A stretch of 41,407 bases of DNA, from IMG/VR virus record IMGVR_UViG_3300048074_000118, one strand, 5' to 3'. Positions 1 to 41,407 of the stretch are shown piece after piece; within the stretch, counting starts at the first letter, position 1, and every line of letters starts with the position of its first letter. The translations under genes were made by a program, and so were the position numbers. This DNA comes from a virus. Below the pieces are notes generated by a model. That model was not told the DNA's origin and made no database searches. It saw nothing but the letters and a program-made list of their open reading frames with translations.

Positions 1-127
1 TATCCGCGTGCGTCGGCATCCGATGATTGTCTGTCGTGTTGGACCAGCGATAGGACGTGCTCTCCAGGGTCGGCGGAGCTTCGGTCAGAGCCAGGGAAGC
101 ACCCAGGGCCAACGGATAGGGCCACTG
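1..127. repeat. Terminal direct repeat, left copy (identical to 41281..41407)
   Basis: Base-by-base comparison of 1-127 with 41281-41407 shows 127/127 identity. Confidence 0.97.
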
Positions 128-1216
128 TTCGGGAGAGAAGTAGGGGTCCAGGAGTCCCAGGTAGGCCATCTCGTATTGCGTGTTGATCTTCGCGATCACG
201 ATCGCGCGCCGACCGTCCGCAATGAACCAGTATGGGATGGTCTCCTTCCACAGAGGCAGCCACTTCTTCCCCTGGTACCCTGGCTGGAGCATCATGTGAG
301 ACGACGCCACGAACCCATCGAAACCGCAGATCTCCCAGTCCGCATAGTCGGCGTCGCTGCGCTCGATAGTTCTTACCCCGGTGTAGATCTCGCTGTCGCC
401 GTCATTCCCCGGCGCGCTCCAGACCATTTGCCCTGCTGCTGCGTCAACTCCGTCGGCCCGCAATAAGCGAAATATTCCAAGCATGATGTTAGTCGAGGCC
501 TCGGTCGCAGTGATGTGAAGGCGATAGCGGGTCGCGGCGACGGGAGAGTCGACGTTGAAGGTGTAGACTACCCCCGTCGTCCCATTCAAGCCCGTGACGC
601 TGTCGAGCGTGACCCAGGCTGATCCGTTCCAGTAGTCGAAAGTGAAGTCCTGCGGGGAGTACCAGTTCACGAACTCACCGAGCTGATACTGGACGATCGT
701 CTCTTCCTGGTAGAGCGTGATTTCGATGTCCTGTGGGAGAGTGATCGGGCTGCTGACTTGCCAATAATTGTTCGTGTCTCCATTCAGTTTGCCGTCGACG
801 AGGTTCTGTGCAGCCCTGGTGCCAGTGTTCACCTGAGTGGCTAGGACGACGGACCCGAGGCTCCGCCGCAGGGTCGTCCACTTCGGCGCGGTCGAGAGCG
901 TGAACTCATCCCCCGAGACAAAGGGGGTAGCCCCCGCGGTGATCAAGAACTCCAGGGCCGCTGCGGCGAACGGCGTCCCAACAGTCGCCGGACCAATAGA
1001 TCCAGACGCCGACCCCACCACGTCGAACGAGGTGGCTGACGTCGCCGTGATCGTGAACGTCTCCGCTACTGACAGCGCCCCCCCGCTGTAGGCCGTCAAT
1101 GTCCCGTTGCCCGTCCCGGCATACGCCAACCCGTAGGCACTTCCCTTCGCCGTGAGGAACGTATCCAGGCGGTCGAGCAGGTCGATGAAGTCGGTGGCGG
1201 TGCCTGTCGCGAACAT
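1..1216 (-). CDS. Tail fibre/receptor-binding-like protein with discoidin (F5/8 type C)-like domain, N-terminal ~405 codons; continues at 41280..40901 (531 aa in total)
   Basis: ATG at 1216..1214 lies 2 nt after the tape-measure TAG. I checked every in-frame triplet from 1216 down to position 2 and found no stop. The frame is in phase with ORF 40901..41392. Segment 'NYWQVSSPITLPQDIEITLYQEETIVQYQL...FTFDYWNGSAWVTL...ATRYRLHITA' looks like a galactose-binding/discoidin fold. Confidence 0.8.
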   Translation of the reverse strand, partial: MFATGTATDFIDLLDRLDTFLTAKGSAYGLAYAGTGNGTLTAYSGGALSVAETFTITATSATSFDVVGSASGSIGPATVGTPFAAAALEFLITAGATPFVSGDEFTLSTAPKWTTLRRSLGSVVLATQVNTGTRAAQNLVDGKLNGDTNNYWQVSSPITLPQDIEITLYQEETIVQYQLGEFVNWYSPQDFTFDYWNGSAWVTLDSVTGLNGTTGVVYTFNVDSPVAATRYRLHITATEASTNIMLGIFRLLRADGVDAAAGQMVWSAPGNDGDSEIYTGVRTIERSDADYADWEICGFDGFVASSHMMLQPGYQGKKWLPLWKETIPYWFIADGRRAIVIAKINTQYEMAYLGLLDPYFSPEQWPYPLALGASLALTEAPPTLESTSYRWSNTTDNHRMPTHAD

Positions 1217-1218
1217 CG

Positions 1219-3774
1219 CTAACGCCCCAGGGCCGCGTTGTAGGCGCGGCGGTTACGGGCAGCGGTCTTGATCTGCATCCTCTGCCCGGCGGGAGATTCG
1301 AGGTACCGACCGATCAGCCCCTCCGACAGCTCCACGGTGAGCGTCCCCTGGAACGGCTCAGCCCCTCCAGAGGCCGAGGCATCCGCGGCGACGAGTCCCC
1401 CGCCGGCGAAGCGTGGGACCGGAGGAGACATCAGCTCGGGGGTGTACATGAGCGGCCGCGCGCCGTTGCGGTTGATCGCCTCGAGGTACCTGAGCACCCC
1501 CGGCTGTGCGACGGCTGCCGCGCGGACGATGTACTCGCCGCGGGATACGAGAGCGAGATTGGAGTCGGAGGTCCCGGTCCCACGGCCGCCAAGGAGACCA
1601 CCGTCCGCCTTCTTCGCGATCTCGACCTTACCGCCCCCTGAGAAGGCGCCAAGGATGGCCTTCATGGTCTGCGCGGCCAGGGCCTGGGAGGCGAGCCGCC
1701 TGAGATCGGCCGCAACCGATGCGATCGCCCCGCGCACACCGGCCTCCCAGTTCTTCGCGCTCTGAAGACCCTTGTCGAAGAAGTCGGCGAGCGCCGACTC
1801 GGAGGAGTCGATCGCTGTGCTCTTGAGCTGAGACAGGAAGTCGGTCGCCCCCCGGGCGGAGACGCCGATGTCACGGATCGCATCCGCGAACTCCTGCGCC
1901 TGGGCGATGGCTTCCGGATTCCCTGCCGCCTTGGCCGCCGCGAGAAGGGCGTCCGCCAACTGGCCGAGGGTGGCCAGTCGGCCCTGCTCAAGGGCCAGGA
2001 TCTGCTGCTCGGCCTCGAACTGGGAGATGAGGCCCGCATCAGCGCGCCCTTGGATCTCCGCGCGGGCAGCGGCAAGCTCGGCCAGCCCGGCCTCCGCCTG
2101 GCGCACGGCCTCGTCGAAGTCGGCCCGGCTCTCGAGCGTGCGGCGCAACGTCTGCAGCGCGGCCTCGGCGCTCTCATCCAACCCGCCCTTGCTCTGCAGC
2201 GCCTCCCGCTTCGCATCGATCTCTTGCTGGATCGCGAGCATGGCGGCCGCGTGAGTGCGCCCCTGAGCCTCGAGGATCTGCTGCTCGATCCCCAGGCGCT
2301 CCTTCGCCAGCTCCCGGACGGCGCGCGTCTCCTCGAGCTGCATCGTGGCCACATCGTTCTGCTGCTCGAGGCGGATCTTCGCGATCTCGGCGTCGATCTG
2401 CGCCTGCTCACTCGCCGCCTTCTCGGCGTCCGGTTCGGCCGACAGAAGGGCGCGCTTCTTCAGGAGAAGGACGACTTCCTGGTTAGCTGCGGCCGCGGCG
2501 ATCTCCTGCCGGCGGCGGTAGTACTCGTGGATGTCGGTGAGTCCCTGCTCGAGGCCGCGTTTCTCAGCGTCGTTTCGCAGCTTGGCCTGGGTGCGCACCA
2601 TCTGCAGTTCGGTGTCGAGAACGGCGCGCGCGGCGGCGGCGCGGCGGCGAACCAACTCGGCGGGATCCGGAGGCTCATCAGGAGCCTTTGTGGGTGACGG
2701 CGCAGCGGCCTCTTCCGGCTTGCGCTTGAGCAGCTCGTCTCGTTTCAGCTCTCGCTCTCGGTATGCCGCATCGAGCTTGTTAGCCTCTTCCAAGGCGGAC
2801 TTCATGATCTGGTCCGCCTCGCCGGTCTTGAACGGGCCCTTGGCGACGCCCCGGAAGAATCCGGAGACGACGATCCACGCCCCCTGGAACCCGGTCTTGA
2901 CCGCGTCCACGAATCCCTCGATCGCGACGGTCGCCGCGTTCACAAATCGACCTACGTTTTCACCCCAACGCCTCCAGGTCTTGGCGGACTCACCGACGCC
3001 CCCGCTCAGGTAGTCCCCGAGGTTCTCGAACTGGGGCCCGAAGCCAGCGGCAAACTCGATCGCGAGGTTGCGGAATTGGAGTTTCAGCTGGTCGTAGGTA
3101 TCGCCGAGCTTCTGAGCCGACGCCACCATTTCGTCGTCGATGACAAGGTTCAGCTCCCGGGCCCTGGTGACAAGGGCAGCAAGGCCTTTCGTTCCAAGCT
3201 CGTCGAGCATAGGGATGAGGCGTGCTCCGGACCGGCCCAAGAGGTCGAGCGCAGCACGAGTCTTGGTTGCACCGGCAGGCATCGCGGCAAGGCGGCGCGC
3301 TACGAGTTCCAAGGATTCGGCCGCGTCCTTGCCCTGGAGATCCTCGATCTCGATGCCGAGATCCCGGAAGGTCTGGATCGCTGCGGGGTTTCCCTCGACG
3401 AGCTCGGCGCGCCGACGATTGAAGATCACCAGGCCGCGAGAGAGCTCCGCCATGCCGATGCCGGTCTGACTCGCCCCATAGGCCAGCGCGGACAGGTGCT
3501 CCGTCGTGGCCCCCACCTCCATCGCCAGATTCCCCATCTCCTCGGCTGCATCGGAGGAGCCGCGGATGAAGTTGGCGAAGGAGCGGACGGAGAGAGCGAC
3601 GCCCACGCCAGCGAGTAGCCGCTGGGTGTTGCCCAGAACGCCGTTGAGTCCCTTGAACGCCCCGGCCTGCTTCGCCGAGGCCTTCGCGGACTCGTCCTGG
3701 ATCTTCTTGAGGGCCCCGACGACCTCGGCGACGCCTTCCGCTGATAGTCGGACGCGGACATCAGGTGTCGTCAC
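1219..3774 (-). CDS. Tail tape measure protein (851 aa, GTG start)
   Basis: N-terminal core typical of phage TMPs ('GMAELSRGLVIF...AIQTFRDLGIEIEDLQGKDAAESLELVARRLAAMPAGATKTRAALDLLGRSGARLIPMLDELG'), a long Ala/Glu/Arg coiled-coil middle, and a position after the G/GT chaperones. Confidence 0.92.
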   Translation of the reverse strand: MTTPDVRVRLSAEGVAEVVGALKKIQDESAKASAKQAGAFKGLNGVLGNTQRLLAGVGVALSVRSFANFIRGSSDAAEEMGNLAMEVGATTEHLSALAYGASQTGIGMAELSRGLVIFNRRRAELVEGNPAAIQTFRDLGIEIEDLQGKDAAESLELVARRLAAMPAGATKTRAALDLLGRSGARLIPMLDELGTKGLAALVTRARELNLVIDDEMVASAQKLGDTYDQLKLQFRNLAIEFAAGFGPQFENLGDYLSGGVGESAKTWRRWGENVGRFVNAATVAIEGFVDAVKTGFQGAWIVVSGFFRGVAKGPFKTGEADQIMKSALEEANKLDAAYRERELKRDELLKRKPEEAAAPSPTKAPDEPPDPAELVRRRAAAARAVLDTELQMVRTQAKLRNDAEKRGLEQGLTDIHEYYRRRQEIAAAAANQEVVLLLKKRALLSAEPDAEKAASEQAQIDAEIAKIRLEQQNDVATMQLEETRAVRELAKERLGIEQQILEAQGRTHAAAMLAIQQEIDAKREALQSKGGLDESAEAALQTLRRTLESRADFDEAVRQAEAGLAELAAARAEIQGRADAGLISQFEAEQQILALEQGRLATLGQLADALLAAAKAAGNPEAIAQAQEFADAIRDIGVSARGATDFLSQLKSTAIDSSESALADFFDKGLQSAKNWEAGVRGAIASVAADLRRLASQALAAQTMKAILGAFSGGGKVEIAKKADGGLLGGRGTGTSDSNLALVSRGEYIVRAAAVAQPGVLRYLEAINRNGARPLMYTPELMSPPVPRFAGGGLVAADASASGGAEPFQGTLTVELSEGLIGRYLESPAGQRMQIKTAARNRRAYNAALGR

Positions 3775-4461
3775 GGCGTTCCTTCCTCAAGATGGCGGGA
3801 AGAGCCGGTGGCTTGGGGCGCTGAGCCTTCGCCGCGTGCGGAGCCACGATGGTCCAGAGGAGCAACTGGTGGCGGTAGTCCTCGAGGGCCATGGCCTTCA
3901 CGTGTCTCCGGTAGGCGCGCAGCGCTTCTCTGAGTGGCCACCGGAGGACCCGCTGCGCGCGATCGTGGTCTCCGCCGGCGAGCTCCGCGACAAGCTCATC
4001 CCAGGCCCCGTAGCGGCGTGGGCCTACACGTTCGCGGGATGAGCCCCTTCTTCGGAGGACGTCGCGGAAGTCCCCGAGGAGCGCATCCCGAAGGGAAAAA
4101 ACTCGATCAAGAGGGAGAGGACGAGGCTGCGGATCTGCGCCTTGTCCTCCGGAGAACGCAAGGAGCCGAAGTGGCGGACGGTTTCCTGGGCGAGATCCGG
4201 CGTCCAGGTCTCCCCCGGCTCCTTGTCCCCCGCGTCGACGGGTTCGGGAACGAGCAGGCAGGCGAGCAGGTCGAGGACATGCTCGCTGACCAGCAGCTGC
4301 CGCAGGAGGCGGTCTGCGTAGGTGTCCGGCGCTTCCCCTTGCTCCATGCGGAAGTCGTTGAGGCCGGCCCGCTCGCAGAGGGCGTCGAAGCGCAGGTCGT
4401 GCTCGACCGTGCTCTCGCCGATGGCGACGAAAGCACGGCCGCCGAGAACGTGTCCGCTCAT
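3761..4461 (-). CDS. Tail assembly chaperone G-T fusion made by a -1 programmed frameshift
   Basis: After 'GAG TTT TTT CCC', the -1 frame reads '...SLRDALLGDFRDVLRRRGSS...AILRKERRDDT' and ends at 3761, overlapping the TMP start. This is the canonical siphovirus G/GT layout. Confidence 0.65.
4024..4461 (-). CDS. Tail assembly chaperone (G-like, 145 aa)
   Basis: Acidic small protein between the major tail protein and the TMP. ATGA overlap with the major tail gene stop. Contains the slippery site near its 3' end. Confidence 0.75.
   Translation of the reverse strand: MSGHVLGGRAFVAIGESTVEHDLRFDALCERAGLNDFRMEQGEAPDTYADRLLRQLLVSEHVLDLLACLLVPEPVDAGDKEPGETWTPDLAQETVRHFGSLRSPEDKAQIRSLVLSLLIEFFPFGMRSSGTSATSSEEGAHPANV
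4093..4102 (-). promoter_or_regulatory. -1 ribosomal frameshift slippery run (minus strand G TTT TTT CCC)
   Basis: Plus strand 'gggaaaaaac' at 4093-4102. The shifted frame stays open for about 110 codons. Confidence 0.6.
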
Positions 4462-5222
4462 CGCCGGATGATCCGGTAGTGAGGCTCGGTCGGATGGGTG
4501 TCGGCATCCGACTCGACCTTGCCCGTGAGCTGGAAGTTGGCGTAGTTGTCGCTGATGAGACCCACCGCGCTCTCCCCGGAGAGGGCCGCGCGCCAGACCA
4601 GCAGCGAGTGCTCGGGGCTGTCCGGGTTGTCGGAGACGTAGCGGAGAAGCGCCTTGATGCTGGAGGCCACCACGCCGCGGACCGCCGTCTTCGACTGCGT
4701 CTCGTAGGCGTAGTCGACAAGGATCTCCGCGTCGTCCGCGATCGCGCCACCGGGCACGATGTAGATCCGGCCCTCGACCGCGTCGACCGTGTAGTCGTCG
4801 GTGACGTCATAGGTCGTCCCGGCCGGATCCGAGGTCACCACCACCGACGAGATGCCCCGGTACGCGAGCCGGACGTAGCTGCCCTGCTGCACGTTGGCGT
4901 GCGCTTCGTCCGTGACCGACGCGCCGGTCTGGGTGTAGAGGCCCGCCTCCCCGAAGAGGGCCAGCGCGAGGTTCTCCGCGTTGAACTCGTCGAGGGTGAT
5001 GGAGATGTCGAGGTCGGCCGCGGTCACATCGGACCGCAACACCGCCCGAGCCGAATCGACGCTGGATCGCTTCTCGATGCGCTGCGTCGACGGCTTGATC
5101 TCGAACGCCGTGCAGTTGCCGACGAAGCGCTCGTTGCCGGATGCGGCGCCGCTGACGAAGCGATCGATGTAGAGGCGCCCACTTCCGAGAAGGACGTCAT
5201 TTGCCACAGGTTCGGTTGCCAT
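4458..5222 (-). CDS. Major tail (tube) protein (254 aa)
   Basis: Sits directly upstream of G/GT/TMP. AGGAG RBS. Sequence style of siphovirus tube proteins ('LLGSGRLYIDRF...'). Confidence 0.75.
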   Translation of the reverse strand: MATEPVANDVLLGSGRLYIDRFVSGAASGNERFVGNCTAFEIKPSTQRIEKRSSVDSARAVLRSDVTAADLDISITLDEFNAENLALALFGEAGLYTQTGASVTDEAHANVQQGSYVRLAYRGISSVVVTSDPAGTTYDVTDDYTVDAVEGRIYIVPGGAIADDAEILVDYAYETQSKTAVRGVVASSIKALLRYVSDNPDSPEHSLLVWRAALSGESAVGLISDNYANFQLTGKVESDADTHPTEPHYRIIRR

Positions 5223-5231
5223 CGTCTGCTC

Positions 5232-5711
5232 CTATGTCTTTCGCGACGGGTCATCCGCGCGTGTCTGGAACTGGTACTCGAAGGTCAGGGTCGCTCTGCA
5301 GTAATCGCAGTCGCTCTGGGCGTATTCGAATGCGAGCCCGGTACGATCCGGGGCTCGCTTGGCGAGGTTGGTCAGACTGCCGGCGGCGGCGAGGGCTCTG
5401 GCTGCCCACTCGATGCTCGGGTCCGCGGCGCTGTCCGCGGGGACGCTCGACGTCGCCTTGGTCAAGGTTTCGACCTTGATCACCACGGTGCTCTTGATCA
5501 CTGGGCCCCGGCTCGCCACCATCTGACCTTGGCGCGCCTCGGGGTGGATCGGCTCCGGCACTTCGCCTGCCTGGACGACCGTGTTGGCCGGAAGCTGAGC
5601 CGCGGTGGGGCTGTCGATCCTCGTGCGGATGAACACCGGGACGCCCGATGGACGGGCCGTGTTGAGCGCTAGGACGGCAGCGGTGACGATCTGCTCGCGG
5701 ATCGTGCTCAT
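5232..5711 (-). CDS. Tail terminator/tail completion-like protein (159 aa)
   Basis: Called by position between the head-tail joining gene and the major tail protein. ATGA-coupled to the upstream gene. Confidence 0.5.
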   Translation of the reverse strand: MSTIREQIVTAAVLALNTARPSGVPVFIRTRIDSPTAAQLPANTVVQAGEVPEPIHPEARQGQMVASRGPVIKSTVVIKVETLTKATSSVPADSAADPSIEWAARALAAAGSLTNLAKRAPDRTGLAFEYAQSDCDYCRATLTFEYQFQTRADDPSRKT

Positions 5712-6013
5712 GGCTTCCTCAGCACAAGCCGCGTCATAGCCCCGTCTCCGTAAGGCATGGCCTCGCGAACGATCCAGGAGACTGCGTCGACGGTGATTGA
5801 GGACCCGGAAGTGATCGCTGTCAGCACTCCGGTCTGGACGTGCACCGACTCTTCGCCGGCGACAACCGGCGGTGTGTCACCGCCGAAGATCTCTGTCGCC
5901 TCAGAGTCCCGCAGCCCGGTAGTGGATAGGCTCCCGAAGACTACGTCGACCGTAGCCCCGAGCGCCTTGAGATCGGCCAGGATTGCGGGAATGTCATCAC
6001 CACCGAGAACCAT
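5708..6013 (-). CDS. Head-tail joining/stopper-like protein (101 aa)
   Basis: Size and position in the neck module. No diagnostic motif recognised. Confidence 0.45.
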   Translation of the reverse strand: MVLGGDDIPAILADLKALGATVDVVFGSLSTTGLRDSEATEIFGGDTPPVVAGEESVHVQTGVLTAITSGSSITVDAVSWIVREAMPYGDGAMTRLVLRKP

Positions 6014-6016
6014 GGC

Positions 6017-6406
6017 TCAGGAGTACTTCTTGATGCCGATGAACTGGACGCCGTAGGGGAACGTCGGGGTGTCCGTTCCACCGAGGGTGCCGATCACCTT
6101 GATGTACTTCTTCACCGCGTTCATGTCGAGCGCCAGCGTCTGGACCCCGGCCACGGTCGTCACCTGCGTGAAGGCGGCCCCCGTGATGTCGGCGAAGGTG
6201 CCGTCCGAGGTTTCGCAGTGCTGGACCTTGACGTCAAGCGTCGGGTTCGTCCCGGCGGTCTTGGCGCCGGCGGTGAGCACGACGAGCGCGACCCCTTCGT
6301 AGGCGGTGACGTCGAAGGCGGTCCCGGTCAGGGTGGCGGTGCGAGAGAGCACCGCCTCGAGCTGGGTGAACACCGCGTGCGCGAGAGCGTTGATGAAAGC
6401 TGGCAC
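6017..6406 (-). CDS. Virion structural protein, beta-rich (129 aa); head decoration or neck candidate
   Basis: Strong AAGGAGG RBS and clean coding composition. Function is assigned by position only. Confidence 0.45.
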   Translation of the reverse strand: MPAFINALAHAVFTQLEAVLSRTATLTGTAFDVTAYEGVALVVLTAGAKTAGTNPTLDVKVQHCETSDGTFADITGAAFTQVTTVAGVQTLALDMNAVKKYIKVIGTLGGTDTPTFPYGVQFIGIKKYS

Positions 6407-6468
6407 GATCGTCCTCCTTGCGCTGTCCCCTGCCGGGCTTTACCGGCGGAGCAGCTGCCGTTCTCGAG

Positions 6469-6732
6469 CTACTTGCCGTCGCCCTTCGAGCCCTTGTCCG
6501 CACCCGCGCCGCCGGTCTTGCCGTCGCCGGCTTTCTTGGTCTCGGTGCCCTTGTTCTCCGCGGTGGTGGCCGGAACCTTCTCGATCACGGGCGTGACGAA
6601 CCCCTGGGCGATCTTGACCTTGGCCTCGCGCTCGGTGATGTCGAGACCGATGGTCAGAACCGTCCCGACCGCGAGATCAACGCCTCCGCCCTTGCAGTAG
6701 GCCGAAATCACCTTGACCTTGCTGAACTCCAT
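6469..6732 (-). CDS. Small structural-module protein with Lys/Gly-rich tail (87 aa)
   Basis: ATG at 6732 has a GGAGGGG RBS 6 nt upstream. The longer TTG start at 6747 is rejected. Confidence 0.55.
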   Translation of the reverse strand: MEFSKVKVISAYCKGGGVDLAVGTVLTIGLDITEREAKVKIAQGFVTPVIEKVPATTAENKGTETKKAGDGKTGGAGADKGSKGDGK

Positions 6733-6754
6733 CTGTTTCCCCTCCAACTCGTGA

Positions 6755-6794
6755 CCTCCCGAGAGGGCGGGAGGAGCCGAGTGCGCACCTCGGC
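6755..6794 (-). terminator. Two tandem GC-rich stem-loops just downstream of the capsid gene (attenuator/terminator candidate)
   Basis: CCTCCC(6755-6760)/GGGAGG(6769-6774) and GCCGAG(6776-6781)/CTCGGC(6789-6794). They lie 30 nt after the MCP stop at 6824. Confidence 0.4.
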
Positions 6795-6823
6795 CCCTCC
6801 CTCTTCGGGGGGTTTTGGTGTAC

Positions 6824-8794
6824 CTACGCGGCGATCTTGCAGCGGGTCCCCTTGGTGAAGCTCTGGGGGTGCCGCAGAATGACGTCGCCCATCTGGAAGC
6901 TGGCGATCCGAACCATGGCCCGGGCCATCAGCGTGAAGGGATCCACGGTGATCTCGGTGGCGTTCCAGAACCCGATGACCACGGTGTTCCAGTTGCCGTA
7001 GAGCAGTCCGTGCTCGTCGGCGCCGGTGCCAAGCACCTTCGAGACCTGGTTCGTCGCGGTGGCGCGGTAGCCGGCCACCTCGCCTTCCTCGAAGGTCCCC
7101 ATCCAGATCTTGGTGGAGCCGGCCGCCGAGAACTCCAGGGTCTTCTTGAAGACACCCGCCATCAGCGGGGTCGTCATGTAGCCCAGGGAACCCACATCGG
7201 CATCCTTGTCGGCGACCATGGCCTGCATGTCGACGAGATCGCCGTAGTCCGGAACGCCGTTGACATCCAGCACCTGCACGTCGGGGGCGACGTAGATGCC
7301 GGTCGGCTCGCCGTTGGTCCCGGTGCCGTGGACGGTGGCCCGGTCCATGCCGCGCGCGCCTGCGCCGCCGAGCTCCTGGCGGATCATCTCCTCGACGTCG
7401 ATAGAACTCTCGGCGAGCAGCTGCTTGCCGAAGATGCCCATCCCCATGATGGTGTGCGGGGAGAGCGTCACGAGTCCGGTCCCGATGTCCGAGTCGGGAA
7501 CGTCCTGTGTGGGGTTCTCGCCCACCCAGTACATCGTCATCCCCGAGACCTGCTTGGCGAACGGGATGGGGGCGGTGAGTCCGGTGAGGATCCGAGCCCC
7601 CATGCGCGCGACCATGGCGCGCGTGCGAAGCATCTCGATCAGCTCCCCGGGACGGTCCTGGACGAGCTCCGCGCCGGCGCCGGCGGTCTTGGTGTCGAGG
7701 GCCCGCTCCCGCTGCGGCAGCTGCGTCCGCATGGGGACGAGAATCCCTCCCCGAGACTGGTAGTTGACCGGGGCGTTCTTCAGGATCTCCTGGTGCACCT
7801 CGCCCTCGAGACCATCGAAGGCCTTCCCGCCGTGCTTGTGTTCCATCGAGAGCCTGAGCGCGCGGGCGTAGGAGTAGCGCCCCATGTCGGGGCCGCGGAC
7901 GGAGACTTCTTCGGCGCCGGGTTGCCCGTCTCCGACCGTCTTGCGGGCCTTGACGATCTCGTAGCCCACCTGCTGAGGCGTGAACCCCTGACGGATGAAC
8001 TCCGGCGCGCGGGCGCTGAGGCCGTTGCTCTCGCAGATGGAGAGGATCTCGGCCACCTCCTCGTTGCGGTTGCGCTCGGGGGCGGGCGCGGTGGGGCTCG
8101 TCACGGTTACCGACGCGGCGGGCTGGGCCGGGGGTGGCGTGGTTTCGACAGCGGTGCGGGCACCGGCGGGCTGGGGACTGGGCACCTCGGGCGGCATGGT
8201 TGACTCCTCCTGTGGGACGGCGGGGCCGTCCGTTTCGATCTCAACTTCGTACTCGCTCTGGTCTTCCCCTCGCATTTGGGGGCCGACGCTGATATCCGCC
8301 CCAAGCGGCAGAATCGTCACCTCGATGGGCATCCACTTCGTGGCGGTCCAGACATCCGGGGTGCCCGCCTCCCCCTTCGTGACCTTCGCCTTGAGCACCC
8401 GATAGCCAAGGGAGACCTGCTTGCGGATCTTGTCCTCGACGTCCCGCTTGGTGTCGGCGCCCTTCTGGCTCGCCGAATAGCGCACGTCGCCGACGAGCTT
8501 TCGGTTCTCGATGCGGGCGTTCTCGAAGATCCCGATGTGGACCCCGACATGCTTCTGCCCGTACTCGCCGATCAGGACGTCCTGGACCATGACCGGCAGG
8601 CCGCCCCGCATGAACTTCTTGTCGATCGAGTTCTCGTCGTGCTGGAGGATCTCCGTGCCAAACCAGAACTCGACCGGGGTCTCGCTCGAAACGCTGAACT
8701 TGTGCGGTGCAGGTGCCCCTTCACCCTCGGCCCTTTGGGCTTCGACGATCTCGACGTCTCGGTGGAGGATGGGTAGCTTTCGGATATCGGGCAT
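6824..8794 (-). CDS. Fused prohead protease (HK97 S78-like) / linker / HK97-fold major capsid protein (656 aa)
   Basis: N-terminal protease-like blocks ('QVSLGYRV', 'IEVTILPLGADISVG'), a Pro/Ala/Thr-rich linker, and C-terminal Phage_capsid-like blocks ('GGILVPMRT...', 'LIEMLRTRAMVARMGARILTGLTAPIPFAKQVSGMTMYWVGENP'). AAGGAGAA RBS. Confidence 0.85.
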   Translation of the reverse strand: MPDIRKLPILHRDVEIVEAQRAEGEGAPAPHKFSVSSETPVEFWFGTEILQHDENSIDKKFMRGGLPVMVQDVLIGEYGQKHVGVHIGIFENARIENRKLVGDVRYSASQKGADTKRDVEDKIRKQVSLGYRVLKAKVTKGEAGTPDVWTATKWMPIEVTILPLGADISVGPQMRGEDQSEYEVEIETDGPAVPQEESTMPPEVPSPQPAGARTAVETTPPPAQPAASVTVTSPTAPAPERNRNEEVAEILSICESNGLSARAPEFIRQGFTPQQVGYEIVKARKTVGDGQPGAEEVSVRGPDMGRYSYARALRLSMEHKHGGKAFDGLEGEVHQEILKNAPVNYQSRGGILVPMRTQLPQRERALDTKTAGAGAELVQDRPGELIEMLRTRAMVARMGARILTGLTAPIPFAKQVSGMTMYWVGENPTQDVPDSDIGTGLVTLSPHTIMGMGIFGKQLLAESSIDVEEMIRQELGGAGARGMDRATVHGTGTNGEPTGIYVAPDVQVLDVNGVPDYGDLVDMQAMVADKDADVGSLGYMTTPLMAGVFKKTLEFSAAGSTKIWMGTFEEGEVAGYRATATNQVSKVLGTGADEHGLLYGNWNTVVIGFWNATEITVDPFTLMARAMVRIASFQMGDVILRHPQSFTKGTRCKIAA

Positions 8795-8903
8795 CGCGAG
8801 AGTTCTCCTTGCGACGCGATTCTTGCGGCTGACCCCGATGCTCGCTCAAGTCCAATCTAATTAGACTTGGAATGCCGGCGCGTTGGGTGCGAGCGTGACG
8901 CGC
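8795..8903. promoter_or_regulatory. Divergent intergenic control region between the capsid operon (-) and the gpW/portal operon (+), with an AT-rich palindrome
   Basis: Perfect 10-bp palindrome TCTAATTAGA (8856-8865) flanked by CCAA/TTGG (8852-8870). It is the most AT-rich spot in an otherwise GC-rich structural region. Confidence 0.45.
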
Positions 8904-9449
8904 ATGGGCAACCTCGAGCTCACCGCTCTTCCCGAGTCCTTCCCCGCCGGCACGACGGTGATCTACACCAAGTCGTTCACGGGTTTCTCGTCCGCTGAAT
9001 GGACGCTGAAGCTTTATCTGGCGGGCGCGTCGGTGATCAATGTGACGGCCGCGGCCGAAGGCACGGGCTTCAAGGTCACGCTGGCCGCCGGCGATACGGA
9101 CGACTTCCCGGCCGGCACCTATCAGTGGACAGAGCGCCTGGAGAAGACCGGCGCCGTCTGCGACATCGCCTCCGGGACGGTGATCCTCACTCCGAACCTG
9201 GCCACCGCGACCGCGGGGAGCCTCCAATCGTGGGCCGAGCGCGTCCTCCCGCTCGTGGAGGCAGCGATCGCCGGCCGCATTCCGAGCGGGATGGAGAGCT
9301 ACCAGATCGCCGGGCGCGCGGTGAGCAAGATCCCCATTCCGGAACTCAAGGCTTTCCGCTCCTCGCTCCTCGTGGAGATCTCCCGCCTCAAGCACCCCAA
9401 GCGGATCAGCCGGCCCATCTACATCAAGTTCCCTCCGACAGGGGCATGA
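8904..9449 (+). CDS. gpW-like head-tail joining protein with N-terminal extension (181 aa from ATG 8904; alternative TTG start at 8883)
   Basis: Immediately precedes the portal with an ATGA overlap. The C-terminal 'SYQIAGRAVSKIPIPELKAFRSSLLVEISRLK' resembles lambda gpW-family sequences. Confidence 0.55.
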   Translation: MGNLELTALPESFPAGTTVIYTKSFTGFSSAEWTLKLYLAGASVINVTAAAEGTGFKVTLAAGDTDDFPAGTYQWTERLEKTGAVCDIASGTVILTPNLATATAGSLQSWAERVLPLVEAAIAGRIPSGMESYQIAGRAVSKIPIPELKAFRSSLLVEISRLKHPKRISRPIYIKFPPTGA

Positions 9450-10960
9450 CCATGAAGCGACCGATCGGACAGCGGCTGGTGCGCGCCTGGCGCGAGATCC
9501 AGGGCAAGCGCTCCTCGGACTACAAGGGCGCCGATATGACCCGGCTCCTTCTCGACTGGGTCGCCAAAGCGCTCACCCCCGACGAGGAGATCAAGGGCTC
9601 CATCCGTAAGCTCCGGGCTCGAGCGCGCGAGCTCTCCCGCAACGAGGGCTACGGCAAGCAGTACCTGCGCCTCCTCACCACGAACGTGATCGGGCCCCAG
9701 GGGTTCGACATGCGCGCCCAGGTGATGAAGAGCGAGAACCTCGACACGGTGACGAACAGCGCCATCGAGCTCGCCTGGTGGCATTGGTCCACCGGCAAGG
9801 TCACCGTCGACGGTCGCCTGACCTTGCGGCGGCTGCAGAAGGTGCTGCTCCGCGCGGTCGCCCGGGACGGGGAAGTCTTCGTCCGCCGGTGGCGCTCCTT
9901 CGAGGGGAACCCCTTCGGCTACGCCCTGCAGGCGATCGACGCCGATATGCTCGACGAGACCTACAACCGTGCCCGCGGTTACGGCCGCAACGAGATCCGC
10001 ATGGGCGTCGAGGTCGACAACCTGGGTCGCCCCGTTGGCTATCACTTCTTCAAGGTGCCAGAGAACCGCGTCATGGACGTCGGCGATGCGGGGCGCACCT
10101 TCGTCCCGGCCGATCAGATCCTGCATCTCTACGATCCGGACCGGCCGAACCAGACCCGCGGCGTGACCTGGTTCCATCCCATCATGGTCCCCATGAAGAT
10201 GCTGGGGGGGTACGAGGAAGCCGAGCTCGTCGCCGCTCGCACCGCGGCCGCAAAGATGGGCTTCATCCTGTCCGCGGATGGGAGCAGCGATCCCGACTCG
10301 GACCAACCCGCGGAAATGGAGGCATCCCCTGGAGTGTTGGAGCGCCTCGACGCCGGCGAGACCTTCGCCCCATGGGATCCCCAGCATCCCTCGACGGCCT
10401 TCTCCATCTTCGTGAAGTCCATCCTGCGCAAGATCTCCTCTGGCCTGGGCGTCTCCTACAACGCACTCGCCAACGACCTCGAGGGCGTCAGCTACTCCAG
10501 CATGCGCTCCGGCCTCCTCATCGAACGCGATCACTGGAAAGACCTCCAGGAGGACTGGGTAGAGGACTTCCTGAAGCCCGTCTTCGAGGACTGGTTGAAC
10601 ATGGCGCTTCTTACCGGCGCCCTGGTCCTCGACTCCATGGACGCCAGGCGCTACGCCGCCGATGTCGTCTGGAAGCCTCGCCGCTGGCAGTGGGTGGATC
10701 CCCAGAAGGACGTGGCCGCGACCGAGAACGCGATCGCCCTGGGGCTCACCTCCCGGACCAAGGCCTGCGCCGAGTCGGGTGATGACTTCGACGAGAACCT
10801 GCTCAACCTCGAGCGAGAGATGGAGGCGGCCCGCAAGAAGGGCGTGCCGATCCAGGGTAAGCCCACCGCCGCGCCTCCCCAGCCGTCCCCCGCTGATCTG
10901 GAGGACGATGCCGAATCCGAAGACGACGGCCAGCGGACCCTGCTGGCCGGGAGGTTCTAA
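9446..10960 (+). CDS. Portal protein, lambda (gpB) family (504 aa)
   Basis: Motifs 'RELSRNEGYGKQYLRLLTTNVIGPQGF', 'GVEVDNLGRPVGYHF' and 'QTRGVTWFHPIMVPMKMLGGYEEAELVAARTAAAKMGFI'. Confidence 0.9.
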   Translation: MTMKRPIGQRLVRAWREIQGKRSSDYKGADMTRLLLDWVAKALTPDEEIKGSIRKLRARARELSRNEGYGKQYLRLLTTNVIGPQGFDMRAQVMKSENLDTVTNSAIELAWWHWSTGKVTVDGRLTLRRLQKVLLRAVARDGEVFVRRWRSFEGNPFGYALQAIDADMLDETYNRARGYGRNEIRMGVEVDNLGRPVGYHFFKVPENRVMDVGDAGRTFVPADQILHLYDPDRPNQTRGVTWFHPIMVPMKMLGGYEEAELVAARTAAAKMGFILSADGSSDPDSDQPAEMEASPGVLERLDAGETFAPWDPQHPSTAFSIFVKSILRKISSGLGVSYNALANDLEGVSYSSMRSGLLIERDHWKDLQEDWVEDFLKPVFEDWLNMALLTGALVLDSMDARRYAADVVWKPRRWQWVDPQKDVAATENAIALGLTSRTKACAESGDDFDENLLNLEREMEAARKKGVPIQGKPTAAPPQPSPADLEDDAESEDDGQRTLLAGRF

Positions 10961-10962
10961 TC

Positions 10963-11409
10963 ATGATGAAGCTCACCAGGACGCTCCTGGTCCTCGCTCT
11001 TTCTCTGGCTGCCATCTTCGCGATGGGCAACGTCGATCCGGACTCCACCCGGTGGGACAACGCCGGCGAAGGCACCTATGGCCTCACCGTGGACCTCGCG
11101 GCAGATGCTGACACGGTGGTCTGGTTCGGCTTCCAGGCATGGACGAGCGATGTCTACCGCATGAACGTCGACATCATCGTGACGCCGCTGCTGAACACCG
11201 GCCGACGGATCGTCGACGGCCCGCCCTGGTCGAAGCTGCCCACGGCCAACCCTCGAGCGGGGAGCTCACTCTATGTCTGGGGGCCCGACACGTTGACCGT
11301 TACCAACCCGTCGACGAGCTACTGCTGCGACGGCATTAAGGGATGGCGGATCACCGCGATCGACACGACGGGATATGTGAAGGTGTACGCGACGGGTGGG
11401 CGCCCGTAA
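10963..11409 (+). CDS. Secreted protein with Sec signal peptide (148 aa), function unknown
   Basis: N-terminus 'MMKLTRTLLVLALSLAAIFAMG'. Tightly packed between the portal and the next gene. Confidence 0.7.
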   Translation: MMKLTRTLLVLALSLAAIFAMGNVDPDSTRWDNAGEGTYGLTVDLAADADTVVWFGFQAWTSDVYRMNVDIIVTPLLNTGRRIVDGPPWSKLPTANPRAGSSLYVWGPDTLTVTNPSTSYCCDGIKGWRITAIDTTGYVKVYATGGRP

Positions 11410-13604
11410 TGCGCCCGCTGGCCATCGGTCTCATCCTCGCCTTGCTGTCGGTCTTCATGGCCCTTCCAGCCATCGCCGCCGACTGGTACAGCCCGGACTG
11501 GGGCTACCGCGTCAAGGTGACGGTCGATCAATCCAAGATCCCCGGGACGGCGGACCTCACCGACTTCCCCGTGTTTGTTGACCTACGCAACGTCTGGGGA
11601 TACAGCGCGTGGGGGCTGGAGTTGCAGTCGGATGGCAGTGACATCGTGGTCACGGATTCGGCGGGGACCACGAAGCTCTCCCGGGAGTTGGTGTCGTTCA
11701 ACAAGACCACTCCCAGCGGAAGGCTGTACTTCAAGGCCCCTACGCTCAAGGGGGCGACCAACACCGAGTTCTGGATCTACTGGGGCAGCGAGTCCGCGAG
11801 CGAGGTCAATTCTGCGGCGGTGTGGTCCAGTTCGTTCGGGCTGGTCGCCCACTGCGCCGGGGATACCTCGTCGGTGGGTAGCTACACGGCGACGCAGACT
11901 TCCGTCGGCAAGACGGATACCACGTCCATCGGATCGCCCGCTTGGTCCTATGTCAGAACGACGCCGAGCAAGTCGGTGTGGAACAACTCGGCCATCTCGG
12001 GGAACACATGGACCTTGACGGCTTGGATCAAGTCGTCGGACGGAACCACGAACGCGATCCCGCTCGGACTTGGCGGGACGTACAACGGGCTGATCTCCGC
12101 CGCACCATCAGGGTCTCTCACCTACAGCAACTATGACGGAACGGGGAGGCGCGTACTCGACCCGCCGGTGAGAGACGGAAGCTGGCATCGCGTCGCCGTT
12201 GTGGCCAGGGATGCAACAGCCGATTCGACCTACGGCGTTGTTGACGGCACGCGCTGTGCAGCGGGCGGCACCTACGGTTCTCCCCTGGCCCCGTATTCCA
12301 TTGCTGCCAACATCCGGTTCGGCATCAACATCACCGACCAGTCTGGGCAGGCTTGGACGGGATCGCTCGCGGAAGTTCATATTGCCAATGTGGAGCGATC
12401 GCAGGCGTGGCTCGTTGCCGACGCCAACAACTATAAGTCTCCGTCCACGTTCTACGCGGTGAGCGCGGTCGAGACGAACGTAGCCCCAACCATCGTGCTT
12501 CCCGACACGATCTATGCCGTGGTCGGGCGTGCTACAGGGATCGAGTACACCCAGATCACCCCGCAGATTCCCGGCGCTTCGCACTACGTCTACACCTGCA
12601 CCGCAGACAGCGGCTCGGTTGGTGCAGGCGGATGGAGTTTCACTCCGGCCGGAGTGGGAGACCTGCCCATCGTGTTCAGCGTGCGGGATTCGATCTTCGT
12701 GCTTGGCGACACCACCGTTACGGACACGGTCACGGTATCGGTTGTTGCCAAGGATCGCGGGACTGGCAGTTACAACGTCCTGTTCGTGGGAGATTCCCTC
12801 TTCGACCAAGGAGCCGTTGGCGTCGACACTTGCTACTCGGCGGCATACGCGTCGTCCTACTTCACGGCAGATGGCGGGGCGAGCATCGCCCTCATCGGCA
12901 CACAAGGGACCGCGCCCACGCTGCATGAAGGGCACGGCGGGTGGGACTGGACCGACTACACAACCGCGAACGGTGGCGAGAACCCATTCTGGGATGTCGA
13001 CCACCTGGACTTCCATGCCTACTTTGGGTACTACGGGCTGTCGGCTCCCGACTTCGTTGTCATCAGCCTCGGCGGAAACGATCTCTATAACCTCGCGTAC
13101 ACCAACGTCGCCCTAACCGATTCTGTCTGGGCGCTCTGGGCGGCGAAGATCGACGCCTTCTGCGACACCCTCCTGTCCGCAGACTACGGCTACCCCGACT
13201 GCAAGATCGTCCTGCCGATGGTGAGCTTGAGCAACAGTCGGTATGCGGCATGGATCGCCAACTATCCGACGCTGCCTGACCGGCGCGACAACTACGAGGC
13301 GGCGGCGGCGAGCTACCGAGCGCGTCTCTTCGCACGGTACGGCGACGGCGCGTTCAATGCCAACGTCTCAGTATGCGACATCGGGGCGAGCACGGATCGG
13401 ACCGCCGACTACCCTGCGAATAACTACCTTCACCCGACAGCGCCCCTGGGTCATGTCCCGATGGCCACGGCGTACTACTCGCACCTGCGGGCGCTGATCG
13501 CCGCCGAGGCGTCCTCGGCAACCAGTTCCGTCCTGGGCATCTCCGCAACGAAGCGAGGCCTCGGTCTCCGCCCGCGCCAGGGACGGCTCGGTATCCGACA
13601 CTGA
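11409..13604 (+). CDS. Secreted DUF2341 - LamG/concanavalin-like - SGNH/GDSL esterase multidomain protein (731 aa)
   Basis: Signal peptide 'MRPLAIGLILALLSVFMALPAIA'. DUF2341-type start 'DWGYRVKVTVDQSKIPGTADLTDFPVFVDL'. LamG-like 'SLAEVHIANVERSQAWL'. SGNH blocks 'VLFVGDSLF', 'ISLGGNDL' and 'NNYLHPT'. Confidence 0.8.
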   Translation: MRPLAIGLILALLSVFMALPAIAADWYSPDWGYRVKVTVDQSKIPGTADLTDFPVFVDLRNVWGYSAWGLELQSDGSDIVVTDSAGTTKLSRELVSFNKTTPSGRLYFKAPTLKGATNTEFWIYWGSESASEVNSAAVWSSSFGLVAHCAGDTSSVGSYTATQTSVGKTDTTSIGSPAWSYVRTTPSKSVWNNSAISGNTWTLTAWIKSSDGTTNAIPLGLGGTYNGLISAAPSGSLTYSNYDGTGRRVLDPPVRDGSWHRVAVVARDATADSTYGVVDGTRCAAGGTYGSPLAPYSIAANIRFGINITDQSGQAWTGSLAEVHIANVERSQAWLVADANNYKSPSTFYAVSAVETNVAPTIVLPDTIYAVVGRATGIEYTQITPQIPGASHYVYTCTADSGSVGAGGWSFTPAGVGDLPIVFSVRDSIFVLGDTTVTDTVTVSVVAKDRGTGSYNVLFVGDSLFDQGAVGVDTCYSAAYASSYFTADGGASIALIGTQGTAPTLHEGHGGWDWTDYTTANGGENPFWDVDHLDFHAYFGYYGLSAPDFVVISLGGNDLYNLAYTNVALTDSVWALWAAKIDAFCDTLLSADYGYPDCKIVLPMVSLSNSRYAAWIANYPTLPDRRDNYEAAAASYRARLFARYGDGAFNANVSVCDIGASTDRTADYPANNYLHPTAPLGHVPMATAYYSHLRALIAAEASSATSSVLGISATKRGLGLRPRQGRLGIRH

Positions 13605-13617
13605 CGGAAGGAGCACG

Positions 13618-13995
13618 ATGAAGCGAGCGGCCAATCTGATGCGGGCGACAGTCCTTGTGTGGCTCCTGGCGATGGGTGCCTTCCTCCTTCTCGCTGCCCC
13701 CTATTCCTCGGGGCAGGAGCTCAACGGGAAAGCGATCGAAGGGATCCGCGCCGGCGAGCTGATCGCGCTCATCAACATGCTCTTCACACTGGCCGGCATC
13801 ATCGGCGTTGCTGCGGTGAGCCACTACCGCCTGGGGCAGGCGGAGAAGATCCTCCAGGAGCTGCGTCAGGATCTGGCGAAGCACACTGCCTCCGACGTCG
13901 AGCTCGCGCGCTTCAAGGGCACCATCGATCAGGGCATCAAGGACATGCAGCGCCGACTCCAGTACCTCGAAGACCGGGAGAACGGGATCCAGTGA
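13618..13995 (+). CDS. Holin-like membrane protein (2 hydrophobic segments plus a coiled-coil tail, 125 aa)
   Basis: GGAAGGAG RBS. Sits directly upstream of the endolysin and is GTGA-coupled to it. Confidence 0.6.
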   Translation: MKRAANLMRATVLVWLLAMGAFLLLAAPYSSGQELNGKAIEGIRAGELIALINMLFTLAGIIGVAAVSHYRLGQAEKILQELRQDLAKHTASDVELARFKGTIDQGIKDMQRRLQYLEDRENGIQ

Positions 13996-14510
13996 GCCCC
14001 GCCTACCTCGCCCGCGTCCAAGAGCGAATCGAAGGACTCATCGTCGAAGCTCAGAAGCCGGCGCTCGTTCTCCTCGCCGGCGCCGCTGACCAGGGTGTCG
14101 CCCTGCGGATCACCCGCACCGTCGACACCTGGGCGACCCAGGCAGCCTACTTCGCACAGGGACGGCAGGCGCTCGACCAGGTCAACGCGCTGCGCGCCGG
14201 CGTGGGCCTCGCCCCCATCACCGAGAGGCAGAATCGGTTCACCGTGACGAAGGCGCGCCCCGGCCGCAGCTGGCACAACTGGCGACGCGCTCTCGACGTC
14301 GTCCCCGTAGATGAGGCGACGTCCCCCGATCTTCGGGATCCCGACAACCCCCTCTGGAACGCGCCCTACTGGCCGGCGCTTGGCGAGCTCGGCGAGGCGC
14401 TGGGCTACGAGTGGGGCGGCCGCTGGGGGGACAACCCTCACTTCCAGTGGACTCACGGCGCCACTCTCGATGGGCTGCTCGCGCAGTTCCCCCAGGGGCT
14501 TCACCTATGA
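13992..14510 (+). CDS. Endolysin, peptidase M15 (VanY / L-alanyl-D-glutamate peptidase type, 172 aa)
   Basis: Zinc-ligand pattern 'SWHNWRRALDVVP ... WGGRWGDNPHFQW'. No signal peptide. Confidence 0.8.
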   Translation: MSPAYLARVQERIEGLIVEAQKPALVLLAGAADQGVALRITRTVDTWATQAAYFAQGRQALDQVNALRAGVGLAPITERQNRFTVTKARPGRSWHNWRRALDVVPVDEATSPDLRDPDNPLWNAPYWPALGELGEALGYEWGGRWGDNPHFQWTHGATLDGLLAQFPQGLHL

Positions 14511-15418
14511 GAACGCTCGTCGCCAGTGGAGGCGCCTTCAAGGGCGCCGTCCAGGTCGGGATGATCGACGGCCTCTGCGCAGCCGAATGGCTCCGCCAGC
14601 GGAATCCCCCGACGCGCATCCCCGGCTCCTGGGTCCTCCCGTGGCAGCTCTACCTCGGAGTCTCGACGGGGAGCCTGCAGGCTTCGATCGCCGCGTGCGG
14701 CCGCTACTCCGACGTCGAGAAGCTCAGGGCTCGCTGGGCAAGCCTTCAAGGGATCGGCGACATCATGAAGATGCGCGCCGGCGGTTGGCTTCGCCTCGTC
14801 CCCCTCGTCAAAGGCGGCTCGCTCTACTCCTTCGCCCCGCTCCGAAAGATCCTCGAGAAGGATCTCGCTGACGACGATCTGCTGCGGATCCGCCGCGCTG
14901 GCAACCGGTTCCTCTGCGGGTACACCGACATGGAGACCCTCACCTACAAGCTGGCGGACGATCGCAACACGAACATCCGGACCTGGATCGAAGCGAGCTG
15001 CTCGGTGCCCGGCTATCACGAGGGGGTCTTGGGCCGCTACTTCGACGGCGGGGTCCGTAACGTCACCCCCCTCGCGGACGCGATCCGCGCCGGCGCCACG
15101 AAGATCGATGTGCTCCTGGCTTCCCCCTTGAAGCCGGTCGTCAAGAACGTGCCGAGGACGGTGATCGGCCGGGTAGGGAGAGCGATCGACGGGCTCACAA
15201 ACGAGATCATGCGCGGCGATCTGCGCGAGGCGGCGCTGCGCAACCGCTATCCCCGCCCCGGCGATCGCCAGCTCGAGATCCGCGTCTTCATGCCGGAGAC
15301 GCCGGTCAACGACTCCTGGTCGCTCAAGCCCGGCGACTACGCGCGGATGTACCGCATCGGGTTCGGATTGGCCGCCCGACCACTCACCGTGGCTGAGGCG
15401 CTTGGAGAGGAGATCTGA
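14507..15418 (+). CDS. Patatin-like phospholipase (303 aa)
   Basis: Oxyanion 'SGGAFKG', nucleophile elbow 'GVSTGS' (GxSxG) and catalytic 'FDGGV' (DGG). ATGA-coupled to the endolysin. Confidence 0.8.
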   Translation: MRTLVASGGAFKGAVQVGMIDGLCAAEWLRQRNPPTRIPGSWVLPWQLYLGVSTGSLQASIAACGRYSDVEKLRARWASLQGIGDIMKMRAGGWLRLVPLVKGGSLYSFAPLRKILEKDLADDDLLRIRRAGNRFLCGYTDMETLTYKLADDRNTNIRTWIEASCSVPGYHEGVLGRYFDGGVRNVTPLADAIRAGATKIDVLLASPLKPVVKNVPRTVIGRVGRAIDGLTNEIMRGDLREAALRNRYPRPGDRQLEIRVFMPETPVNDSWSLKPGDYARMYRIGFGLAARPLTVAEALGEEI

Positions 15419-15419
15419 C

Positions 15420-15647
15420 GTGTTCAAGAAGATCGGCAAGAAACTCTGGACCGTGATCGGGAGCGCCGTACTCCTTCCCGCGCTCTACGTGACGCTCACG
15501 AAGAAGGTCGGACTCGACGAGGCCGCGGCCCAACAGGTGATCGAGGTCGTCGGAGGCCTCGTCGGTCTCGGCATCGTGAGCCACGCCGCTACCGACATTG
15601 CCGTCACGCGGAAGGTCATCGACAGCAAGCGATCTGCCGGCGAGTGA
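15420..15647 (+). CDS. Small 2-TM membrane protein (75 aa, GTG start); second holin/antiholin candidate
   Basis: Two hydrophobic helices. Starts 1 nt after the patatin stop. Confidence 0.55.
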   Translation: MFKKIGKKLWTVIGSAVLLPALYVTLTKKVGLDEAAAQQVIEVVGGLVGLGIVSHAATDIAVTRKVIDSKRSAGE

Positions 15648-15883
15648 TCGCCGGAAACCCACGCGAGTCCCGTGGCCGTGCCACACCGGATTCCCGCCCT
15701 CGGTACGCTCAGTCTCTTCCAGTGTTGAGTTCAGCCAAAGCAATGAGTTCATCGTTCTCTCTGGCCTGGCAAGGGTCTCATTGGTAGTATCTCGGCCCCG
15801 ACAGAGTGGATTCTGGCTTGTATGCCACATGCGACACTCTGCCGAGGCCGCGGTGCATTACTGCGGGGACAAGGGGAGACGCG

Positions 15884-16438
15884 ATGATCGATAGAAGCAC
15901 CCGAAATGCGATCATAGACATCGGATACATGTCGGTGGGTTCCGGTCTTTTTCTCTTGAGCACGGAACCCGTCGGCCGTTTCGTTGTCCACTCACTGCTT
16001 CCAGCCTTGGGACTTACATCAGACTCGGGAGTTCTAGGATCGGTTGCTATCGTGATATTCTTTCTTCTGTATGCGGCCCCGTTTGCCCTGGTCGCCCGAT
16101 ATCTCCTTCGGCGATTCCCGGTGGATGTTCCCGAGAGGTGGCTACCACTGGAGGATCTGGCCCGTGCTCGCAAATCTCTCGCGAGTTCCGTAGAATTCCT
16201 CGACACCCTGGCAGCTGATATCGCCAAGAACGAGCGCAGAAGGCTGGAACTTGAGGCGTTGGTCGAATCTCTCAAGGCTGCGTCCTCGGAGAGCGCGAAT
16301 GATCTCCGCGAGAAACTAGCAGCCATAGACTACGTTCGTCGGCGGGGGAGCTACCTGCGCACCGCCTTCACGTTCCTGCTCGGAGTCCTGGCTTCTCTAG
16401 CGGCGCAGACCATTTGGAGCGTTGCGACGAAACGATGA
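15884..16438 (+). CDS. Membrane protein (about 3 TM plus a coiled coil, 184 aa); moron-like accessory gene
   Basis: GGGGAG RBS before ATG 15884. Locally more AT-rich. Isolated by non-coding DNA on both sides. Confidence 0.6.
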   Translation: MIDRSTRNAIIDIGYMSVGSGLFLLSTEPVGRFVVHSLLPALGLTSDSGVLGSVAIVIFFLLYAAPFALVARYLLRRFPVDVPERWLPLEDLARARKSLASSVEFLDTLAADIAKNERRRLELEALVESLKAASSESANDLREKLAAIDYVRRRGSYLRTAFTFLLGVLASLAAQTIWSVATKR

Positions 16439-16496
16439 TCTTGCCACCCCTCCCATCAGCACGCGGCCCTGAGAGCTTGCCTAGCATGGTCGCCGT

Positions 16497-17000
16497 TCAC
16501 TCCGCCTCCGGAGCGATTGAAGGCACGCGGTCGATCGACGCCTGAATCACCGCCGGCGGAGCCGGCGGCAGATACGAACGGCGGAGCCCCCCGATCGAGC
16601 ATGTACAGCGGTAGATGACCTCCGTCCTGGCGTTCGCCGGGTGCGGACCATGAAGGATGGGAGGATCAGTCAACACCGGAGCAAGATAGGAAACCGCCGG
16701 GCTCGCCTCTGACTCCCCCGCCCGGCAGAGCGAGAGAGACTCCCAGCTCCCCTGCCATGCGGCGCCACACGCGAAGCAGAAGACCCTGACGAGCTGCTCC
16801 CCCGGCGCGAATCGCACCGGCCAGTACTGAAGCGCGTACCACCGCCGTCCGCGCCGAAGGGCCGCCGGCGGCTCCGCCACCCGGTGCTCCCCGCAGTTGG
16901 GAGCACCGTGCCCCTCGAGGACTCCGACTCGAAGCCCCTCGGCCGGGATGATGACCAGCTGGCCTTCCGCGTCAGCCCGCGGCTTCTTCAGGAGTGTCAT
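16497..17000 (-). CDS. Cys-rich hypothetical protein (167 aa), last gene of the early operon
   Basis: GAGGGTGAAG RBS. Overlaps the upstream gene by 29 nt. Confidence 0.5.
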   Translation of the reverse strand: MTLLKKPRADAEGQLVIIPAEGLRVGVLEGHGAPNCGEHRVAEPPAALRRGRRWYALQYWPVRFAPGEQLVRVFCFACGAAWQGSWESLSLCRAGESEASPAVSYLAPVLTDPPILHGPHPANARTEVIYRCTCSIGGLRRSYLPPAPPAVIQASIDRVPSIAPEAE

Positions 17001-18114
17001 CGAACTTCACCCTCGCGTAGAGATCCCGATAGTGATTCCAGGCCTTGCAGAGTCCGCCCACGCGCGGCGGCCCCTTGCTCCTGTGGTGCTTCATGTAGAA
17101 CTCCCAGACCTCGCGCACCTCGGCGTGGAGCATGTTGAGGTCGTCGCCGAGGTCCAGGTGCGGCGGGATCACCTCGCGGTACCAGGGCAAGAACTCCTGC
17201 TGGAACTCCCCCCGAGGCCCGAATCCCCCGGCGTACACGGCACCGCGCGCGTCCGCGAAGTCGCTCACGAGCTCGGCCCAGAGCTCCCCCGGCCGCAGCC
17301 GCGTCTCCCCGTGGAAGTACTCCCCGCGGTCGCGGGCCTCGGCCTCGCGGATCACCGATGGCAGCGGGCGACGTGGCCCCGAGGGGCCGGCCGAGAATCC
17401 TCCCCCGGGCGGGGTTCCCCCGTCGCATCCCCCGATCGGGCCCCCGCCGAGCGACGAGATCGCGTCAGCGGGCGGCGAGTTCCCGTCGCCGTTCCCGAAT
17501 CCGGCCCCCTGATCCGCGACAGCGACGGCGACGACGGCCTCTCTCTCGCGCGCGGGCGCGCAGGACACCCCAGGGTTAGCTACCACCGTCGTCTCCGGTT
17601 CCTGTTCCTGTTCCTGCTCCTGCTCCTGATAAGGGCTACCCTTGTCCCTAGCCATGCGCTTGGCCTTGCCCTTAGGCATGCCCGTAGCCTTAACCCATGC
17701 CTCAGTCCATGCCTTGCCCTTAGCCTCCAAGTAGTTGGCGCAACGCTCGATAAGTGCCGTCTTCAGGGGGCAGTCGGGGACCAGTTCCAGGGCCTCTTTC
17801 CACCCCTTGGTGACGACGTTGGGGCTCTCCGGCTCGTTGTCTTCGAGGAATCCGACGACCCCAACGTAGGAGGCTTCTTCGTACCCTTCCAGGTACCCTT
17901 GTCGGTAGCCTTCGGTCATGGCTAAGGACATGCGCTCGACTGTCCACCCCTTCTCGGCTGCCAGCCCCGCCACCGTCGCGCGCATGGCCCCGAGCGCGGT
18001 CATCGCGGGGTGCGTGCTCACGAAGAAGTACGCGAGCTGAGCGTCGTCCGACATTCCCCGGAAGCGCGCCTCATTCCAGATCCGTGGGAGGATCTTCCTG
18101 TACCTGGCCATCAC
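16972..18114 (-). CDS. Replisome-organizer/replication-initiator-like protein (380 aa) with internal repeat region
   Basis: N-terminus 'ILPRIWNEARFRGMSDDAQLAYFFVSTHP' resembles phage replication-organizer N-domains. The central low-complexity part contains a (QE)n run. Confidence 0.55.
   Translation of the reverse strand: MMARYRKILPRIWNEARFRGMSDDAQLAYFFVSTHPAMTALGAMRATVAGLAAEKGWTVERMSLAMTEGYRQGYLEGYEEASYVGVVGFLEDNEPESPNVVTKGWKEALELVPDCPLKTALIERCANYLEAKGKAWTEAWVKATGMPKGKAKRMARDKGSPYQEQEQEQEQEPETTVVANPGVSCAPAREREAVVAVAVADQGAGFGNGDGNSPPADAISSLGGGPIGGCDGGTPPGGGFSAGPSGPRRPLPSVIREAEARDRGEYFHGETRLRPGELWAELVSDFADARGAVYAGGFGPRGEFQQEFLPWYREVIPPHLDLGDDLNMLHAEVREVWEFYMKHHRSKGPPRVGGLCKAWNHYRDLYARVKFDDTPEEAAG
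17598..17627. repeat. Hexanucleotide tandem repeat (GTTCCT x3, GCTCCT x2) encoding (QE)n
   Basis: Read directly: 'gttcctgttcctgttcctgctcctgctcct'. Confidence 0.9.
17663..17723. repeat. Two copies of the 13-bp direct repeat GCCTTGCCCTTAG (17663-17675, 17711-17723) with CATGC motifs between; iteron/origin candidate
   Basis: Read directly. Lies inside the replication gene, in a locally AT-richer stretch. Confidence 0.6.
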
Positions 18115-18767
18115 TTCCCCCCGGATCCATTGCGGAAATGCGTCTCCAGGACGACGCGGGCCTCCTGAACCAGCCGGAACTCCTCGGCCCTGCCCCCCTG
18201 GTCCGGATGGGTACGACGCACAGCGACGCGCCAGGCGTCGATCATCCGGGCCTCCCCGACGAGGATCTCGACCGGCCGCCTCTCACTCAGCCGGGCGAGG
18301 ATCTCCGCCGCCTCCCGGTAGGTCTTCACCTGGACCTCGTTCACCGGTCCGGGCAGTGCGCGCCACCCCCGGTATTGCTCGCCCCTGCGGGCGGTGCCGT
18401 AGCGGTCGATCCGTCGAAGATCGTGAAGCGTGAGGGCGATCGCCCGGACGTTGTCCTGCCAGCCCGAGAAGCGATCGCACGCGAGCTTGACCGGCCCGTG
18501 CAACGACTCAAACGCGAGGATCACCCCTGGGTGTGCAGGCCGCGCGGAAGCCCGCGGCCTCGTCCCATCGTTCAGGATGTCGTTCTCGCCCACCGCGAGC
18601 ATGAAGACGATCTGCTTCGCGCGCAGCGCGCCCAGCTCCCGCTTGAGGATCCCCAGGGTGTTGGTCCAGTTCGCTCGGAAGATCGCGACCCTGCGCTTCT
18701 CAGGAGGCGTCTGGGTTCCCGGCCAGAGGTCGATGGGGCGACAGGTGACTTGAAGGTTTCCAAACAT
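18111..18767 (-). CDS. J-domain (DnaJ-like co-chaperone) protein (218 aa)
   Basis: C-terminal 'AWRVAVRRTHPDQGGRAEEFRLVQEARVVLE' carries the HPD signature. ATG at 18767 has a GAGGGAGG RBS. The 421-aa ORF-track extension overlaps parB and is rejected. Confidence 0.75.
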   Translation of the reverse strand: MFGNLQVTCRPIDLWPGTQTPPEKRRVAIFRANWTNTLGILKRELGALRAKQIVFMLAVGENDILNDGTRPRASARPAHPGVILAFESLHGPVKLACDRFSGWQDNVRAIALTLHDLRRIDRYGTARRGEQYRGWRALPGPVNEVQVKTYREAAEILARLSERRPVEILVGEARMIDAWRVAVRRTHPDQGGRAEEFRLVQEARVVLETHFRNGSGGK

Positions 18768-18777
18768 TCCGCCTCCC

Positions 18778-20457
18778 TCAGCGCTTCTTGCCGACGCGGG
18801 CGCGAGCGGGCTTCTTGGAACTCTTTGCAACGGCCTTCCCAGCCACCGGTTTCTTGTGGCCTTTGGAAACCTTTGGCGCGGCCTTCTCCTTCGCCTCGGC
18901 TGTGATCCGCTTCGCGATCGCAGCGCGGCCGATGCCGAGCAGCTCGCAGAAGTCACCGGTCGACGTCCCCCGTTTCTTGCCCCCAAAGTCGGCCGAATGC
19001 GAGACGTCGCGGTGCGCCCAGATCTCGAGGACCAGGCCCAAACAGCCCCCGGGCTCGGTCGTCTTGACCAGCTCCAGGAGGGCTTCGTCCGGGCTCCATC
19101 CTTTCCCGGTCTTCTTGAGCCCCCGGCGCGCGGCGACGTCGCGCAGGGTGTCGTGCCAGGCGGAGCGCACGGCCGCCCGCGCGAGCGCCTTCCAGAGCGT
19201 GACCTCGTCCAGGTCCTGGTTGACGAACGAGAGCCCGCCCTTCTCTGCGATCGTGGCGAGGACCTCGCGCGCAACCGCTGCCTGGATCTTCGCCGTCTCA
19301 CGTTGCTTCTTCTCGCCGGCGGAGGCCGTGGTGGATGAGCCACTCCCATTGCGGCGCTCGAACCAGGTGTGGCCACGTTCCTTCATCGCCGCGGCGAGCC
19401 CGGCCTTCGCGGCGAGCTCCACGATCTTCCCCTCCGGCGATCGAACGAGAGTCACCTTGACCGCGTCTCCGAGCAGCTTCCGCCAGGTGCGCCTCTTCGG
19501 GTCTTCCCAGGGTTGCTTGTCGAGTTCGACGTACGGCGCGCTATCATTCACGAAGTCCCCGTAGGGGAAGAGCTTCTTGACCTCGGCCTTCTTCTCGACG
19601 ACCGTGCCGCCGGCGTTCTTCACCTCCACCTTCCGGATCTCCCAGACGGCGTCCACCTTCTTCCCCCAGCAGCCTGAGTCCGTGCACCGATCGTCCTTCC
19701 CGTCCTCCTGGAAGAGGTCGGCGTTGTGGCCGGTGCGCTTCGGGCACGCGGTGCACGCGCCCGCGGCGGGGACGAGTTCGACGTCGGAGGGCTTGAACGG
19801 AGCGGCGCTCAGATGATGGAGATTGCGCTCCATCCAGTCACGGATCTCGTCAGCCACTGCGGGGGCGCCGGCCGTGGCGCGCGCGCACTCTCGCTTGATC
19901 ACCTCGTTCTGGATTTTCGGGTCCGAGACGCGAGCCAGGAGGATCGCCCCCCCGAGTGTGAGCTTCCCCTCCTTGAGCGCAGCGGCCGCGATCGGCGCCA
20001 AGTTGACGAGCTGCAGCCGCTGATAGACGTAGGCCTTCGATCGCCCCACCTTCGCGGCGATCTCCTCCACCGGGAACCCGTGCTCCTCGAGGAGCACGCG
20101 GTAGGCCTCGGCCTCGTCGATAGGAGGCATGTCCTCGCGCTGGCAGTTCTCGACAAGCTGGGCCTCGCGCGCCTGCTGGTCCGTCATCTCGCGGACGACA
20201 GCGGGAACCTCAAGAAGGCTGAGCGCGCGCGCCGCTCGCACGCGGCGGTGGCCGCAGACGACCTCGAGGCCTTCCCGCGTCGGCCGCACCAGGATCGGCT
20301 GCAGGATCCCCTGCTCCCGGATCGAGTCGGCCAGGTCGCTGAGATCGCCGAAGTCACGCCGCGGGTTGAACGGCGACTCGACGAGCAACTCGATCGGGAC
20401 GTTTCGCTGACCGGTTTGGCCGGCCGTCGTTTCCGGCGCTTCAGTGGTGGAAGACAT
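18778..20457 (-). CDS. parB: ParB/Spo0J-like protein with Cys-rich middle and Lys-rich tail (559 aa); no ParA partner
   Basis: ParB N-domain boxes 'GILQPILVRP' and 'VVCGHRRVRAA', plus HTH 'EEIAAKVGRSKAYVYQRLQLVNL'. Confidence 0.85.
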   Translation of the reverse strand: MSSTTEAPETTAGQTGQRNVPIELLVESPFNPRRDFGDLSDLADSIREQGILQPILVRPTREGLEVVCGHRRVRAARALSLLEVPAVVREMTDQQAREAQLVENCQREDMPPIDEAEAYRVLLEEHGFPVEEIAAKVGRSKAYVYQRLQLVNLAPIAAAALKEGKLTLGGAILLARVSDPKIQNEVIKRECARATAGAPAVADEIRDWMERNLHHLSAAPFKPSDVELVPAAGACTACPKRTGHNADLFQEDGKDDRCTDSGCWGKKVDAVWEIRKVEVKNAGGTVVEKKAEVKKLFPYGDFVNDSAPYVELDKQPWEDPKRRTWRKLLGDAVKVTLVRSPEGKIVELAAKAGLAAAMKERGHTWFERRNGSGSSTTASAGEKKQRETAKIQAAVAREVLATIAEKGGLSFVNQDLDEVTLWKALARAAVRSAWHDTLRDVAARRGLKKTGKGWSPDEALLELVKTTEPGGCLGLVLEIWAHRDVSHSADFGGKKRGTSTGDFCELLGIGRAAIAKRITAEAKEKAAPKVSKGHKKPVAGKAVAKSSKKPARARVGKKR

Positions 20458-20505
20458 GCACCCCCCTTTGAGTTCCCCCGCGGGGCCCGATGCCCCGGCG
20501 GTGTT

Positions 20506-20880
20506 TCAGATCCTCAACTGCATCTGCTCGCCCGGCCGGATGTCGGCCAGCTCGAGCTGGATCTCTCTCAGCAGCCGGCGGCGGAGTTCTCTCCGGATCG
20601 CCGACCGCGTTCTCAGAATCGCCAGTGCGCGGCTGCGCAGATGCGCCAACACCGGCGCCATCTCGTCTGCGTCCAGCGCGTAGAAGTAGCCCGTGTCCCC
20701 GGATCCGATCAGCTCGCCCGAGCGCCGTGCGCTCTCGACGGCCTCCCGGATCACTCGCTCCGAGACCCCGAAGTACTCGGCCAACTCCGGCCCCTTCGCC
20801 GGCGCCCGCTCCGCCTCACGACGCTCCCGCAAGTAGTCCACCAGAGGAAGTGTGAGGACATCGAGACGGGCACCGTTCAC
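20506..20880 (-). CDS. Winged-helix DNA-binding protein (124 aa, GTG start)
   Basis: 'LVDYLRER...PELAEYFGVSERVIREAVESARRSGELIGS' is wHTH-like. GTGA-coupled to the upstream gene. Confidence 0.55.
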   Translation of the reverse strand: MNGARLDVLTLPLVDYLRERREAERAPAKGPELAEYFGVSERVIREAVESARRSGELIGSGDTGYFYALDADEMAPVLAHLRSRALAILRTRSAIRRELRRRLLREIQLELADIRPGEQMQLRI

Positions 20881-21335
20881 CGCGGCGGTCCCCCGGCTGC
20901 CGGAACCCACACATCGCCCCCCCCGGCGCATACACGACGCAGGCCGCGTTCGCCCAGCGGCGGGTAGTAGTAGCTCTCCGGAGGCGCGCACAGTGACCTG
21001 CCCTGGAAGAGCACGGCCTCCGTCCGAAAGTGGTACTCGGCGACCGAATGCCACGGCGTCACCCGGATCGGGTGCCAGAGCGAATCAGCCCCGGTCGAAT
21101 CGAAGTCGACGAACGACGGCAGGAGGCGCTCCACCGAATCCCCGTCCGCGCGGCCATAGACCTCGAGGTAGGCAACGTCGTGGAGCAGCGCCCATGGGCG
21201 CGTCGAGTCGGGCTCGCAGGTGCCCGGCTTCGCCGGGAACTTGGGCGCCTGAACGGCGATCGTGAACGTGCACTCCTGAGCGGAGGCCTCGCCAGCGAAC
21301 ACGGTGAGCAGGAACGCGACGACCAGGGCTCTCAC
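20877..21335 (-). CDS. Secreted Cys-containing protein with signal peptide (152 aa)
   Basis: 'MRALVVAFLLTVFAGEASAQEC' is Sec-signal-like. Confidence 0.6.
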   Translation of the reverse strand: MRALVVAFLLTVFAGEASAQECTFTIAVQAPKFPAKPGTCEPDSTRPWALLHDVAYLEVYGRADGDSVERLLPSFVDFDSTGADSLWHPIRVTPWHSVAEYHFRTEAVLFQGRSLCAPPESYYYPPLGERGLRRVCAGGGDVWVPAAGGPPR

Positions 21336-21336
21336 G

Positions 21337-21774
21337 TCAGATCGCTAAGCCTTCTGGCGTGGTCAGTGCGTGGATGAGATCGAGCCCTCGCTGAACGACT
21401 TCGAGCTCAGCGGCGGCTTCTTCCTTCAACCAATGTGCGCGGCGCTCTGCGTCCACCACATGGGTAGTGCAGAACTCGACCATCTCCCGGGCGTTGCCGA
21501 GGTTGGCCGTGGCCACCCGGTAAAGCTGATACTGCTCCGTCCAAGCCGGCGCCCCCTCGACCATGCCCTGGTCGCCGGCGTTCAGGAGCCCCGCCGCTCG
21601 CCAGCCCTCGATCACCCGCATCGTCTCGTTCGCTAGATCCCGCGTCGCCGTGGTCAGTGCCGCGCGGCGCGCACAGTGCCCGTCGAGAGCCGAGAGCAGC
21701 GCCCCCGCCTCGTTCTCCATCTGCGTCCTCTGGCGCACTGTGCGTTCAACTTGATCCCCGAGGTCATCGTTCAT
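21337..21774 (-). CDS. Hypothetical early protein (145 aa)
   Basis: ATG 21774 is preceded by GGGGGAGAA. The longer 258-aa version in the ORF track looks like out-of-frame read-through. Confidence 0.55.
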   Translation of the reverse strand: MNDDLGDQVERTVRQRTQMENEAGALLSALDGHCARRAALTTATRDLANETMRVIEGWRAAGLLNAGDQGMVEGAPAWTEQYQLYRVATANLGNAREMVEFCTTHVVDAERRAHWLKEEAAAELEVVQRGLDLIHALTTPEGLAI

Positions 21775-21818
21775 GGTGTTCTCCCCCGACCACGCCGGTC
21801 TGGTCTCGCTGCGCTCCG

Positions 21819-22019
21819 CTACTCCGAAACCGGGACTGCGTCGAGCGCGCCCTCGTTGAACCATGCCGGATCCGCCGGCGTGCCCTTCTGCATGTCGAGA
21901 AGGGTCGACTGAATCCCGTAGGTGTTGAGCCCATCGAGCCAGTCCGTTCGACCGATGACGACCCCCCTGAATCCGGTGATCCTGTGAACCACGGTGTCTC
22001 CCAAACTGAACTTGAACAT
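21819..22019 (-). CDS. YccV/HspQ-like (hemimethylated-DNA-binding domain) small protein (66 aa)
   Basis: 'MFKFSLGDTVVHRITGFRGVVIGRTDW' parallels the E. coli HspQ N-terminus '[23 protein letters not shown]'. AAGGAGAG RBS. Confidence 0.55.
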   Translation of the reverse strand: MFKFSLGDTVVHRITGFRGVVIGRTDWLDGLNTYGIQSTLLDMQKGTPADPAWFNEGALDAVPVSE

Positions 22020-22295
22020 CCCCTACTCTCCTTTGTTCGGGTTCCGGCCAGCGTGCAGGTCGCGCCAAACAGGAACCAGCCGATCGCGATGCCCACGGCA
22101 ACGCAAACGACATGCCCAGGCGTCACGCACACCGTTGCCCCCCTGTCTGAGTCCGTTGCGCCCGCACCAGCCGCCGGTCTGGCAGCGAGCGCCCCCCTTT
22201 GCATCCCCGGCGGTTCGCGGTCCGGCAGTCTGTGCTCGCTGAGACTTCCCCCATCTCCAGCTTCGCCATCTCACCCACGGGACCGCGAATCTCTC

Positions 22296-22514
22296 TTATC
22301 CAACGCGCGCCACCGCCGCGGGCAGCGCCTCGCCCAGCCACAGCAGGAAGACGGCGATGAAGACCACGGCCGCCACCTGTAAGCAGAATCCCCAACGCAC
22401 CCGGATCCCCATCTCGTCCCGGATCCACCGCGCGATCGCGCGAGCACCGCGGGCGAGCAGCTCGTCGAAATGCACCTCGTTCTCAAGGTCGTGAGATTCG
22501 GTCCAGCTCTGCAT
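22296..22514 (-). CDS. Small single-TM protein (72 aa)
   Basis: Hydrophobic 'FCLQVAAVVFIAVFLLWLG'. Starts 2 nt after the upstream stop. Confidence 0.5.
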   Translation of the reverse strand: MQSWTESHDLENEVHFDELLARGARAIARWIRDEMGIRVRWGFCLQVAAVVFIAVFLLWLGEALPAAVARVG

Positions 22515-22516
22515 GC

Positions 22517-22762
22517 TCAGCTCCCTTGCGCCACCAGCGACGGAGCGGGAAAGGAGGGTTCCGAAGCCCGCCCCGCCGCCGTGGACGCGCGCTCAGCTTT
22601 CGCTCTGCGCTCCGTGTCGCGTCTGTCGAGCTCCGCCTTGGCGATCAGCCCGAGACACGCGAATGCCTTCACCAGGGGATCCGGGTCGTTGCCGAGGGTC
22701 TCCGCGGCGCTCGCCCACGCTTCGAGGTCGCACTTGCGCTCGCGGGCCAGGGCGGCAGTCAC
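22517..22762 (-). CDS. Small early protein downstream of cro (81 aa, GTG start)
   Basis: GTGA overlap with the Cro-like stop. Helical, charged sequence. Function unknown (CII-like by position only). Confidence 0.45.
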   Translation of the reverse strand: MTAALARERKCDLEAWASAAETLGNDPDPLVKAFACLGLIAKAELDRRDTERRAKAERASTAAGRASEPSFPAPSLVAQGS

Positions 22763-23055
22763 GCGGCCTTCCTCACCGGAAGGAGCTTTTCGGGGGCGAC
22801 GCCGTAGACATCGACGATCGCCCGCAGCGTCCGCCAGCTGGGAGAGGTCTTCCCCCGGAGCCAAGTCCGCACAGCCTGACCGGAGACCCCAATCGACTGC
22901 CCGAACTGGTCCGGGGTTAGCCCCAGCGCATCGAGAATCGGCCGGAGAACCGGCGCGAAGCTCTCGTCTCGAAGGCGTTCGCTTGTTGGGAGGTGCGGGT
23001 GACGCCTTAAATCTGCATTTTGTTGCCGTTGTCCCGGCTCATATCCTCGTGCCAT
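22759..23055 (-). CDS. cro: Cro-like HTH regulator (98 aa)
   Basis: HTH 'LTPDQFGQSIGVSGQAVRTWLRGKTSPS'. Divergent from the CI-like repressor. Confidence 0.7.
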   Translation of the reverse strand: MARGYEPGQRQQNADLRRHPHLPTSERLRDESFAPVLRPILDALGLTPDQFGQSIGVSGQAVRTWLRGKTSPSWRTLRAIVDVYGVAPEKLLPVRKAA

Positions 23056-23118
23056 GCGCGGATAATCGGCATTCTACTGCCTATCGTCAACATGTTTTTT
23101 CATTTCTCCGCATAACTC
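23056..23118. promoter_or_regulatory. CI/Cro divergent switch region with imperfect inverted repeat (operator candidate)
   Basis: AT-rich 63-nt spacer. GATAATCGGCA / TGCCTATC inverted repeat at 23061-23085. Confidence 0.5.
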
Positions 23119-23844
23119 ATGCTCTTTTCTGCTAACCTGCCGCGCATGGGGGACTTATCGGGGGGGCCCGTGCTAGCTGAACGGCTATACATTCTGCGGC
23201 ACTCAGCACGCCTGAGTCAGGAAGAGCTGGCGCGCAAATCGGGCATCAGCATCCGGCGGATTCACGACATCGAGAACGGCGCGAATCCGACGCTCGACAC
23301 GCTCCGGAAGCTGGCGTCAGGTCTGGGGATTTCACTCTCTGAATTGACTGGCGGGGAGCTACCACTTGAACCCATTCCCCCTCGCAGAGTCCCCGGCGTA
23401 ATGGCCCCATCCCCCGGGGCCTTCTACGTTTCCGATCGGACCCCGACTGGGGCGAAGCCGATTCCAGTCATCTCCTGGGCCTCCGCCGGCGACGGCCTCG
23501 AGTACACCGACCAGGGATACCCGCCGGGCGCCAGCGATGAGTGGATCGATCGGCCCGTGAACGTCCGCGATCGCCGCGCCTACGCGGTGCGCGTGGTCGG
23601 CGATTCGATGAGCCCGGTTATCCAGGCCGGCGATCTGGTCGTCCTCATCCACGACCAGGAGCCGTCCCCCCACGACATCGTGCTGGTGAAGCTCAAGTCG
23701 GGCGAGGTGTTCCTGAAGCTCCTGAGTCGGCACGATGGTCACTTCGTGCTAGTGTCCGCGAACCCCCTGTATCCCCCGTTGGTGGTCGCGCTCGACGAGC
23801 TGATGTTCCCCCCTCGCAAGGTGGCTGCGATTTTCAAGCGCTGA
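23119..23844 (+). CDS. cI: CI-type repressor: XRE HTH + S24 (LexA-like) autopeptidase (241 aa; alternative ATG at 23146)
   Basis: HTH 'LSQEELARKSGISIRRIHDIENG', candidate cleavage site 'SAGDG', catalytic 'VVGDSMSP' and a downstream Lys ('VLVKLKSGE'). Confidence 0.88.
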   Translation: MLFSANLPRMGDLSGGPVLAERLYILRHSARLSQEELARKSGISIRRIHDIENGANPTLDTLRKLASGLGISLSELTGGELPLEPIPPRRVPGVMAPSPGAFYVSDRTPTGAKPIPVISWASAGDGLEYTDQGYPPGASDEWIDRPVNVRDRRAYAVRVVGDSMSPVIQAGDLVVLIHDQEPSPHDIVLVKLKSGEVFLKLLSRHDGHFVLVSANPLYPPLVVALDELMFPPRKVAAIFKR

Positions 23845-23856
23845 GGAGAACCCTGT

Positions 23857-24747
23857 ATGAGTGGGAGTCTTCATGACCAAGATCCAGCTGCAGGTCGTCG
23901 TCGAATCGTGGCGGATCTCTCCCCCGAAGGTCCCTCAGAGCCTCCTGGCTCCGAGCACACCGATCACGAGTCATTCCGCCGCTTTTTCTCGAACCCACTC
24001 GTCGGCGTGATCGGCGCCGTAGCAAGCTTGTGCGGCGTAGCCCTCGCGATCTATTTCTACTCCATGTCCACAAACACTCGTGAGCTCACCTATATGGTCC
24101 ATCCAGTCAAGGCAGTTGTCGTGCGGGGTGGACAGACATCCAGACTATCGATCACGTTGGATGGTCGACCCGTCCAGGGCGACGTGACGACTGCACAAGT
24201 CGCATGCTGGAACGCTGGCCGGTCTTCGATTCGGAAGGACCAGATCCTTCGACCGGTCGTCCTTCGGACGAGCCCGCCAGTCCCAATTGTCGATGCCACG
24301 ATCCGCAAGGAAACGCGCCCCGATATCACCAGGCTGTGTTTGGACAAGAGCAACTTTCAGGGTGGAGAGGTCGGGGTCTCATGGAACATCATGGAGGGTA
24401 ACGATGGTGGAGTGATCCAACTCGTCTTCATTGGGGACACCAAGACCGAAGTCATTCTAGATGGGACCATTGAGGGTCAGCGTGCGGTTTCCAGAAGCAA
24501 GGGGAGGCCCCCCGATGGTGATCTCGTCTTGACAGTCGGGAGACGTAGATTCCTCACCTACTTTTTCTTCACAATGATCATCATTTCTGCCCTTAGTGCT
24601 ATCAGTAACATAATGCGTTTTGTCAGGCGGCGGAAGCAGCGGATAGGCCGCTTCGTGGCCGACATCGCAGCGGATGTCTTCCTCGCTGGAATCATAATTC
24701 TCTTCTATGTCCGCTCCCGTGCGTCAGGGCCGCCATTCGGATTCTGA
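23857..24747 (+). CDS. 3-TM membrane protein with beta-rich extracytoplasmic middle domain (296 aa)
   Basis: GAGGAGAA RBS 12 nt after the cI stop. TM segments 'LVGVIGAVASLCGVALAIYFY', 'FLTYFFFTMIIISALSAISNIM' and 'ADVFLAGIIILFYV'. Confidence 0.7.
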   Translation: MSGSLHDQDPAAGRRRIVADLSPEGPSEPPGSEHTDHESFRRFFSNPLVGVIGAVASLCGVALAIYFYSMSTNTRELTYMVHPVKAVVVRGGQTSRLSITLDGRPVQGDVTTAQVACWNAGRSSIRKDQILRPVVLRTSPPVPIVDATIRKETRPDITRLCLDKSNFQGGEVGVSWNIMEGNDGGVIQLVFIGDTKTEVILDGTIEGQRAVSRSKGRPPDGDLVLTVGRRRFLTYFFFTMIIISALSAISNIMRFVRRRKQRIGRFVADIAADVFLAGIIILFYVRSRASGPPFGF

Positions 24748-24801
24748 GGCAGCACCATCATGCTGATTCAGAGTACAGTCCCGATTCTAGAGAGGTGGAA
24801 T

Positions 24802-25023
24802 ATGTACTGTCCGAACTGCGGTTCCGTGGCAGAAGCCAAGCGCCACACCAAAGGTTCGTTCCTAGTCGAGTTGCTCCTCTGGCTCTGCTTCCTCGTCCCA
24901 GGGCTCATCTACTCAATCTGGAGGTTGACGACGCGCTCAACGGTCTGCGGAGTCTGCAAGAGTTCCGGCGTGATTCCTGAGAACTCGCCCAGGGCGAAGG
25001 AAGCCCTTGCCAAACCCCGATGA
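24802..25023 (+). CDS. Membrane zinc-ribbon protein, CxxC - hydrophobic - CxxC (LITAF-like layout, 73 aa; alternative ATG at 24760)
   Basis: 'MYCPNCGS...FLVELLLWLCFLVPGLIYSIW...CGVCKS'. GAGAGGTGG RBS. Confidence 0.65.
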   Translation: MYCPNCGSVAEAKRHTKGSFLVELLLWLCFLVPGLIYSIWRLTTRSTVCGVCKSSGVIPENSPRAKEALAKPR

Positions 25024-25625
25024 AGACCGACGACGTCCTCAACCCCGCCTTCACGGATGACCATTTCGTCGTCTGGCTCATACCAGGCTCGATCGCTCTC
25101 TTGCCGTGGGTGTTCGTCCTCCACCACTACGTCTCACTTTCACGTGCTTGGAGGGACCACGAGTGGATTCTGGGAATAGGATTCCTACTCGCCGCCTCTG
25201 GACTCGGAGCCCTTGTCGAGAGCTTTGGCGGGTGGATAGAGAGCGAGAACTATGACAAGAGACTCGAGACTGCGAGGGAAGGCCACACGGACGAGTGGTA
25301 CGAGTACCTGGTCACTGCCATCCCAGCCGACTTGGTTGTCCATCGCTATGTGCGTCACCGGGTCCGCCTGATGAAGTTCGAGATCAGCGTGGGCATTGCT
25401 AGTCCCGCCGCGCTCGTCGCATGCTGGTGGCTCCGAGGCTTGGACTTGGCCTTCAGCTGGCCCGGACTCGTCGTCCTGACGATCCTGGTGGGCGCGCTCT
25501 GCAGGTACCTATTCTGGGACGCCTTCAAGATCGCGGAGATCCTCTCGGACATCAGAATGCGGCTCCTGACGATCCATCGTCAGGCCGGCGCTGTGCCCCA
25601 GGTGCCCCCCGCGCGAAACCCTTAG
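25020..25625 (+). CDS. 4-TM integral membrane protein (201 aa)
   Basis: ATGA-coupled to the previous gene. Four hydrophobic helices, with a charged loop between TM2 and TM3. Confidence 0.65.
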   Translation: MKTDDVLNPAFTDDHFVVWLIPGSIALLPWVFVLHHYVSLSRAWRDHEWILGIGFLLAASGLGALVESFGGWIESENYDKRLETAREGHTDEWYEYLVTAIPADLVVHRYVRHRVRLMKFEISVGIASPAALVACWWLRGLDLAFSWPGLVVLTILVGALCRYLFWDAFKIAEILSDIRMRLLTIHRQAGAVPQVPPARNP

Positions 25626-25641
25626 AGAAAAGGAGCCGTAG

Positions 25642-26454
25642 ATGTCATCCATCCCCGCCAAGGTCGAGACTCGGATCAAGACTGAGGTGAAGCGCTACCG
25701 CGGCATCATCGAGTCAGCGAAACTCAGGGACGTCAATGAAGCCGACACCTCGATCATCGTGACCGGGGTTCTCGCGGATGTCCTCGGGTGGGATCGGTTC
25801 ACGGACGTCACCCGGGAGTACTGCGTCCGCAACACCTTCTGCGATCTCGCCGTCAAGGTGGACGGGAGGGTGAAGATCTTCGTCGAGGTCAAGGCGATCG
25901 GGCTGAGCCTCAAGGACACCCACCTACGGCAGGTGGTGGACTACGCCACGAAGGAGGGCGTGGACTGGGTCATCCTCACGAACGGTGCGATCTGGAAGGT
26001 CTTCAAGGTCCTCTACGAGAAGCCCATCAACCAGCAGGAGGTCTTCGAGGTCGACCTCGTCGACACCGCCCTTCGGCCGGCGGCCCTGGTCGACAAGCTC
26101 TACCTGATCACGAAGGAGGGCGTCTCGAAGTCCGCGATCGCCTCCTACCATGAGCAGAAGCAGGCCACCAGCCGGTTCATGATCGCAGCCACCCTGTTGT
26201 CCGAACCCGTCGTCGAGGCGCTCCGCCGGGAGATCCGCCGCGTGAGCGGCGGCGTCCGCCTCGAGGCCGACGAGCTGCAGGAGATCCTAAAGGCCGAGGT
26301 CCTCAAGCGTGAGGTCCTCGAAGGCGACCAGGCGAAGGAGGCCAGCGATCGGGTGAGGAGGGCCTCGGGGAAAGCACTCAAACGCGCGGCTCCGATTGAC
26401 CGGAGCGATGATGACAATGTTCAGGATCCGCCTCCGGAGAGCGGGAGTGCTTAG
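25642..26454 (+). CDS. PD-(D/E)xK nuclease, HsdR-N-terminal-like domain + C-terminal helical region (270 aa)
   Basis: Core 'FCDLAVKVDGRVKIFVEVKAIG' (D...E-x-K) followed by 'DYATKEGVDWVILTNGAIWKVF'. AAGGAG RBS. Confidence 0.7.
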   Translation: MSSIPAKVETRIKTEVKRYRGIIESAKLRDVNEADTSIIVTGVLADVLGWDRFTDVTREYCVRNTFCDLAVKVDGRVKIFVEVKAIGLSLKDTHLRQVVDYATKEGVDWVILTNGAIWKVFKVLYEKPINQQEVFEVDLVDTALRPAALVDKLYLITKEGVSKSAIASYHEQKQATSRFMIAATLLSEPVVEALRREIRRVSGGVRLEADELQEILKAEVLKREVLEGDQAKEASDRVRRASGKALKRAAPIDRSDDDNVQDPPPESGSA

Positions 26455-26959
26455 ATCCCTGACATTATGGTGGTCCGCCCTCGGGCACACGCGCAGGAGG
26501 CAACTGGCTCGAATCGCGAACGCCCCGCTCACAATCCTCCTCATCTCGGCGGTCTTGATTGTGGTCGGTCCGGAGTGCTACAGCGATCGTCAAGACCAGA
26601 ACCTCAGGAGGCGTGAACGTGATGCCGCGGTTCGGACCTTGGATCTAGAGATAGCGGAGCGCGTCAGACACCTGAACCTTGAATTTGCTGACAATCTGAG
26701 CATGTTCTATAACGGCCGTCTAAGTGAAGTGCCTGATGAGAGGAGCTTTCACGCGCTCTTCCCAGAGTACCAAGCTCGCTCCCTGCGCTCCCTTCTTCTT
26801 CAGCTCGAGGACCTGGTCGAAGGAAGAAGAACTGTTGAGATCAGGGCGGTGATAGACGCCACAGAGCGAATAGAGCTGCAGCCAAATGAAGCGGCGGACA
26901 CCTCCGCCGTGCGCACCTACTTGGAGCTACTCCGAGCCAAGTGGGGCTCGCAGGACTGA
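26408..26959 (+). CDS. Single-TM protein with helical soluble domain (about 183 aa; start uncertain: 26396/26408/26417)
   Basis: TM 'LTILLISAVLIVVG'. Overlaps the nuclease gene's 3' end and stops 11 nt before the integrase. Confidence 0.5.
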   Translation: MMTMFRIRLRRAGVLRSLTLWWSALGHTRRRQLARIANAPLTILLISAVLIVVGPECYSDRQDQNLRRRERDAAVRTLDLEIAERVRHLNLEFADNLSMFYNGRLSEVPDERSFHALFPEYQARSLRSLLLQLEDLVEGRRTVEIRAVIDATERIELQPNEAADTSAVRTYLELLRAKWGSQD

Positions 26960-26970
26960 GGGTGTCCGGC

Positions 26971-28494
26971 ATGCGCGCCGCCATCTACGCCCGTGTCTCC
27001 TCGCAACGTCAGGCGGAGAAGTGGAGCCTCGGCGCCCAGCGGAAGATCCTCGCCGAGCATGCGAATAAGCAGGGGTGGTCGAGTACCGTCTACGACGAGG
27101 GCGCTGCATCAGGCGAGACGATCGCCGATAGACCCGTCATGCGCCGACTGCTGGCCGACGTCGCCGGCGGCCGCGTGGATGTCATCCTGGTCATCGAATG
27201 GGAGCGCCTCTGCCGCGCCTCGGATCTCATCGACCTCGCCACGATCACCGGCGCGTGCCGACGTGCCGGCGTCCTGATCGCCACCCCCGAGCGGACCTTC
27301 GACCTGGCCAAGGCTGAGGACGACTTCGAGTCAGACCTCCGCGGGATCCTTGGGAAGCGCGAGAAGCGGAAGCTCCTGGAACGGTGCGCCCGCGGCCGGG
27401 CAGAGGCGAAGGACGCCGGCAAGTGGCTCGGCGGCCGCGCCCCCTGGGGCTACCGCTACGACAAGGAGGCTGGCACCCTGGCCATCATCAAGGGCCGAGA
27501 CCGGATCGTCCGGGAGGTCTTCGCCTCGGAGTTCGGAGGGCGGACCCTCCATGCGAACTACCGGGCCAAGGGCCTCGTCATCTCCGAGTACACCCTCCAC
27601 CGGATGCGCCGCAACCTAACCTACGCCGGCAAGATGAAGAATTCCAAAGGCCAGATCATCGACGGCGCTTGGCCGCCCATCGTGACCTGGCAGGAGTGGC
27701 AGGCCGCCCAGCCGGCGATCGAGGCGCGCCGCACGGGAAGGCCCTACCAGGCGAAGTATCTGCTGACCGGGCTCATGCGCTGCGCCGGCTGCGGGGGCCC
27801 GATCGTCAGCCGCCGGTGTGGGAGCTCCATGCAAGGCGACCGTCGCGCCAGCGAGTTGTCCTACATCTGCAAGGTCTGGCAGCGGAGGCTCGGCCCCTGT
27901 GCTGCGCCCGGGAGCATCGCGGGGTGGGCGGCCGAGATCCTGGTCCTCGATGCCTGGGAGCGCTTAGTCTCCGATCGGACCCTCCTGCGGACGGGCTACG
28001 ACGCTCTCCTGGCCCGCCAGAGCCCCGATCCCGAGGGGGGCCGCACCATCGCGTCGGAGGAGGCCCTCCGATCGCTGGCCCTGCGGCGCCACAGGCTCCT
28101 GGATGCCTTGGAGGAGGGAGTCGTGGCCCATTCTGACATCCGAGACCGGCTCCGAGAGATCGATGCCCAGACGGCCCTCCTGGAAGCGGAGAAGGACCGG
28201 GAGGCGCGCGCCAGGGCGAACTCGGCTGTCCTGCCCTGGCGAACCTTGCTCGCGCAGCTGCGGGCCTTCCCAGAGGCCCCCACCCCCCAGCGTCGACTCA
28301 TCCTGCGGGCCTTCGCTGAGTCGATGATCCTGGACTTCGGCGAGCGCCGCCTCGCGGTGAGCTGGCGCTTCGGCGAGCATGGGCCTATGCTGTACCGGCT
28401 TCCCAACCTCCACTCCCTGGTCAATCGGACGACCGGGACCGTCGAAGCGCAACGGCGTCTGCAGGCCTCCGTGGCTGACTACAGGGAACTGTAA
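26971..28494 (+). CDS. Large serine recombinase (phage integrase, 507 aa)
   Basis: 'MRAAIYARVSSQRQ' resolvase catalytic N-terminus, a recombinase domain ('GGRAPWGYRY'), a zinc-ribbon 'CAGCGGPIV...' and a coiled-coil C-terminus. Confidence 0.9.
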   Translation: MRAAIYARVSSQRQAEKWSLGAQRKILAEHANKQGWSSTVYDEGAASGETIADRPVMRRLLADVAGGRVDVILVIEWERLCRASDLIDLATITGACRRAGVLIATPERTFDLAKAEDDFESDLRGILGKREKRKLLERCARGRAEAKDAGKWLGGRAPWGYRYDKEAGTLAIIKGRDRIVREVFASEFGGRTLHANYRAKGLVISEYTLHRMRRNLTYAGKMKNSKGQIIDGAWPPIVTWQEWQAAQPAIEARRTGRPYQAKYLLTGLMRCAGCGGPIVSRRCGSSMQGDRRASELSYICKVWQRRLGPCAAPGSIAGWAAEILVLDAWERLVSDRTLLRTGYDALLARQSPDPEGGRTIASEEALRSLALRRHRLLDALEEGVVAHSDIRDRLREIDAQTALLEAEKDREARARANSAVLPWRTLLAQLRAFPEAPTPQRRLILRAFAESMILDFGERRLAVSWRFGEHGPMLYRLPNLHSLVNRTTGTVEAQRRLQASVADYREL

Positions 28495-28534
28495 GGCTCA
28501 TTGAGCGATCGCTCTATCCATCGCAGTCTGAGCC
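28495..28534. other. Candidate attP: 40-bp imperfect dyad next to the serine recombinase gene
   Basis: GGCTCA (28495-28500) / TGAGCC (28529-28534) at the ends. 13 of 20 arm positions are symmetric. Contains the perfect palindrome GAGCGATCGCTC (28503-28514). Confidence 0.3.
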
Positions 28535-28566
28535 CCTACTTCAGATGTTGACTACTCACTTACGGA

Positions 28567-28830
28567 CTACCGGTAGGCGTCGCGGCGGTAGCGAATGGCC
28601 AGGACGTCGACGATCCTTGCCCCGGCATCACAGTCGAAGAAGATCCGGTGGTCACCCTTTCGATATCTATAGAGTCCCTCGAACTTCCCGTACAGAGGTG
28701 CGACATGAGGGTTGTGCCAAGTTGGATCGCGCTCCAGATCCTTAAGCGCGTCCTCAACCAACTCCAGATCCTTGCCTTTCAAGGCCTCGTAGTACTTCAG
28801 GGCCTTCTTCTGGAGCCTGACCTCATACAC
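28567..28830 (-). CDS. relE: RelE/ParE-family type II toxin (87 aa)
   Basis: '...LERDPTWHNPHVAPLYGKFEGLYRYRKGDHRIFFDCDAGARIVDVLAIRYRRDAY' matches the RelE/StbE style ('YRxRxGDYRIIy'). Confidence 0.8.
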   Translation of the reverse strand: MYEVRLQKKALKYYEALKGKDLELVEDALKDLERDPTWHNPHVAPLYGKFEGLYRYRKGDHRIFFDCDAGARIVDVLAIRYRRDAYR

Positions 28831-28833
28831 GGT

Positions 28834-29154
28834 TCAATGTTTCCTGAGACTCCGCCATTCGACTCCGGGCGAAGACTCGGCCCGGGCTTCTACGATCTCT
28901 TCCAACAACCCTTCAAAGGATTCGGCATCCTGAGTTGCAGCGATTCCCGCCTCGAACTTCCGCGTGATCTCGTCCCTCAGCCTCTCTGACATATGAATCT
29001 CGAACCACGGAATGACCTTCACCATGGGTTCATCGCACGACGGATTGGTGCGACCAGCGTCCCCTGCAAGATCCTTCCTAGCCAAGATCCGATCAGTCAA
29101 CTGTCCATAGTCGGGCCCTTCGGGAGAGAACGTCTCTGCGGCTTTGTTAGTCAT
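28834..29154 (-). CDS. Putative antitoxin (106 aa)
   Basis: Directly upstream of relE (3-nt gap). ATGA-coupled to the gene before it. No family recognised. Confidence 0.5.
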   Translation of the reverse strand: MTNKAAETFSPEGPDYGQLTDRILARKDLAGDAGRTNPSCDEPMVKVIPWFEIHMSERLRDEITRKFEAGIAATQDAESFEGLLEEIVEARAESSPGVEWRSLRKH

Positions 29155-29564
29155 GGCTTGCTCTTCTCCACGTCGAATTTGGTGCTCCCTATGGACTCAC
29201 CTTGCCAAAGGACGTCAATTCGGTGTTGTCCCAGGGTCGTGACGGGAAACTGGGGGAACCTAAAGACCATTTCGGCTACAACCAAGGGGCTCTTCGCATG
29301 AATCTCCCCCTCAATCACCAACTTCTCGCCCCCCTCGTTCACGGGAGCGATCTCCAGTTTGAGACGAGTCTGCTCTTGCAGGTTCGTAATGGCCAGATAG
29401 ATGGCCATTCCCATATGGAGGGCTGGAACGGAGTTGACCCCGATCTTGCTGAAGATCCCTATAAGGGACCATTTGTTGGTTTCTTGTTCACGGATTGCGC
29501 GGTCACAGACCACGACCGCGACAACAACTGGTTTTCTGGGATTCGGCTTAGCCACGGTATTCAC
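29151..29564 (-). CDS. DUF6941-like beta-sandwich protein (137 aa, GTG start), first gene of the three-gene TA operon
   Basis: Pattern 'VVVCDRAIREQETNKWSLIGIFSKIGVNSVPA...' followed by alternating beta strands. The family assignment is from memory. Confidence 0.5.
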   Translation of the reverse strand: MNTVAKPNPRKPVVVAVVVCDRAIREQETNKWSLIGIFSKIGVNSVPALHMGMAIYLAITNLQEQTRLKLEIAPVNEGGEKLVIEGEIHAKSPLVVAEMVFRFPQFPVTTLGQHRIDVLWQGESIGSTKFDVEKSKP

Positions 29565-29578
29565 GCCTCGCTGGGGGA

Positions 29579-29600
29579 CCGATTACTATACTCCAATCGG
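29579..29600 (-). promoter_or_regulatory. Inverted repeat CCGATT-N10-AATCGG enclosing a TATAGT -10-like hexamer; operator/promoter candidate for the TA operon
   Basis: Read directly. Minus strand 'CCGATTGGAGTATAGTAATCGG', 15-36 nt upstream of the GTG at 29564. Confidence 0.45.
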
Positions 29601-29703
29601 CACTGAGCGTCCCACCCTAAACAAGAAAGCCATGAGGGGTCCCGCTAGACGGGGTAACCCGCTTACGATTCGAGTACAGGCGCTGTATGGTGATGGGAAT
29701 GCC

Positions 29704-29904
29704 CTACTTATCCCATTTTTGGACCCACCCACTGGGGCGCCTCCTCACCCGCGAGACGGTCTCGGGGCGAGTACTTGTCTCCCGGGTTAGAGATCTTTCT
29801 TCACTTTGACTCGAGAGGCGCGCGGCTCGCTCCGGCAGGGATCGGATGAGCGGCTGCCCCAGGATGTGGATGGCTGCCAGACAGTACACCTCGAGGTCGA
29901 GGGC
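29704..29904 (-). pseudogene. Decayed second copy of the terL 3' end (last ~66 codons)
   Basis: Encodes 'ALDLEVYCLAAIHILGQPLIRSLPERAARL...RRRPSGWVQKWDK'. The live TerL reads 'ALDLEVYCLAALHILGQPVIRSLPERAARL...RRRGWVRGWES'. An in-frame TAG (29905-29907) sits immediately upstream, and farther upstream there is only indel-ridden similarity. Confidence 0.8.
29819..29901. repeat. Imperfect direct repeat, copy B (partner 31211..31293; constant offset 1,392 bp)
   Basis: Perfect blocks GGCTGCCCCAGGATGTGGA (29852-29870 = 31244-31262) and GCCAGACAGTACACCTCGAGGTCGAG (29876-29901 = 31268-31293). Confidence 0.9.
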
Positions 29905-30000
29905 CTAACGCTCGCAAATTCGCACCCTATTTGCTGGAAGCGGGAGAAGGACAGGAGGCGAGAAGGCTGACAGTGCCCCCAACGAACCCTCGAAGTTTGC

Positions 30001-30492
30001 TTACCCCTCTCGGCCTCGACGTGACATGCCAATCCCGTAGCCACCAATGAACGACATCAACGCGATGGCGACCCCGATGAGGAGTTCTCTCTGATTCGTC
30101 CGCACCGCATACCAGAGGACAAGCAAGAGAGCGACTAGGCCAACCAAGAAGTAGCCGAAGAAGTTGTACTTCCGGACCTCGCGGCGCTCCTCGCATTCCT
30201 TGTCCGTCTGCTTTCCGATGAAGCCAATGATCTGGGTCACGTGTTCAGAGGTGAGCTTGCTGGCGATCGGGTTGGCCGCTGGACCAGAATAGATGAGGGA
30301 GTGGACGGTAGATTCGATGACTTCCCGTTGCTCGGGGGGAAGCTTCCGCAGGACCTCTGGCAGTTCCAACGCGGAGGGGTCTACCTTGCTCGCCTGCTCG
30401 GGCGGCGCGGGGAACCCTGGGGCTAAGGGGCTGGAGACGTCACCTGGGTTCTCTGGACCGGATTCCGGGCGCTGGCCGTGAGATGAGACCAT
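30001..30492 (-). CDS. DUF2335-like membrane protein (163 aa, two C-terminal TM helices)
   Basis: 'LELPEVLRKLPPEQREVIESTVHSL...' followed by 'FFGYFLVGLVALLLVLWY' and 'LLIGVAIALMSFIGGYGIG'. GGGGAGGGGAG RBS. Confidence 0.6.
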   Translation of the reverse strand: MVSSHGQRPESGPENPGDVSSPLAPGFPAPPEQASKVDPSALELPEVLRKLPPEQREVIESTVHSLIYSGPAANPIASKLTSEHVTQIIGFIGKQTDKECEERREVRKYNFFGYFLVGLVALLLVLWYAVRTNQRELLIGVAIALMSFIGGYGIGMSRRGREG

Positions 30493-30504
30493 TCTCCCCT
30501 CCCC

Positions 30505-30906
30505 TCACTCTGCGAACGGATAGATGAACTCCCCGAGGCCGCTGGGACGCCCCAAGTTCCGCACGTGCCGATCAAGCGTATTCTCTAGCACGGCCGGAAT
30601 GATTCCGGTCAGGTAGGCAGCGCACAGATACTTCAAGAGTGTCTGCAGATCCTGCTCGGACAGCTTCGCCTGCGCCCGAAGTTCATCGACGTACTTCACA
30701 CCATTCAGGAATAGCGAAGTCTGAGAGCGCAAACTCCTCTCCGACTCCACCGACCGAGAACACATCCCGGAACTGCTGAAGAGGAAGCGCCTCGGATGCG
30801 GGGGATAATGGGAACAGGCCTGGTGGGGCCATGAGTGCTTCATTCGCGACTCCCGAGCGGCGATTGTCAGATTGTCTTCGAGGAACTCAATTGAATCCTT
30901 CGGCAC
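30505..30906 (-). CDS. Hypothetical protein (133 aa from GTG 30906; the ORF-track version of 184 aa runs through a palindrome-rich stretch)
   Basis: AAGGGGGGGG-ATAAA-GTG start context. Only the C-terminal half ('LFLNGVKYVDELRAQAKLSEQDLQTLLKYLCAAYLTG...') looks convincingly protein-like. Confidence 0.4.
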   Translation of the reverse strand: MPKDSIEFLEDNLTIAARESRMKHSWPHQACSHYPPHPRRFLFSSSGMCSRSVESERSLRSQTSLFLNGVKYVDELRAQAKLSEQDLQTLLKYLCAAYLTGIIPAVLENTLDRHVRNLGRPSGLGEFIYPFAE

Positions 30907-30944
30907 TTTATCCCCCCCCTTGAGCGCCGGTTCGCGAACTTGAA

Positions 30945-31043
30945 GATGGGTGGGAAGATAATGCGATGCACCCATCCTTGCAAGGGGTATACCCCCTAAG
31001 CCTCCGGTTTGCTCCCGACATCCGGCGACGGGTCGGGAAACCC
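30945..31043. other. Cluster of four strong palindromes/stem-loops just downstream of terL (terminator, recombination site or structured RNA)
   Basis: GATGGGTG(30945-52)/CACCCATC(30969-76). CCTTGCAAGG (30976-85). GGGGTATACCCC (30984-95). TCCCGAC(31013-19)/GTCGGGA(31032-38) with an inner CCG/CGG stem around a GCGA loop and outer GGTT/AACC pairing. Confidence 0.6.
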
Positions 31044-31101
31044 GCGCGCGAGATCTCATGGGATCATAATGGCATAAACTGCAATGGGTTGCGTCTCGCC
31101 C

Positions 31102-33051
31102 TCAGGATTCCCAGCCCCGGACCCAGCCCCGCCGCCGAGCCCGCCCCATCCGGCGAGCCTGATGAGGCTCTCCCGCCACCTCTCCGGTCGGTTGGCCTTC
31201 CGGTGTGAGTCGAGCCGCCCTCTCCGGGAGGGACCGGATCACTGGCTGCCCCAGGATGTGGAGTGCCGCCAGACAGTACACCTCGAGGTCGAGCGCCTCA
31301 TTGCGCTCCCGCAACTTGATCCACTCCCGCACCCGGCCCCGGTTCCTCAGCCACTTCCAGATCGCCTTCTCGGCGGTGAGCTGCTCGAGATACTCGACGT
31401 CCACCCAGTCCGGGAGGTGACAGTAGCCGGGCCCCTTCGTGCGGATCCGCAGGCGCGACAAGATGATGTCCTTGGCGGTGTCGACGCAGAGGGTGAAGAG
31501 CTTCGCGTGGTAGCGATTGTGGGTGGTCGGCCGCTTGGGCACGACCGGCTTCCCCTTCTCGTTCCCGCCGCGCACCGCGAAGACGCGGCGGTGGAGCCGG
31601 GCGCGGCAGAACTTGTAGACCTCCTCGGTGTGGTGGCCACCGGAGTCGACCGTGACGCAGGAGACCTTCACCTTCCTGCCGCTCTCATGCACGAACTCCT
31701 GGGTGAGGAACTTGTCGAGCTCGAGCCAGGTGGACTCGTGAACCGGATCCCCGTGCACCTGGTGGAAAGCGATCAGCCAGGACTCCTCCCCGGCGCCGTA
31801 CCCCTTCACCTGGGCTTCGAGGCGATCGCCCTGGACGTCGACTGCAGCGACGAGGATCCCGACGCCGGCGGGAACCTCGGCGACGTAGCTTTCGAGCCGG
31901 CCGACTAGACTGTCGGCATCGAGGGAGTCGCCGCGCTCCTCCCAGGTCTCGCCGAGGACGGTATTCACCCAGGCCTGCAGACGGAACGGATCCTCCTTCG
32001 CCTCGAGGAACTCGGACACACACTCCGACCAGGACTTCCACCCGAGCGGTGAGTAGAGGGCGGAGAGGTGGAACCCGACTGTCCGGCCCGTGCTCTTCGC
32101 GGTGGGGCGCCATTCTCCGCCGGCCAGCATGAGAGCCTTGTACCGCTCATCGATGAGGCGCTCGCACGCGACGCAGGCCAGCTTCGCCGTCTCCGGGCGC
32201 GCCTCTTCCCATCGGATGTTCTCCCAGCGGATCCAGTCGAAGTGGCCACAGTGGGGGCAGGCCACGAAGTAGCGCCGTTGGTCCGAGGCCAGGAATTCCT
32301 TCTCGATGCGCGAGACTCCTTTAACCGTAGGCGTGGAGGTCATCATGATCTTGCGCCGCGGAAAGGTGGCGGTGCGTTTCTCGGCGAGGGAGACCGGATC
32401 CCCTTCCTCGTCGACGTTGCCGGGGTAGCGGTCGACCTCGTCGAGGAAGAGATAGCGCGCCGGCATGCGGGACAAGCCCTTGGCGGAATTAGCCCCCGTG
32501 ATGGCCAGGATCCCGCCAGGAAACTCCTTCATCAGGGTCGTGTTTCCCGAGTCCCGTGACCGCGCCTCCTTCACCAGTGCGCGCAGCGCCGGCGTCTCGG
32601 CGATCATCGGAGAGAGGCGTTGCTTGCTCTCCGCGCGGGCGAGCTCGACGGTGGGCTCCACAAAGAGGATCGGCCCGGGCACATGATGGATGATGTAGCC
32701 CATCGTGTTGTTGAGCGACTCGGTCTTCCCAACTTGGCTCCCGGCCATGAAGACTACGCGCCGAGCACGGTTGTGAGCCGACATGCAGTCCATCGGCTCC
32801 CGGAGGTAGGGCGTCCTCGAGGTGCGCCAGGGCCCCGGCTCGCTCGAGGTCATCGAACTCAGGACGCGGTGCTCATCCGCCCACTGGCTGACCGTGAGGA
32901 CCGGGTCCGGCGCGAAGCCGCGGGCGGCGGCGTCGAAGACGATCCATCGCCCGCGACGGCGCTGCTCTTCTCGCTCCGGATCGTCTTCGATAAGGCTGAG
33001 CTCAGCTGGTTCAGGACTTCGCGTATCGCGTCCTCGAGGATGTCGTGGCAC
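31102..33051 (-). CDS. terL: Terminase large subunit, lambda GpA family (649 aa, GTG start)
   Basis: 'LTVSQWADEHRVL', Walker A 'FMAGSQVGKTE', 'YLFLDEVDRYP' and zinc-ribbon 'YFVACPHCGHFDWIRWENIRW'. Confidence 0.92.
   Translation of the reverse strand: MPRHPRGRDTRSPEPAELSLIEDDPEREEQRRRGRWIVFDAAARGFAPDPVLTVSQWADEHRVLSSMTSSEPGPWRTSRTPYLREPMDCMSAHNRARRVVFMAGSQVGKTESLNNTMGYIIHHVPGPILFVEPTVELARAESKQRLSPMIAETPALRALVKEARSRDSGNTTLMKEFPGGILAITGANSAKGLSRMPARYLFLDEVDRYPGNVDEEGDPVSLAEKRTATFPRRKIMMTSTPTVKGVSRIEKEFLASDQRRYFVACPHCGHFDWIRWENIRWEEARPETAKLACVACERLIDERYKALMLAGGEWRPTAKSTGRTVGFHLSALYSPLGWKSWSECVSEFLEAKEDPFRLQAWVNTVLGETWEERGDSLDADSLVGRLESYVAEVPAGVGILVAAVDVQGDRLEAQVKGYGAGEESWLIAFHQVHGDPVHESTWLELDKFLTQEFVHESGRKVKVSCVTVDSGGHHTEEVYKFCRARLHRRVFAVRGGNEKGKPVVPKRPTTHNRYHAKLFTLCVDTAKDIILSRLRIRTKGPGYCHLPDWVDVEYLEQLTAEKAIWKWLRNRGRVREWIKLRERNEALDLEVYCLAALHILGQPVIRSLPERAARLTPEGQPTGEVAGEPHQARRMGRARRRGWVRGWES
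31211..31293. repeat. Imperfect direct repeat, copy A (inside the live terL)
   Basis: See the partner entry. Confidence 0.9.
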
Positions 33052-33572
33052 TGGGCCTCCTCGGTAGTCGCCGCCATGGCGGAGGCCAGGCGGGCCGGCA
33101 GGGTGTTGAAGGCGTCGCGCGCGGCGCGGCTGGCCTCGTAGATGTCGCCGGCGAGCGCCTCGCCCGCGATGACCAAGCCGGCTTCCCGCTCATAGTTGAG
33201 CCTGGCCATCTTGGCCAGGAACTTCTCCCGCTCCCCGCGCGCCTTCGCGTACGAGCTGAGGGGCTCCGGGTCGTGACCGTTGCCGGTGGGAGACTCGTCC
33301 TCTGTCGTCGCCGACGCCGCCCGCCGGGGCCGGGTCGCCCCCATCGGCGTGGAAGGTGCGCCTGGTTTCCGGCGCAACTTGGGATCCCCAGTGACGGAGT
33401 TCAGCGGCTTCGAATGGTCGGTCCGCTCTGCCCACTGTTTGTCAGCCCGAGCGGAGTCGATCTTCCCGTCCTTCCGCCTGGTGATCCTGCCGTCCGCGAT
33501 CGCCTTCTGCACCGCGGTCTGGGAGACGCCGCGGTGCCGGGCGTAGGCCCGGATGCTCAGAAGGGGGGGCAT
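32859..33572 (-). CDS. terS: Terminase small subunit (Nu1/MerR-like HTH N-terminus, 237 aa as an open frame)
   Basis: 'LLSIRAYARHRGVSQTAVQKAIADGRI' HTH. Directly upstream of terL. The last 64 codons overlap terL in another frame. Confidence 0.7.
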   Translation of the reverse strand: MPPLLSIRAYARHRGVSQTAVQKAIADGRITRRKDGKIDSARADKQWAERTDHSKPLNSVTGDPKLRRKPGAPSTPMGATRPRRAASATTEDESPTGNGHDPEPLSSYAKARGEREKFLAKMARLNYEREAGLVIAGEALAGDIYEASRAARDAFNTLPARLASAMAATTEEAQCHDILEDAIREVLNQLSSALSKTIRSEKSSAVAGDGSSSTPPPAASRRTRSSRSASGRMSTAS

Positions 33573-33758
33573 TTTGTTCCTAGATTATCCGGACGGTAGA
33601 GACAACCCATTGCGACAACTTGTCTTGCGGCAGAGACGCTAGAGGAAGACCGAGGTTGCCGTCACCCGATGGGTCTGTGCGGTAAGGACCCGTGGCGCCG
33701 GATACCACGCGCTGGGGAGCGCTGTGATACGCATCCTGATGGACTTGAGCTGCCCGGG
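33573..33758. promoter_or_regulatory. 186-nt non-coding region upstream of terS: candidate packaging (cos/pac) site and promoter
   Basis: No plausible ORF. GACAAC direct repeat and palindrome GACAACTTGTC (33614-33624). Lambda-type terminases recognise a site next to the small-subunit gene. Confidence 0.35.
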
Positions 33759-34580
33759 TCACAGGCCTTGCCCCCTCGAGAACTCGATCGCCTTGATGAC
33801 CTCCCTCTCCATCTCCTCTCTGAACCAGGCACGCGCGGTTGCCTGAGCCACGGGCACGAACTCGAGGCGGCTGTCGATGGGCGCGCTCTTGGCAAACTTG
33901 TAGAGCATCTCGACGTCGCTGTCCTTGGGGCCAGTGCGGCGGAAGACGCCGCCGAGAGGGGCGCGTGCCGAGCTCGTGAGGAGGAAGGTGCGGCTGCGGC
34001 CCTTCCACTGGATCCCACCTCCTGAGTCGGGCAGGCCGACTCTGCCGAACTCGTCGAAGAGCCCGATGCCTACCTTCCGCGTCTTGTTGCCCTTGCGGCG
34101 CTCGCGGGTGAGGCGCTTGCCAGCATGGAAGGCCTTCAGACCCATGCCGGCGAAGGTGTACTCGCGTGACACTGGCTCACCCATTGAGGGCCTCGCCCTG
34201 CCCGTGAGCGGGATTGCGAAGGTAGGCGAACCCTGCCGCGGCGTCTTGGTGCCCCCGCGCTCGAAGATGGAGAGCAGGAGACGGCGCTGGCTCTTCATGT
34301 CCGCAGCCTGTGCCACAAAGACTTCTGCAAAGGGGCGCTGCTGCTTAACGGAAGGGAACGGCTTGATGCGAGCCGCGACCCCACCGGGCCGGCCAGGAGC
34401 GCCGAAGAAAAAGCGCTCGTTGCGGATGTTGAATCTCTCACGGACGCTCTGGAACTCGGCCTGCTGAACGCGCAGCACAGTGGCCCTGATCGCGTTGACG
34501 GTCGCGTAGGCCAGCCGCTTCTCCCCGTTCCGTAGCTTCAGCAGCAGCTGGGTGTTATCGATTTCGACGTTGATCTGCAC
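33759..34580 (-). CDS. Hypothetical virion-morphogenesis-like protein (273 aa, GTG start with GAGAGGAG RBS)
   Basis: Clean coding composition. The N-terminus loosely resembles HK97-gp10-style proteins. No firm family call. Confidence 0.45.
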   Translation of the reverse strand: MQINVEIDNTQLLLKLRNGEKRLAYATVNAIRATVLRVQQAEFQSVRERFNIRNERFFFGAPGRPGGVAARIKPFPSVKQQRPFAEVFVAQAADMKSQRRLLLSIFERGGTKTPRQGSPTFAIPLTGRARPSMGEPVSREYTFAGMGLKAFHAGKRLTRERRKGNKTRKVGIGLFDEFGRVGLPDSGGGIQWKGRSRTFLLTSSARAPLGGVFRRTGPKDSDVEMLYKFAKSAPIDSRLEFVPVAQATARAWFREEMEREVIKAIEFSRGQGL

Positions 34581-34869
34581 GGCCGCTCCTCTCTTGGGAC
34601 GCGAGGCGTTCCATCTCGCTTCGATGCTGGTAGATGGCGCTGATGCTAAGCCTGCCCGAGGAAATCGAGGATAGCGCCCGGGCACGGTCGGGGCGGGGGG
34701 TAGTGCCTGCGAGCCACGAGTACACGGCTCCAGGGGTGACGGCCGTGTTGGGGTCGCGGCCGAGCTCCTGAACGATGGAAGCCACCGTCATGCGGTTCAC
34801 CCAGCGTCCGAACCGGGTGCGCCATCTGAACTTTTCCCTTCGATACACGCAGAGTGCCCTCCTGGACAT
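34555..34869 (-). CDS. Small HTH DNA-binding protein (104 aa; Cro/YdaS-like)
   Basis: 'TVASIVQELGRDPNTAVTPGAVYSWLAGTTPRPDRA'. Preceded by terminator hairpins, so it probably heads its own transcription unit. Confidence 0.5.
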   Translation of the reverse strand: MSRRALCVYRREKFRWRTRFGRWVNRMTVASIVQELGRDPNTAVTPGAVYSWLAGTTPRPDRARALSSISSGRLSISAIYQHRSEMERLASQERSGRADQRRNR

Positions 34870-34895
34870 CGCATGATCGATGGGGGAAGTCTCAT

Positions 34896-34957
34896 CGGGC
34901 GCGCGAATCGCTGGCGCCCGCCGCCACGGATAGTAGACACATCCTCAGCGTGGCGGC
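34896..34957 (-). terminator. Two GC-rich hairpins after the host-specificity gene
   Basis: GCCGCCACG(34920-28)/CGTGGCGGC(34949-57), a 9-bp stem, starts 5 nt after the stop at 34962. GGGCGC(34897-902)/GCGCCC(34914-19). No clear U-tract. Confidence 0.5.
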
Positions 34958-34961
34958 AAGG

Positions 34962-37388
34962 TCAGACGCGATCGACTTCCCAGTCGTACTCGACGAAGGA
35001 CGAGCGTCCCCCGCTGGCTACGGTTCTGATGGTGACCCGTAGGTGAGTGCTCAGGCGGCCGAGGCCGTTGTCGATCATCTCCTGCACGGCGGTGTAGAGA
35101 AAAGACGTTCCGGTCAGGCCTGTCTCGGTGTGGATCAGTGTGCCAGTCTCACCGTAGATCTTGAGGGTGTAGGTAGACCCTGCTTCCAAGTCCGCGGTGA
35201 CGCCGGCGCTCGCGTAGCTCCATGAGCCCAGTCGATTGCGGTGCGACCAGGAAAGGGTGAGTTCGCCTGAGATGGTGGGAGGGAAGACGTAGCCGTTCCA
35301 CTTCACGGCGGTCGGGAGGTATGGCAGCTCCGCGCGGTTCGGGTCGGTGGAAGTGACGTCCTCCTCGGGAGCAGAAGCAAGGGCGATCTCCCCTCGCTGG
35401 TTGTAGGCCTGGAACTTCACCCCCGTGACGCCTGGGTTGACGTTGACCAGCGCGCTGCCGTAGCTCAGGAACCAAGCGCGCACGCCGGCGGAGTGAGGGA
35501 TGGCCTTCGTGTCGATGCAGCCCCGGATGCAGTCCATCAGGGTAATGCTGGTGGGGTTGCGGATGAGGTCGCGGAAGGCGATGAACTCTTCACCGCCTGG
35601 CCCCGACAGCCACAGGACATTGCGGCCGGCTCCACAGTCGGCGTCGGTGACTGCCTGGATGAGGTCGGTGTCGTATCCGTTCAAGATCTCGATCTCGTCG
35701 TCCGTCTCGACGATCGAGGCCGCAAGCAGGCCGGATGGAGTGAAGATGGTCTGGTCGTCCGACTCGCCATAGGTGTGATCGAGCATCTCCACATAGGTAC
35801 GGAAGCCCAGCGTGACGCCGGCGCCGGGCGAAGCCGCCACGATAACGCGCGGGGTCACGTCCGGCCCCGGCGAGAGGCCCTGCACGTACGGCCAGGGCGC
35901 TGGGAAGGCGATCTGGTCGAGCAGCGCCGGCACATCCCCGATGGGATCGCCCCATGCACTCAGCGGTGGCGGAGTGTACGCCGTCCAGCTCACCCCGAAG
36001 ATGTCCTGAGCGGCTTCGATGGCGATCTTGCTGGCACCCAGACGGCCAGTCCCGATGCGCGCGACCCGGCAGATAAGTCCGCTGATGCCGAGGGGCGTCC
36101 AGTTCAACTTGAAGACGGTCCCCTGCCTGAAGTTCCACGCCACGCGATCGGCCTCGCCAGAGACGACCCCCATAGGATAGGCGAGCGAAGCAAGGCCGCG
36201 TGCGACGGCCTTCTGCGCGCTGGTGGCGTTCGAGAAGCCCCGGTAGCTCAACTGCGCGATCGAGACCTCCCCACCCTGGATGGCGATGGATGCCAGGTCT
36301 TGGGCTTGAACCAACCGCTCCTGGAAGTTCTCCGAGCGATCGACGTACGAGACGCGGATGGTGTTGCGGGTCTCACTCCATGCCGGCCGCGAGAACGAGG
36401 TGAGGGTGAAGTTGGTCTCGTCCAAAACTGGCAGATCGTCGGGATCGTAGTCGAATCGGATCAGCTTGATCACCAGGAGGCCCGTGAGCGGCTCGATGTA
36501 GGGCACAGCGTCTATGTGGCGCAGGATCTCGATGAGGAGGTCGTGTGCGCTCGTGGCTTGGTCCTGGAGCATCGTCAGGCCCATGCCCTCAACCGCCAGG
36601 GTATGGCCCATCTCTCTGAGTGCGGTCAAGTCGATCATGCCAGCGCTGATCCCGAGGCCGTTGTTCGACGGGGGGCTTGTGATCAGGTCGTAGATCATGT
36701 TCGCAGGATTCGCGTCGCCTCCGATGTTCTCTTCTCCACCGGTGAGCCCCAGTGGGTTGGGCGTGCGCCGCAGGACGAAGCTGATCGATGGGATAGGCAA
36801 TGACTGCCCGAACTCGAATCCCTCTCCTGTTGATTGATAGAAGACGGCGTAACAGACTCCACGGTAGGCGGGAACAGACTCGCCCAGCACGGCCTCCACA
36901 TAGGGTGAGGGATTCTGGGTCGCGGTGCCCTTGTAGACGGTCACAACCCCCTCGATGCCTCCGCCTTTCTTCTTCCCGCCGTAGAAGTCCGGGAGATCGA
37001 AGTGGAAACTGACCAGCTCGTCTGTCTCACTGACCCATTGTGGAGAGGCCTCGATGTCGTTGAACCGGATCGCGACGAGGTCATCAATGACCCCAGAGCA
37101 CAAGACCATTTCAAGCCCGAGCTTGTAGCGATAGGCCACTGTCGTGGTGTCGGTTCCAATGCCAGCCTCCCTGGCGCTCACCGCCCTGACGCCGAAGTCA
37201 CCGTACCAGGTGACGATGCCGCCCTTCTGCTCGAAGGTCCCCCATCCGAGCGGGAGAGGGCGGCCCGCGCCGACCGATGGAAAGTCGAGATCGCTTACCC
37301 CGCCCGGATCCGGCGCGCTAACCTTCGGCTTTGGGGTCAGTAGGTTGTAGGCGATTTGGGCGGCGATCCAGATTATTAGGTTCCACAT
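34962..37388 (-). CDS. Host-specificity / tip-attachment protein J-like (808 aa)
   Basis: N-terminus 'MWNLIIWIAAQIAYNLLTPKPK...GAGRPLPLGWGTFEQKGGIVTWYGDFG' is typical of J/GTA-g15-type proteins. The start shares one base with the upstream stop (TGATG). Confidence 0.8.
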   Translation of the reverse strand: MWNLIIWIAAQIAYNLLTPKPKVSAPDPGGVSDLDFPSVGAGRPLPLGWGTFEQKGGIVTWYGDFGVRAVSAREAGIGTDTTTVAYRYKLGLEMVLCSGVIDDLVAIRFNDIEASPQWVSETDELVSFHFDLPDFYGGKKKGGGIEGVVTVYKGTATQNPSPYVEAVLGESVPAYRGVCYAVFYQSTGEGFEFGQSLPIPSISFVLRRTPNPLGLTGGEENIGGDANPANMIYDLITSPPSNNGLGISAGMIDLTALREMGHTLAVEGMGLTMLQDQATSAHDLLIEILRHIDAVPYIEPLTGLLVIKLIRFDYDPDDLPVLDETNFTLTSFSRPAWSETRNTIRVSYVDRSENFQERLVQAQDLASIAIQGGEVSIAQLSYRGFSNATSAQKAVARGLASLAYPMGVVSGEADRVAWNFRQGTVFKLNWTPLGISGLICRVARIGTGRLGASKIAIEAAQDIFGVSWTAYTPPPLSAWGDPIGDVPALLDQIAFPAPWPYVQGLSPGPDVTPRVIVAASPGAGVTLGFRTYVEMLDHTYGESDDQTIFTPSGLLAASIVETDDEIEILNGYDTDLIQAVTDADCGAGRNVLWLSGPGGEEFIAFRDLIRNPTSITLMDCIRGCIDTKAIPHSAGVRAWFLSYGSALVNVNPGVTGVKFQAYNQRGEIALASAPEEDVTSTDPNRAELPYLPTAVKWNGYVFPPTISGELTLSWSHRNRLGSWSYASAGVTADLEAGSTYTLKIYGETGTLIHTETGLTGTSFLYTAVQEMIDNGLGRLSTHLRVTIRTVASGGRSSFVEYDWEVDRV

Positions 37389-38188
37389 CAGTCGATTCTC
37401 TTTACGAACGGATTCACGCCCGGGAGGCGCGACCAGCCGAGGAAGTTGTCGAGGTTGTTGAACTTGGCCGCGCAGTCCGATTCGAGATGGTTGCATCCCC
37501 AATAGGCATCGACCGTCATGAGGGAGACGAGTCCGGGCAACGGCGACATCAGGGTCACGGTGTCCCCGACGTGATCCACGACGAAGCGCGTCTCCCCGTC
37601 CGGCGTGACCAACCGGCCGCTGCGGAACCACTGATCCGCCCGCACTGCGAAGTCGTTGGAGACTACTGTCGCCCCGGTCACCGTCGTGATGAGTACCGAG
37701 TCCTTCGACGTGGTCGGATTAGCGCCGCAACCGGCCGAGAAGAGCACGTGATTGCACGGGCCCTGGATCATGATCGTGGGCACCTGGCGCTCTAGCTTCT
37801 TGAAGAGGCCGGTGCAGATCAGGATCGCTTCGGATCCCTCGAATCGCGCCCTGGAGACTTCGCCGGTGAAGATGAAGTGGGCGTCCGTCAGCAGGTCCCT
37901 GTGGGCCGCGATGATTTGCACGATGATCTGGCGGGACGGGAGTTCACCGATGAAGAGCGCGGCTACCGCATGGGTGCGCGGAACCCGGATCTCGATGGTG
38001 TTCGCCACGTCCTCAGGGGAGAAATCCTGCTCGGTCCGACTGATCGTTTCAGGCTCGAAGGTGCCCAGCGGGATGATGATCTGGCGGTCGGCCGAGGTGT
38101 CGTACCAAGAGAGGCTGCCAGAGACAAACCTGAAGCACTCGACCGGCTTACCTTGGTATCTGCTCTCCTCGAGGTCCGCGAAGGTCAC
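37388..38188 (-). CDS. Tail hub protein, DUF2163 + phage BR0599 C-terminal motif (266 aa; GTA g13-like)
   Basis: C-terminal 'WGCNHLESDCAAKFNNLDNFLGWSRLPGVNPF' matches the BR0599 signature (C..C..F.N..NF.G.p..P). Confidence 0.8.
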   Translation of the reverse strand: MTFADLEESRYQGKPVECFRFVSGSLSWYDTSADRQIIIPLGTFEPETISRTEQDFSPEDVANTIEIRVPRTHAVAALFIGELPSRQIIVQIIAAHRDLLTDAHFIFTGEVSRARFEGSEAILICTGLFKKLERQVPTIMIQGPCNHVLFSAGCGANPTTSKDSVLITTVTGATVVSNDFAVRADQWFRSGRLVTPDGETRFVVDHVGDTVTLMSPLPGLVSLMTVDAYWGCNHLESDCAAKFNNLDNFLGWSRLPGVNPFVKRID

Positions 38189-38805
38189 AGCGGCGCCTCC
38201 ATCGGCAGCTCCCGCACCTGAATCGTGGCTTGCGCGATCATGTTGGCCGGGTAGGACGTCTCCACGTGGTCGCTCTCAAGGCGGCAGAGCTTGAGGAAGC
38301 TGATGACGGTCTGGTCCTGTGCGTATGCGCGCACGGCGCCCGGATCCAGCGTAAGCGTTTCGGAAACGAAGTTGCCGGGATCGGTCGCATCCGCGATGCG
38401 ATAGCAGTCGAAGGTGCCGATGCCGAGGTTCCAGAGAGCGACGTGCCGGCGGGCGCCCGTGGTGCCGAACATGAGCCCGCGGTAGCGCACCCAGTTGATC
38501 GTTACGACCGACTCGGCCAGCTCCAGGTCCTCGGCGAGGGAGAGATCCCATTGGTAGCTGGGCAGCCAGAACGGGACCGCGCGACCGGCGCGCGCATCGA
38601 TGAAGGCCCGCATGGTGGCGATCTCTTCGCGTCCGAACGCGGTCCAGGTGAACGGCCGCACCGGAGCAGGGGCTGGCGCATGCTGATCGGGGGTGCGCTT
38701 GCCAAGCCCCGAGTCGAGGAGGACGAACTTCCGATGGGAGGTCTCCTTGATGGGCCCGATCCGATCATAGTTCAGGGCGAGCACGTCGTAGCCGAGGTAG
38801 ATCAT
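38185..38805 (-). CDS. Distal tail protein-like (DUF2460-like, 206 aa)
   Basis: 'MRAFIDARAGRAVPFWLPSYQWD' resembles the GTA g12-type 'FF.AR.GR...F' block. ATGA overlaps at both ends. Confidence 0.6.
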   Translation of the reverse strand: MIYLGYDVLALNYDRIGPIKETSHRKFVLLDSGLGKRTPDQHAPAPAPVRPFTWTAFGREEIATMRAFIDARAGRAVPFWLPSYQWDLSLAEDLELAESVVTINWVRYRGLMFGTTGARRHVALWNLGIGTFDCYRIADATDPGNFVSETLTLDPGAVRAYAQDQTVISFLKLCRLESDHVETSYPANMIAQATIQVRELPMEAPL

Positions 38806-39884
38806 GGCCTGAATCCATCCACGCTGAAGGTGAGGGCCTGGCTGGCGATGACGAGGCTCTCCCACGTGATGTCCTCGCCGGTGGACAGGCGCCCGATGAC
38901 GAGCGGCAGCACGGTCGTTGCCTGAGCGAGCCAGGAGCTTCGCAGCCCGAGACTGATGACGATGCGATCGGCCTGCACCTCGGCGATGCGCTGCGCCTCC
39001 CAGTGGTAGGGATCGGTCCAGAGCAAGACCAGGCCGTCCACCTCGAAGGGGAGGTTGTTGGTGTCGCAGAGGATGTCGAGCTCGTCGGCTAGGGCGTCCG
39101 CGACGAGCGGGGTCTGGAACTGCCACCGGCCGACCCCGAAGGCGCGCGCCTGGTTGCCGTGTAGGATGGCGTTAGCCATCTGGGCTTCGCGCAGCTCGTC
39201 CAGCAGCACGGAGTAGGTGATGGACCCCACGGGTACGGCGCGCAGTTGGATCCGCTGCTCGTCCCCACGGAAGGCCTCGATGATGTCGGTCAGATAGCCG
39301 AACCGCTCGACGATCGGGTTGACCATGTTGGGAGGGAACGGGAAGGGTATCAGGCGGAACCCCAGCAGGTGGAGGTCCGTGCCGGTCTCGTCCACTCCGA
39401 CGAATACCCACGTCACGAAGTTGTCGATGAGGGGGTCCCCCTCAGCGGAGACTTCGACCACGTAGACCTGGGAGTCGGAGGCGGGGAACCATGCAGGCTG
39501 CCCAAGGTGGTCGATCACCGAGACCCCGGGCGGACCCTCCACGGTGATCTCCTGCAGCTGCTTCGCGCGTGAGAGGAATGCGTTCCACACCTCGACCTCG
39601 AGCGTCTGCTCCGAGATCACCGCGCCGAGGTCGCGCCGGCGAGGAATGACGTGGATGTGATCGAGGATGACCAGGTCTTCCGCGGGGCCCCAGACGCCAT
39701 CGAAGGCGTAGGCGTCGGGACGCGGATCGGCCAGGCCTGCTGAGAGCGGGACCGCATAGGCATCCGGCGCGATCGCGAAGCTCTCCGTTGAAGGGAGCGG
39801 TATGACTGCGTTCGCGAGATTGTCAGAGGCGGACGGCCCAGTGGGGAGCGCGAGTGGGCCCGGCGCCAGGATCGCGATCGACAC
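38802..39884 (-). CDS. Distal-tail-like protein with N-terminal extension (360 aa, GTG start)
   Basis: The C-terminal half repeats the theme of the next gene ('IVERFGYLTDIIEAFRGDEQRIQLRAVPVGSITYSV...FGVGRWQFQTPL'). Confidence 0.55.
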   Translation of the reverse strand: MSIAILAPGPLALPTGPSASDNLANAVIPLPSTESFAIAPDAYAVPLSAGLADPRPDAYAFDGVWGPAEDLVILDHIHVIPRRRDLGAVISEQTLEVEVWNAFLSRAKQLQEITVEGPPGVSVIDHLGQPAWFPASDSQVYVVEVSAEGDPLIDNFVTWVFVGVDETGTDLHLLGFRLIPFPFPPNMVNPIVERFGYLTDIIEAFRGDEQRIQLRAVPVGSITYSVLLDELREAQMANAILHGNQARAFGVGRWQFQTPLVADALADELDILCDTNNLPFEVDGLVLLWTDPYHWEAQRIAEVQADRIVISLGLRSSWLAQATTVLPLVIGRLSTGEDITWESLVIASQALTFSVDGFRP

Positions 39885-40898
39885 CTACGCCGCCTTCCGC
39901 ACCGCGAAGTAGGGGAAGAGCATGTAATTGAGTCCACCTATGGCGACTACTTCACCAGCCGCATAGCCATTGCCCACGGCCTCGCAGAAGAAAACGTTGG
40001 GAGCGTAGCCGATCGGAGCCCACCGGCCGGCGGGGTCGGTGTGCACGCAGACATGCATTGGAAGCAGGAGCGCGCCGGCGAACGCCGTCTGGTGGGTACG
40101 GCCGACCATGTAGTTATAGTTCGGATACTGGCGGTCTCGGCTGGTGTCGTAGCCGTTGAGGTTGATCGGGCTCGAAAGCCTGCGACCGGTGTACCCATTG
40201 TTGACGTCGGTGTCGTTACCGTTCCCGACCCACCGATTCACCCACGTTGCTGCGTCCACCCGCACGAAGGCCGCACAGTCCCAATCGTAATCACCGGGCT
40301 CTTCGTTCTGCAGGTACGCGAAGGGGGTCCACGCCGTCTGCTGGATGCCGGCAAGTGCATAGTCCGGGGTTTGATCGGCCGTTCTGTAGGCAGATGAGCT
40401 GGCGTAGAAATACGGAAAGGCCTCAGGAGCTCCCCCGCCGGCGAGTGCCAGCCCCCAGCCCATGTGGACGAACACTCCAGGGTTGCGCTCGACGACAACG
40501 ATGATGTTGTCCTGGCCATCGTCGAAGAGGTGGTAGGCGGCCACAGAACCCGAAGGTAGGTTCATGCCGCACCCGGACGGGGATCCGTCTGTTCTAAGAG
40601 GCACGCCGGGCTGGATGTCCCAGGCATACCCTGCCGAGAAGCCCGATCCCAGGATGAGGCCGATCCCATATCCCACAACCCGATCCCAGTTCCCCGTCGG
40701 CAGTTTGGACCAGATCTTCTCATTCATCGCGGCGCGCAGGTTCACGTAGACGCCGCCTTTATAGAGGTGCGCCCTCCATCCGGTGCCTTCGGAGCCGGAG
40801 ATCTCCTCCGTCCATCCTTGACTGATGAGCCAGGTCACGATTGTCTGAAGCAGGTTTGTAGGCGACGAGCTGATCCCGGTCTGGTAGCTGGCTGGCAT
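39885..40898 (-). CDS. Tail fibre/receptor-binding-like protein, shorter paralog of the 531-aa wrap-around protein (337 aa)
   Basis: ATG at 40898 lies 2 nt after the upstream TGA. It shares the N-terminal helix ('LLQTIVTWLISQGWT' vs 'FIDLLDRLDTFLTAKG'), a central 'IIVVVERNPGVFVHMGWGL' vs 'WFIADGRRAIVIAKINTQYEMAYLGLL', and C-terminal blocks. Confidence 0.7.
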   Translation of the reverse strand: MPASYQTGISSSPTNLLQTIVTWLISQGWTEEISGSEGTGWRAHLYKGGVYVNLRAAMNEKIWSKLPTGNWDRVVGYGIGLILGSGFSAGYAWDIQPGVPLRTDGSPSGCGMNLPSGSVAAYHLFDDGQDNIIVVVERNPGVFVHMGWGLALAGGGAPEAFPYFYASSSAYRTADQTPDYALAGIQQTAWTPFAYLQNEEPGDYDWDCAAFVRVDAATWVNRWVGNGNDTDVNNGYTGRRLSSPINLNGYDTSRDRQYPNYNYMVGRTHQTAFAGALLLPMHVCVHTDPAGRWAPIGYAPNVFFCEAVGNGYAAGEVVAIGGLNYMLFPYFAVRKAA

Positions 40899-40900
40899 GA

Positions 40901-41407
40901 TCAGTCCAGCGCGACGGCCAGGAAGTCGTCGCGGTCGGTTCGGGTGATGTTGTGCAGGACCATCCAGTCGACGGCCCCGAGCCTCAACAAGGTCTCGGCG
41001 GTGAGCCCTTGGCCAGTCACAGCGGCAACGCCTCGCAGCTGACCAATCGTGTTCGGTGCGGCCGCGTTCAGCATCACTGGCCACAGCGCGTAGGAGCCGT
41101 CCAGATTGACATCGAGGAGACTCAGGCCGCAGCGATACGGCCAGACGACGTTCTTGTAACTCGCCGGCGTGCCGGACACGCCGTCGTTGCTGCTGGCCTC
41201 GAAAGGCAGCCAGACGCCGTCAAGCCCCCTGGCGGCAAGCTGTGAATCCTCCGGCTCAAGGGGCGAAGTCTCGCTCAGGGTATCCGCGTGCGTCGGCATC
41301 CGATGATTGTCTGTCGTGTTGGACCAGCGATAGGACGTGCTCTCCAGGGTCGGCGGAGCTTCGGTCAGAGCCAGGGAAGCACCCAGGGCCAACGGATAGG
41401 GCCACTG
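40901..41407 (-). CDS. C-terminal part of the wrap-around 531-aa tail protein (stop TGA at 40903..40901)
   Basis: The ORF track shows only a TTG-initiated 163-aa piece. The frame stays open to the window end and joins 1..1216 through the 127-nt overlap. Confidence 0.8.
   Translation of the reverse strand, partial: QWPYPLALGASLALTEAPPTLESTSYRWSNTTDNHRMPTHADTLSETSPLEPEDSQLAARGLDGVWLPFEASSNDGVSGTPASYKNVVWPYRCGLSLLDVNLDGSYALWPVMLNAAAPNTIGQLRGVAAVTGQGLTAETLLRLGAVDWMVLHNITRTDRDDFLAVALD
41281..41407. repeat. Terminal direct repeat, right copy (identical to 1..127)
   Basis: Same comparison. The repeat lies inside a coding frame, which argues for an assembly overlap of a circular molecule. Confidence 0.97.

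Follow-up and report, generated by a model that had tools for sequence, protein, structure and literature searches.

The sequence, comparative and structure-prediction data suggest that the patatin-like phospholipase encoded immediately downstream of the endolysin gene in this phage may function as a lipolytic accessory lysis enzyme, i.e. as an analogue of mycobacteriophage LysB that would open the last layer of the cell envelope in place of spanins. We estimate the probability of this reading at about 45%. The window, i.e. the entire stretch of 41,407 nucleotides analyzed here, carries an exact 127-bp overlap between its two ends and is therefore a complete circular assembly; it is the complete, circular genome of ~41.3 kb of a temperate phage with a siphovirus-type (lambda/GTA-like) tail module. 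No tRNAs were found across the window, and a megablast comparison of 12 kb of it with 50,697 phage records gave zero matches.

The initial annotation had described four translationally coupled genes at positions 13618-15647, and all ORFs as well as the three junctions agree exactly with that description. Gene A (13618-13995, 125 aa), the endolysin gene (13992-14510, 172 aa), the patatin gene (14507-15418, 303 aa) and gene D (15420-15647, 75 aa) follow one another on the plus strand. The TGA stop codon of gene A (13993-13995) lies on the GTG start codon of the endolysin gene (13992-13994) in a GTGA overlap, the TGA stop codon of the endolysin gene (14508-14510) lies on the ATG start codon of the patatin gene (14507-14509) in an ATGA overlap, and a 1-nt gap separates the patatin stop codon (15416-15418) from the GTG start codon of gene D at 15420. 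A purine-rich Shine-Dalgarno-like stretch is found 5' of each cassette start, with an AAGGAG site before gene A, and the starts of the endolysin gene and of gene D are the same as in the gene calls of the related contig L003. Because the GC3 of all four genes (0.84-0.87) equals that of the remaining phage, the cassette is not a recent insertion.

The data support reading these four genes as a true lysis module that closes a late operon, whose 5'-to-3' order is p188, portal, p148, secreted SGNH esterase, gene A, endolysin, patatin and gene D. The head of the operon (8883-11409, plus strand) encodes p188, a lambda-type portal protein (Phage_portal_2, E 1.5e-90) and a 148-aa protein, and the order of these three genes is kept in L003 and in L081. 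With the portal gene and its neighbors at the head of the operon, the cassette is placed under late-gene expression, and we infer that the cassette genes are late in timing. Directly 5' of gene A and in the same coupled operon lies the gene for a 731-aa secreted esterase (11409-13604, plus strand), which is joined to the gene before it by a TGATG junction at 11407-11411. In this protein a Sec-type signal peptide is combined with a ConA-like DUF2341 domain and an esterase domain of the SGNH/GDSL type (Lipase_GDSL_2), and its signal-peptide-like N-terminus MRPLAIGLILALLSVFMALPAIA/AD is also kept in L003; in L081 and in the L011 prophage the esterase slot is occupied by a calcineurin-type phosphoesterase with a signal-peptide-like N-terminus. 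Similarly, siphophages of Pseudomonas syringae carry an esterase with a carbohydrate-binding-type domain directly 5' of a holin-endolysin pair (PMC12173070); however, their GDSL system lacks a patatin and has no detectable sequence similarity to the protein encoded at 11409-13604. This SGNH protein may be an accessory envelope-degrading enzyme.

The endolysin is a single-domain M15 (LAS-type) peptidoglycan endopeptidase. The earlier assignment to the M15 family is borne out by a match to Peptidase_M15_4 (PF13539; E 3.7e-10, 40.7 bits versus a cut-off of 25); the protein falls in PHROG endolysin families, its zinc ligands H95, D102 and H150 (H-x6-D...H) are invariant among relatives, and its homologues bear the JGI label L-alanyl-D-glutamate endopeptidase CwlK. 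Hydropathy analysis of the endolysin revealed no hydrophobic segment, signal or SAR sequence. The mildly hydrophobic PALVLLAGAADQGVAL was considered as the basis of a SAR endolysin and rejected, as it sits within the M15/VanY profile match and is conserved in homologues.

The third gene product, predicted to be cytoplasmic, matches the patatin family PF01734 (E 8.1e-20, 72.3 bits versus a cut-off of 27.7) over profile positions 1-191 of 191, in agreement with the previous identification as a patatin-like phospholipase. All three motifs reported for it are present, i.e. S7-G8-G9-x-x-K12-G13 (G8-G9-A-F-K12-G13), G51-V-S53-T-G55 and D180-G181-G182. In a 22-sequence alignment G8, G9, G13, G51, S53, G55, D180, G181 and G182 are invariant and K12 is replaced by Arg in a few homologues; the Ser, the Asp and the flanking Gly residues are also invariant in an alignment of eight clade sequences. 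An AF2 model (pLDDT 83.2, pTM 0.85) matches CapV, potato patatin, CapE and PlpD in Foldseek with a probability of 1.0 and TM scores of 0.55-0.65, and the bacterial patatin effectors ExoU, VipD and PlpD are among the fold matches. From these motifs and this model, the patatin looks active. Hydropathy analysis of the patatin gave no TM segment, N-terminal hydrophobic stretch or export signal. Because TM segments and N-terminal hydrophobic stretches are missing from both the endolysin and the patatin, and because the oxyanion motif of the patatin starts at residue 7, both proteins would need a holin-type exit. The window patatin is strongly basic (net charge +12, pI 9.7); the net charge is +5 to +12 in the patatins of the window, P0001 and P0002, whereas the more distant relatives in alignment A1 range from -31 to +3, and a basic charge would fit binding to anionic membranes. 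The dN/dS of the patatin between the window and L003 (0.17) is close to that of the endolysin (0.15) and of the portal (0.19), i.e. the patatin is constrained as strongly as these two; the capsid protein has a value of 0.44.

The closest solved structures, CapV and CapE of CBASS, are patatins that degrade bacterial membranes and kill the cell from the cytoplasm via the inner membrane. They are effectors of host defense that cyclic nucleotides switch on, and a cyclase gene lies next to theirs. A reading of the window patatin as such a defense effector was rejected: PADLOC returned no defense-model match for the patatin or for eight other window proteins, the patatin did not match the NCBIfam CBASS_lipase model, and its neighbors are lysis genes.

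Small proteins with two hydrophobic segments each are encoded at both ends of the cassette, as had been noted before. Gene A encodes a membrane protein in which two strongly hydrophobic TM segments, at residues 10-28 and 49-67, are followed by a charged tail of 58 residues at the C-terminus, which we read as a probable coiled coil on the basis of its composition and a sub-threshold match to DUF7491. The gene may have a dual start (Met1 and Met8), and its product is a candidate holin or antiholin. The cationic gene D product, with a net charge of +4 and a lysine-rich N-terminus, has weaker, moderately hydrophobic segments at residues 9-27 and 35-53 and a charged C-terminus, and it is a candidate class-II-holin-like protein or, alternatively, a candidate membrane partner of the patatin. 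By hydropathy and charge both proteins would fit class II holins (two TM segments, N-in/C-in, charged C-terminus), with no match to a holin family, and neither gave a Pfam, PHROG, PADLOC or NCBIfam match above threshold. A word-indexed search of 5.8 billion sequences recovered three relatives of gene D, all from this phage clade. In L003, gene D is kept with the patatin at 76-80% identity; in L081 its place is taken by a membrane protein of 83 aa that is unrelated to it and has two or more TM segments. The gene A slot is occupied by unrelated small proteins of the TM plus coiled-coil type in L003, L081, L011 and L084, and gene A has no similarity to the 89-aa protein of L011 or to the holin-like protein of phage WO.

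The absence of an Rz/Rz1-type spanin pair and of an embedded lipoprotein ORF had been pointed out in the initial annotation, and lipobox scans confirm that the cassette contains no Rz/Rz1-type, embedded or unimolecular spanin candidate. The systematic search for small lipobox-containing ORFs proposed there, carried out in six frames with ATG, GTG and TTG starts, gave nothing in 12.8-17 kb, and a looser plus-strand scan with CTG, ATT and ATC starts added gave nothing credible within 13.3-16.5 kb. Across the whole window no credible lipoprotein (spanin-type) ORF was found, the lipobox matches being one antisense match, one internal in-frame match and one minus-strand candidate at 26287-26544, all far from the cassette; the cassette regions of L003 and L081 likewise contain no lipobox ORF. 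A lipobox-like internal start at 25371 was rejected, as it is in frame within a 201-aa ORF of the lysogeny region, with the TM segment only ~12 residues past the Cys. The ORF at 15884-16438, in which two TM segments enclose a charged stretch that is probably a coiled coil, was weighed as a spanin-like candidate and put aside; it sits in a low-GC insert (GC3 0.61) that is missing from L003. By predicted topology, gene A does not have the i-spanin layout of a single N-terminal TM segment followed by a periplasmic coiled coil: it has two TM segments, or a signal peptide and one TM segment, and hydropathy together with the positive-inside rule predicts a cytoplasmic tail either way.

Comparison with relatives supports the patatin as a stable member of the cassette; the endolysin precedes it and a small membrane protein follows it in three lineages, i.e. 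the window, L003 and L081. In L003 the order of endolysin, patatin and gene D is as in the window. In L081, in which the portal is 45-50% and the patatin 44% identical to those of the window, the order is small membrane protein, endolysin, patatin and small membrane protein; the endolysin belongs to Peptidase_M15_3 rather than M15_4, and both small membrane proteins as well as the upstream secreted enzyme are unrelated to those of the window. The strongest evidence that we have from sequence is that the L081 patatin stays directly 3' of the endolysin though every neighboring component has been exchanged. Moreover, a small membrane protein recurs 3' of the patatin: both the window and L003 have gene D there, L081 has a protein of 83 aa and L002 one of 103 aa. 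In L084 a patatin of the same clade lies 2 kb 3' of an M15_4 endolysin on the same strand.

The patatin clade is sparse and is marked by an LPW insertion just before GxSxG; its closest members are all on phage-like contigs. A tblastn search of INPHARED with the patatin gave nothing at E<=1e-3 and only marginal matches at E<=10, e.g. p022 of Rhodothermus phage RM378, which lies beside the DNA polymerase gene, and the patatin falls in no PHROG family. A metagenome scan for relatives recovered identities of 25-35% only (40% over one short segment). The patatin of P0002, which is 51-54% identical, has no recognizable endolysin adjoining it, and distant clade members adjoin terminase, tail or replication genes instead of lysis genes; neighbors in the clade include terminase genes (L086, L088/L062), replication/repair genes (L064-L068, RM378) and methylase genes (L002), and an M15 endolysin was found near the patatin in 0 of ~90 distant loci. 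The L011 prophage, from the same samples, encodes an endolysin 66% identical to that of the window and contains neither a patatin nor a lipobox ORF; a prophage of the L011 type is carried on a 1.29-Mb contig in the JGI sample set 3300049437, 3300048561 and 3300049801. Given L011, the patatin may be accessory rather than an obligatory replacement of spanins, and phages of this host group may be able to lyse cells without a factor dedicated to the outer membrane.

The host of the phage is probably a diderm bacterium. Matches of the endolysin alignment to GTDB species representatives were at most 35% identical and scattered over many phyla. We count towards a diderm host that the endolysin is a single domain without a wall-binding module and that the matches of TerL, of the capsid and of the tail-tip proteins are to phages infecting Gram-negative bacteria, except for one record labeled Clavibacter. 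For the same reasons, i.e. the single-domain endolysin and the resemblance of the structural proteins to those of phages of Gram-negative hosts, an actinobacterial setting of the LysB type was judged unlikely; LysA proteins are generally multidomain.

The analogy with LysB drawn in the initial annotation stands with respect to function and position, in that a lipolytic enzyme without an export signal is encoded beside the endolysin, and fails with respect to fold and catalytic apparatus. The alpha/beta-hydrolase fold of LysB is cutinase-like and carries a Ser-Asp-His triad, and the enzyme cleaves the mycolyl-arabinogalactan esters of mycolata. It is not known to have a signal peptide, and the order lysA-lysB-holin-like in phage Ms6 resembles that of endolysin, patatin and gene D. 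As is predicted for the window, the lysis cassettes of Ms6 and D29 include a gene for a lipolytic serine esterase beside the endolysin gene. In contrast, the window protein combines the patatin fold with a Ser-Asp dyad and has no sequence or fold relationship to LysB, no alpha/beta-hydrolase family or structure appeared among its matches, and the host of the window phage is probably a diderm of the phospholipid/LPS type. In mycobacteriophages, LysB acts as a third factor in lysis, directed at the outer lipid layer (PMC5707550, PMC6116114), and efficient lysis depends on it (PMC5707550).

Similarities to other lysis systems are also partial. Spanins (Rz/Rz1 and the unimolecular gp11 of T1) are, like the window patatin, encoded directly 3' of the endolysin and presumed to do the same job, i.e. 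removal of the outer membrane; however, spanins are non-enzymatic, include a lipoprotein component and are thought to fuse the inner and outer membranes, whereas the patatin is a soluble enzyme. To our knowledge, the disruptin is the only alternative to spanins that has been demonstrated. About 15% of the phages analyzed lack recognizable spanins, and phage phiKT uses a disruptin (gp28), which parallels the proposed role of the patatin in that the outer membrane of the host of a spanin-less phage is disrupted without a spanin (10.1101/515445). The disruptin, however, is a small cationic peptide of the antimicrobial type and not an enzyme (10.1101/515445); only gene D is loosely similar, but with TM-like segments. 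For phage WO, a patatin-based lytic cassette has been proposed (Bordenstein & Bordenstein 2022, PMC9203015). As in the window, the patatin of this temperate phage is encoded beside a small holin-like protein with TM and coiled-coil parts, and both phages have a serine recombinase and a gpA-type terminase, with 46-48% identity between the TerL proteins. WO does without an endolysin, its host having no detectable peptidoglycan (PMC9203015), and the WO patatin, in a cassette with ankyrin proteins, is proposed to replace the endolysin, whereas in the window an intact M15 endolysin is encoded alongside the patatin. Similarity between the two patatins is at the family level only (hhalign probability 95.5%, about 20% identity), and the holin-like proteins are unrelated, their likeness being architectural only.

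Combining these data, we suggest the following scheme for lysis. As both lack export signals, the endolysin and the patatin would build up in the cytoplasm until a holin, for which the gene A and/or gene D proteins are candidates, makes large lesions. The M15 endopeptidase would then cleave the peptidoglycan cross-bridges, and the basic Ser53/Asp180 patatin would enter the periplasm via the holin lesions and deacylate glycerophospholipids, its likeliest target being the phospholipid inner leaflet of the outer membrane together with inner-membrane remnants. The resulting lysolipids and free fatty acids would destabilize the last envelope layer, and the patatin would in this way take the job that spanins or the disruptin have in other phages of diderm bacteria. 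Release of the patatin through holin lesions, a phospholipid substrate and an outer-membrane target are inferred parts of this scheme. Against it speaks that a constitutively active phospholipase in the cytoplasm would already attack the inner membrane ahead of holin triggering, and no regulatory mechanism is visible in the sequence. Also, the true outer-membrane factor could be gene D or an unrecognized protein.

Such an attack from the inside could itself be the function: the patatin would hit the cytoplasmic membrane as a holin helper, trigger or back-up permeabilizer, collapse the proton-motive force and free the endolysin, and the outer membrane would fail passively or via another factor. 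This idea draws on synthesis of the patatin in the cytoplasm without an export signal, on the CBASS effectors CapV and CapE as its best structural matches, on the proposal that phage WO uses a patatin and a small holin-like protein instead of an endolysin, and on the repeated presence of a small membrane protein 3' of the patatin (window, L003, L081, L002). We regard it as unlikely, given that two holin-like proteins are already present in the cassette, that the patatin matches no CBASS or defense-effector model, that the likeness to CapV is fold-level only (TM about 0.6, 14-18% identity), and that an unregulated inner-membrane lipase from a late operon would risk premature killing. Alternatively, the patatin could be cargo that is freed by holin-endolysin lysis, as in toxin release by T10SS-like systems, and acts on membrane debris or vesicles trapping progeny, on neighboring bacteria, or on a eukaryotic host or predator. 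Modules of a holin and an M15-type endopeptidase reportedly export proteins in Serratia and Yersinia (PMC4259817, PMC10847048), many bacterial patatins, including the fold matches ExoU, VipD and PlpD, are effectors, a secreted SGNH esterase is encoded just 5' of the cassette, and surface polymers are the proposed target of the GDSL lipase encoded 5' of holin/endolysin in the P. syringae phage (PMC12173070). Nevertheless, the window represents an entire phage, structural genes included, and not a domesticated secretion locus, the patatin lacks a eukaryote-interaction domain, and its tight coupling to the endolysin and holin-like genes, kept in three lineages, favors a role in the lysis step itself, making release as cargo quite improbable.

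To a similarly low degree we expect that the patatin has a clade-wide role outside lysis (membrane remodeling, host takeover or counter-defense) and is simply parked in the late operon, in which case the outer-membrane step would be carried out by a cationic, disruptin-like gene D product or an unrecognized protein, or would not be needed. Clade members that adjoin terminase, replication/repair or methylase genes elsewhere are consistent with such a role, as are the L011 prophage, which, if functional, lyses without a patatin or a spanin, and the lysine-rich N-terminus and net charge of +4 of gene D. However, the patatin is the one cassette component that has been retained in the window's own lineage while its neighbors were swapped, and its constraint equals that of the endolysin. 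Moreover, gene D has two TM-like hydrophobic segments, and in this it is unlike disruptins, which in the phiKT work were reportedly described as soluble amphipathic peptides.

A broader claim than our preferred reading of the patatin as a LysB-like lysis enzyme, which we consider possible but on balance doubtful, is that the patatin, with or without the small membrane protein that follows it, would be a new enzymatic class of outer-membrane-disrupting lysis proteins in phages of diderm bacteria. It would then stand as a third solution beside spanins and disruptins, would be the first lipolytic step of the LysB kind known outside mycolata, and would define a patatin clade that is marked by the LPW insertion and has phage-borne closest members. 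A small, basic, membrane-active phospholipase that acts together with an endolysin could help externally applied endolysins to cross the Gram-negative outer membrane, as is already documented for an engineered endolysin-lipase chimera (PMC12173070). If true, a lipid-hydrolyzing lysis enzyme in a phage of a probable diderm would represent a new mechanism for the last step of lysis, would lend indirect support to the patatin-lysis hypothesis for phage WO, and would extend the LysB principle beyond mycobacteria.

As described in the initial annotation, four plus-strand ORFs read from the sequence are coupled: overlaps of GTGA (13992-13995) and ATGA (14507-14510) join the first three, and a single nucleotide (15419) separates the last two. 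They form the 3' end of a coupled plus-strand operon in which they follow, in order, a 188-aa gene and the genes for the portal, a 148-aa protein and a 731-aa secreted protein, and their GC3 of 0.84-0.87 is the same as in the remaining genome. The gene A product (13618-13995, +) contains two strong TM segments and ends in a charged tail, which we read as a coiled coil; at its N-terminus, MKRAANLM (13618-13641), starts at Met1 and Met8 would differ by two positive charges, an arrangement that we take to resemble the lambda S dual-start holin/antiholin motif. The endolysin (13992-14510, +), previously assigned to the M15 peptidases, is a single-domain Peptidase_M15_4 protein with intact zinc ligands. 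The gene D product (15420-15647, +) has two weaker hydrophobic segments; its N-terminus is rich in lysine and its C-terminus is charged.

The product of the third gene (14507-15418, +) is far above the Pfam threshold for patatins and has the motifs reported earlier, i.e. G8-G9-x-x-K12-G13, G51-x-S53-x-G55 and D180-G181-G182. AlphaFold modelled it with confidence (pLDDT 83, pTM 0.85), and in structure comparison the model resembles CapV, CapE, potato patatin and PlpD. The clade alignment contains an invariant L-P-W within a clade-wide insertion just before the nucleophile strand. No sequences in alignment A1 are more basic than the window patatin and its relatives P0001 and P0002 (net charge +5 to +12); the more distant relatives have net charges of -31 to +3. 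The closest clade members are all on phage-like contigs. Relatives with 30-34% identity occur singly, in genomes rich in TonB receptors and so diderm.

A word-indexed search of 5.8 billion proteins identified only two close relatives of the patatin. P0001 (82% identical) is encoded on a 37.9-kb viral contig, L003, which is related to the window over its whole length and has the order SGNH protein, small membrane protein, M15 endolysin, patatin and gene D homologue; the gene A slot is occupied by a different protein of 80 aa, charged in its N-terminal part and with a TM segment at the C-terminus. Between the window and L003, dN/dS is 0.17 for the patatin, on a level with the low values of the endolysin (0.15) and portal (0.19), and the capsid protein has a much higher value (0.44). 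Exhaustive profile searching of 1.84 billion representatives added further members. P0054 (44% identical) lies on contig L081, which has in common with the window the portal (45-50% identical) and the gene for the 148-aa protein. Here, the order is small membrane protein, endolysin, patatin and small membrane protein, but the endolysin belongs to another subfamily, Peptidase_M15_3, both small membrane proteins are unrelated to those of the window, and upstream the secreted SGNH esterase is replaced by a phosphoesterase whose N-terminus is signal-peptide-like. With its neighbours exchanged and the patatin kept, the patatin is thus the most stable element of the lysis module in this lineage, and we consider this the strongest argument for an action in lysis. 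The gene for P0055 shares its strand with an M15_4 endolysin gene that lies 2 kb upstream.

The exact 127-bp direct overlap between the window ends (1-127 and 41281-41407) identifies the sequence as a complete circular assembly of ~41.3 kb (~41,280 bp; GC ~65%). It encodes a lambda-family portal, a protease-capsid fusion, a head-tail attachment protein, a gpA-type large terminase, GTA/lambda-like distal tail proteins, a large serine recombinase, a cI/S24-type repressor and ParB, which mark it as a temperate tailed phage whose tail module is of the siphovirus type. Megablast of 12 kb against 50,697 phage records gave no DNA-level likeness to isolated phages; TerL, capsid and tail-tip proteins are 28-51% identical to those of phages of Gram-negative hosts, with the exception of one record labelled Clavibacter. 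The layout is unusual (6824-10960, 31102-33051): the portal gene (+) is divergent from the protease-capsid fusion (-), and the large terminase gene comes past the tail genes, where the structural operon on the minus strand has its far end. L003 has the same layout, and L081 its portal and 148-aa protein part. Directly after the cassette, a low-GC insert (15650-16490; GC 57% versus ~65%, GC3 0.61 versus 0.84), not present in L003, is probably a recently acquired moron; its 184-aa ORF (15884-16438) matches no family and has two TM segments, the second C-terminal, with a charged and probably coiled-coil stretch between them.

An exhaustive search for spanins matters because the "spanin-less" cassette of Shewanella LambdaSo actually hid nested Rz/Rz1 genes (10.1101/2024.01.23.576932). 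In agreement with the proposed lack of an Rz/Rz1-type pair or embedded lipoprotein ORF, lipobox scans found nothing in or near the cassette, either in all frames (12.8-17 kb) or in a looser plus-strand scan allowing non-canonical starts (13.3-16.5 kb), and no lipobox ORF was found in the L003 and L081 cassettes. The only hits in the whole genome were one antisense, one internal in-frame and one candidate on the minus strand at 26287-26544. The internal in-frame hit starts at 25371, within a 201-aa ORF of the lysogeny region (25020-25625, +); its product would begin with a lipobox-like sequence (…ALVAC) ahead of a TM segment, but is unlikely to be a spanin.

Hydropathy reveals no hydrophobic N-terminus in the endolysin or the patatin, and therefore both should need a holin to exit the cytoplasm. 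The most economical reading of the sequence data is that the patatin is a candidate lipolytic accessory lysis enzyme: released together with the endolysin through holin lesions, it would degrade envelope phospholipids and in that way fill the spanin role, by analogy with LysB (PMC5707550). For phage WO, a lytic cassette based on a patatin was proposed earlier, as a hypothesis (PMC9203015); that patatin is only distantly related and is proposed to replace the endolysin, whereas the window patatin accompanies one. Alternatively, the patatin could attack the inner membrane from the cytoplasm, a rival to be set beside the structural match to CapV and CapE on the one hand and the lack of a match to any defence-system model on the other, or it could be cargo or have a post-lysis role, to be set against its place beside the endolysin.

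A third alternative, that the patatin has a role outside lysis shared by the wider clade, draws on loci outside the cassette context. P0002 (51-54% identical) sits among methylase and helicase genes, followed by a small TM protein and with no recognisable endolysin at the locus. Short clade-related patatins (~280-320 aa) recur in uncultivated phages at other positions (L086, 6001-6909; L088, 1853-2806; L062, 5001-5954; L064-L068; L075 (RM378), 4980-5945): some distant members immediately precede the genes for the small and large terminase, some follow tail genes, and others, including RM378 p022, adjoin replication/repair genes (Cas4-like nuclease, exonuclease, DnaC or DNA polymerase). An M15 endolysin is nearby at none of ~90 distant loci. 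Moreover, prophage L011, which sits in a bacterial chromosome and occurs in the samples that contain the window phage, has only a minimal cassette (9706-10528): the gene for an 89-aa protein, which has a TM segment at its N-terminus and a charged tail, precedes that for a 66%-identical M15 endolysin, with no patatin and no lipobox ORF. L011 is a natural comparator for whether the patatin is needed. These contexts temper the claim. The lysis step by a lipid hydrolase suggested in the initial annotation is partly supported, by the cassette position kept in relatives, and we favor the accessory lysis enzyme.

The gene directly 5' of the cassette (11409-13604, +), coupled to the preceding gene by a TGATG junction, encodes the 731-aa protein, whose clear Sec-type signal peptide is accompanied by a DUF2341 (ConA-like) domain and an esterase domain of the SGNH/GDSL type. 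Its GDS block is intact; the usual DxxH block reads NYLH in the window and DYFH in L003. The corresponding slot in L081 and L011 holds a calcineurin-type phosphoesterase, in both cases with a signal-peptide-like N-terminus. Similarly, Pseudomonas syringae phages have a GDSL lipase upstream of holin and endolysin (PMC12173070), and the window phage likewise has an esterase 5' of its lysis genes. Because a secreted enzyme is not normally part of the virion, the 731-aa protein may be a second envelope-degrading accessory.

Follow-up and report, generated by a model that had tools for sequence, protein, structure and literature searches.

What do five genes packed between the repressor and the integrase of a temperate phage contribute to the lysogen, and do they act together? 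The stretch of DNA analysed here (the window; 41,407 nucleotides) holds a complete temperate phage genome of ~41.3 kb, and a 127-bp terminal repeat shows that its assembly is circular. Among its genes are those for a tape measure protein, major head protein, portal, large terminase, tail genes, ParB and a divergent cro/cI pair; the same phage carries further cargo, i.e. a patatin-like phospholipase, ParE and DUF6941. The block of interest, termed g1 to g5, is bounded upstream by the gene for an S24-type CI repressor and downstream by that for a large serine integrase (Table 1). An earlier note on this DNA had proposed that the five genes constitute one undescribed defence or exclusion system.

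Table 1. Features of the lysogeny region, in coordinates of the window.
Feature	Position	Strand	Basis and remarks
Cro-like HTH regulator	22759..23055	-	Pfam HTH_31 1.5e-10, HTH_3 8e-8; divergent from cI, lysis-lysogeny switch
CI/LexA-type repressor, operon gene 1	23119..23844	+	Pfam Peptidase_S24 3e-18, HTH_3 4e-14; phrog_4 'transcriptional repressor' 5e-33
g1, 296 aa, predicted 3-TM protein with beta-sandwich ectodomain	23857..24747	+	AF2 model, homologue search
g2, 73 aa, predicted small membrane zinc ribbon	24802..25023	+	alternative long form 24760-25023, 87 aa
g3, 201 aa, ~4-TM ORFan	25020..25625	+	start overlaps g2 stop (ATGA)
g4, 270 aa, predicted PD-(D/E)xK endonuclease, HSDR_N_2 / COG2810 / phrog_17239	25642..26454	+	Pfam, PHROG, AF2, Foldseek
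g5, 187/182 aa, single-TM ORFan with C-terminal helical domain	26396/26411-26959	+	start overlaps variable tail of g4
Large serine integrase, last co-oriented gene	26971..28494	+	Pfam Resolvase 5e-22, Recombinase, Zn_ribbon_recom; phrog_95 'integrase' 7e-68

The physical description in that note held up well. All five ORFs are present on the + strand and fill 23857-26959, and their co-orientation, tight packing and flanks were confirmed, as were the domain descriptions of the products (Pfam, AF2 models and counts of hydrophobic helices). The gaps measure 12 nt between cI and g1, 54 nt between g1 and g2 (12 nt with the long form of g2) and 16 nt between g3 and g4; g2 and g3 overlap in ATGA, g4 and g5 overlap by 44-59 nt, and the integrase ATG (26971) follows g5 after 11 nt. 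Such packing with overlaps (ATGA for g2/g3; 44 nt for g4/g5) is also expected of a functional operon, a counterpoint to any reading of the genes as separate cargo. A sigma-70-like match was located on the - strand (23090-23062) inside the 63-bp divergent intergenic region of cro and cI. A terminator scan detected no terminator-like site on the + strand between the genes from cI to int; the sole + strand match fell inside g1, and the match count was at the level of shuffled sequences. The block is thus rexAB-like in position, being downstream of and co-directional with cI without an intergenic terminator match, and its transcription in the lysogen, as the note had expected, is plausible. Judging from this geometry and the weak terminator scan, g1 to g5 would be read through from the cI promoter.

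The product of g4 passed the Pfam threshold for HSDR_N_2 (PF13588; 32.1 bits, cut-off 25, E 1.3e-7) and matched phrog_17239 at 2.3e-87 over positions 1-257 of 259. Its family comprises >1500 full-length homologues and retains 45-50% identity across phyla over its full length; D68, E82 and K84 (D68...E82-V-K84) were invariant in a 42-sequence alignment. Foldseek comparison of the AF2 model (pLDDT 87) yielded DrdV, the Holliday-junction resolvase Hjc and HsdR nuclease domains as best PDB matches, with weak E-values of ~1e-3; sequence relatives in the PDB were not found. The C-terminus consists of a conserved helical domain of ~100 aa without structural match, followed by a disordered tail. HSDR_N_2 and HSDR_N were the only Pfam families matched, with no modification-reader domain and no homology to characterised type IV enzymes (Mrr_cat, McrB/McrC, GmrSD, SRA and similar). 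Likewise, neither the operon nor the scanned ORFs from the rest of the phage, which cover its small ORFs in part, contained a methyltransferase domain. COG2810 and PF13588 were grouped with HsdR_N in a survey of PD-(D/E)XK proteins (PMC3424549), and no characterised enzyme of the solitary g4 family turned up in the literature searched. Taken together, sequence and model predict g4 to be a solitary PD-(D/E)xK nuclease from a very large family with a restriction-endonuclease-like fold.

In viral genomes this nuclease has a recurrent address. Of 81 viral loci, 33 have a CI-type gene on the same strand no more than 2.5 kb upstream of the nuclease and 25 have a tyrosine integrase downstream, with family identities confirmed by Pfam; after de-duplication, the CI-type gene was upstream in 20/52 loci and directly adjacent in 11/52. 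The corresponding figures for loci from bacterial genomes were 3/80 for the CI-type gene and 1/80 for the tyrosine integrase. Viral contigs with the CI-nuclease arrangement ranged in GC from 0.32 to 0.66, and the phages concerned infect widely differing hosts. In bacteria of many phyla, the neighbours of the nuclease gene are housekeeping genes such as gyrA and those for complex I, with no shared partner. The g4 family is the only recurrent resident of the cI-int slot.

The other four genes do not travel with it. Searching 160 nuclease loci by tblastn with g1, g2, g3 and g5 returned zero matches except the window's own copies, and a g1 profile had none at these 160 loci. Conversely, a nuclease profile matched none of 84 g1/g2 loci, and the remaining four genes were absent from the 81 g1 loci and the 3 g2 loci. 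The CI of two sister contigs (L007 and L008) is 60% identical to that of the window, the L008 integrase is 55% identical, and their nuclease is 87% identical to g4 in amino acids and 83.6% in nucleotides, in a block (25642-26384) that starts exactly at the ORF start. Only three nucleotide blocks are shared with the window, namely the 3' part of cI (75%), the nuclease ORF (83.6%) and the 5' part of int (76%); between them, the sister contigs encode a 130-aa TM protein, a 245-aa zinc-ribbon protein, a 161-aa protein and an SDH/ClpP-like protease. The scaffold cI ... nuclease ... int is kept in this lineage, and the flanking gaps hold unrelated genes in different relatives. Co-occurrence and order of the genes in other genomes had been named beforehand as a check that could refute a single system, and the outcome spoke against one: there is no co-conservation, homologues of g1, g2 and g4 never co-occur, g3 and g5 are ORFans, and sister phages swap the partners. 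Since g3 and g5 are without homologues, these tests say little about those two genes.

Each membrane protein has a profile of its own. In the AF2 model of g1 (pLDDT 85), a TM helix (47-71) is followed by a beta domain (77-205) and two C-terminal TM helices; the beta domain resembles cohesin, CBM and CLIPPER-like beta-sandwiches (Foldseek, E about 3e-4). Its family numbers 2575 cluster representatives at E<=1e-3, has an invariant C-terminal GPPFGF in the family alignment, is overwhelmingly bacterial (1 viral contig versus 140 metagenome stretches matched) and showed no conserved neighbour across 81 loci. The g1 protein belongs to a large, uncharacterised, stand-alone family of bacterial membrane proteins, and is a candidate surface or exclusion protein. 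For g2, the short form has the better Shine-Dalgarno motif and an N-terminus that agrees with its homologues. Its architecture is CxxC, hydrophobic hairpin, CxxC, with weak Pfam matches to Pmp3 and zf-LITAF-like; ten homologues share 43-65% identity across a core of roughly 65 aa within proteins that measure 155-298 aa and contain DZR, TPR or GYF_2 domains, and one of them (P0124) lies in an unrelated gene context. The g2 product is a portable membrane zinc-ribbon module that occurs alone or, elsewhere, fused to other domains. Among 5.8 billion (5.8e9) proteins, g3 and g5 each retrieved only themselves, in searches limited by shared-word sensitivity. The g3 product, with ~4 hydrophobic helices, had no match in Pfam, PHROG, PADLOC or NCBIfam; g5, which is called at 182 aa in an independent assembly and has one hydrophobic helix, bears no similarity to the protein encoded after the nuclease in the Thermus phage Riverbug.

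Base composition adds a further indication. As the note had remarked, the cluster is more AT-rich than the phage backbone (GC 0.594 vs 0.646 for the whole genome), and the third codon positions differ from gene to gene: GC3 is 0.63 in g1 (vs ~0.85 for the backbone), 0.72 in g2, 0.78 in g3 and 0.68 in g5, with 0.87 in both g4 and int. The ORFan g3 has a coding-like GC distribution over the codon positions (0.62/0.43/0.78). This heterogeneity points to a mixed origin of the five genes, and the agreement of g4 with the backbone suggests that it is a long-term resident of this phage.

We consider 23857-26959 to be a variable accessory ('moron') slot of the lysogeny operon that was filled with separately acquired genes, not with one five-part machine, and put the probability of this reading at roughly 0.7. 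The operon would then run as cI, cargo and int in one direction and cro in the other, the cargo being a nuclease and four membrane proteins. Working alone, g4 would be a DNA endonuclease, its D...ExK site being intact, and would attack foreign DNA that enters the cell. As it has no partner methyltransferase, it must spare the DNA of host and prophage in some other way: it may need a modification or DNA structure that is absent from both, in the manner of type IV enzymes, or its conserved C-terminal helical domain may keep it inactive until the cell is infected. The products of g1, g2, g3 and g5 would act individually at the envelope, for which superinfection exclusion of the Ltp/Sie kind, i.e. 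a block of DNA entry, is the best precedent. The slot most likely holds a prophage-expressed solitary endonuclease and exclusion-type membrane proteins, each working alone; to this extent the defence or exclusion role proposed earlier is retained as the most reasonable guess.

It is unlikely, although worth weighing, that g4 does not serve immunity and is instead an enzyme of DNA metabolism (repair/recombination, structure-specific cleavage) or a selfish, homing-like endonuclease gene that settles wherever insertion is tolerated, for instance between cI and int. The full-length conservation of its family, unusually high for a defence gene, and its solitary occurrence among housekeeping genes of many phyla leave room for a role in DNA metabolism. 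The match to Hjc, the presence of several copies in single MAGs (L100/L110 and L106/L142), a DprA-like gene that precedes the nuclease in one phage group and the homology to the sister phages that begins precisely with the ORF, between unrelated flanks, also favour a function outside immunity. However, the preferred site in phages is the lysogeny operon and not a replication or recombination module, neither an intein/intron context nor a disrupted target gene was seen, and the backbone-like GC3 speaks for long residence. Moreover, the shared parts of cI and int are nearly as similar (75-76% in nucleotides), and the nuclease therefore does not stand out strongly.

A doubtful variant keeps the nuclease in immunity and makes it half of a two-part, membrane-coupled module, in which a TM protein encoded just downstream would sense attack at the envelope and license the cytoplasmic nuclease. 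Such a role could fall to g5 in this phage and to the TM/extracytoplasmic protein of Riverbug, and the nuclease-TM fusion that is reported from IN93 would be a further case. Partners of this kind would be analogous and not homologous, and co-occurrence tests based on homology would therefore be blind to the pairing.

The proposal of the earlier note, taken as one integrated system whose envelope sensors control the PD-(D/E)xK nuclease in abortive infection or exclusion, has become very improbable. Co-orientation, very short gaps and two overlaps suggest translational coupling, and the genes seem to be transcribed as one unit behind cI. Immediately after the nuclease, viral loci show a mild excess of TM proteins (9/30 vs a 15% background), small zinc-ribbon or TM proteins precede the nuclease in L062 and L007, and Thermus phages likewise pair nucleases with membrane or extracytoplasmic proteins in this slot, with a nuclease-TM fusion in IN93 (PMC11437467). 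Against this stand the complete lack of co-occurrence, in tblastn and profile searches alike, at 160 nuclease and 81 g1 loci, the replacement of every partner in the nearest relatives that keep the nuclease, the ORFan status of g3 and g5, the solitary state of both nuclease and g1 in bacteria and the heterogeneous GC3; the likeness of g2 to the L062 protein is just a CPxCG motif and a hydrophobic stretch. Least probable of all is that the membrane genes are lysogenic-conversion cargo (envelope properties, stress tolerance, adhesion) beside an independent nuclease, a reading that draws on the bacterial bias of the g1 family, its carbohydrate-binding or cohesin-like ectodomain, the bacterial proteins in which g2-type modules are joined to TPR and GYF domains and the other cargo of this phage, and against which nothing direct speaks, but the membrane proteins published for this slot are exclusion proteins.

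With separate cargo as the preferred reading, a false lead is removed, because the 'new five-gene defence system' would not be reproducible in any other genome. What is left is a testable candidate, a single-gene PD-(D/E)xK family (phrog_17239 / COG2810) behind the repressor of temperate phages whose hosts span GC 0.32-0.66. If this nuclease confers immunity, the question becomes how host and prophage DNA escape cleavage with no methyltransferase to protect them. The cI-nuclease-int scaffold with its swappable flanks also offers a simple route to harvest putative lysogen-expressed cargo from metagenomic phages.

How does the locus compare with known systems? In agreement with the earlier note, no named defence system was matched: PADLOC-DB v2.0.0 (2023 library) gave no match for g1 to g5 at E<=0.1, and Pfam and NCBIfam detected no ATPase, methyltransferase, cyclase, TIR or Sir2 domain in them. 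The lambda genes rexA and rexB are a prophage abortive-infection pair co-transcribed with cI, and RexB is a multi-TM protein. Like them, g1 to g5 lie immediately downstream of cI and are co-directional with it, and g3 is multi-TM as RexB is; unlike them, they number five, one of which encodes a nuclease, and show no sign of joint action. Searches of Pfam, PADLOC and PHROGs gave no RexA/RexB-type match for g1 to g5, the presence of RexA/RexB models in each library being unconfirmed. With HsdR (type I), DrdV/MmeI (type IIL) and COG2810, annotated as 'predicted type IV restriction endonuclease', g4 shares HSDR_N_2 membership and the D...ExK motif; in contrast to HsdR and DrdV/MmeI, it has a helical domain of ~100 aa in place of any helicase/translocase, methyltransferase or specificity domain.

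Ltp of TP-J34, an exclusion protein tethered to the membrane, is a product of the lysogeny module, and its gene is transcribed in the prophage (PMC3952083). Exclusion proteins of the Ltp/Sie type are small envelope proteins of that module, and g1, g2, g3 and g5 encode membrane proteins in the same position, although no sequence or profile similarity to them was found. [quoted passage not shown] The arrangement in the window can thus no longer be called undescribed, since a cI-int accessory slot of the same kind had already been proposed as a defence region. The two differ in host and phage lineage, in the integrase (serine in the window, tyrosine in Thermus) and in their membrane genes, which are not homologous. 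They share the S24-type repressor upstream, the integrase downstream, co-orientation, a nuclease with TM/extracytoplasmic proteins, and contents that vary among relatives; gene 55 of Riverbug, directly after the repressor, is a full-length g4 homologue with 39% identity. Region 23857-26959 matches the description of a variable defence/exclusion slot between an S24 repressor and an integrase.

The window is a complete temperate phage with genes for tape measure, major head, portal, large terminase and tail proteins, ParB and a DnaD-like loader; bases 1-127 are repeated at 41281-41407 as a terminal direct repeat, typical of circular assembly, so that it represents a complete circular genome of ~41.28 kb. 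Megablast of 23000-28500 against 50,697 GenBank phages revealed no near-identical phage. In the lysogeny module, a Cro-like gene faces away from a series running from cI through the cargo genes g1-g5 to int, the integrase gene (see table). The ORF list bears out the earlier note's description of five tightly packed, co-oriented genes, gaps and overlaps included, and domain matches (HTH_3 and Peptidase_S24; serine recombinase) confirm its assignment of the flanks to CI and a serine recombinase. The cluster is also more AT-rich than the backbone, as had been noticed (GC of 0.594 versus 0.646 genome-wide). The same five genes were called in an independent assembly of the element, and g1, the short form of g2, g4, g5 and int each have a Shine-Dalgarno-like ribosome-binding motif in front.

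Features of the lysogeny module, blocks aligned with the sister phages L007/L008, and further candidate accessory genes
Feature	Coordinates	Strand	Remarks
Cro-like HTH gene	22759-23055		Divergent from cI
CI/LexA-type repressor gene (cI)	23119-23844		Upstream of g1; HTH_3 + Peptidase_S24 domains
g1	23857-24747	+	296 aa
g2	24760-25023	+	87 aa; alternative 73 aa from ATG at 24802
g3	25020-25625	+	201 aa
g4 (nuclease)	25642-26454	+	270 aa
g5	26396/26411-26959	+	187/182 aa, two possible starts
Large serine recombinase gene (int)	26971-28494		Downstream of g5; domain matches
Aligned block, cI 3' part	23455-23846		75% nt identity
Aligned block, nuclease ORF	25642-26384		83.6% nt identity; begins exactly at start codon
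Aligned block, int 5' part	26971-27461		76% nt identity
Patatin-like phospholipase gene	14411-15418	+	PF01734, 1e-19
Low-GC stretch	28567-29564		GC ~0.55
ParE-family toxin gene	28567-28830	-	Directly after int
Small ORF	28834-29154	-	Upstream of ParE gene
DUF6941 protein gene	29151-29564	-	

Two further regions drew attention. The patatin-like phospholipase gene, between the virion and replication genes, could be another accessory or effector gene. The ParE-family toxin gene, the small ORF (a candidate antitoxin) and the DUF6941 gene occupy the lowest-GC stretch of the genome, which looks like a second accessory island, adjoining the expected attP (phage attachment site).

The earlier note had proposed that g1-g5 constitute a single undescribed defence or exclusion system. 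Co-occurrence was assessed from every anchor gene having homologues. In 160 loci with a nuclease homologue, 80 viral and 80 genomic, tblastn detected no g1, g2, g3 or g5 beyond the window's own copies, and the g1 profile likewise found no g1. Conversely, the 81 loci with a g1 homologue (L167-L247) contained no g2, g3, g4 or g5 and no recurring neighbour family, g1-family genes being always solitary; the neighbourhood of one g2 homologue was unrelated to the window. A weak phmmer match to the ORF immediately preceding the nuclease in locus L062 had suggested that g2 recurs beside the nuclease; we rejected it, as the alignment is confined to a CPxCG motif and a hydrophobic stretch, there is no second CxxC, and the ORF encodes a zinc ribbon and TM protein of a generic sort.

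The closest relatives are the sister phage contigs L007/L008 in IMG/VR, with 60% identity in CI, 87% in the nuclease and 55% in the serine integrase. In the nucleotide comparison, no more than three blocks align with the window (see table). Between them, L007/L008 encode a 130-aa TM protein, a 245-aa zinc-ribbon protein, a 161-aa protein and, 3' of the nuclease, an SDH/ClpP-like serine protease (PF01972); this cargo region (L007 4319-7909) is likewise found in L002/L003/L008. As judged from these sequences, the cI-nuclease-int scaffold is shown to be conserved and its flanks swappable. GC by codon position is consistent with a mosaic origin of the cluster: GC3 is 0.87 in g4, equal to that of the backbone and int, and 0.63, 0.72, 0.78 and 0.68 in g1, g2, g3 and g5 respectively. 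Because co-occurrence is zero, the sister phages swap the inserts and GC3 is mixed, the five genes are not co-conserved elsewhere, and the proposal of one five-gene system falls. We favour, at a probability of about 70%, independent cassettes in an accessory slot of the lysogeny module.

The setting of the nuclease was then compared between viral and bacterial loci. Neighbour clustering of viral contigs, with identities confirmed by Pfam, gave two dominant families, an HTH + S24 repressor upstream on the same strand and a tyrosine integrase downstream. With profiles built from the neighbour clusters, and viral loci de-duplicated at 80%, a CI-type gene was located ≤ 2.5 kb upstream on the same strand in 33 of 81 viral loci (20/52 after de-duplication) and directly adjacent in 21 (11/52); a tyrosine integrase followed in 25 (15/52). 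In contrast, the corresponding counts in bacterial genomes were 3, 0 and 1 of 80, and the neighbours there were housekeeping genes with no common partner. The de-duplicated viral loci range in GC from 0.32 to 0.66. From the contrast between these settings it follows that the nuclease gene is self-sufficient and occupies two habitats, on its own in bacterial chromosomes and in the cI-int interval of temperate phages. In each of two MAGs (L100/L110; L106/L142) the nuclease family is represented twice, on separate contigs, which fits carriage on mobile elements. A separate conserved context occurs in related viral contigs from isolate genomes (L017-L022 and L086, ~4200-6800), where three conserved genes lie 5' of the nuclease: a DprA-like gene (PF02481, 1e-50), a phosphoribosyltransferase-like gene and a 70-aa ORF.

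Could the nuclease nevertheless work with a neighbour? A TM protein is encoded directly downstream in 9 of 30 cases against a background of 15%, a mild enrichment; we consider a pairing of the nuclease with analogous, non-homologous TM proteins encoded immediately downstream of it very unlikely. The idea that g5 and gene 56 of the Thermus phage Riverbug are homologous partners was rejected, since the two show no alignment whatever. A toxin-antitoxin-like functional pair of CI and nuclease is dismissed, as bacterial copies are without an HTH or S24 neighbour and three genes separate cI from the nuclease in both the window and L007.

The nuclease scores 32.1 bits with Pfam HSDR_N_2, above the cut-off of 25, and gives a full-length match to phrog_17239 (2e-87). 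Its predicted active site is shown to be intact, D68, E82 and K84 being invariant in a 42-sequence alignment; the C-terminal helical domain likewise contains invariant residues, e.g. R195 and K222-R223. In the AF2 model (pLDDT 87) an N-terminal PD-(D/E)xK core is followed by a helical domain (146-248) and a disordered tail. Foldseek returned only generic nuclease domains from the PDB (DrdV, Hjc and HsdR, with weak E-values) and one uncharacterised viral relative from BFVD; neither database gave a structural match to the helical domain, and a nuclease profile search of PDB sequences gave only chance-level matches (E ~1). The COG2810 label 'type IV restriction endonuclease' reflects annotation habit (PMC3424549). 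Pfam detected neither homology to characterised type IV enzymes nor a reader domain, and literature searches found no functional study of the HSDR_N_2/PF13588/COG2810 family.

The other four genes encode membrane proteins. No Pfam model covers the g1 family, for which 2575 cluster representatives were obtained at E ≤ 1e-3; soil, peat and sediment metagenomes supply most of them, and a GPPFGF motif is invariant at the extreme C-terminus (alignment A2). The g1 model consists of one TM helix, an ectodomain with a beta-sandwich of the cohesin/CBM type, and a C-terminal pair of TM helices; Foldseek identified generic beta-sandwich folds but no specific structural relative. In IMG/VR, a profile scan found a g1 homologue in only one viral contig, and close-relative scans found none for g1 or g3. 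The g2 protein is a membrane-inserted zinc ribbon, whose core of ~65 aa exists both as a stand-alone unit and in fusions with DZR (double zinc ribbon), TPR or GYF_2 domains. Because this module (CxxC, hydrophobic hairpin, CxxC) is found at either end of bacterial proteins (P0123-P0132) and with varied fusion domains, it looks like a portable membrane anchor. Among 5.8 billion proteins, g3 and g5 each matched only themselves.

As to how such cassettes might work, the rexAB-like position and likely lysogen expression proposed earlier stand: given the co-directional cI, the cargo would be transcribed together with cI in the lysogen, and a simple scan, performing no better than on a shuffled control, found no intergenic + strand terminator from cI to int. 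The nuclease would act by itself on incoming DNA. Since a domain scan of the operon and of a set of other phage ORFs revealed no methyltransferase partner, it would have to discriminate by means of a modification or structure that host DNA lacks, or be held in check until infection; for such control the conserved C-terminal domain is the obvious candidate. The phage ParB-like protein, considered as a methyltransferase partner, was rejected, having ParB_N and HTH_ParB domains only. That the nuclease is a defence gene we regard as roughly an even bet. The remaining proteins, g1, g2, g3 and g5, would work separately at the envelope.

The absence of a named defence system holds for those catalogued in PADLOC up to 2023, none of whose models matched any of the five proteins, and Pfam, PADLOC and PHROGs detected no sequence relationship to any catalogued system. 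Two things retain value: the solitary nuclease family, widespread in prophages as uncharacterised cargo, and the scaffold of cI, nuclease and int, by which a cargo hotspot can be recognised. The likeness to lambda rexAB is one of position only. For the four membrane proteins the best precedent is the Ltp type of exclusion protein; Ltp, the superinfection exclusion protein of phage TP-J34, is a lysogeny-module product whose gene is transcribed from the prophage (PMC3952083). The cluster as a whole comes closest to a published account of Thermus phages (PMC11437467), in which the variable region from a LexA-like repressor to the integrase contains nucleases and TM or extracytoplasmic proteins. 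Riverbug gene 55, a full-length g4 homologue of 39% identity, directly follows the repressor gene. The authors of that account proposed lysogen-expressed defence and exclusion, and suggested that such modules move horizontally from one phage to another, unrelated one; by analogy the window is a fresh example of this already proposed kind of region.

Follow-up and report, generated by a model that had tools for sequence, protein, structure and literature searches.

Most boundaries in the mosaic genomes of phages have non-homologous joins as their accepted source (PMC3029335). Mosaics of illegitimate recombination, together with the accessory genes known as morons, are described from lambdoid phages and mycobacteriophages. 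A second class of systems comprises islands and prophages that rebuild the 3' end of their target, as do the elements of tRNA and tmRNA genes. In phage lambda, the C-terminal domain of the terminase subunit gpA binds the prohead (Aam42 work; PMC4856287 and references therein). Here we analyzed a locus that touches on all of these, in which a fragment of the terminase gene terL lies downstream of an intact terL. The locus belongs to a stretch of viral DNA of 41,407 nucleotides (IMG/VR record IMGVR_UViG_3300048074_000118), referred to as the window.

The intact terL gene and its tail

The live terL (31102..33051, minus strand) encodes a GpA-type large terminase of 649 aa, about 90% identical to the terL of the relative L001, and is the final gene of the late operon of this phage. 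It possesses both the N-terminal GpA_ATPase domain (PF05876, E 1.3e-96) and the C-terminal GpA_nuclease domain (PF20454, E 6.5e-91). Exact-protein look-up with the 649-aa sequence gave no match, probably because the gene callers' version has a different start. The C-terminus reads ...ALDLEVYCLAALHILGQPVIRSLPERAARL...RRRGWVRGWES. The codons of ALDLEVYCLAALHILGQPVIRSLPERAARL form the live copy of a 92-nt repeat (31207..31298, minus strand; repeat family D2), and the remaining tail (31102..31206, minus strand, GC 0.73) consists of a hypervariable linker, a conserved RRGWVRGW end and the stop codon. Terminase tails throughout the family share this architecture, in which the linker is hypervariable and the GW[VI]xxW end is conserved. 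Lambda gpA is a member of the same terminase family with ATPase and nuclease domains, and the window terL likewise ends in a short conserved motif after a linker. Unlike in lambda, we infer the portal contact of the GW[VI]xxW motif in the window family only by likeness (PMC4856287), by which the live tail would be the prohead/portal-binding end.

A second terL end downstream

A preliminary description of this DNA had reported a diverged copy of the last 66 terL codons 1,392 bp downstream of the live copy. We recovered this copy by tblastn as an open frame of 66 codons plus stop (29704..29904, minus strand), ending in ...RRRPSGWVQKWDK. The 92-nt core at 29815-29906 shows 85% identity to 31207-31298 at a spacing of 1,392, and is the longest internal direct repeat of the window. 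The alignment contains the perfect blocks of 26 nt (CTCGACCTCGAGGTGTACTGTCTGGC) and 19 nt (TCCACATCCTGGGGCAGCC) that had been described, and the in-frame TAG at 29905-29907 does lie directly upstream of the remnant. At the protein level the copy matches the live tail along its full 66 residues and keeps the terminal GWVxxW motif; the E value, about 1e-17 to 1e-18 within the window, lies far outside what chance would give. The remnant holds only the last ~18 residues of the nuclease domain and the tail, and has no Pfam match. It lacks the full domains and the start codon of a working GpA-type terminase. No plausible start codon or ribosome-binding site was found, and no gene was called here in three assemblies, in agreement with a non-translated fragment of terL.

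The junction between the cassette and the remnant is present with 100% identity to the window in the contigs L015 (Logan SRR35514047), L016 (JGI 3300049437) and L017 (JGI 3300048565). Since three independent assemblies give it exactly, the junction is not an assembly artefact. The remnant and the intact terL are found side by side in a complete circular genome.

The two copies differ at 12 codons, with ten synonymous and two conservative non-synonymous changes (P=1.3e-4 against neutrality). Over a 90-nt core, the live copy, the remnant and the L001 gene are equidistant, with 14 differences in each pair. This equidistance and the substitution pattern denote that the live copy and the remnant were both working genes when they diverged, each in its own lineage of one subclade. 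Judged by its sequence, the remnant is a fragment of a once-functional terL from the same subclade as the live gene. Because both copies diverged under purifying selection, the remnant records recombination between related phages and not a duplication in place.

Homology to terL ends sharply at 29905-29908, and nothing significant was found upstream of the TAG; genuine terL genes remain about 90% identical farther upstream, which marks the position as a truncation joint. The identical 26-nt block begins 4 nt from this boundary, with one mismatch (position 3) in between, and is the most DNA-conserved part of the terL gene family-wide. Within the block, the synonymous combination GTG-TAC-TGT is common to both copies and rare elsewhere (2 of roughly 60 other loci). 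Similarity between the copies drops after ...PERAARL. As read from the family's sequences, this drop coincides with the linker, which is hypervariable in the family as a whole, and is neither a swap boundary nor a recombination joint. For the same reason, the differing terL tails need not mean a functional swap. Base composition and distance to L001 are uninformative as to which copy is native.

The cassette between the two terL ends

The cassette opens with a non-coding leader of 195 nt (30907..31101, minus strand) containing local hairpins and a promoter-like site, TTGCAA-17-TATCTT at about 30960-30990, that was spotted by eye. A strict consensus scan detected neither promoter nor terminator in the cassette region, and no Rfam family was matched. 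The leader had been described as palindrome-rich, but its RNA structure does not exceed that of shuffled sequence (fold z -1.09). The first gene of the two-gene module, ORF133 (30505..30906, minus strand), was called as a 133-aa gene in L015, and the start chosen earlier agrees with the gene callers. Its single reading frame is backed by an in-frame GC3 signal, and the possibility of a frameshifted pseudogene was rejected on that signal. ORF133 aligns weakly to partner genes of about 110 aa in L080 and L081.

The second gene, ORF163 (30001..30492, minus strand), encodes a small protein with two C-terminal transmembrane helices. Homologues were found in 513 representative clusters (E<=1e-3), and their alignment displays conserved motifs. 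No family was assigned to ORF163 from Pfam, PHROG, PADLOC or NCBIfam. It had been called DUF2335-like, but DUF2335 (PF10097) matched neither ORF163 at E<=10 nor any of 10 homologs at E<=0.01; its resemblance to that family is one of topology, with the two C-terminal helices and an SGPxPxP motif. Modules of the ORF163 type are found elsewhere as two-gene units close to integrases, as expected of mobile cargo. The ORF133/ORF163-type membrane module is widespread and unannotated.

A spacer (29905..30000, minus strand) follows ORF163 and ends in the junction, where the TAG marks the abrupt start of terL homology. Neither direct nor inverted repeats mark the ends of the 1.39-kb segment. Neither of its genes carries a recombinase or nuclease domain, including HNH, GIY-YIG, LAGLIDADG or similar homing-endonuclease domains, in Pfam, PHROG or NCBIfam, and neither matches a PADLOC defence system. 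The serine recombinase sits outside the segment bounded by the repeats, past the remnant.

The cargo island and the integrase neighbourhood

A low-GC island of 2.6 kb occupies the interval from terL to int and comprises the two-gene module, the remnant, a DUF6941 gene and a ParE toxin-antitoxin pair. Its base composition (GC 0.54-0.60) deviates from that of the backbone (0.65-0.69), and it sits between genes that are adjacent in L001, both being features of moron or accessory cargo. The DUF6941 gene (29151..29564, minus strand) matches PF22091 (E 3.5e-17). The ParE/RelE-like toxin (28567-28830, minus strand) matches Pfam ParE_toxin with 29.2 bits (cutoff 23) and the RelE-like phrog_1213 (E 3.6e-17), and it has an adjacent small partner of 106 aa upstream (28834-29154, minus strand), the arrangement of a type II pair. 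The partner matches no family, so its assignment as a candidate antitoxin is positional only.

The integrase gene (26941..28494, plus strand), convergent with terL, encodes a large serine recombinase with Resolvase, Recombinase and Zn_ribbon_recom domains, all above the Pfam cutoffs. Between the stops of int and ParE lies a gap of 72 nt (28495..28566, no strand) with an imperfect inverted repeat, I3, and this gap is a candidate terminator or attP. At the DNA level, only the N-terminal third of int can be aligned to the int of L001. The C-terminal part is swapped, and so is the cargo on the far side of int. The neighbourhood is heavily mosaic.

Search for relatives and parental forms

Relatives of terL were sought in IMG/VR, JGI metagenomes and GTDB genomes, and L001 was the only close relative with a usable downstream region. 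In L001, which also carries a serine recombinase, terL is followed by a gap of 94 bp and then int. The preliminary description had anticipated a relative free of the cassette in which terL would continue directly into the remnant sequence. L001 does lack the cassette, but it also lacks the remnant, DUF6941 and ParE and is therefore not the predicted form; what varies is the 2.6-kb island as a whole. In none of the relatives found does terL continue into remnant sequence.

Neither a second terL end nor any island or cassette gene at terL was present at any of 60 family loci, which points to a one-off event. No terL carrying a tail of the remnant or the live type was found when the remnant peptide or a chimera of terL and remnant served as query. 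Neither tail was matched by tblastn against isolate phages or in a tail-only alignment to about 130 family tails. Exact-protein look-ups with ORF163, ORF133 and DUF6941 yielded nothing beyond copies of the same phage, and scans of IMG/VR with the three proteins gave no match. Two of five short terL proteins from the remnant search were checked as analogous stubs and rejected: P0001 (L019) runs off the end of its contig, and P0004 (L018) was left behind by a deletion in a decayed prophage. These comparisons establish that the stub is a terL fragment with an independent functional history, that the island is missing from the relative and that the event is unique.

Origin of the downstream copy

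The downstream copy is most likely a recombination scar between related phages with different accessory genes at terL. On balance, we favour a one-off non-homologous join of two such phages in a cargo hotspot as the probable event. The interval from terL to the integrase, which abut in this phage group, would be that hotspot. One parent would have carried a terL ending in ...RRRGWVRGWES and then the ORF133/ORF163 module; the other, a terL ending in the remnant-type tail and then DUF6941 and the ParE pair. A single non-homologous or microhomology join would have fused the cargo of the first parent, at its end, to the terL of the second at about codon 584. The product would retain one complete terL and both cargo sets, with a promoterless and start-less stub of 66 codons in between. 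In this scheme, we infer how the join formed and which genes each parent carried.

Recombination of two related phages at a conserved stretch had been proposed before. The codon pattern upholds the involvement of related phages, but recombination at a conserved stretch alone leaves no duplication, and at least one join, at about 29905-29908, must therefore have been non-homologous. Neither parental arrangement was found, which counts against the single join. Two further observations weigh on the same side: the rare GTG-TAC-TGT combination could mean crossover or gene conversion and not simple kinship, and the fully open remnant frame fits a recent event but also selection. The comparison for the single join rests on one close relative, L001.

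An unlikely alternative is a Campbell-type insertion, in which a circular or linear DNA of 1,392 bp with a terL 3' end (from the ALDLEVY core), ORF133 and ORF163 recombined with the resident terL at the 26-nt block, through short homology or with the help of a trans-acting recombinase, so that a new tail entered and the original 3' end was pushed downstream. The sharp left boundary, the 26-nt identity and the subsequent divergence resemble the attL and attR of target-rebuilding islands, and the rare GTG and TGT codons are shared within the block. The remnant is also slightly nearer to L001, with 4 mismatches against 7 for the live copy over the last 30 nt of the core, and its tail alignment to L001 beats 499 of 500 shuffles against 209 of 500. 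This gives a weak hint that the remnant is the original end, though the mismatch difference is not significant. Identity of the 26-nt block is expected without crossover, given its conservation, and a mismatch lies between boundary and block. A donor with a pre-truncated terL end requires an earlier non-homologous join in any case. The proposed unit has no recombinase and does not recur at the 60 terL loci, and no relative with terL leading into the remnant was found. Such an event corresponds to the targeted insertion suggested earlier, which was not supported: the segment gave no sign of a targeted or self-mobile element, with neither recombinase, homing nuclease nor terminal repeats, and no counterpart of the cassette was seen at terL in 60 family loci.

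We regard as improbable the further proposal of a cassette of 1,392 bp that has no integrase and moves between phages by recombination at the conserved 26-nt terL core, with its own tail to keep the packaging gene intact, or of an intact displaced tail that serves as a stand-by allele and returns once the cassette is lost. If true, either form would amount to cargo exchange directed at the 3' end of a terminase gene. Quite improbable is a remnant kept for function, whether as a stand-by tail activated by deletion of the cassette or as the gene-rebuilding arm of an att site for the serine recombinase. The intact frame, the conserved end motif, the solely conservative substitutions, the repeats in register with the 26-nt block and the recombinase gene at 1.2 kb from the remnant are all consistent with it. 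However, deletion between direct repeats is one-way and makes no switch, att sites of serine recombinases require no long homology, and dyad symmetry at the CTCGAG palindrome stops within 10-12 nt by eye. The remnant has no start codon, ribosome-binding site or gene call, and a second terL end is present in none of 60 relatives, including L001 with its own serine recombinase.

Tandem duplication of the terL 3' end in place, after which the copies diverged and genes later entered between them, has very little chance of being correct. The repeats share orientation and register, but a divergence of 15% that is nearly all synonymous cannot accumulate in a non-functional copy, and L001 and the live copy are equally distant from the remnant. 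The substitution pattern effectively refutes this origin. Least credible of all is an assembly chimera of two co-occurring strains: related strains do exist in the sample series (the sample numbers of L001 and L007 are near those of L016 and L017), but the unique-to-repeat junction is spanned by the three further contigs, which come from different samples and were built by two assembly pipelines, and the 14 private differences of the remnant are contiguous with both its flanks.

Comparison with known systems

Islands and prophages that rebuild a target 3' end share with this locus direct repeats made up of an identical block followed by diverged 3' ends, the gene being made whole by the upstream copy, with the downstream one displaced. 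In contrast to them, the window segment has no integrase, shows no recurrent use of the site and no empty site was found; its target is a phage gene and not a host gene. The decaying prophage L018, next to a mer operon, also contains an isolated C-terminal terL stub of the same family. That stub arose from internal deletion in a dead prophage, whereas the window stub adjoins an intact terL.

With the morons and mosaic joints (PMC3029335), the locus shares cargo of deviant composition between genes adjacent in a relative and a sharp homology breakpoint without any boundary sequence, next to an integrase. Unlike most mosaic joints, which leave no such marker, the join in the window fell inside the homologous gene of the partner phage, and a recognisable stub of 66 codons is present because of this. 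The stub dates and orients the recombination event, and it identifies the partner as a close relative and the event as recent. The tail architecture of terL and the ORF133/ORF163-type module are documented here as further features. The case is one of ordinary phage mosaicism and leaves the current understanding of mosaicism unchanged; it provides a clean, datable example of temperate phages stacking accessory genes beside the integrase.

Duplication of the terL 3' end

The terL repeat and the recombination footprint it carries are real. A 92-nt core in the live terL (31207-31298) recurs at 29815-29906 with 85% identity and a spacing of 1,392, and a repeat scan identified it as the longest internal direct repeat of the genome. 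Within this core lie the perfect 26-nt and 19-nt DNA blocks common to both terL ends. The downstream copy (29704-29904), hereafter the remnant, translates into 66 residues which match the terL C-terminus end to end, including the terminal GWVxxW (tblastn E ~1e-18). An in-frame TAG (29905-29907) stands directly before it, and terL homology stops sharply there; genuine terL genes are still about 90% identical further upstream. The remnant possesses neither a usable start codon nor a ribosome-binding site, and was called as a gene by no gene caller. The junction between cassette and remnant is 100% identical in three contigs of the same phage (L015, L016 and L017) that come from other samples and other assembly pipelines, and an assembly chimera was therefore ruled out. 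The preliminary description of a terL 3'-end duplication at 29704-31302 was borne out except for two details: ORF163, presented as DUF2335-like, gave no DUF2335 match, and the non-coding stretch, presented as palindrome-rich, showed no unusual folding in an RNA structure test. The DLEV codons of both copies (31278-31289 and 29886-29897) form a perfect 10-nt palindrome, ACCTCGAGGT, with CTCGAG inside it; in the closest relative, L001, as in most relatives, the palindrome extends to 12 nt (GACCTCGAGGTC). It sits within the repeat, 7 nt from the boundary, and its dyad symmetry reaches no further.

Genome setting and the terL C-terminus

Bases 1-127 and 41281-41407 form a perfect 127-nt terminal overlap in the repeat scan of the window, which represents the 41,280-bp genome of a temperate phage, assembled as a circle. 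Its late operon on the minus strand carries a minor-tail-protein-like gene near its end (33759-34685) and terS (32859-33572, phrog_57), and is closed by terL (31102-33051), whose product has GpA ATPase and nuclease domains. The gene facing terL in convergent orientation encodes a large serine recombinase (26941-28494). The order orf308-terS-terL was found again in about 60 related IMG/VR loci, and terL is thus normally the final late gene of the group. In a decayed prophage (L018 7351-8342; ENA ERZ27256875 k141_2971008), fragments of an orf308 homolog are immediately followed by no more of terL than residues 561-616; a deletion has removed terS and the bulk of terL, and all that remains abuts a mer operon (MerR, MerT, MerA).

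About 130 family members (P0001-P0126, L020-L079) share one C-terminal plan, consisting of a conserved helix (ALDLEVYxLAALxILG...PERAAxL), a hypervariable P/A/E-rich linker of 20-40 residues, a basic patch and GW[VI]xxW. When relatives are aligned at DNA level, the alignment typically breaks off about 91 nt short of the stop codon and often picks up again further downstream. The distal repeat edge, where similarity drops after ...PERAARL, is thus a property of the terL gene and not a recombination joint. Lambda gpA binds the portal through its extreme C-terminus (PMC4856287), and by analogy the terL end motif probably makes this contact.

Origin of the remnant

Across 30 conserved codons, the live and downstream copies show 14 nucleotide differences in 12 codons, ten of them synonymous and two conservative (L to I, V to L), a distribution with a probability of 1.3e-4 under neutral change. 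Any two of the live copy, the downstream copy and the L001 terL show 14 differences, and all three contain HILGQP[VL]IRSLPERAARL. Given these mostly synonymous differences and the three-way equidistance, the downstream copy evolved within a functional terL that belonged to the same subclade but to a separate lineage; its truncation is only recent. In-place duplication of the terL end is excluded on the same two grounds. Both cores use GTG for Val and TGT for Cys, a rare synonymous pair; GTC and TGC stand in 55 of 71 family rows. This sharing may be due to the two parents being closely related or to gene conversion over a short tract.

Cargo island next to the integrase

The repeat is located within a 2.6-kb island with a GC content of 0.54-0.60, the backbone being 0.65-0.69. 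On the minus strand the island comprises a non-coding leader, ORF133, ORF163, the remnant, a DUF6941 gene, a candidate antitoxin and a ParE/RelE toxin. In L001, with terL about 90% identical, terL is followed by 94 bp and then the convergent integrase gene, and the island is wholly absent. Homology between the window and L001 ends at 31207 and picks up again only in the N-terminal third of the integrase. On the far side of the integrase gene, too, low-GC cargo has been swapped: the window (23857-26960) carries ORF296, ORF201, ORF270 (phrog_17239, HSDR_N_2-like) and ORF187, and L001 (4730-5660) carries two lipoprotein genes instead. With swapped cargo on both flanks, the integrase neighbourhood is a mosaic cargo hotspot.

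The serine recombinases themselves (window 26941-28494, L001 3183-4716) are 46% identical overall and align at DNA level only across the catalytic N-terminal third, where 493 nt are 77% identical. Their DNA-recognition part has been swapped, and the two phages therefore probably use different attachment sites. Imperfect inverted repeats occupy the short gaps beside the integrase stop codon (window 28495-28534, 15-nt arms; L001 3135-3180, ~14-bp stem); they could act as bidirectional terminators or be candidates for attP.

A word-indexed search matched only ORF163 itself, and an exhaustive search recovered 513 representative clusters for ORF163. This large, unannotated family has a YSGPxPNPIAxKVTSEHI motif, two C-terminal transmembrane helices and a GYGLG end. 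A gene of ~110 aa precedes the ORF163 homolog in three other contigs, two of them with an integrase nearby; in L080 and L081, the two contigs compared, this partner aligns weakly with ORF133. The cassette genes look like a recurrent, conserved two-gene phage cargo module (window 30001-30906, L080 3675-4458, L081 907-1731). Family searches of ORF133 (30505-30906) and ORF163 (30001-30492) revealed no recombinase, nuclease or known defence domain.

Explanations of the duplication

We favor, with some reservation, a non-homologous or microhomology join of two closely related temperate phages with different cargo downstream of terL. The cargo end of one phage would have been joined to codon ~584 of the other's terL, leaving a recombinant with a single intact terL, the cargo of both phages and the stub. 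The join itself could have created the TAG, by placing a T before the AG of an original GAG codon.

A targeted cassette insertion rebuilding the terL 3' end, as initially proposed, is improbable. The sharp boundary, identical 26-nt block and diverged remainder resemble attL/attR of a target-rebuilding island; the rare GTG-TAC-TGT combination in the block of both copies occurs in only two of ~60 other loci, and, over the tail and the final 30 nt of the core, the distance to L001 is marginally smaller for the remnant than for the live copy. However, no other part of terL is as conserved in DNA across the family as this block, so identity within it needs no crossover, and one mismatch separates it from the boundary. 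The cassette lacks a recombinase. Neither a second insertion nor an empty site, with terL running into the displaced 3' end, was found; L001 lacks the whole island. None of the 60 family loci has a second terL end (5 kb scanned on each side), island genes or the cassette downstream of terL. No direct or inverted repeats were found at the cassette ends, and tail searches and aligned family tails placed a live-type or remnant-type tail on no other terL. The absence of a second terL end, of end repeats and of these tails elsewhere points to a single historical event rather than a recurrent targeting system. Of the proposed targeted insertion or module swap, the recombination footprint stands, but a targeted element is not supported by the evidence. 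Retention of the stub for function, as a stand-by tail or att arm, is very unlikely and not backed by conservation.

The favored join agrees with the accepted view that most phage mosaic boundaries arise by non-homologous joins (PMC3029335), and the duplicated terL end is an instructive yet ordinary case of phage mosaicism at a cargo hotspot adjoining the integrase.
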